DNA of 32,000 nt from an uncultured archaeon. GTDB lineage: Archaea; Asgardarchaeota; Thorarchaeia; Thorarchaeales; CAZPUN01. The notes beneath the pieces are model-generated. The model made no database searches and was not told the DNA's origin. It saw only the letters and a list, made by a program, of their open reading frames with translations. Shown here in pieces: positions 1 through 32,000 of this stretch; position 1 is the stretch's first letter; the number at the start of each line of letters is the position of its first letter. Location: contig CAZPUN010000033.1 in the NCBI GenBank assembly GCA_964589775.1, forward strand, positions 7,104 to 39,103, read 5' to 3'. Position numbers and translations under genes: made by a program.

Positions 1-3000
1 TTACTGCAGTACTACGTGAATAGTTTGTCTTTTCAAATGTTAAGTCCAAGGTGTAAATTCCAAGTTTCAGGGTTGAAAGCACTGGAAATACATAAGTTCC
101 ATTGCCGAGATCATATAATTGTGTAATTCCACCGATCCAGCTGGCAATTGCAAATGCATTCGGAATTGTCTCATTATTTAGAATGTCTTTGTAGGTAAAT
201 GTCAAATTCTTTGCTACTGTGACCGGTACAGTGTATGTGTAATTTGCAATAATAGTTGTAGGAATTTCATTGACGACTAATGTTACAATTCCAGTAGAAA
301 TACGATAGTTGGATTTTGCAAATCGGATCTTTATATTATAATCTCCGGGTACAACCGCACCAGTATTTATCGTGAAGTAATAGAGACCATTTCCAAGTTC
401 GGTAAGAGTTCCAGAGCCACCATCCCAAGTGAATGTAGCATCCGCATTTTCAACAGGAACGTCATTATGCGTGTCATTGTAGCGTAAGTAGAATGTGACA
501 TTTCTGCCATAGTATTCTGTAATCGTAGAATTCAATGCAGTGAATTTGGTAGGTATGTCTTGAATATTAATTGTTATTGTAATAGTAGCTACAGAGTAGC
601 CGGGCTTGCTAGCACGAATTGTTAGGAAGAATGTACCTACAGATAGTGTTGTTGTATCAATTGTAACTGAATACCAACCACTTCCAAATTCATTTAGAGA
701 TCCTTCAAGTCCAGTAGTCTTGTAGGTTACATTTGCATGAGTAATTGCCAAATTATGTGCAGTATCATTAAAGTATACAAGTATAGAGAGCGTATCAGTA
801 TATATCGGGTCGTAAATTAATTGACCATTGAGTACATTCAATGTAGTGGGTATTGGAGTAACACGAACTGTGATGTAAATCGTTGCATCAACACGATCAT
901 GAATGCTTGCAGATACTGTGAGTACATATGTACCGATGCTCAGTGGTGAAGTATCAATATTTGCAACATAAAATCCTGCTGTTCCATTTTCAGCCATAGT
1001 ACCAGTTACATTTCCAATTGAGTATGTAATGTTAGCACCTACAATAGGTTGTCCAGTGTTTGTCTGGTTATAGAACACCCACAGTGGTAGATGTACACCT
1101 TCAATGACTGAGATAGAGTAATGTTCAGTAATGAGTTCTGATTCAGCTTTATATACTACCACATTAATCTGTGTAATTCGGGTCTGATGATTTGTTTTTG
1201 CGGCAGTGATAGACGCAACATAAGTTCCAATTGGATTTGTAGAAGTATCTAAGATCAAGCGATAATATCCATTACCAAGTTCTGTGAAGTTGTATTCGTT
1301 TGTATTCCAAATTAAGGTAAGAGTCACATTGAGTACTGGTTCGTTTGCATACGTGTTGTTAATATAGGCATCAATTTGAATTAAATCGCCCCAATATGCT
1401 GTGTATGTTGTCTTAGTTAAGACAATTCCCATTGGAATTGCACCGGGCTGGATTGAAAGTCTGGAAGTTATGTTTGCATAAAGATACTTGTTAGCATAAA
1501 CGTTGAAGCTATAAACAATAGCACCAAGACCCGTTGTGTTAATTGTGAGCTGATAAACTCCATTACCTATCTCTGCAACTGTTGTACTCGTATGATATAG
1601 TTCAGTCCAATTAGAGCTAATGGTAGCACCAATTATTGGAACATTATGATCAATATCAGTGAGTGTAAGATTAATTATTATTGGGTCGCCCACTGGTATT
1701 GAAGCTGGCTCAGGAATATCTGCTTGAATCTTCATCTGAATTGCACGAACTGTCGCAGGAATCGCACTTGTAGTGATATTAGAGTAGAACGGAGCTATAT
1801 CACTAACATTGAGCGAGAATACAAACATGAAATTACCAATTTTGTTAAATTGACCTGAAGGCACGATTAGGCGATACAAACCATTTCCGAGTGCTATTGT
1901 GTAATTTATAATGGAACTCTTGTTCAAACATACGAAATACATTTGTGCATTATTAATCGGCTTGCTATTAATGTAATCACGGAATAATAGGGTGATAGAT
2001 AAATTGTCACCGTATGGAACAGTGGTAACTTCTTGAATTAATACTTCTGTGGGTCTTCGAGTCGTACTAAATGTTGCTTGGATACTACGGGTATCATAAT
2101 ATGGAACAACATTTCCCCAGACAACGGTTACATTGATCAGATATCTATTTAGAAGAGTTGTACTGGAGAATATCGAAGTGTTGATCGATATAGTATAAAC
2201 GCCATTGCTACCAGTTAGACTGTAATCACCGGAAGCTAATATTGTATTTGACGGACCATGCCCTATAATTATATTTGATTTATCGATACTTAGACCAGAG
2301 CCATTCAAATAGTCACTATAACTTATGATAAACGTAATGTTTTCATTGAATGGCACGTCTGCAGGAGTCTTTACAAAGTGTAAATCTACAGGACGATGCA
2401 CAACATTCACATTAATGATTTTTGATCGTGTCTGATAATATGGCGAGCCAGACTTTGAAATCGTAACATTAATTGCAAATGTATCTACACTACCAAGTGC
2501 AACAGAGGATATTGAAATGAGATACCATCCATTGCCATTATCCTGTACCCAATAGTTAACGTCTTTGACAAGTACTTCTGCAGAAGTATCACAGGATATT
2601 ACAACTAATGCATTACTTATTCCTGCACCAGTTGTATCATCACTATAGCTAACGGAAATATTTACTAATTCAAGGTATGGAGTATCTTCAGGAAATTCGT
2701 ATCCCAATTGAGTTGAACGACCAACCACGGTAATATACAAGAAATCTGTTGCATTGTTGCAAAAGTTCGTTCCAGTATAGGCAATGTGCACACTAATACC
2801 GAACAGGCCTGTTCCGTTAAGTATTGTAGTATTTAGATGCACAACATATGTACCATCACCATTATCATCCACAGTGTACCAGCCTGCTAATGTGTCATTA
2901 AGTGTAATAATTCCACCATACATATTACTGGAACTTCCAGATTCAAGATCTGTGAATGTAAATGGAATATCAATTATGTTGCCATATTGTACTGGCTGAT

Positions 3001-6000
3001 AACCACCATGAGATAATTGAGTGTGCCTACGAATAACAACTATTTGGATGGCTTCATATGTTTGATTTGCATAGAATGGTGCACCACTCCATGTTACCGA
3101 TAGATGGAACGTAAATGTACCAATGTTGTTCCAACTTGATGCATTTATCATAACTACAAATTTTCCGGTATCATCACCCAGATATACAACAGAGTAGATC
3201 ACATTTCCTTCCACAATTGAAACAGTAATTGAACTCGAATTACGAATGAATTCATTCTTAAGAACATCAACAAATGTGAATGTAAGATTGCCAATTTCAG
3301 CATATGGTGTGGTTGGAATTGGATTGAATGAGATGTACGTAGGTCGTGATTGAATCATCACGGTAACAATCATGGTTTTATTTTCATAAAGTGGTGATTG
3401 CCCGCGAGTCCAGTTCGCATAAATTCTGAACTGATATGTTCCATAGCTCATTAGTAGAGATGAATTAAGTGTGAATGAATACTCACCGGGAGATCCAGCT
3501 GGATCAACTTCTGCAATTACAAAATCGGATTGTGATACTGTTTCACCAGGATTTAGAACAACAACATAAAGATGTACATTTCCGGGATAAAGCCCTGTGC
3601 TATTTACAATTCCTGTACTATTTACAACATCATAATAAATAACTGTGAATGTAATATTATCAAGATAATAAATTGTTCCAGGGCTTTGTCCGATATACAG
3701 GTCAGTTTGAGTACCAGTAATTCTGACACGTATGGTGAGTGTTTTGTTTTCATATTTGGGTTCTGCACCAGTCCAATTCACATAAACTGTAAACTCTTTC
3801 CAACCAATACTACCCCATTGGGCTGTAGGAATGGTTATATTATAATGTCCATCACCAGTTGTAGCATTAGCTACATAATAAATCGGCGAAGCAACTTCGG
3901 GTATTACAACATAAATTAAGACATTATGCCCATTTGCAGTTCCATTCGCAATACCTTCGTCTAAATCAGCATCGTAATAGTATACAAGAACGGTAATATT
4001 TGAACCATAAGCGGTCTGGGATACAGGTTCATCTAGAGTAAAACTTGTAGCATGAGAACGAACTTCAATGGTAATATATATCGTATGGTTTTGACAACCA
4101 TAGCGGGATACCGTAATTGCTACAGTCCAGCTTTTGAGAGGATCTGTATTGACCGTATAGAAGGTCATATTGTATACTCCATTTCCGAGTTCTGTAAGAG
4201 TATAATTTGGATCCCCTAAAGAGTGATAAGAAGTCCAATTAGCAGTGATGTTTGAAACTGCCCCAGTAATTGGTTCATCATGATCGATATCCCAGTATGT
4301 TAGATTTATTGATACGGCCTCACCCAAAGGTATCGGGAGATAATTTGCAGACGTCGTAAATGAAGTGTATAGTTCATGAACAGTAACATACATGGATAAT
4401 GTTACAGTATGATAGAATTCCTTTGCGAATGTTATATCGACAACATAGCTCTTTAGTTCTACTGAACTCGTATTCAGTTCTACTTTATAATGTCCGGGGC
4501 TTCCAGTAATGGGATATATAGTGTATGCATTTGCGCTCCAATTACAACTTAGTGGAGCATTACTAATTGGATTACCCATCTGGTCTTCAAGATACACGTT
4601 AAACGAAATATTCCAGCCTTTTGGACCAGAAACTCCGGGATATTGTGGCGAGGACATATGGGATTCATAATATACGTAGATTATAAGATCTTGAACTACA
4701 GCATCAAAATATTGTCTTTGCCAAGAGATTCGTATGACAAACTTTCCATTACTTCCTAACTGAGTCGTATTGAGAATTGTTGCATATTCTCCGTTTCCAT
4801 TATCATCCATATACTCGGTTCCAGTGGTCCAATTGTAAGTCATTACTCCAGATGGAACTAGAATACCACTATCAGTATCATGAGCCCTAATTCTCAATAG
4901 AACCAAGTCGCCATATGTTACATTTGTATTCCAGTCAGAAGATGCATCTGAAGGATCTACAACAGATAGAGCGGTTGCATGAGTCACTGTGAACTTTCTA
5001 AGGAAGAATCCAACATCGTATATACCACCTGCACTAACAGTACTGTTTGTATATGCTTGAATTGTCCATTCTCCTGCTGATGCATTACTTCCCGCTAAAT
5101 TAAATACGCCTGTAGTAGCGATTCCTGAGGATACTGTTGCGATAGTTGTCGCCCATACAGAACCATCAGGAGCAAAAATCGTAAAGTTAACTTTATCACC
5201 ATCAAATGATGTACCCACATAGGCACGAATCTGTATTGAATCACCAGCTCTGAAGTTTCCTGTTTTAGACCACGTGGAAGTACTTGAATCATATATTTCA
5301 AGATTAGTAATCATATTTGGAGAAACACCTTTAATTGGCCAGAATCCAATCTTGTCTGCAAATGGAATCGTATCTACAGATACATTGAGATATCCGTCGC
5401 CATAATCTCCACCAGACCACCCACTAGTAAGATTTGTATTGGGATCCAATGGTTTTGCAACAAACCGCACATCACGCGTTGTAGGAATTGTTAGATTATA
5501 GAAGTAATCATCTTCATATCCAACTGGAATCTGAACAAGGAAATATGAAGACCAAGATGCATCACTACCATTACTTATTTCGAAGTTTTCGCCTATAGCT
5601 GACGGGTCTGCAGCATATACAGTCTTATTCACTTCGTTTCTAGCGTATAGGTTTAGAGAGACATCAAACTCAACTTCAATGTATAAATCGGGATCAGGTG
5701 GATTAGGAGATGGCGTCCATGTGAAGTTTGCAATTGCTGAAGTACCAGTCCATAAATATGATTGAGATACTGCACCAGTACCGTAAATAGCTCCATCATT
5801 TACGGTAAGAGAATTCATCTTCAGATTAATTTGACTGGGGGCAACTTTAGTTTTCATATATAATTTTACATTGTCAATTCGTGCAGCGGGTAAAATATCT
5901 GGATTATATCCAACACTTTGAGTTGTTAGAAGACCTATTTCAATAGTGAATGTATCGCCATTATCAAGGTCTAATAAACTTGGATCTAGATTAATTAATC

Positions 6001-6829
6001 CAGTATTATACCAGACATTTTCCGCTCCAATTTGACTGAAGGCTAATGTCCAATCACGATCATTTACATTTGTTGAATTTATGATCATATAGAGAACAAA
6101 TGAACCAGTCATACCATAGTGAGTTGTATCTCGAGTCTCGGCTTGATAATCCATCGAGAATGCCATCCATGTTATAGTGCCACGGTCCACAGTTACAGTT
6201 TGACGAGCATATACATGATCTCCATTATCATACCAATAGTTTCCACTACTGTATCGTCCATCAATTGTGAAACGAACGTCATCATCATTTGTTCCGTGGC
6301 CATCATCTTCCCAGAAGGAATTCATTGTGTTTGCAGAACCTGCATCTGATGTACCAAGAGTCCAACCAGTTGCGCTTCCTTGAAATCCGGGATTTGTAAC
6401 CCATGTCCGGTTTTCAGTAATATGAGTTAGATGAGCATCCATGTAATATCCAGTCCAATCTTTACCAATGGGTACAGAGGGCGTTGCATAGCTTGTACCA
6501 CTTGCGGGGTCATAGTGGATTTTTATGTCTTCATAAGACACAGTACGATTTGCATATTGCCCCGCAGGATTTCCTGCGCCAATACCGGAATAAGATTTCC
6601 ATACGCCTGATGCAACATCATATTCCCAAAGTATTTCATCAGGTGAGATATTGACCTTAGTCCCATCATCTAGTACAATAGTACTTGATGGAGGCGAAGA
6701 GCTCTTATGTTCAGCCCCAGGATACACGGGAATGCCATTTCCAAAATAGGAAATTGAAAATAGCATAATCATTACTAATACCATTGCATTGACTTTATTT
6801 ATTTTCCGAATATTCTTTCCCATCTTCAT
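1..6829 (-). CDS. Giant cell-surface glycoprotein with Ig-like repeats, paralogue B (partial, >2276 aa, 3' end beyond the left edge)
   Basis: Not in the ORF track. ATG at 6829 lies 4 nt after the upstream TGA, with a GGTGA SD overlapping that stop. Manual translation gives MKMGKNIRKINKVNAMVLVMIMLFSISYFG (signal peptide) ...ENRTWVTNPGF...IDNVKLYMKT...FTWTPSPNPPDPDL...QWGSIGWKEFTVYVNWTG...GIYTLDLTFEKTNYSRSTAV at the edge, all in one frame and colinear with the 2604-aa protein. The absence of a stop-terminated ORF in this frame in the track is consistent with no internal stop. Confidence 0.93.
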   Translation of the reverse strand, partial: MKMGKNIRKINKVNAMVLVMIMLFSISYFGNGIPVYPGAEHKSSSPPSSTIVLDDGTKVNISPDEILWEYDVASGVWKSYSGIGAGNPAGQYANRTVSYEDIKIHYDPASGTSYATPSVPIGKDWTGYYMDAHLTHITENRTWVTNPGFQGSATGWTLGTSDAGSANTMNSFWEDDGHGTNDDDVRFTIDGRYSSGNYWYDNGDHVYARQTVTVDRGTITWMAFSMDYQAETRDTTHYGMTGSFVLYMIINSTNVNDRDWTLAFSQIGAENVWYNTGLINLDPSLLDLDNGDTFTIEIGLLTTQSVGYNPDILPAARIDNVKLYMKTKVAPSQINLKMNSLTVNDGAIYGTGAVSQSYLWTGTSAIANFTWTPSPNPPDPDLYIEVEFDVSLNLYARNEVNKTVYAADPSAIGENFEISNGSDASWSSYFLVQIPVGYEDDYFYNLTIPTTRDVRFVAKPLDPNTNLTSGWSGGDYGDGYLNVSVDTIPFADKIGFWPIKGVSPNMITNLEIYDSSTSTWSKTGNFRAGDSIQIRAYVGTSFDGDKVNFTIFAPDGSVWATTIATVSSGIATTGVFNLAGSNASAGEWTIQAYTNSTVSAGGIYDVGFFLRKFTVTHATALSVVDPSDASSDWNTNVTYGDLVLLRIRAHDTDSGILVPSGVMTYNWTTGTEYMDDNGNGEYATILNTTQLGSNGKFVIRISWQRQYFDAVVQDLIIYVYYESHMSSPQYPGVSGPKGWNISFNVYLEDQMGNPISNAPLSCNWSANAYTIYPITGSPGHYKVELNTSSVELKSYVVDITFAKEFYHTVTLSMYVTVHELYTSFTTSANYLPIPLGEAVSINLTYWDIDHDEPITGAVSNITANWTSYHSLGDPNYTLTELGNGVYNMTFYTVNTDPLKSWTVAITVSRYGCQNHTIYITIEVRSHATSFTLDEPVSQTAYGSNITVLVYYYDADLDEGIANGTANGHNVLIYVVIPEVASPIYYVANATTGDGHYNITIPTAQWGSIGWKEFTVYVNWTGAEPKYENKTLTIRVRITGTQTDLYIGQSPGTIYYLDNITFTVIYYDVVNSTGIVNSTGLYPGNVHLYVVVLNPGETVSQSDFVIAEVDPAGSPGEYSFTLNSSLLMSYGTYQFRIYANWTRGQSPLYENKTMIVTVMIQSRPTYISFNPIPTTPYAEIGNLTFTFVDVLKNEFIRNSSSITVSIVEGNVIYSVVYLGDDTGKFVVMINASSWNNIGTFTFHLSVTWSGAPFYANQTYEAIQIVVIRRHTQLSHGGYQPVQYGNIIDIPFTFTDLESGSSSNMYGGIITLNDTLAGWYTVDDNGDGTYVVHLNTTILNGTGLFGISVHIAYTGTNFCNNATDFLYITVVGRSTQLGYEFPEDTPYLELVNISVSYSDDTTGAGISNALVVISCDTSAEVLVKDVNYWVQDNGNGWYLISISSVALGSVDTFAINVTISKSGSPYYQTRSKIINVNVVHRPVDLHFVKTPADVPFNENITFIISYSDYLNGSGLSIDKSNIIIGHGPSNTILASGDYSLTGSNGVYTISINTSIFSSTTLLNRYLINVTVVWGNVVPYYDTRSIQATFSTTRRPTEVLIQEVTTVPYGDNLSITLLFRDYINSKPINNAQMYFVCLNKSSIINYTIALGNGLYRLIVPSGQFNKIGNFMFVFSLNVSDIAPFYSNITTSAIPATVRAIQMKIQADIPEPASIPVGDPIIINLTLTDIDHNVPIIGATISSNWTELYHTSTTVAEIGNGVYQLTINTTGLGAIVYSFNVYANKYLYANITSRLSIQPGAIPMGIVLTKTTYTAYWGDLIQIDAYINNTYANEPVLNVTLTLIWNTNEYNFTELGNGYYRLILDTSTNPIGTYVASITAAKTNHQTRITQINVVVYKAESELITEHYSISVIEGVHLPLWVFYNQTNTGQPIVGANITYSIGNVTGTMAENGTAGFYVANIDTSPLSIGTYVLTVSASIHDRVDATIYITVRVTPIPTTLNVLNGQLIYDPIYTDTLSILVYFNDTAHNLAITHANVTYKTTGLEGSLNEFGSGWYSVTIDTTTLSVGTFFLTIRASKPGYSVATITITINIQDIPTKFTALNSTITEYYGRNVTFYLRYNDTHNDVPVENADATFTWDGGSGTLTELGNGLYYFTINTGAVVPGDYNIKIRFAKSNYRISTGIVTLVVNEIPTTIIANYTYTVPVTVAKNLTFTYKDILNNETIPNAFAIASWIGGITQLYDLGNGTYVFPVLSTLKLGIYTLDLTFEKTNYSRSTAV

Positions 6830-6833
6830 GATC

Positions 6834-9800
6834 TCACCCTCTTAGAATTGTATCCAGCAAGGCGTCTAAATCGGCTCTTGAGAGCTCTTTCGCCTGCTCA
6901 AGTATTAATTCGATCTCAGAGTCTGAAATTCCTTTTTCTTTAAGTTTCTTTCTTAATTCTTCAATCTCTTCTTCTGTCAAATGTTCGGGTTTCTCCTTAG
7001 GCTTAGGCTTCTCAATAGGAGTCTTCCCTTCGGCAATAGCTTTCGCCCGCCGAGCCCGCTCTTGTGCTATTACCTCCTTAACGAATCCTATTCTCTCACT
7101 TGCTTTCATCTTGTATAGATCTTCCTTGAATTCTTCAATGTCTTCCTCAGATAGACCTGTAATAGATGCCAACTCTTCAAGTAGTGCACTAAGCTCTGGG
7201 ACTTTGATACTAATCGGAAATTCAACAATGTCATCTGGTGTCTTCGTAATTCCAAAAGGCTCTAGATATTGCTGTATAATGGAAATAAGTATTTCATGAC
7301 GGGACGGTGCGGGAGGTACAGGAGGTATCTTACCTTTCTCAAGTCTTTTAACAATCTTGTTAATTCTTCGAACGGGCTTTGGAATACTAAATACCTTAAT
7401 CCATAACGCACCAAGAATTACAATAACAAAGATTCCTACGAAGCCATAAGAGATCATTCTGAAGAATGCCATTTGCTGTTCATTGTATTGAGAATAAACT
7501 ATGATTTGAATTTCACTAGTTCTGTAATCCTGCTTGTGAGCTTTGATATTTATGAAGAATGTTCCGATATCATTAATTGTAAAGTTCATAGCATATGTTC
7601 CGTTGTTGTAGTCTATGACTTTACCCTCAAAATGAATTCTATCTGAAGAAGTATCGACATCAATCGTTGCATTAGGTATAGATCTATTGTGATATGTGTC
7701 GTAATAGACAAATCTTAGAGTATATAGATCTCCAGGCGAGAAGTACACCTCAGTTACAGATATCTTAATTTCTGTAGGAATCAAAATGATTGAGAGAACA
7801 ACTTCTTCTTGCTTAATAGAGTAGTTCATCTTAGAGAATACGAGCGTCAATGTGTAATTATTAGGTTCTAACTTGAACTGATCCTCAAATGATGATGAAC
7901 TGAATACGTATGTTCCATTGTGCATATCTGTGAGTTCAACGATTCCAAATGTCCATAACAATGAGACAGAGGCATTAGGAATTCCAAGATCATTAAGAGA
8001 ATCCATGTAGGTAAATCTTAAATTGAATGGGTCTCCAACAGGATAAATCAATTTCTGCGGTAGAATTACAGTTGTCGGAATCTCCTTAATTCGTAATATG
8101 ACAGACTTGCGTGCTGAATCATGATACTTTGCATCAAGAACAATTGTGATACTATATTGTCCGGGTCTTGCTTCACCAGTATTGACAATAATATAGAAGG
8201 TTCCGTTTCCATAAGAATATACATTTCCAGAACCAATAATCCAGCGATAAGTTCCATTTGCTGCTAAAATTGCTTTGTTATTTAACGTGTCATTAAAGTA
8301 TACTTTGAATGTAACATTTCGTCCATAATATTCCTCAATTACGGGGTTTAGTGTTATTATTTCCGTAGGAATAGACAGTACATTTAATGTTGGACGAATA
8401 TACGCGGAACGATATCCAGTTTTCTGAGCAGTGATAGAAATGTAAAAGCTTCCAATTTCTGCTTTTGATGTGTTTATAATTGCAAAGTACCATCCATTGC
8501 CAAGTTCTGTTAAGTTTCCAGAAGCGAATGTAGAGGAATACATTACTGTTGCATGTAATACTGGAATGTTCAACTTGGTGTTGTATACATATACAGTAAT
8601 ATTCACGGTTTGACCGTGATAACAATTGATAATTTGAATTCCGTCTTTTATACTAATTGCAGTAGGTACAGACTCGATTGTTAATGTCATGAATACACTT
8701 GATTCTGCATAGTTATCTTTCTTTGCACTGATATATAACGTATAGGTTCCAATTGGATATTCATTGATCGTAATATTTCCAACATAATAACCTGCGGTTC
8801 CATTTGCAATTAATGTACCACTGCCAAATTCCCACTCGAATGTAACAGTCGCACCACTTATGGGATGACCAAAATATGTGTCGTTATAGAAGACCCAGAA
8901 GGTAATTGTTTCTTGATCGACTGCTTCAAATGTAAGCGTGTCACTTGAAAGTGATGTACTAACCTTTATAATCGTCAGCGTAACTTGAGCAACAGGTGAA
9001 CGATAATTTGTTTTATTTCCGGAAATTGTAATGATATAGGTACCCACAGGCTCAATTTGTGTATTAAATGTCAAACTGTATGTTCCATTTCCATATGAAG
9101 TGAAATTCGTATATGTATTACCTGCCCAGACTGCTTGTAAATCGAATCCGGTTAATGGAAGTACATTGTGGCTATCCCATACTGTAAGAACTATAGTAAC
9201 ATTCTCAGTCCATACTACTGAAATTACAGATTTCTTCAAATCAATTGATGTAGGAATTGGTGCTAACTCAATATCGACATCCGCAGTCTTATTAAGGTGT
9301 GTTTGCTTGCCTGCCCAAACTGTAAATGAATATACTTGAGCATTCAACCCTACAGTTGAAATATTTAATTGATAAATACCATTTCCAAGTTCTGTAATTG
9401 TAATTGAAGTACCATAGAGCTGCTGCCAGTTTACAGTAATATTTGCACCTTCAATTCCAGTATCACTATCAATATTCCAATAGGTCACGTTTGCAATTAC
9501 ATTGTCGCCGACAGGGACGGTACCAGGAGTTGGAACACTCACTTGTAATAAAGTACTAATAGATCGTAAAGTAGCATATACATGACCGTTTAATTGATCT
9601 TGATAGTATGGACTTGGTGTGTATGTGAAATTGACAGAGAACAAGTATTTTCCTAGATTCGGTAATTGTGAGCTGTTAACTATGAATGAGTAATATCCAT
9701 TGCCAAGATATATTACATCATAAGTAATTGAACCCGTTGCATTGATACATATAAGTGATGTATTAGCACCACTAATACCACGGGTTGTGTAAAAGTCTTC

Positions 9801-12800
9801 ATATCGAATAGTAATTGTAATATTATTTCCATACGCAACTGAAGGCACCTGCAAGAACACAAGCCTAGTTGGTCGTTCAACAATACTAACTTCTGTAGTA
9901 ACACTAATGTTGTCATAGTATGGAGCAATATTACCCCAGATTATTGTTATGTTGATTATATGACCAGATACTAAGACTGATGTAAGTATTGTCGAATTCA
10001 AAGATATAGTGTATAAGCCAGAACCACCTGTGAGTACATATTGGTTTGCAGTAATCAAAGTATTGGACGTACCATGAGTAAGGATTATGTTCGCTTTCGT
10101 AATGTCGATTCCACTATCGGTAAGACCATCACGGAATGAGAACTGGAATGTGACATTATTCATGAATGGTGTGTCGACAGGTGTCTTCACGATAGTTAAT
10201 TTCGCATTTCTTAATGTGACAACAACTTCAACAGTACGAGAATTATCGGTATAATAAGGTATTCCAGTCCAACTTGCTACAATATCAATCTCATAGGAAC
10301 CAAGACCACCAAGGGCAGTAGTATTAATGGATACAAGATACCATCCATTACCTTGGTATGATACAAAATAGTTAACATTTAATTGTAATGTCTCATTTGC
10401 TGTTGCACAGCTTGCAGTAATAGTTGCACCATAAATTCCACGGCTTGTAGTATCATCATAGTATCGTACCGATATATTTGCGAATTCAAGATATGGTGCA
10501 GGGTCTGGAATCTCATAACCAAGCTGAGCTCTTCTTTGTATTACAACAACATAAAATACATCTACAGCGTTATCGCAATAATTCGAACCATTATAAGTGA
10601 CCGTAGCAACAACTGCAAATGTACCGAGATTCTGGAATCCAGATGAGTTCAAATATAATGTAAATGATCCGTCACCATTGAACGTGTACGTGTAATATCC
10701 AGCTAAGCTAGCATTAAGTTCTAAAGTTCCAGACATACCAGTAGTAGAACCAGAATCAAGATCGGTATATGTGAAACTGAGAGTTAGCACATTTGCAAAT
10801 TGAACGGGTTCATAAGAGCCATGAGTTAGCTGAGTATGACGATAACGGATATTTATTGTGATTTCCTGACCTGTGTGATTTTGATAGAATGGCCACCCAA
10901 CTAACGTAACATTTAGATGAAATACAAATGTACCAGGATTGCCCCAGCTTGTTGTATTAATTTCAAAATGGAACATACCAGTATCATTTCCATCGTAATA
11001 GATGACGTAAATTATACCGCTTTCTACAATAGATACATACATATTAGAAGAATAATTAATGTGATTACCACTTAACAGATCTACAACCTTGAATGAGAAG
11101 TTTACTAACTCATTGTATGGCGTAGTAGGTATAGGAGTCCAATCAATATATGTTTGTCTCTGAAGAACTCTGAATATTATCTCAATTGTTTGATTTTCAT
11201 ATAGTGGAAGTTGTCCCTTCGTCCAATTGAATTGGATACGAACTGTAAATTCACCTATACGAGAAAGCTTAGAGGTGTCCAGTTTAAATTCGTAGTATCC
11301 GGCTTGAGTTTCATTAATCCAGAAATCAGATTGTGTAACACTCTCACCACTGGTTATCATTGTAATGAATACGTGTACATTTCCAGCATAAGCTCCGGTT
11401 GAATTTGCAATTCCAGTATTATTGGCTGTGTCCCAATATGCTAAAGTCCAAGAAGTATTTGTCATATATTGGACAGCATCAGGACTATGTATGATTTTTA
11501 TCATTGTTTCGGAGCCTGTAATTCGCACTTTGATATCCAACGTCTTATTATAGTATTTTAATGAAGAGCCGGTCCAATTTACATAAACTGTAAACTCTTT
11601 CCAGCCAATACTACCCCATTGGTCTGCAGGTAGTGTAATATTATAATGACCTGCACCAGTAGTCGCATTTGTTACAACGTATTGCAGATTGATACCAGAA
11701 GCAACTAAATAAATCAGTACATTATGACCATTAGCAGTGTCATTGGCAATTCCAACGTTCATAGATGCATCATAGTAATAGACAGTCACAACAATCGTTC
11801 CGGTATATGGCGTAGGATTAACGGGATTATCTAGTGAAAATGACGTGAGGTGTGTCTTTACATCAATATGAATTGTAAGCGTGTGATTCTGATAACCATA
11901 TTTTTCAATATTAATCTGAACCGTATAACTACCAAGTGGATCATTATTGTATGAGTAAAATCGAATTCTATAAACTCCATTTCCATAATCAAATATAGTG
12001 TAATTTATTTGCCCTGAAGTATGGAAGCTACACCAATCTGTTGAAAATGCATCACTATCACCAATCATCGGCAAGTCTTGATCTGTATCATGATAGGTAA
12101 TATTCAAATCAACGTATCCACCCACGGGTAACGTTAAGAATGATGCGGACGGTGTAGCAGAAGTATATAGTTCTCGAACTGTGACTTGAAGAATTATTTT
12201 CTTGGAATATACATATTCCTTCGATGCATTAATTTCTATCTTGTAAGTTCCTAAGTCATATGGCTCTGCATTTATATGAATTCGATATGAGCCAGGAGTT
12301 CCAGTTGCAATAACAGAATAGTCAGACCAATTACATGTAATTGTAGCTCCCGTGATTCCATTATTGTTTTGGTCTACAAAATCAACATAAATATCACCGT
12401 AAGCCGTCTTAGGAACTGAAATTCCGGGTGATGATGATGAAGTTAATTGTGAGTCATAATAAACTTCGAGATAGAAATAATGCTGTTTTGAATCATAATA
12501 TGCTTTACTCCAAGAGATGCTTAAGGTAAATCGCCCATTACTACCCAGTTGTGTTGTATTAAGAACTACGCTGTATTCACCAGTTCCAAGATCACTTAAC
12601 TGTTCGATTCCGGTAGTCCAATTATATGTCATTACACCGCCAGGGACACTCTCACCCGCATCAACATCCTGAATACGGATTTTTACAAGAATATTATCAC
12701 CAAAAGTTGCTGTTGTAGTCCAAGTACTCTGTGCTGATAATGGATAGTAAAGGGTAATATCAGTAGCATGTGTTATTGTGAATTTTCTTAAGAAGAAACC

Positions 12801-14648
12801 TACATTATTTAGTGCTCCAAGAGCCGAATCATTTGCCCAGACTTGAATTGTCCATTCACCCACAGTTGCATTAGTACCACCTAATGTAAAAGCATCAGAG
12901 TACGCATAACCAGTAGCATCAACTGTGGAAGTGCATGAATACCATAAGTTTCCACTCGGGTCGTAGATTGTAAAATTAACTACTGCGTTTGCATAAGCAG
13001 TACCAATATATGCACGTATTTTAGTCCGATCATTTGCTCTGAAATTGTATGTCTTAGAGTAAGTACTAGTACTTGGAACTAAAACTTCAACGTTTGAAAT
13101 CATGTTAGGTGATGTGCCTTTAAGTTTCCAATAACCATTTATTCTCTGTGAGGTTTCACCATATTCTGTGTAAATAATTTCAGCTGCACTAATATTTACC
13201 AAACCGTCGCCAGGATCTCCATAACTCCACCCACTTGTTTGATTCAGCCAGGGCTTAGAAGGTTCAGCTAAGAAATTAATATCTCGATTTTGAGGTATTG
13301 TAACATTGAAGAAGAAATGTGGGTCATATCCTGACGGCACCGCAACATAATAATAGAAGTTCCATTGAACATTCGTGCCATTTTGCACTGAGAAATGCTC
13401 ACCTAATGCACCAGGATCAATATCATAAATTGTCTTTCCATTTAATCGTCGTGCATATAATGTTAATTGAACGTCCATTTCAACAATAATTGTCAGGTCA
13501 GGGTCAGGTGGATTAGGAATTGGAGTCCATGTGAATACTGCATCAACACTTGATCCAGTCCAGGGTGTTGAAGGTACTTGAGTTACTTGACCCATGCCCC
13601 ATAAGGTATTACTACCACTTTGTACATCTGAAACATCAATATTATTCATTTTCAAATTCAGGTTAGAGGGCTTTGCTTCAGTTTTCATATACAGATGTAC
13701 ATTATCAAAATACGCACGTGGAGAAATATCAATATAACCATACCATTCGGTTTGAGTAGTATTTAAACCAAGCTCAATTGTTACATCAGGTAATGTAAAT
13801 ATATCTGGAGAAACGGGAATCAAACCAGTATTATACCAATTTTCAGAGGGAATAGCATCATAGACTCTGCTCCAGACTTTATGTCTAACACCATTAGAAA
13901 TTATCGTAACATAAATTTCAAAGAATCCAGTGGGAGTATATCCATATCTATCCCAAGCCGTAGTAACTCGATAGCTTAAAGATACAGCCGCCCAAAATAC
14001 ATTCCCACGATCTATTGACATAGATTGTTGTACATATGCATAATCACCTGCATCGTACCAGTACCACGTGTTACCGCCGCCAGAACCATCATAGCTGTAT
14101 GAAGTGTATTCACCATCTATACCTAAGGATGCAACACCAGAATCAACCTGATGAATGAAACTATTTACATAATGAGGGTTCCCACTATCGTCAGTATATG
14201 GTTGAAGATCATTATGCCCAAAAGTCCAGTAGCTGGTATCATCAAAACCAGGATTTCGAACCCATGTACGGTTCTCAGATAAATTAGTAATATTAGCGAA
14301 AAGACGATAACCTTCCCAGTTAGAACCAAGAGGGACTGAATCTGTTGCACTTGTAGTTCCGCTTCCGGGAATATACCGCAGTTGCGTAGCCGCAAACGTA
14401 TCAGTACGGTCACCATATTCATACACATCAAGTGCATCACCAGTACCTGAATATTCGCTTAATGCTTGCGATATAGTAAATGTGTCTATATCAGGTACTG
14501 AATTTTGGTTATCGATTTCAGTATCCGCATTTGACTCAACCACTCTATCATCAGTATTTCTATTTAGATTAATAATTGGAAATACAGCTAGAGTGGGCAG
14601 AACAAGAATAACCAATAGTAATATCATCTTTTTATTTTTCAATAGCAA
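6834..14648 (-). CDS. Giant single-pass (type I) cell-surface glycoprotein, paralogue A, 2604 aa
   Basis: Basic plus hydrophobic N-terminal signal. NPGF...YFDNV jelly-roll-like head. About 17 repeats of 90-120 aa (T-x-L...Y-x-D...I-x-G-A...G-N-G-x-Y...N-T...G-x-Y...K-x-x-Y). Very many N-x-S/T sequons. TM helix ISYGFVGIFVIVILGALW at about 7401-7455, followed by a charged helical tail. TTG start at 14648 or 14642 (the latter is better spaced from the GAGGTG SD). Confidence 0.93.
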   Translation of the reverse strand: MLLKNKKMILLLVILVLPTLAVFPIINLNRNTDDRVVESNADTEIDNQNSVPDIDTFTISQALSEYSGTGDALDVYEYGDRTDTFAATQLRYIPGSGTTSATDSVPLGSNWEGYRLFANITNLSENRTWVRNPGFDDTSYWTFGHNDLQPYTDDSGNPHYVNSFIHQVDSGVASLGIDGEYTSYSYDGSGGGNTWYWYDAGDYAYVQQSMSIDRGNVFWAAVSLSYRVTTAWDRYGYTPTGFFEIYVTIISNGVRHKVWSRVYDAIPSENWYNTGLIPVSPDIFTLPDVTIELGLNTTQTEWYGYIDISPRAYFDNVHLYMKTEAKPSNLNLKMNNIDVSDVQSGSNTLWGMGQVTQVPSTPWTGSSVDAVFTWTPIPNPPDPDLTIIVEMDVQLTLYARRLNGKTIYDIDPGALGEHFSVQNGTNVQWNFYYYVAVPSGYDPHFFFNVTIPQNRDINFLAEPSKPWLNQTSGWSYGDPGDGLVNISAAEIIYTEYGETSQRINGYWKLKGTSPNMISNVEVLVPSTSTYSKTYNFRANDRTKIRAYIGTAYANAVVNFTIYDPSGNLWYSCTSTVDATGYAYSDAFTLGGTNATVGEWTIQVWANDSALGALNNVGFFLRKFTITHATDITLYYPLSAQSTWTTTATFGDNILVKIRIQDVDAGESVPGGVMTYNWTTGIEQLSDLGTGEYSVVLNTTQLGSNGRFTLSISWSKAYYDSKQHYFYLEVYYDSQLTSSSSPGISVPKTAYGDIYVDFVDQNNNGITGATITCNWSDYSVIATGTPGSYRIHINAEPYDLGTYKIEINASKEYVYSKKIILQVTVRELYTSATPSASFLTLPVGGYVDLNITYHDTDQDLPMIGDSDAFSTDWCSFHTSGQINYTIFDYGNGVYRIRFYSYNNDPLGSYTVQINIEKYGYQNHTLTIHIDVKTHLTSFSLDNPVNPTPYTGTIVVTVYYYDASMNVGIANDTANGHNVLIYLVASGINLQYVVTNATTGAGHYNITLPADQWGSIGWKEFTVYVNWTGSSLKYYNKTLDIKVRITGSETMIKIIHSPDAVQYMTNTSWTLAYWDTANNTGIANSTGAYAGNVHVFITMITSGESVTQSDFWINETQAGYYEFKLDTSKLSRIGEFTVRIQFNWTKGQLPLYENQTIEIIFRVLQRQTYIDWTPIPTTPYNELVNFSFKVVDLLSGNHINYSSNMYVSIVESGIIYVIYYDGNDTGMFHFEINTTSWGNPGTFVFHLNVTLVGWPFYQNHTGQEITINIRYRHTQLTHGSYEPVQFANVLTLSFTYTDLDSGSTTGMSGTLELNASLAGYYTYTFNGDGSFTLYLNSSGFQNLGTFAVVATVTYNGSNYCDNAVDVFYVVVIQRRAQLGYEIPDPAPYLEFANISVRYYDDTTSRGIYGATITASCATANETLQLNVNYFVSYQGNGWYLVSINTTALGGLGSYEIDIVASWTGIPYYTDNSRTVEVVVTLRNAKLTIVKTPVDTPFMNNVTFQFSFRDGLTDSGIDITKANIILTHGTSNTLITANQYVLTGGSGLYTISLNSTILTSVLVSGHIINITIIWGNIAPYYDNISVTTEVSIVERPTRLVFLQVPSVAYGNNITITIRYEDFYTTRGISGANTSLICINATGSITYDVIYLGNGYYSFIVNSSQLPNLGKYLFSVNFTYTPSPYYQDQLNGHVYATLRSISTLLQVSVPTPGTVPVGDNVIANVTYWNIDSDTGIEGANITVNWQQLYGTSITITELGNGIYQLNISTVGLNAQVYSFTVWAGKQTHLNKTADVDIELAPIPTSIDLKKSVISVVWTENVTIVLTVWDSHNVLPLTGFDLQAVWAGNTYTNFTSYGNGTYSLTFNTQIEPVGTYIITISGNKTNYRSPVAQVTLTIIKVSTSLSSDTLTFEAVDQETITFWVFYNDTYFGHPISGATVTFEWEFGSGTLIANGTAGYYVGNITINEYPIGTYTLYISAKKDNYAESSVFMTLTIESVPTAISIKDGIQIINCYHGQTVNITVYVYNTKLNIPVLHATVMYSSTFASGNLTELGNGWYFAIINTSKAEIGSFYISITAQKTGYRSAYIRPTLNVLSIPTEIITLNPVIEEYYGRNVTFKVYFNDTLNNKAILAANGTYRWIIGSGNVYSYGNGTFYIIVNTGEARPGQYSITIVLDAKYHDSARKSVILRIKEIPTTVILPQKLIYPVGDPFNLRFTYMDSLNDLGIPNASVSLLWTFGIVELTDMHNGTYVFSSSSFEDQFKLEPNNYTLTLVFSKMNYSIKQEEVVLSIILIPTEIKISVTEVYFSPGDLYTLRFVYYDTYHNRSIPNATIDVDTSSDRIHFEGKVIDYNNGTYAMNFTINDIGTFFINIKAHKQDYRTSEIQIIVYSQYNEQQMAFFRMISYGFVGIFVIVILGALWIKVFSIPKPVRRINKIVKRLEKGKIPPVPPAPSRHEILISIIQQYLEPFGITKTPDDIVEFPISIKVPELSALLEELASITGLSEEDIEEFKEDLYKMKASERIGFVKEVIAQERARRAKAIAEGKTPIEKPKPKEKPEHLTEEEIEELRKKLKEKGISDSEIELILEQAKELSRADLDALLDTILRG

Positions 14649-14662
14649 AGCACCTCTAACCT

Positions 14663-14675
14663 ATTGATAATCAAT
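14663..14675. promoter_or_regulatory. Perfect palindrome ATTGAT-A-ATCAAT in the divergent giant-gene/gap intergenic region; possible operator
   Basis: 6-1-6 inverted repeat just upstream of the SD of paralogue A. The region is AT-rich, so chance is not excluded. Confidence 0.3.
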
Positions 14676-14817
14676 CATAAAGTCTCAATTGTAATAAATT
14701 TCTAATTATGAATATATAAATAAAATTTGTATGTATAGAACAAACACTCACATTTTGAAATAAAAAAGGAAAAAAATATTAATGAAAAGAGTTTACGGAC
14801 ACTCGGAGGAACCGAAT

Positions 14818-15819
14818 TTGGTAAGAGTCGCAATTAACGGTTTTGGCCGTATAGGACGAAACTATATGAAAGCCGCACTGGAACACAAGGATATTGAGAT
14901 CGTCGCAATTAATGACCTAACATCGCCGGACATGCTCGCATATCTTTTCAAATATGATAGTGTTTTTGGCAAATTCAAAGGCGAAGTAAAGGTTGAAGGC
15001 GATCATTTAACGATTAATGGGCGTAAAATCAAGGTTCTCTCTGAACCAGATCCTTCAAAGCTTCCATGGAAAGATTTGAACATTGATATTGTAATTGAAA
15101 GCACTGGAAGATTTCGAAAGAGAAAGGACGCACAGAAACATCTAGAAGCGGGAGCTAAGAAGGTGATAATTTCTGCACCAGCTACAGATGAGGATATTAC
15201 GATCGTTTTAGGGGTAAATGATAAGGACTATGAACCTGAGAAGCACCATATTATATCAAATGCAAGCTGCACAACAAATTGCCTTGCACCAATTGCAAAA
15301 GTCCTTCATGAAAAGTTCAAAATCATAAAGGGTACAATGACCACTGTACATGCCTATACAAATGACCAAAGAATCTTGGATTACCCACATAAGAAATTCA
15401 CACGAGCCAGAGCCGCCGCACAAAACATTATCCCGACAACTACAGGAGCTGCAGAAGCCATTTCAAAAGTACTACCGGAACTTGAAGGAAAACTAATAGG
15501 TGTTGCATTACGTGTTCCGGTACCTGATGCTTCAATTGTAGACCTAGTTGTCGAAGTCGAAAAGGAAACAACTGTTGAGGAAGTAAAGAAGGCATTCAAA
15601 GAAGCAGCTGAAGGAAGCATGAAGGGAATACTGGGATACTGCGAAGAGCCTTTAGTATCTTCAGATTATATAGGAGATTCTAGAAGTTCTATTGTCGATG
15701 CAAATAATGTATGGGTAATAAATAAAAACATGGTCAAGGTCTTTTCGTGGTATGATAACGAGTGGGGTTACTCATCTAGACTTGTGGACCTGACCAAACT
15801 AGTTGCATCGAAATTGTAA
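14818..15819 (+). CDS. gap: Type I (bacterial/eukaryotic-class) phosphorylating glyceraldehyde-3-phosphate dehydrogenase
   Basis: [17 protein letters not shown], catalytic [26 protein letters not shown] and WYDNEWGYS motifs. TTG at 14818, 8 nt after GGAGG, is preferred over the track start at 14782. Confidence 0.97.
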
Positions 15820-17012
15820 TCTTCTTCTTTCTCTTTTTTATTTCTGTTGCACTGGATCAATGATCCGATTCCAAGCGCTATAAAATTCAATAAGCTCGCC
15901 ATGTAGAAAAGTCTACTTATCAAGCCCAAGTAAGTATCTACAAGATATCCACCAATTACAGGACCAATAGACGTACCAATACCTTGTGCCATTGAAACTG
16001 CAGACATTGCACGTGCTCGCTGCCTATCAGATGTAAGCTGAGCTGCAAGAAGAGAACTACCTGCCATGTACATTGGGAACACTGGACTCATCCAGATAAT
16101 AGCTGCAATAAATGGATCGTGTACATTCGATAAGACAATGTAAATCAGCCCGTAAAGTGTTGGAGCCGCTAGGTATATCTTTTTACCTCCGAATTTATCG
16201 CCTAAACGCCCTAATACAGGCATCAGAAATGCGCCAGAGATGGCAGCAACAGAATTTCCCATGCCCACGTAAATTGGAATACCTCCGAGCTCGGTTATCA
16301 TCCAAACAGGCATGAGATATCCAATCATTTGAACAGCAGACATCATGATCAAAACAGATATGAATAAAAGAAATACTGAACGAATTCGTACGACTTCTGT
16401 AAAGGAAACTTGTTCAGTCTCAGGGATTTCTTCGATTTCAATGTCTTTTACTCTAAATGTAATTACAAGTATAGCTATAAACATTAGCATAAATGAGATT
16501 AAGAATAGATTTCGCATACCACCAGCTTCAATCGGAACTACATAAGTGAGGTATAGCCCACCAACAAGAGCGCCAGTCCAACCAAAGGCCCGTGAGAACA
16601 TATAATTTCCAATTACTTTGCCTTTTTCATCAACCCCATGAGTAATCAAAGCAAGCGCTGAAGGATCTGCAGCAACACCAAATGCCATAGACACTGCAGA
16701 GATAAAAATAAACAGATAGACATTATTCACAAATGCCAGAAGCAAGTAGGAAATACCTGTGCCGATAAAACCCAATAATAAAAATGGCTTTCTCTTTCCG
16801 AGCTTATCGGACCACTTGCCCCAAATTCCTACGGTAAATAAGCCTACAAATGGAGGGATGCTACCTGCTAGAGCATTTATGGTTAGGGATGTTTCACCAA
16901 GACCAGTATTAATAAAATATGAATAGAATTGAAGAATCAAACTCATTGCAAAGCTATTAAAGAAATATGCGAGATATATCCATCTTGAATTTGATGAGTT
17001 ATCGGCGGTCAT
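15768..17012 (-). CDS. MFS transporter (about 12 TM)
   Basis: Motif A-like [11 protein letters not shown] and [11 protein letters not shown] in the two halves; [10 protein letters not shown]; hydrophobic pattern. Confidence 0.93.
15820..15843 (+). terminator. Pyrimidine/oligo-T tract after gap (archaeal-type terminator)
   Basis: tcttcttctttctcttttttattt directly follows the gap stop codon. Confidence 0.45.
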
Positions 17013-17089
17013 TGTAGTTCTTAGAAAGCAATTCTTAATAGGATATTAATATTCTTTTTGTAAGTGCAATTCTTTGAGAGGCACTAATA

Positions 17090-18136
17090 ATGTCAGACGA
17101 AATAATTTTAGAAGTGAAAAACCTTACCGCAACATATCCATATGAAGAACGAAAAGCGATAGCTTTGGAAAATGTTTCCTTTAAAGTATATAAAGGAGAT
17201 ACATTTGGAATCCTAGGCGAATCAGGTTCTGGAAAATCCACATTAGGCTATGCAATATTAGGATTGGGCGCAAAACCCGGAGAGATTCAACCTGCAGGAA
17301 AAACTATGCCTGTAATCGAATCCGGCGAAATCATATTTATGGGTAAAGACATCCTAAAGCTTTCAAAGGAAGAATTACTACAAATCCGCGGTAAGGATCT
17401 AACGTATGTATTTCAAGGGCTTCATTCGCCTCTAAATCCGATGTTTGAAATTGGAGATCAGACAGGAGAACCTGTTGAGGTTCATGAGAATCTTGATGAA
17501 TATAAAATACAAAAGCGTGTCATTGAATTTCTTGGACATGTACGAATTGCAGATGCGATCGCTAGATATATGCAACATCCGCAACAATTCTCAGGAGGAG
17601 AAGCACAAAGAATTCTAATAGCAATGGCACTTATAGAAGGACCTAAGCTAACGTATTTTGATGAGCCAACATCAGCATTAGATGTTACTACACAACGCCA
17701 AATTATGAATCTGATTATTGACCTTCGAGAACAATTTGGATTTACTTCAGTTATCACAACTCATAATGCAGGTATAATCGGCGAAATGACTACTAGAACA
17801 ATGGTCCTATATGGCGGTAGAGTAATGGAAATTGGAGATACAAGAACTATCTTCAAGAATGCAGGACATCCATACACAAGAGGATTAATATTGGCAAATC
17901 CATCCTTAATTAGACTAGTTGGTCGCAGATACAGAATTCGGGGAATTCCTGGAAATCCACCATCCGCATTTGAAGACGAACGCCCCAGAGGGTGTATCTT
18001 TCATCCCCGATGCGAGTTCGCAACAGACGAATGCAGGGAGAAAATTCCTGAACTAAAAGAGGTTGAGCCGGGGCATTTCGTGGCATGCCATCGATATGAA
18101 GAATTGCCAGAATTTCAAGATATGTTCAAACGCTAA
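17090..18136 (+). CDS. oppD: Oligopeptide/dipeptide ABC transporter ATP-binding protein (OppD/DppD family)
   Basis: Walker A GESGSGKS, Q-loop VFQ, signature FSGGEAQR, Walker B FDEPT, H-loop TTHN, HPYT, and C-terminal Cys-rich GCIFHPRC...C...VACH. Confidence 0.93.
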   Translation: MSDEIILEVKNLTATYPYEERKAIALENVSFKVYKGDTFGILGESGSGKSTLGYAILGLGAKPGEIQPAGKTMPVIESGEIIFMGKDILKLSKEELLQIRGKDLTYVFQGLHSPLNPMFEIGDQTGEPVEVHENLDEYKIQKRVIEFLGHVRIADAIARYMQHPQQFSGGEAQRILIAMALIEGPKLTYFDEPTSALDVTTQRQIMNLIIDLREQFGFTSVITTHNAGIIGEMTTRTMVLYGGRVMEIGDTRTIFKNAGHPYTRGLILANPSLIRLVGRRYRIRGIPGNPPSAFEDERPRGCIFHPRCEFATDECREKIPELKEVEPGHFVACHRYEELPEFQDMFKR

Positions 18137-18158
18137 TTTTATTGTCTTTTTTTATTTA
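18137..18158 (+). terminator. Oligo-T terminator after oppD
   Basis: ttttattgtctttttttattt immediately after the TAA. Confidence 0.5.
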
Positions 18159-18450
18159 TCTAAAGAGAATCCAGTTACTTATTGTGTGGATATCAGACCC
18201 GAATCGAGATGTAAGGGCTCTGCATATAGGATATCATACAATAGCCATTTCTGGTAATATACGCATCATGCCCCAACGAGAAAGCTTTGATTAGCGTTAC
18301 AGTTCTTTTCTGAAAATCTTTTTGTATGCAATACATTCATGTCGTAAGCAATTTTGAGATTTAGATAGGTTGATTTATGACGTAGGCCTACACTTTCAAG
18401 GACTTCTATACGATCCATCACCACTTTCTAAAGGAATCTGGCCTCACATC

Positions 18451-20076
18451 TTATTGGTAAAATGAAAAATATGATTCAAATTGATTATACCAATCATTCC
18501 ATGTAGGAGGATGTTTAAATTCTTGATTTATTGTATCCCAATATTCAACTGGAAGATTCCTAAAGAATTCCATTTTACGACCTACAAAATATATTGAGAA
18601 TGATAAATCTTCAAAGTCTTGAAGGTAAATTCTGAGCATATCACCGATTTTGATTGAGGTACCATAGGGAATTTTTATTCGCACTAATGTAGAGTTTTCA
18701 TTATCTGAAATGATATATATTAGCGGTAATTTTCTTAATCCATTTAATACACCTTTTTGCTTTGAGATAGGCCCACGTATGAGAAGATATAGGGTATCAT
18801 GAAGACCTAAATTTCCAAGAATAGTGTAGTCTTTAACATATCCAAAATGATATAATTCACGCTTAATGCTTCTAACTTCAGACTGGCTTAGTTTGAGATT
18901 TTTCGCAATTTCCGAAATTGTCGAATTTTCTTTGAGAAGTTCATTTGCGATGTAAATATATTTTTTACTTAATGTTGTAGAGATGTAAATCGAGTATTGT
19001 GGAAAGTTAAACTTGCACTTTGCTGCTCTCTGTGCTTGCTTTAACCATATTGCCCAATTAAAATCCCACTTATCCTTAATTAACTTTAAAATTGCAAAAT
19101 TGGTGTGAATACTATAACTTCTTCGTTGCAGAGATATAATATTATAATAATCTCTAAGTTTTGAGAGCATATGATTAAATTCTCTGAGAGAACGATTTCG
19201 ATTATATAATTCAAAAACAGCTATTATACCACCAGCATGTGAAATTATTGGCCAATATGCCCATAAGAATGGATTCCCTACAAAAATTTCACTCGGATGA
19301 ATCAATTCAGTTCGCTTACGTTGAAAAATTACATAGAAGATAGGCATATTAAATTTTTGAGAAATATATACTGGTTTTTCTATCAATAATCCTTTTGCTT
19401 TCAATCTTGATATCGCAGAGAAAATTGTCCGTTTAGCAAGACCAGTCGTTAATAATAAATGGTCTATATCGATCTCTTGCGTATAATCAATATTATCAAG
19501 AATTTTCAATTCACTTGGACTCACTCGTGGTGGGATTTCATAAATGATTTCATCAATAAAACGATAATAATTTACTTCATCTAAGGTATTGCACATTTCA
19601 GAATATTTGTTGAGAGATTCAAAGACTATTTGTACAAATTTGTTTGCAGTATATTTATTATAAAGAGGAAATTTTTGGGGGGCATCATATTCAACATAGC
19701 CATCCGTAAATCTCTTTGAATGCAATTTCCATAATTCATGCCAATATTTTGATTCGACTTCACTTAAATGTATTCGAGCGAATTCGTTTCCAAGATCTGC
19801 TGTTGATGGGATATTTTTACAAAATGATGGCAAATATTGCAGGAAAACTTCTCTTAGAACAATTCCTTTTATTATTTTATCGAGATTATATTTCGTATTT
19901 AGTAACAGTATATTATCTTTTAGGAATCCAGCAAAACGAGGTCCAATTTCTTCTTTTTGTACATATGAAATGTTGTCAATCTGTATTTTCTTGGCAGGCA
20001 CCTTTAGATATTGTGAAACAACATTATTTGACCAAAGCAAGAGATCTTTAATATCATCTTCATCCATTGCTATCAT
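18451..20076 (-). CDS. Large regulator-like protein with two winged-HTH/Lrp-AsnC-like modules and an extra N-terminal domain
   Basis: SELKILD...IDHLLLTTGLAKRTIFSAISRLKAKGLL and TISEIAKNLKLSQSEVRSIKRELYHFGYVK, each followed by an alpha/beta segment of ACT/RAM-like size. Confidence 0.7.
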   Translation of the reverse strand: MIAMDEDDIKDLLLWSNNVVSQYLKVPAKKIQIDNISYVQKEEIGPRFAGFLKDNILLLNTKYNLDKIIKGIVLREVFLQYLPSFCKNIPSTADLGNEFARIHLSEVESKYWHELWKLHSKRFTDGYVEYDAPQKFPLYNKYTANKFVQIVFESLNKYSEMCNTLDEVNYYRFIDEIIYEIPPRVSPSELKILDNIDYTQEIDIDHLLLTTGLAKRTIFSAISRLKAKGLLIEKPVYISQKFNMPIFYVIFQRKRTELIHPSEIFVGNPFLWAYWPIISHAGGIIAVFELYNRNRSLREFNHMLSKLRDYYNIISLQRRSYSIHTNFAILKLIKDKWDFNWAIWLKQAQRAAKCKFNFPQYSIYISTTLSKKYIYIANELLKENSTISEIAKNLKLSQSEVRSIKRELYHFGYVKDYTILGNLGLHDTLYLLIRGPISKQKGVLNGLRKLPLIYIISDNENSTLVRIKIPYGTSIKIGDMLRIYLQDFEDLSFSIYFVGRKMEFFRNLPVEYWDTINQEFKHPPTWNDWYNQFESYFSFYQ

Positions 20077-20137
20077 GACCCATCATGAAACAATGATTTA
20101 CGCATAGAATTTTCTTATTTAAAAAATAAATCAATAA

Positions 20138-20154
20138 GGCGGGTACACACCGCC
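20138..20154 (-). terminator. GC hairpin GGCGG-N7-CCGCC followed by a U-rich run, downstream of the small charged ORF
   Basis: The minus strand reads GGCGGTGTGTACCCGCC ttattgatttatttttt, 12 nt after the stop at 20167. It is a GC island in a very AT-rich spacer. Confidence 0.45.
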
Positions 20155-20166
20155 AATATAAAAAGG

Positions 20167-20355
20167 TTATTCTTCTGGTTTTTTCTTCATTTTTTCCTCG
20201 AGATGCCCTTCTAGAGTTTCTCCGATTTTGTGCATTTCCTCGATGCGTTTCTGTTTTTCTTCCTCCTTCTTCTTCTTCATTTCTTCAATGCGCTCTTTGC
20301 CTTCAATTAATTCCTTTTTAAGTTCCTCGGGGATCTTCTTTTCTTCTTCGCTCAT
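20167..20355 (-). CDS. Small, highly charged (E/K-rich) helical protein, 62 aa
   Basis: AGGTGA SD 5 nt before the ATG at 20355 (MSEEEKKIPEELKKEL...); strongly purine-biased coding strand. Confidence 0.8.
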   Translation of the reverse strand: MSEEEKKIPEELKKELIEGKERIEEMKKKKEEEKQKRIEEMHKIGETLEGHLEEKMKKKPEE

Positions 20356-20442
20356 TATATTCACCTTCTAAGCTATCGTTAGAACGTAGCAGCGTATATT
20401 ATTATAGGAAAGAGGTGATATATATTATTTTCTTCAAATAAC

Positions 20443-20459
20443 TTATAAGCGGCTTATAA
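20443..20459. promoter_or_regulatory. Perfect palindrome TTATAAGC-G-GCTTATAA
   Basis: 8-1-8 inverted repeat between the metzincin stop and the small charged gene. Confidence 0.45.
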
Positions 20460-20489
20460 AAAAGAGAAAAAAGGGATTTTAAATATAAA

Positions 20490-22679
20490 TTATCGCCTTT
20501 TGATTTTTATTAATACAATGATTGCAGAAATAGCAGCAATCGCCAATATTCCATACAACAGAGGCGTAGGCATTTGTGCTACTGGTTCACCTTGTACAGT
20601 ATATGTTGCACTTTGTACAGCATTATCCATTATATCCAGTGCTAATATGTAATAACTAAGTGTATAGTTTTCAGATACGGGTGGCACTTTAAGTTCCCAA
20701 TGATCTCCTTTGTTATCCATAAGTATTTTTGTTTCATGCTCATAGGGAGTTGTAATAACGACATAAACCGCATAAACAGCAGTTTCATTATCACGAACAA
20801 CTGCACAAATTGTAAATCCATCAGAAACTTTGGGATGCTCGGGTATGGTATATACTGAGACTATTTGAGGTGCATAATGGTCGTCCCACATTTTGTTAAG
20901 CAACAGGTATTGCTCATAAGCTTGCTTCGCATAGAGCACTGCAGCAGTGTAATTCATCTTGAAGAAATAATAATCAGACATTGTCAAACTTTCATTAATT
21001 TCATTTAGCTGGCGTTCGATCGGTGATATATATGGACCAGCGCCGTGCAAATCAACCATGACACTAAGACCGTGTTTCACTTCACCATAATACCAATTAG
21101 CATATTGTCGCTTTAACCAATCCTGATAAAATGAATTATATTTTACAGCAGTAGTAAAGTAGCCCATTGAGCCGTCTGTGAAGTCTGCCGCCATATGGCC
21201 ATAAGTCCAGGGATGCCCAAGACCAAGGTTATGACCAGTCTCATGAATTAGAACATGACTTATTCCAGATTTTGGAGTCACACCGTCCGGCATGTAGTAT
21301 CGGTCTCTCGATTTTAGAATGATTGTCTGACCGCCACCGCCTAAACCTGTAAAGTTGCCAAGACCTGTAATCACCATTGTTAATTTAGAACGCACAATGA
21401 TGATACTAGTAACTACTAAATCTGCCCGATTTAGATCAAATATTTCGCCTCGCAAGGCATATAATTTGTTGAACAAACTATTTCCATCGATCATCCACCA
21501 ATCAGGATCATTACTTGGAAGTTTTGATTCATTGACCTGTTCATAGATCATGGGATAATCTTCAATATCACCAAGGGTTACATCCATGGACCAATTTACG
21601 AAAGGTAATGCGTCATATAATGGTCCCAATAGTCGCTTGGGATTCGTAAGCCATCGGAGTTCATTTGCAGTATGACCACTCTTTTTGTCTCCATTCAGAA
21701 TAAGAGTTTGAATAGATATTGAATCTTTAACAGGTGTTGCCCAATTATGCTGCCCAGCAAATAAAGGTCCTACAAGATCATTTATCCACCGACCTAAATA
21801 ATTGGCAAGTGCATCCTGACCCGCAGAGGTAGATAAATTATACGAACGTTGAATGTCATCTAGGTCATGGAAGAAATATGTTGGACATTTAGAATATTCA
21901 TAAACATTACTCCACCATATTGCGCCCCATTTCAAATACCATTGCGTTGCGGATGGGTCCAAAATGTATACACGCCCATTTCCACCAATACCGGGATATG
22001 TATATTTGACATCAGGATTTAATGCATTGTCCCATTCTAATCTGAACCAATTCACTGTTCGATTAGAGTCAGGATCTTTAGTAGCATAAGTAAACCAATG
22101 TTCCCAGCTATGGTCTGGTGAATCCCATTCAGAGTAATTCAGGATATAAATTGTATATCCATTTGTAGGAGGCTTTACCAACGGATGCTCAATAAAATAG
22201 TTTTCGATTTTCGTTGCATTTATGGAAATACCATTTTGTGGTAAAAATATGGAACGAGGTACGCCGTCATTTCGCTGAGCCCATAGTGCAGTTTCATTAA
22301 GCTTTGAACCAGTTCCAGTTGCATTTATAGAGTTATTTAGCAAAAGGGAGCCAATATAAGATTTCATACTACTATTCATAAAGATATATTGAAAATCAAA
22401 ATTTATCCTTAGAGTCCAATTTGGGTATAACGATTGCATATATGAGTGCTCTAAATATGAATCTAGTCGCGAAGTGTTCATAACATTAGAATCCCAGCCA
22501 ATAAAGGCAATTTTGACCGTCATATCATTTACTCGTGAATAAATTGATGAGGAAATTGATTTATTTTCTTCCAATTGAGAAGTATGAATTGAATTTGTGT
22601 TTAGAGTGTTTAATGGAATAATAGGTAAAATAAACAGAAATATAACCAAAAAAGTAATTCGTCCTCTCACTTTTATCAC
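20490..22679 (-). CDS. Secreted, C-terminally membrane-anchored zinc metalloprotease (metzincin motif)
   Basis: Signal peptide; HETGHNLGLGH (HExxHxxGxxH) with downstream GSMGY Met-turn candidate; C-terminal beta-sandwich, TM helix and KIKRR tail; several N-glycosylation sequons. Confidence 0.88.
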   Translation of the reverse strand: MIKVRGRITFLVIFLFILPIIPLNTLNTNSIHTSQLEENKSISSSIYSRVNDMTVKIAFIGWDSNVMNTSRLDSYLEHSYMQSLYPNWTLRINFDFQYIFMNSSMKSYIGSLLLNNSINATGTGSKLNETALWAQRNDGVPRSIFLPQNGISINATKIENYFIEHPLVKPPTNGYTIYILNYSEWDSPDHSWEHWFTYATKDPDSNRTVNWFRLEWDNALNPDVKYTYPGIGGNGRVYILDPSATQWYLKWGAIWWSNVYEYSKCPTYFFHDLDDIQRSYNLSTSAGQDALANYLGRWINDLVGPLFAGQHNWATPVKDSISIQTLILNGDKKSGHTANELRWLTNPKRLLGPLYDALPFVNWSMDVTLGDIEDYPMIYEQVNESKLPSNDPDWWMIDGNSLFNKLYALRGEIFDLNRADLVVTSIIIVRSKLTMVITGLGNFTGLGGGGQTIILKSRDRYYMPDGVTPKSGISHVLIHETGHNLGLGHPWTYGHMAADFTDGSMGYFTTAVKYNSFYQDWLKRQYANWYYGEVKHGLSVMVDLHGAGPYISPIERQLNEINESLTMSDYYFFKMNYTAAVLYAKQAYEQYLLLNKMWDDHYAPQIVSVYTIPEHPKVSDGFTICAVVRDNETAVYAVYVVITTPYEHETKILMDNKGDHWELKVPPVSENYTLSYYILALDIMDNAVQSATYTVQGEPVAQMPTPLLYGILAIAAISAIIVLIKIKRR

Positions 22680-22702
22680 GAGCTTCGAAATTACAAAACA
22701 AG

Positions 22703-22711
22703 AATATAAAA
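22703..22711 (-). promoter_or_regulatory. TATA box for a probably leaderless metzincin transcript
   Basis: TTTTATATT lies 24-32 nt upstream of the GTG start; no SD is present. Confidence 0.4.
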
Positions 22712-22764
22712 CTAACCTTCTAAGTATTTGTAGAAAGCTTCAAAATAATAATAGAAGGCAATCT

Positions 22765-23466
22765 CTATGTACGTGCTTTCGATTTTAAGTCTTCAGCATG
22801 CGTTAGGCAAGTCTGCGCTTCGCTATGCCTTCCAAGTTTGTTTAGAGCATTTGCCATATATACCCAAAGTTCAGGATTATCTGTATCTAATTTTAATGCC
22901 TCATTGATAGTGATAATGGCTTCTGAGGAGCGTCCAAGTTCGATCAGAGCAATGCTCTTATGAACGAGTGCTTCAATATTTTTTGGTTCAACTTCTAAAA
23001 CTTTATTGAAATACTCTAATGCTTCTTCATTGCGACCCAAAACTGCTAAAATTTCTGCTTTCCTCAACATGAATTTTACATCACAACACTCGTAGGATTC
23101 TAAAGTGTTTATGGATTCCAGAGCTCGTAAGTAATTATTTTGTACAATTTTTCGCGGTGCATTTTCTTTGCGAGACATATTTGCGATTTCAAAATATGCT
23201 ACAGCTAATAGCTTAAGCCCTAGAATTGAATCCGGCTCGAGCTCCAATGCGTGAATAAAATCTTCAATAGCTCCACCGTAATCTCCAAGAGCTCTATTAG
23301 CCTGACCACGAATTAGATAAAATTCACTATCAAATTTATGAACGACCAACATGGCATTCTCTAATATCTTTAATGCCTCTTTTGGGTGATCATTATATAA
23401 TTCCAGTTTTGCTTGTTGAAGTATTCGGGCGTATTCAACTTTATTCGGGCTTTCAGCTCGCGTCAT
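22765..23466 (-). CDS. Tetratricopeptide repeat protein
   Basis: Repeated TPR signatures, e.g. RGQANRALGDYGGAIEDFIHALELEP, KAEILAVLGRNEEALEYFNKVLEVEP, KSIALIELGRSSEAIITINEALKLD. Confidence 0.92.
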   Translation of the reverse strand: MTRAESPNKVEYARILQQAKLELYNDHPKEALKILENAMLVVHKFDSEFYLIRGQANRALGDYGGAIEDFIHALELEPDSILGLKLLAVAYFEIANMSRKENAPRKIVQNNYLRALESINTLESYECCDVKFMLRKAEILAVLGRNEEALEYFNKVLEVEPKNIEALVHKSIALIELGRSSEAIITINEALKLDTDNPELWVYMANALNKLGRHSEAQTCLTHAEDLKSKART

Positions 23467-23512
23467 CTGATAATATCCCCATACAATAATTGCGAATACT
23501 GAGATAGATGCC

Positions 23513-23531
23513 TTTAAAAAGTTTCACTTTT
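23513..23531 (-). promoter_or_regulatory. BRE/TATA-like promoter of the TPR gene
   Basis: The minus strand reads AAAAGTGAAAC-TTTTTAAA about 47 nt upstream of the ATG, followed by a GGGGAT SD-like element. Confidence 0.4.
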
Positions 23532-23621
23532 TATCTATATTTTGAAATAAAGAAGCGAATTGTTTATTAGATAGATATACAATTAAAAATATTAAATATG
23601 AGGAAGAGAGAAGTGGTATAA

Positions 23622-23771
23622 ATGGTTGGCGAGATAGTTAGTTTAGCCCAACTTGTCATAGGCTGGTTTCTAAACATTAGAATTGTAATATCAGCCACAG
23701 GAGTACCACTACTAAGCAAAGGTCCTATAATGCTAATTAGTTTATTATTGTATCTACACAAACGAAAATAA
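23622..23771 (+). CDS. Unannotated 49-aa hydrophobic (membrane) micro-protein
   Basis: MVGEIVSLAQLVIGWFLNIRIVISATGVPLLSKGPIMLISLLLYLHKRK*. Purine-rich GAAGTGGT precedes the ATG and a T-tract follows the stop. It is below the length of any ORF in the track. Confidence 0.55.
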   Translation: MVGEIVSLAQLVIGWFLNIRIVISATGVPLLSKGPIMLISLLLYLHKRK

Positions 23772-23872
23772 TTCTATTTTTTTATTAGACACGAATTTTT
23801 TCGAAAACGGAATTATTAAAAGTATCAAATGGCATGCTAATTTTAGATTGCTTAAACAGCTGAGGTGATTCT

Positions 23873-25354
23873 ATGAGCGACCTCACGCAATTTAGTCACG
23901 ATAGAATTTCTATTGACAAAGAAAAAATGAATGAAATAATATCACAATTAGAAAAAATTGTTGGCAAAAACGATGTTGCATCAGATCCATCTCAGATTTA
24001 CGCTTATTCAATGGATGCCTCAATTCATAGAGAACTACCACATGTAATTGTACGACCGGAGTCAGCTCAAGAAGTTAGTGAAATTCTCAAATTGGCAAAT
24101 AAATACATCATACCAGTTATTCCAAGAGGTGCGGGAACTTCCCTCTCCGGACATGCTACGCCATGGCGAGGCGGAATCGTATTAGATATGATGAAAATGA
24201 ATAAAATTAAAGAGATCAACATTCAAAATCTCTGGGTCGTAGTAGAACCAGGTGTTGTATTCGATGACCTAAATAGAGAACTCGCAAAATACGGCTTTAT
24301 GTTCCCGACAGGACCGGGAAGCGGAGATACTTGTACAATTGGAGGCATGGTTGCAGTAAACGCCTCAGGAATTAGAGCTCTGAAATATGGAGCAACTCGA
24401 GATTTTGTACTCGCGATGGAAGTAGTTATGCCAACCGGAGAAATAATAAGAACAGGTTCTAAAACACTAAAGAATTCTTCCGGATATCAAATTGCAAAGT
24501 TAATGGTAGGTTCCGAGGGAACATTAGGCGTTATAACAGAGATCACATTAAGAATTGTACCGATACCCGAAGCTGAAGCAACGATCCTTGCCGCATTTAA
24601 GACAACTAAGGATGCAGGAAAGGCAATTGCAGCTATTGTTAAGGCAGGGCTAATCCCAGCCAAAATGGATATAATGGGCTTAACAACAATTCAAGCAGTA
24701 AATAAGGCATATGATATTGGATTACCCGAAGTACAAGGGCTATTACTCATTGACGTTGATGGAACAAAAGAGGAAGTCGAACGCCATCTTCATGAAATTG
24801 CAGAAATATGTAAGAAAATGGACCCTGTAGAACTAAAAATGTCCAAAGATCCTGAGGAGCGAGAGAGGATCTGGGCAGGCCGTAAAGCAGTGTTACCAAG
24901 CTTGTCTCGTCTTAGAAAGGGAGTAGTGTCCGTAAGTATCAGTGAGGATATGTCTGTTCCAATTGCTGAAGTTGCCGAAGTTCTCGATGAGTTCAGAAAA
25001 TTAAGTGAGAAATACAAAGGCATTACAATTGGAGTTTATGGGCATGCAGGAGATGGAAACATTCACACGAAGATCCTATTTGATGTTACCAAAATGAAGT
25101 CATGGAAAGATTCGTTCAAAATATCCGAAGAGATTTACAAAGTGGTTACAGACCATGGCGGTACTGTAGCAGGTGAACATGGTATTGGATTTACAAAAGC
25201 TCCATTTCTAAAATATGAACACAACGATATGTGGATTATCAGAAAAATCAAAGATGCCTTAGATCCAAATCATATTCTAAATCCGATGAAAATAGGAATA
25301 CAAGGCATCCCTGAGACATTCTTAGAAAAAATCAGATATCCAGTGAGGGAGTGA
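23873..25354 (+). CDS. glcD: FAD-linked 2-hydroxyacid dehydrogenase (GlcD/D-lactate dehydrogenase family)
   Basis: PRGAGTSLSG, TIGGMVAVNASG, GSEGTLGVIT, GHAGDGNIH, GEHGIG and LNPMK motifs; GAGGTGA SD. Substrate cannot be determined from sequence. Confidence 0.93.
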   Translation: MSDLTQFSHDRISIDKEKMNEIISQLEKIVGKNDVASDPSQIYAYSMDASIHRELPHVIVRPESAQEVSEILKLANKYIIPVIPRGAGTSLSGHATPWRGGIVLDMMKMNKIKEINIQNLWVVVEPGVVFDDLNRELAKYGFMFPTGPGSGDTCTIGGMVAVNASGIRALKYGATRDFVLAMEVVMPTGEIIRTGSKTLKNSSGYQIAKLMVGSEGTLGVITEITLRIVPIPEAEATILAAFKTTKDAGKAIAAIVKAGLIPAKMDIMGLTTIQAVNKAYDIGLPEVQGLLLIDVDGTKEEVERHLHEIAEICKKMDPVELKMSKDPEERERIWAGRKAVLPSLSRLRKGVVSVSISEDMSVPIAEVAEVLDEFRKLSEKYKGITIGVYGHAGDGNIHTKILFDVTKMKSWKDSFKISEEIYKVVTDHGGTVAGEHGIGFTKAPFLKYEHNDMWIIRKIKDALDPNHILNPMKIGIQGIPETFLEKIRYPVRE

Positions 25355-26433
25355 AAATGAAAAGCACAATACTGAAAGACAATGCAGAGTTTATCGACGA
25401 TGCATTTATGGTATGCTCGCTATGCGGAAAATGCCGCCAGACATGCCCATCATATCTTGCCAACTTATGGGAGTTTACATCACCAAGAGGAAGAATAGAA
25501 ACAACATTTGGCATCAAAGAAGGGCATATCGAACTTACAGAACGCGTGAATAGAACAATGCAACAATGTTTTACATGCGGAGCATGTGTAGAGATCTGTC
25601 CGGCTCATGTAGATGTACGTAAGGCAATATTATTAGTACGCCAGACAGCCTTTGAGGAAGGTATTCCATTACCAGAAGAACAAACAAAATTGTTGAAGCG
25701 AATCAAAGAAACAAACAACTATTATGGTAAAGAGAGCATCGTTTCAGAGCAAGGCTCGGGAGACATACTGATTTATCTCGGATGCAAATACTCCACGGAC
25801 AAATCACTCTATGAACCGCTTATTAAACAATTAAAGGAACTTGGCGTAAACTATAAGATAATTGGTCAAAACAAATGTTGTGGATTCCCATTCTATTTAG
25901 CAGGGGATATTAAAGAATTTGAAAAGCATCAGGAAGCACTTGCTGAAGAAATCAACAACAGTAATGGTAAGTTGATTGTGACTCCATGCCCGGAGGGTAT
26001 TGAAGCCTTCAAGCAGGCGGGTAAAGTAAATATCGATATCAAACACATAACTGAATTTCTGGCAGAACAGAAGAGCAAGATCAAAAAGAAAAGCGGAATC
26101 AAAAAGATTTATTATCACGACCCGTGTTACTTAGCTCGAATAGCGGGTGTTACTGAAGAGCCTAGGCAGCTCTTGGAGAATATCGATGGCGTCGAATTAA
26201 TACCATGGAAACTCAACGGCAAAACATCATTATGCAGTGGCTCAGGAGCTGGATTTACTGAACTAGCAGACCCAGAAGAAGCTCAGGCAACATTAAACAG
26301 ACATATACAGGCGATCAAGGAATTGGGAGCTGAAGCTATTGTGACAGCGTGCCCGCATGCATATGAACAGTTCAAGAAACAGAAAGAACTACCGGTATTC
26401 ACTGTTGAAGGCTTCATTCAGGAGTGTAAATAA
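25351..26433 (+). CDS. Fe-S oxidoreductase, GlcF/HdrD-like (2x[4Fe-4S] plus two degenerate CCG domains)
   Basis: CSLCGKCRQTCP and CFTCGACVEICP; YLGC...CCG...CPEG; YHDPC...LCSG...CPHA. Overlaps the glcD stop (GTGA); alternative ATG at 25357. Confidence 0.88.
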   Translation: MKMKSTILKDNAEFIDDAFMVCSLCGKCRQTCPSYLANLWEFTSPRGRIETTFGIKEGHIELTERVNRTMQQCFTCGACVEICPAHVDVRKAILLVRQTAFEEGIPLPEEQTKLLKRIKETNNYYGKESIVSEQGSGDILIYLGCKYSTDKSLYEPLIKQLKELGVNYKIIGQNKCCGFPFYLAGDIKEFEKHQEALAEEINNSNGKLIVTPCPEGIEAFKQAGKVNIDIKHITEFLAEQKSKIKKKSGIKKIYYHDPCYLARIAGVTEEPRQLLENIDGVELIPWKLNGKTSLCSGSGAGFTELADPEEAQATLNRHIQAIKELGAEAIVTACPHAYEQFKKQKELPVFTVEGFIQECK

Positions 26434-26436
26434 AGA

Positions 26437-26910
26437 GTGGAACGCGAGATATTATTACGCGCATGTAAAAAGGGTATTGATTTCCAAGAATATTTGAAAG
26501 GGATAAGTGACAGGTTCAAAGATAGGTTTGTCTCACGATATGAGGAAACTGAGATTCCAGAAGAATATTTACAACGCTTACAACAATTATTAACCGGAAA
26601 AACAATAATAGCGTTCTCAGCAGAGTGGTGTAAAGATTGCTCAAACAACATTCCAGTGTTGGCTCGGATTTCCGAGAAAATTGGAGTGCCATTCAAGATA
26701 CTAGGCGGAATAAAAAGTGATCCAAAGGGAAAGGGACCCTACTGGAAATCACCACCATCACCGCCCGAAATTAATGAGCTTAATATCAAGAGAATTCCGT
26801 GGATTGCAGTCATAGACGATGAAGGAAATATCCATGCAATAATCGATGAAAATCCCAAGTATAAGCAGACAGTCTATGAGGAACTCATATATCTGATGAG
26901 TAATAATTAA
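26437..26910 (+). CDS. Thioredoxin-fold protein
   Basis: FSAEWCKDC (WCxxC) and RIPW cis-Pro loop; starts 3 nt after the previous stop. Confidence 0.85.
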   Translation: MEREILLRACKKGIDFQEYLKGISDRFKDRFVSRYEETEIPEEYLQRLQQLLTGKTIIAFSAEWCKDCSNNIPVLARISEKIGVPFKILGGIKSDPKGKGPYWKSPPSPPEINELNIKRIPWIAVIDDEGNIHAIIDENPKYKQTVYEELIYLMSNN

Positions 26911-26918
26911 ACTGGCAC

Positions 26919-27305
26919 TTATCCTTTCTTATTTTTCCAAATTTGATAGAGAAAATAAATACCAAAAATGGCTGCAAGCGTTGTGATTGTTGAAATGATT
27001 GTCAGAGCAATACCCACATCTCTGCCCATCACAAAATAAACAATAGGCGTCACGGAAACAAATAACAAAATAATTTGGTAAGAAATGGTCCGTTCGAACA
27101 TCCAATCTTTTTCGCGGGATATACCCCATGAAAGATACAAGGGTGCAATACCGGATAGAAGTAAAGCAATAGCATATAACGTTGGATCTGGAAAGTCAGG
27201 CATAAATCTTACCGGAATTCCGATAAAATATAGAGATGCAAGACTAATATTTAATAGGGGTATTAGCATAAGTGTGAAAATTAATTTCTGTTTCAGTTCA
27301 AGCAT
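26919..27305 (-). CDS. Hypothetical 4-TM membrane protein
   Basis: Four hydrophobic segments, basic C-terminus, AGGTG SD; 5 nt downstream of the M20 gene. Confidence 0.8.
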   Translation of the reverse strand: MLELKQKLIFTLMLIPLLNISLASLYFIGIPVRFMPDFPDPTLYAIALLLSGIAPLYLSWGISREKDWMFERTISYQIILLFVSVTPIVYFVMGRDVGIALTIISTITTLAAIFGIYFLYQIWKNKKG

Positions 27306-27310
27306 AGCAC

Positions 27311-28672
27311 CTAACCTTTTCCAAATAATTCCATGAGATATATGTTCCGCTTTATATCCATGTGGAATAAATCAATGTCGATACTTTCATTTGGAAGACG
27401 GGTATTGGATTTATGATCATCGGGACCTATACAGATTGTAGGTATATGTTCCGAGTAGAGGAAAATTGGGCTGGACATTTCATGAATGGGAATTACTAAT
27501 GGCTCATGATTGAATACCTTTTTAGTAGATTCAATCGCTATTTGGACAATCCTACTGTTTATGTCAGTATATCCAGCAGGATATTTTTCAATAATGTCAA
27601 AAACATACGGTTCTGAAATATTGTTTTTTACAAAATTAGAAATAGATTCCACAACCTTTTCTATATCCAATCCAGGAGGTAATCTAAGATCTAGATTTAC
27701 TTTTATATATGGATTTATTGTAGCGATCTGAGGCTCAGTATCAAGACCCATCGAAATATTACTAACATTTAGCTTCGGTTTAAACATCATTTCTTGAACA
27801 AGTTCAGATTCTGGGATCTCAGGTGGATGCTCTACAATTTCTTTTGATAACTCAAATCTTGCTTTGCACGCATTCTTTATTTTTTCTAAAACTTCTGGTG
27901 GAAATTCCGGAATTGATGCTTTTGGAAAGTCAGGTATAATTAGGTTTCCGTGCTCATCCATCATTTTACAAATTAATGTCATGACTTCATGAATTGGATT
28001 CCCAACCATAGATAACATACTTGATGGTACAGTATTCTTCAATCGCTTTAATTCGAGACTAAAAGCAAATAATCCACGATATCCTACAATGATTTCCTGA
28101 GTACCATATACATTTTGGTATCCCGTTTCATAAATACATGCGTCCCCCTTGAGAATTTCAGGATTTTCTTTTAGTACCTTACGCAATGTCCGATTTCCTA
28201 ATTCGCCATCGCCTTCTAATATGAATTTAATATTTACAGGGGGTTCAATATTTAATTGCGAATATGTATCAATTGCTGCAAGACGGGATACAATAGGACC
28301 TTTACTTTCGCTAGTACCTCTACCATACATTCGACCTTTACGAATTATTGGATCGAACGGATGTGATTGCCATGATTCAAAATCGCCGATACTGGATACA
28401 TCATAATGGTTTCCAAAAATTAATGTTTTTTCCGCACCAACGTCCAAGCTAGCATATATTAAAGGAAAAGAGGTATCTCCAAGAAATTTTACATCAAAGC
28501 CATATTGCATAAGATGTGTTGCTAAAAGTTCAGACATTTTACCAATAAATTCTAAATCTGAAGAAACACTCGGAACACGCACATATTCGGCAAGTCTAAA
28601 TATAGACTTAGAAAGCCGTAAATCTACAGTCTTAAACAACGACCTTATGCTATTCCGAGCTTTCTTCACCAT
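27311..28672 (-). CDS. M20/M25/M40-family peptidase homologue with a degenerate active site
   Basis: NHYDV, W..HPF, GRMYGRG...KGP, VNIKFILEG and PNE are present, but SESKG, GDGE and RLPNE replace the usual xDxKG, xEEE and HxPNE. Confidence 0.88.
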   Translation of the reverse strand: MVKKARNSIRSLFKTVDLRLSKSIFRLAEYVRVPSVSSDLEFIGKMSELLATHLMQYGFDVKFLGDTSFPLIYASLDVGAEKTLIFGNHYDVSSIGDFESWQSHPFDPIIRKGRMYGRGTSESKGPIVSRLAAIDTYSQLNIEPPVNIKFILEGDGELGNRTLRKVLKENPEILKGDACIYETGYQNVYGTQEIIVGYRGLFAFSLELKRLKNTVPSSMLSMVGNPIHEVMTLICKMMDEHGNLIIPDFPKASIPEFPPEVLEKIKNACKARFELSKEIVEHPPEIPESELVQEMMFKPKLNVSNISMGLDTEPQIATINPYIKVNLDLRLPPGLDIEKVVESISNFVKNNISEPYVFDIIEKYPAGYTDINSRIVQIAIESTKKVFNHEPLVIPIHEMSSPIFLYSEHIPTICIGPDDHKSNTRLPNESIDIDLFHMDIKRNIYLMELFGKG

Positions 28673-28693
28673 ATTTAGATACCTTCATATTTA

Positions 28694-28721
28694 ATGTTTA
28701 ATAAGAGATATTACTAAACAT
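28694..28721. promoter_or_regulatory. Imperfect inverted repeat ATGTTTAATAA-N6-TTACTAAACAT in the M20/mobB divergent promoter
   Basis: Arms match at 10 of 11 positions. Confidence 0.35.
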
Positions 28722-28788
28722 ATTAATAAGACTTTTTTTATGTTTCTAAAATGAAATTCTAAAATTTCGACTAGAGGAGGTCATTAAA

Positions 28789-29625
28789 ATGGAAGACAAT
28801 TACGGAAAACATTTTATTCCAACAATTCATGTCGTAGGACCGCATAACTCGGGTAAAACCACGTTTATGGTTAAACTCATGAAAGCTTTGAAAGAGCAGG
28901 GTGCGCGCGTTGCAGTTCTCAAACATATATCAATTGAGAATTTTAACATTGATACAAAAGGTAAAGATAGCGCTATTTACTGGGATTCTGGTGCAGATGC
29001 CGTAATTATTCGCGCAGACAAGCAAGCAGTTCTAATTGAACATAAAAGCGACAAAGATGCAACTATGGGGGAAATATATAGATCCCTGCCAGACAACATA
29101 GATATTTTAATGATTGAAGGATTTAAACAGCTTGTCAGACGATCCCATTCAGGTATAATTGCTTTTCTGAATACAAAGGACGATGAAAAGGAATATGTTC
29201 CAGCGTCCAAGAGGCTTCTCATCGCAAAACTAAGCATAAAAGGTGTAGAAGGAACACTTGATCCCGAAAAGGACTTTGAAAAAATCATGGAACTCGTCAA
29301 TAAGAATCTTGAACGCCAGAAGCAACTTAAAGATATATTAGAAAAATTACCGGGTATAGACTGCGGCCATTGTGGTCCACCACGTTGTATAGACTTTGCA
29401 CAATTGATTCTAGATGGTACTAAGAAAATCGAAGATTGCTACATAATTCAAAAGAGAAAAGAACTCGAAATTACAATTAAAATTAAAGGTGAAACGATAG
29501 AATTACATCCATTTGTAGCAGATATAATCAGAAAACCGATTCTGGCAGCATTATCAACACTCAAGGGAGTGAAAATTGAAGGTAATGAAGAAGTCTATCT
29601 GGAAGTAAATTCGCCAGAGGAATAA
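28789..29625 (+). CDS. mobB: Molybdopterin-guanine dinucleotide biosynthesis protein MobB with C-terminal Fe-S domain
   Basis: VVGPHNSGKTT, VAVLKH, DTKGKDS, IEGFK, LPGIDCGHCG...C...C; GAGGAGG SD. Confidence 0.92.
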   Translation: MEDNYGKHFIPTIHVVGPHNSGKTTFMVKLMKALKEQGARVAVLKHISIENFNIDTKGKDSAIYWDSGADAVIIRADKQAVLIEHKSDKDATMGEIYRSLPDNIDILMIEGFKQLVRRSHSGIIAFLNTKDDEKEYVPASKRLLIAKLSIKGVEGTLDPEKDFEKIMELVNKNLERQKQLKDILEKLPGIDCGHCGPPRCIDFAQLILDGTKKIEDCYIIQKRKELEITIKIKGETIELHPFVADIIRKPILAALSTLKGVKIEGNEEVYLEVNSPEE

Positions 29626-30128
29626 GATAGATCATCAAGCAATACTTGAGGCAATCGGTCTCTATTAGAATGCGAAACAACGTATATCTTTACATCTTTT
29701 CTTTCTTTTATTTGCATACCAACTCCATGTATTTTTTGAGCTATGGTTCCGAATACTCTGCCAGTGTCTAAACAGTTCATAATCGTATCTACAAACAATT
29801 CAGAAAATAATTCCATCTTTCCAATCTCATCGATAACGATTAGAGAATTAATCTCGTTAAGACCACGAATTAGTTCAGGAATTGCAATTTTCTCTAAATC
29901 TCTTAGTAAGACACTATAACGACCTACATGTATTGAAGATCTTTGATCTATTCGTGCAAGGATACCACGACGCCCGGATAACGTAACAATATCAAATCCA
30001 ATTCTTCGATTGTGCTCACGAACTTCCTCAGTGAAAAAGCCAAAGGCTGGGCGATCTAATCTTGAAAGAACTTTTTTAACAATAGTTGTTTTTCCAATTC
30101 CAGGCGGACCTGTTAAGAGAATGTTCAA
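29595..30128 (-). CDS. Nucleoside triphosphatase (NTPase_1/THEP1, COG1618-type)
   Basis: TGPPGIGKTT, GFFTEEVRE...RIGF, VGRYSV, VIDEIGKMEL. TTG start overlaps the pmbA stop. Confidence 0.93.
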   Translation of the reverse strand: MNILLTGPPGIGKTTIVKKVLSRLDRPAFGFFTEEVREHNRRIGFDIVTLSGRRGILARIDQRSSIHVGRYSVLLRDLEKIAIPELIRGLNEINSLIVIDEIGKMELFSELFVDTIMNCLDTGRVFGTIAQKIHGVGMQIKERKDVKIYVVSHSNRDRLPQVLLDDLSYSSGEFTSR

Positions 30129-31531
30129 ATTCGCACACGCCCTAAGGATAATTGTGGGATGAATGCTCGCGAATGCGACTGAACAGATGCATTTCGAAAC
30201 ATGATATTCGGACCAATAAGAGGTTCAGATACAATTTGTTCTTTTCCAACCATTTCAACAGAATTTAGCAGCTTCCAAATATTACCAGCTAATGCCGCAC
30301 CGACAATCGCGCCTTTAATTTCACCATTGCGTATTAAATATCCGGGAGATAAAATTACATGAAAATCACCAGTTGCAGGATTTGCGCCAAAAGCACCCAT
30401 GACGTTCTTTACGAAGATTCCATCTGAGATTGATGAGATCATTTCTTCAAAAGTTGCATCACCAGAATCTATAACGAGATTTGTTGGTAAAATACCAATG
30501 TGTGATTTTCTGTAGTCGCGAACTGCATTTCCAGTAGATTCCGTACTATACCGATTAGCCCAGTAATGGTTCCAGATGAAATTCTTCAATACACCCTTTT
30601 CGAAAATTGGAAATCGCTTGTGTGGTAAACCTTCACCATCAAATACAGATGATTTAAACCCGAGTGGATGCATACCATCGTCGTAAATATTTAATTGATC
30701 ACTTATCAATTGATCTCCAATTTTTGAACCGAGATTTGACCGCCCTCGAACAATATTAGCGCCATGTATTGCTGGGATCAGTGAAAACTCAAATAGCCAA
30801 CCGAGAGCACTTGGAGCTAAAATTATATTAGTAGTACGTGTCTCAAATTTCTCAATATTTTTTAGTAGTTTTAATTCTTCAATAAAATCATTGGATATCT
30901 TCTCAACGTCAATATCAAGACCGCGGGAGAACACATCAGTAAATACAGGAGGTGAAATCCAATCCTGACCGTTTAGGAATGCGTTTGCAGATATTCTAAC
31001 ACATGTTTCACGCTTTTCAACATGAAGACCGCTCGTGTTTACACCAACTTCTCTTAGTGAACACGCAGTTACTGAAAGATTTTCAAGATGAATACCCAAA
31101 GAACTCTTTGAGAGTATATCACGTATTTCTTCAGAAATGGAAATTAGAGTACATGGATTTACATCATTTACTTCGTTCTGCCAAAACACATTAGGTTCAT
31201 TGATTTTTTCGCCCTTTGGAAATCCGGGCCAATTCTTTATTGACTGACTTGCCTCTGCAGCCCAAGTGGCTTGCTTGATTATTTTGTATAAATTATCTTC
31301 ACTCAAATTATTAGTAAAAGAGCCACCAATTGCTCTTCGCATGTATAATCGAACATTTATGCCAGAGTCATCATATGCGTTTGCCTGGGTGATTCCATTA
31401 TTGCTCGATATTACTTCAACACCTTGTACCTTACGCACGAAAATCTCACTTTCTTTAGCATTATATCGTTTAGCTCGTTTTATGCCTTGATATGCTAAAT
31501 TCACAAGATTTTCTAAGATATCATCGGACAT
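30125..31531 (-). CDS. pmbA: TldD/PmbA family protein (PmbA/TldE-like)
   Basis: FDGEG, STGNAVR, PTNL, ANPATGDF, LAGN motifs. ATG at 31531 follows GGTGA (track start 31543). Confidence 0.88.
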   Translation of the reverse strand: MSDDILENLVNLAYQGIKRAKRYNAKESEIFVRKVQGVEVISSNNGITQANAYDDSGINVRLYMRRAIGGSFTNNLSEDNLYKIIKQATWAAEASQSIKNWPGFPKGEKINEPNVFWQNEVNDVNPCTLISISEEIRDILSKSSLGIHLENLSVTACSLREVGVNTSGLHVEKRETCVRISANAFLNGQDWISPPVFTDVFSRGLDIDVEKISNDFIEELKLLKNIEKFETRTTNIILAPSALGWLFEFSLIPAIHGANIVRGRSNLGSKIGDQLISDQLNIYDDGMHPLGFKSSVFDGEGLPHKRFPIFEKGVLKNFIWNHYWANRYSTESTGNAVRDYRKSHIGILPTNLVIDSGDATFEEMISSISDGIFVKNVMGAFGANPATGDFHVILSPGYLIRNGEIKGAIVGAALAGNIWKLLNSVEMVGKEQIVSEPLIGPNIMFRNASVQSHSRAFIPQLSLGRVRI

Positions 31532-32000
31532 TTTGATCACCATTAGTTTCAGCAGTTATATGAATGCTGCCTTTCTTTAGCCGTGCGTAAGGTCCGCCAA
31601 GAGAAACATATACTACTTGTCTTTTCTTATAGCATCGTGCTGGAAACATCTGGAAATCTTTGGATAATGCTTCAATTCCAGATAATGCTTCTAGGCCAAA
31701 TCCATCAATAGATAGGTCCCGGACTGGCGAACCTATTTCACCACGTACGATTTCATAAGCTTCTTGAATTGTTATCTGAAAGTTAGAATTCAGATTTGCA
31801 TGACCTGCACGATAGTCCACAATGTAATATCCGAAATCAATACCATCAAATAATTCTTCAAAAGAATGATCCTTAGGCTCTATGTAGGTATTTCGCATAC
31901 GAATTAAAGGTGGAAAACGAAAATCTTGACTACGTGCATTACCCGTGAGTGAGAGATTCAAATCACTCGCAAGTTTCCGGTCTGTTAATAGATTTTCTAA
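31521..32000 (-). CDS. tldD: TldD metalloprotease, C-terminal part (5' end beyond the right edge)
   Basis: Frame is open to 32000: LENLLTDRKLA...TGNARSQDFRFPPLIRMRNTYIEP...CYKKRQVVYVSLGGP. Confidence 0.88.
   Translation of the reverse strand, partial: LENLLTDRKLASDLNLSLTGNARSQDFRFPPLIRMRNTYIEPKDHSFEELFDGIDFGYYIVDYRAGHANLNSNFQITIQEAYEIVRGEIGSPVRDLSIDGFGLEALSGIEALSKDFQMFPARCYKKRQVVYVSLGGPYARLKKGSIHITAETNGDQNVR

Follow-up and report, generated by a model that had tools for sequence, protein, structure and literature searches.

To our knowledge, the surface proteins of Asgard archaea are almost wholly uncharacterised. Elsewhere, the tetrabrachion canopy of Staphylothermus marinus has a 70-nm stalk by which its outer part is held off the membrane, and the integrin alpha/beta heterodimers and clustered protocadherins of animals are built of single-pass chains with large ectodomains, the protocadherins combining a variable outer part with a conserved cytoplasmic part and being encoded in tandem gene arrays. 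The giant adhesins of bacteria, such as SiiE (2yn5), the extender of the Marinomonas large adhesion protein (6xi3), invasin/intimin (1cwv, 1f02) and FdeC (4e9l), possess Ig-like extender regions; they are encoded by single genes, vary in repeat number between strains, and are anchored through an outer-membrane barrel or a type-I secretion plug. In Sulfolobales, two adjacent, co-expressed and non-paralogous genes, SlaA and SlaB (8qox), build a single surface structure whose stalk has a defined length, and only SlaB is anchored. Closer to the locus described here are proteins of cultured Asgard archaea, namely the adhesin-like membrane proteins with fibronectin/Ig repeats in Nerearchaeum marumarumayae (bioRxiv 10.1101/2025.07.22.663070) and the 'complex surface proteins' of Ca. 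Lokiarchaeum ossiferum (PMC9834061). Such proteins, which are of the Loki type, consist of a signal sequence, long tandem beta-sandwich repeats, one transmembrane (TM) segment and, in some cases, a propeller tip, and occur where no crystalline S-layer exists; in the available parts of these reports they are described as single genes.

Two neighbouring genes, A (upstream member) and B (downstream member), encode giant proteins with the same features as the Ig/FN3-repeat single-pass surface proteins of Asgard archaea, i.e., a signal sequence, tandem beta-sandwich domains and one TM segment. Since giant proteins of this build have been noted in Loki-type Asgard archaea, the kind is already known; what sets the present genes, which are thorarchaeotal, apart from them is the coupled pair, the fixed repeat number and the tail family. 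Unlike the bacterial giant adhesins, A and B end in a C-terminal TM helix with a cytoplasmic domain and form a coupled pair with 17 repeats each. In contrast to SlaA/SlaB, both carry the TM helix and the tail and are 44% identical to each other, and the fold match to SlaB is poor (rmsd 7.8–21 Å). The first-pass annotation had compared the proteins loosely with cadherins and integrins; because no integrin, FG-GAP, beta-I or cadherin domain was found in A or B with Pfam (E <= 0.1), this comparison holds as an analogy of layout and not as homology. PGF-CTERM is absent from the extreme C-terminus of A and B, where some 180 cytoplasmic residues, which have no NCBIfam match, extend beyond the TM helix. 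Membership in the integrins, the cadherins, the SlaA/SlaB system or the PGF-CTERM S-layer proteins was rejected, each failing on defining features. No description of this pair, of a fixed 17-domain stalk or of the tail family was found in these two reports or by full-text searching of the literature.

The window, i.e., the whole stretch of DNA analysed, is 32,000 nucleotides long (G000:C33:7104–39103). The features of the pair are given below in window coordinates unless stated otherwise.

6834–14648, minus strand: gene A (upstream member), an ORF of 2604 aa with a TTG start
14627, minus strand: alternative ATG start of A, which would give 2597 aa
14559–14648, minus strand: signal peptide of A, residues 1–30, hydrophobic segment 5–30; low confidence in the AF2 model
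12744–14477, minus strand: head of A, residues ~58–635, all-beta and multi-domain; AF2 mean pLDDT 85.8
13680–14276, minus strand: carbohydrate-binding-module-like beta jelly roll, A residues ~125–323, from the head model
12771–13109, minus strand: putative MG2-like (macroglobulin) domain, basal in the head, A residues ~514–626, from the head model
7488–12743, minus strand: stalk of A, 17 contiguous Ig-like repeats of 93–116 aa each, residues 636–2387
7377–7460, minus strand: TM helix of A, residues ~2397–2424, from hydropathy and a continuous helix in the AF2 model
6837–7376, minus strand: cytoplasmic tail of A, residues 2425–2604
6826–6846, minus strand: A/B junction, comprising the A stop, 4 nt and the B ATG, with the Shine-Dalgarno-like AGAGGGTGA over the stop
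1–6829, minus strand: gene B (downstream member), ATG start, residues 1–2276, frame open at the window edge
4955–6829, minus strand: signal peptide and head of B, residues 1–625, hydrophobic segment 15–35, colinear with the head of A
2–4954, minus strand: stalk of B within the window, repeats 1 to 16 (16 partial), from the repeat HMM
L002:6130–7083, minus strand, outside the window: repeat 17, TM helix and tail of B, from the C-terminal translation

The TTG start of A is preferred because GAGGTG adjoins it just upstream and it provides the signal peptide with a basic KNKK n-region. At the junction (...AGAGGGTGA gatc ATG), the TGA stop of A lies 4 nt before the start of B and is covered by a purine-rich, Shine-Dalgarno-like stretch, GGGTGA, in agreement with the first-pass annotation, which had described two colinear genes 4 nt apart with the ribosome-binding signal over the stop of A; its proposal that the two are co-expressed is likewise upheld, as likely from the sequence. 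The annotation had also suggested following the contig leftward. There, B extends a further 977 nt beyond the edge of the window, to C33:6127, and yields an intact protein of 2601 aa, with no internal stop over its full length on the contig and with a TM helix and a tail of 182 aa that resembles the tail of A, and no further paralogue adjoins it. Thus, of the 'pair or longer array' of equal-length genes that had been envisaged, the pair stands, while an array longer than the pair does not exist in this genome and one relative has two pairs in a row.

On its 5′ side the pair is flanked by a GAPDH gene on the opposite strand, and on its 3′ side by a gene with its own ribosome-binding site for an unrelated 324-aa membrane protein; T-rich runs follow the stop of B. 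In relatives, the neighbours are housekeeping genes, including those for a class-I Trp/Tyr-type tRNA synthetase and an LPG-synthase-TM protein, and no conserved accessory gene beside the pair emerged among 30 relatives. The T-rich tract behind B and these housekeeping neighbours are in keeping with an operon limited to the pair. The 324-aa protein (L002:5018–5992, minus strand, equal to G000:C33:5018–5992) consists of a multi-pass membrane part and a soluble C-terminal part, has no Pfam match, and with this query is absent from the 30 related genomes. Elsewhere in the window, two minus-strand ORFs of 541 and 729 aa (18451–20076 and 20490–22679) lie in a low-GC stretch (0.32–0.33) and match no Pfam family at E <= 0.001, and a GlcD/GlcF-like pair (23873–26433, plus strand), in which the gene for an FAD-linked oxidase (493 aa) overlaps that for a CCG/4Fe-4S protein (360 aa), belongs to ordinary metabolism.

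A and B are built alike. Behind the signal peptide, each has a head of about 600 aa and 17 Ig-like repeats, and beyond these a single TM helix and some 180 aa of cytoplasmic tail. The hydrophobic N-terminal segment is preceded by a basic n-region in both. With an iterated repeat profile, exactly 17 contiguous repeats are delimited in B (residues 626–2382) as well as in A, although their similarity within each protein has diverged below BLAST detection; repeat length ranges from 93 to 121 aa across the two proteins, and hydropathy places the TM helix of B at residues 2393–2419. The first reading of the window, which had seen in each protein a signal peptide, a large head and a string of Ig-like repeats, had put the window edge in repeat 16 of about 17, and had assigned one TM helix and a cytoplasmic domain to A, was accurate on all these points; the edge falls at B residue 2276, in repeat 16 of 17. 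Ig-like domains, such as those of SiiE and titin, measure 3.3–4.4 nm each, and a stalk of 17 domains would be roughly 55–75 nm long if extended. The ectodomains contain 76 and 80 N-x-S/T sequons, compared with 34–35 ± 5 in shuffled sequences (an enrichment of about 8 SD), and the tails contain none and are rich in charged residues. This distribution fits an ectodomain that lies outside the cell and is heavily N-glycosylated, like other archaeal surface proteins, and a tail that lies inside.

Neither protein has a match above cut-off in Pfam or NCBIfam. Folds similar to the repeat are headed by Ig/Big/filamin-type domains, and the best of them include the S-layer proteins SbsC and Sap, nearly tied with adhesins; these S-layer matches are of a generic Ig-like kind. 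In the head, the jelly roll has the fold of carbohydrate-binding modules, and a further beta-sandwich region is present besides it and the MG2-like domain. With Pfam, no carbohydrate-binding sequence family and no thioester or A2M domain is found in A or B, the remainder being Ig-like repeats. On the basis of the modelled fold, the head may bind carbohydrate. Upstream-type orthologues of about 2900 aa carry some 300 additional residues near A head residue 158, in a loop region of the jelly roll that has low confidence in the AF2 model; the Pfam domains of these longer orthologues are of the NHL/six-bladed propeller type, and the heads of the downstream type are plain, without the insertion. 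A distal tip that is remodelled in this way is more readily explained by ligand recognition than by a lattice contact.

A and B align end to end over 2560 columns; 44% of the residues are identical, and gaps take up only 65 positions. Each repeat of A has the repeat of the same number in B as its best match, and vice versa, in 17 of 17 cases, with a mean score of 229 on the diagonal versus 59 off the diagonal, and the repeat lengths of the two correlate (r = 0.96). The domains of the head are 42–52% identical. The earlier claims that repeat n of A corresponds to repeat n of B and that a whole gene was duplicated at preserved length (2604 versus 2601 aa) are thus borne out along the entire proteins. 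At synonymous sites, A and B are close to saturation. A recent gene conversion between the two was rejected: where the residue is the same, third positions agree at 0.47 overall, and single windows of 60 codons reach 0.64–0.69 at most. Repeat 4 (window 11515–11847, A residues 934–1044) is 68–75% identical between A and B, as against 44% overall and 39% between the two clades of the relatives described below; since its third-position identity is only 0.55–0.64, this likeness is not due to recent conversion.

Thirty relatives of the same order, belonging to 15 genera, were sampled. Members of the family are present in all 30, and the canonical genes lie next to each other in 21 of them, in line with the expectation that homologues are not usually solitary; most of the remaining relatives have only fragments on short contigs. 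Neither an intact member with a foreign gene in place of its partner nor a solitary canonical member was seen among the 30. In genus g5 (G005, 96% complete), the canonical pair was not found with this query, and hence the pair is not universal in the order. All 17 orthologous junctions have a start/stop overlap of 4 or 1 nt, with an ATG or GTG start. The repeat number is 17 in all 36 orthologues whose stalk lies wholly on the contig, at only 35–55% identity, and the few orthologues with fewer than 17 repeats are cut by a contig end or broken. A search with the head retrieved 24 proteins, nearly all of 2553–2618 or 2870–2923 aa, and the named ones come from Candidatus Thorarchaeota, in keeping with the Asgard origin presumed at first reading. 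Two complete Thorarchaeota chromosomes, G154 and G155, have apparently shorter versions, but these loci hold runs of N. In another relative (L030, G028:C3:349500–369300), the upstream gene is broken up into four frames of 1441, 926, 290 and 316 aa beside an intact downstream gene; the broken gene could be a pseudogene or could reflect frameshift errors in the 916-kb contig. One genome, G021, harbours four family genes in the order up-down-up-down (L026/L027, G021:C22:1–33500), the genes of each pair overlapping and the two pairs lying some 345 nt apart, and it is this spacer that marks the pair as the unit.

In a tree of the stalks, upstream-type and downstream-type proteins are reciprocally monophyletic with SH-like support of 0.97 and 1.0, and the same two clades are obtained from the heads (0.87 and 1.0), which are only 35–40% identical between the clades. 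In both trees, A belongs to the upstream-type clade and B to the downstream-type clade. The existence of two separate clades indicates that the duplication is old and predates the split of the own family of this genome from the other family of the order; since that split, the pair has been kept as a unit. The tree of the tails joins the A and B of this genome in one group, and A has a juxtamembrane motif that resembles the downstream type, so that the two tails are not clearly differentiated here.

Conservation of the tail ranks with the highest along the protein, and polar residues in it are invariant. It starts with a basic juxtamembrane helix and a G-x-I-P-x-P motif; a helical core follows, marked by the invariant block M-K-x-S-E-R-x-G-F-x-x-E-V-I-x-Q-E, and then a linker and a terminal three-helix unit. 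The AF2 model of the last repeat, TM helix and tail of A has a pLDDT of 91.8. Among 1.84 billion sequences, the tail family comprises 104 cluster representatives, in all of which it is C-terminal, on proteins of up to 5,500 aa. Genomes of the order have 1–11 tail matches each, and this genome has 3, the tail being reused on other giants of 3,000–6,000 aa in the same genomes. The third paralogue here (G000:C21:141976–155268, locus L130, outside the window) is a protein of 4431 aa with 33 like repeats and the same tail with a longer linker, and it stands alone, as its neighbours are unrelated. The tail profile, run against species genomes, likewise returned Thorarchaeota MAGs; across the phylum, it matches 57 of 151 genomes and, besides the family of this genome, 10 of 26 families, mostly two of them (27 of 27 genomes in the sister family and 15 of 19 in one other family), with scattered weak matches elsewhere. 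In the family with 15 of 19 genomes matched, tail-bearing giants with different repeat counts are arranged in looser tandem arrays with spacers of 120–340 nt.

The tail has no known family above cut-off in Pfam or NCBIfam and no usable match in the ESM Atlas; against PDB profiles, the best match (E 0.005) is to unrelated helical proteins, and no solved structure is found by sequence. A fold search with the model of the last repeat, TM helix and tail returned a match list filled by the Ig repeat. The two helical blocks of the tail align with each other by hhalign over 19 columns at a weak probability of 59%. The terminal three-helix unit (L-S-x-x-E-I-E-x-L-R...G-x-x-x-x-E-I-x-x-I-x-x-Q-A-K-x-L) occurs in four or five tandem copies in P0061, P0122 and P0126, which suggests a multivalent docking element. 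RecX_HTH1 matches are below threshold (18–19.6 versus 26 bits) and are confined to relatives with several copies of the unit, A and B having none. In a soluble relative, P0125, the tail core lies behind a different N-terminal part, which has no Pfam match and only unnamed bacterial clusters in the Atlas. The tail may dock a conserved cytoplasmic partner.

A and B are an old, conserved and translationally coupled pair of type-I surface glycoproteins. That the two chains, in addition, work together as one adhesion or recognition unit is the favoured reading, at about even odds; it draws on the conserved start/stop overlap, the same repeat number in both clades, the fact that the pair was duplicated as a unit, and the lack of solitary members. 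Another explanation is that A and B are independent adhesins that are merely co-transcribed, each binding a different ligand alone, the pairing reflecting shared regulation and no complex. Heads that are only 35–40% identical between the clades would suit such proteins, and a propeller insertion gained in many lineages by the upstream type alone is what would be expected of diverging specificities; furthermore, these genomes also contain solitary giants with this tail, like the 33-repeat protein at C21:141976–155268, and those of the other Asgard family lie in the looser arrays mentioned above. However, overlaps in 17 of 17 junctions, equal repeat number, duplication as a unit and the lack of any solitary canonical member are more than shared regulation needs, and this explanation is considered rather unlikely.

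It could also be supposed that the proteins form a structural envelope layer, an S-layer-like canopy or spacer coat on stalks, in which the stalk sets the height and the heads form an outer sheet. The many glycosylation sequons, as in archaeal S-layer proteins, the fixed stalk length, the presence of the pair in nearly all genomes of the order and the appearance of SbsC and Sap among the best fold matches of the repeat are all compatible with this, as are the cultured Asgard relatives, which have dense surface proteins but no crystalline S-layer (PMC9834061; bioRxiv 10.1101/2025.07.22.663070). On the other hand, these fold matches are generic and nearly tied with adhesins, swapping or expansion of the tip among lineages is unusual for a lattice contact, a conserved cytoplasmic domain of 180 aa is needless for an anchor, and neither PGF-CTERM nor another sorting signal is present; a structural layer is therefore judged unlikely. 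The constancy of the stalk itself could partly reflect a lack of opportunity rather than selection on length, since repeats as divergent as these are a poor substrate for unequal crossing-over.

In the favoured reading, that A and B work together as one unit, the two chains would be made in a fixed ratio and deployed together as a two-part adhesion or recognition device. On stalks of equal length, the two different heads would sit equally far from the membrane, where they might bind glycans or the surface of a partner cell or particle; through the tail that both chains share, the device would be docked to a conserved partner in the cytoplasm. The chains would act together or touch each other. 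A more demanding version, in which they form an obligate two-chain receptor with side-by-side stalks, heads that jointly recognise a partner cell or polymer, and a tail that couples to the cytoskeleton or a switch protein, is improbable at present. If it were true, Asgard archaea would have evolved an outside-in adhesion device of their own, in the role that integrins or cadherin-catenin complexes have in eukaryotes. The pair represents a well-defined surface module across the order, though not a universal one, with coupled genes, a 17-domain stalk, a remodelled lectin-like tip and a conserved cytoplasmic domain, and it thereby offers an experimental way in to the question of whether Asgard cells link outer contacts with the cell interior.
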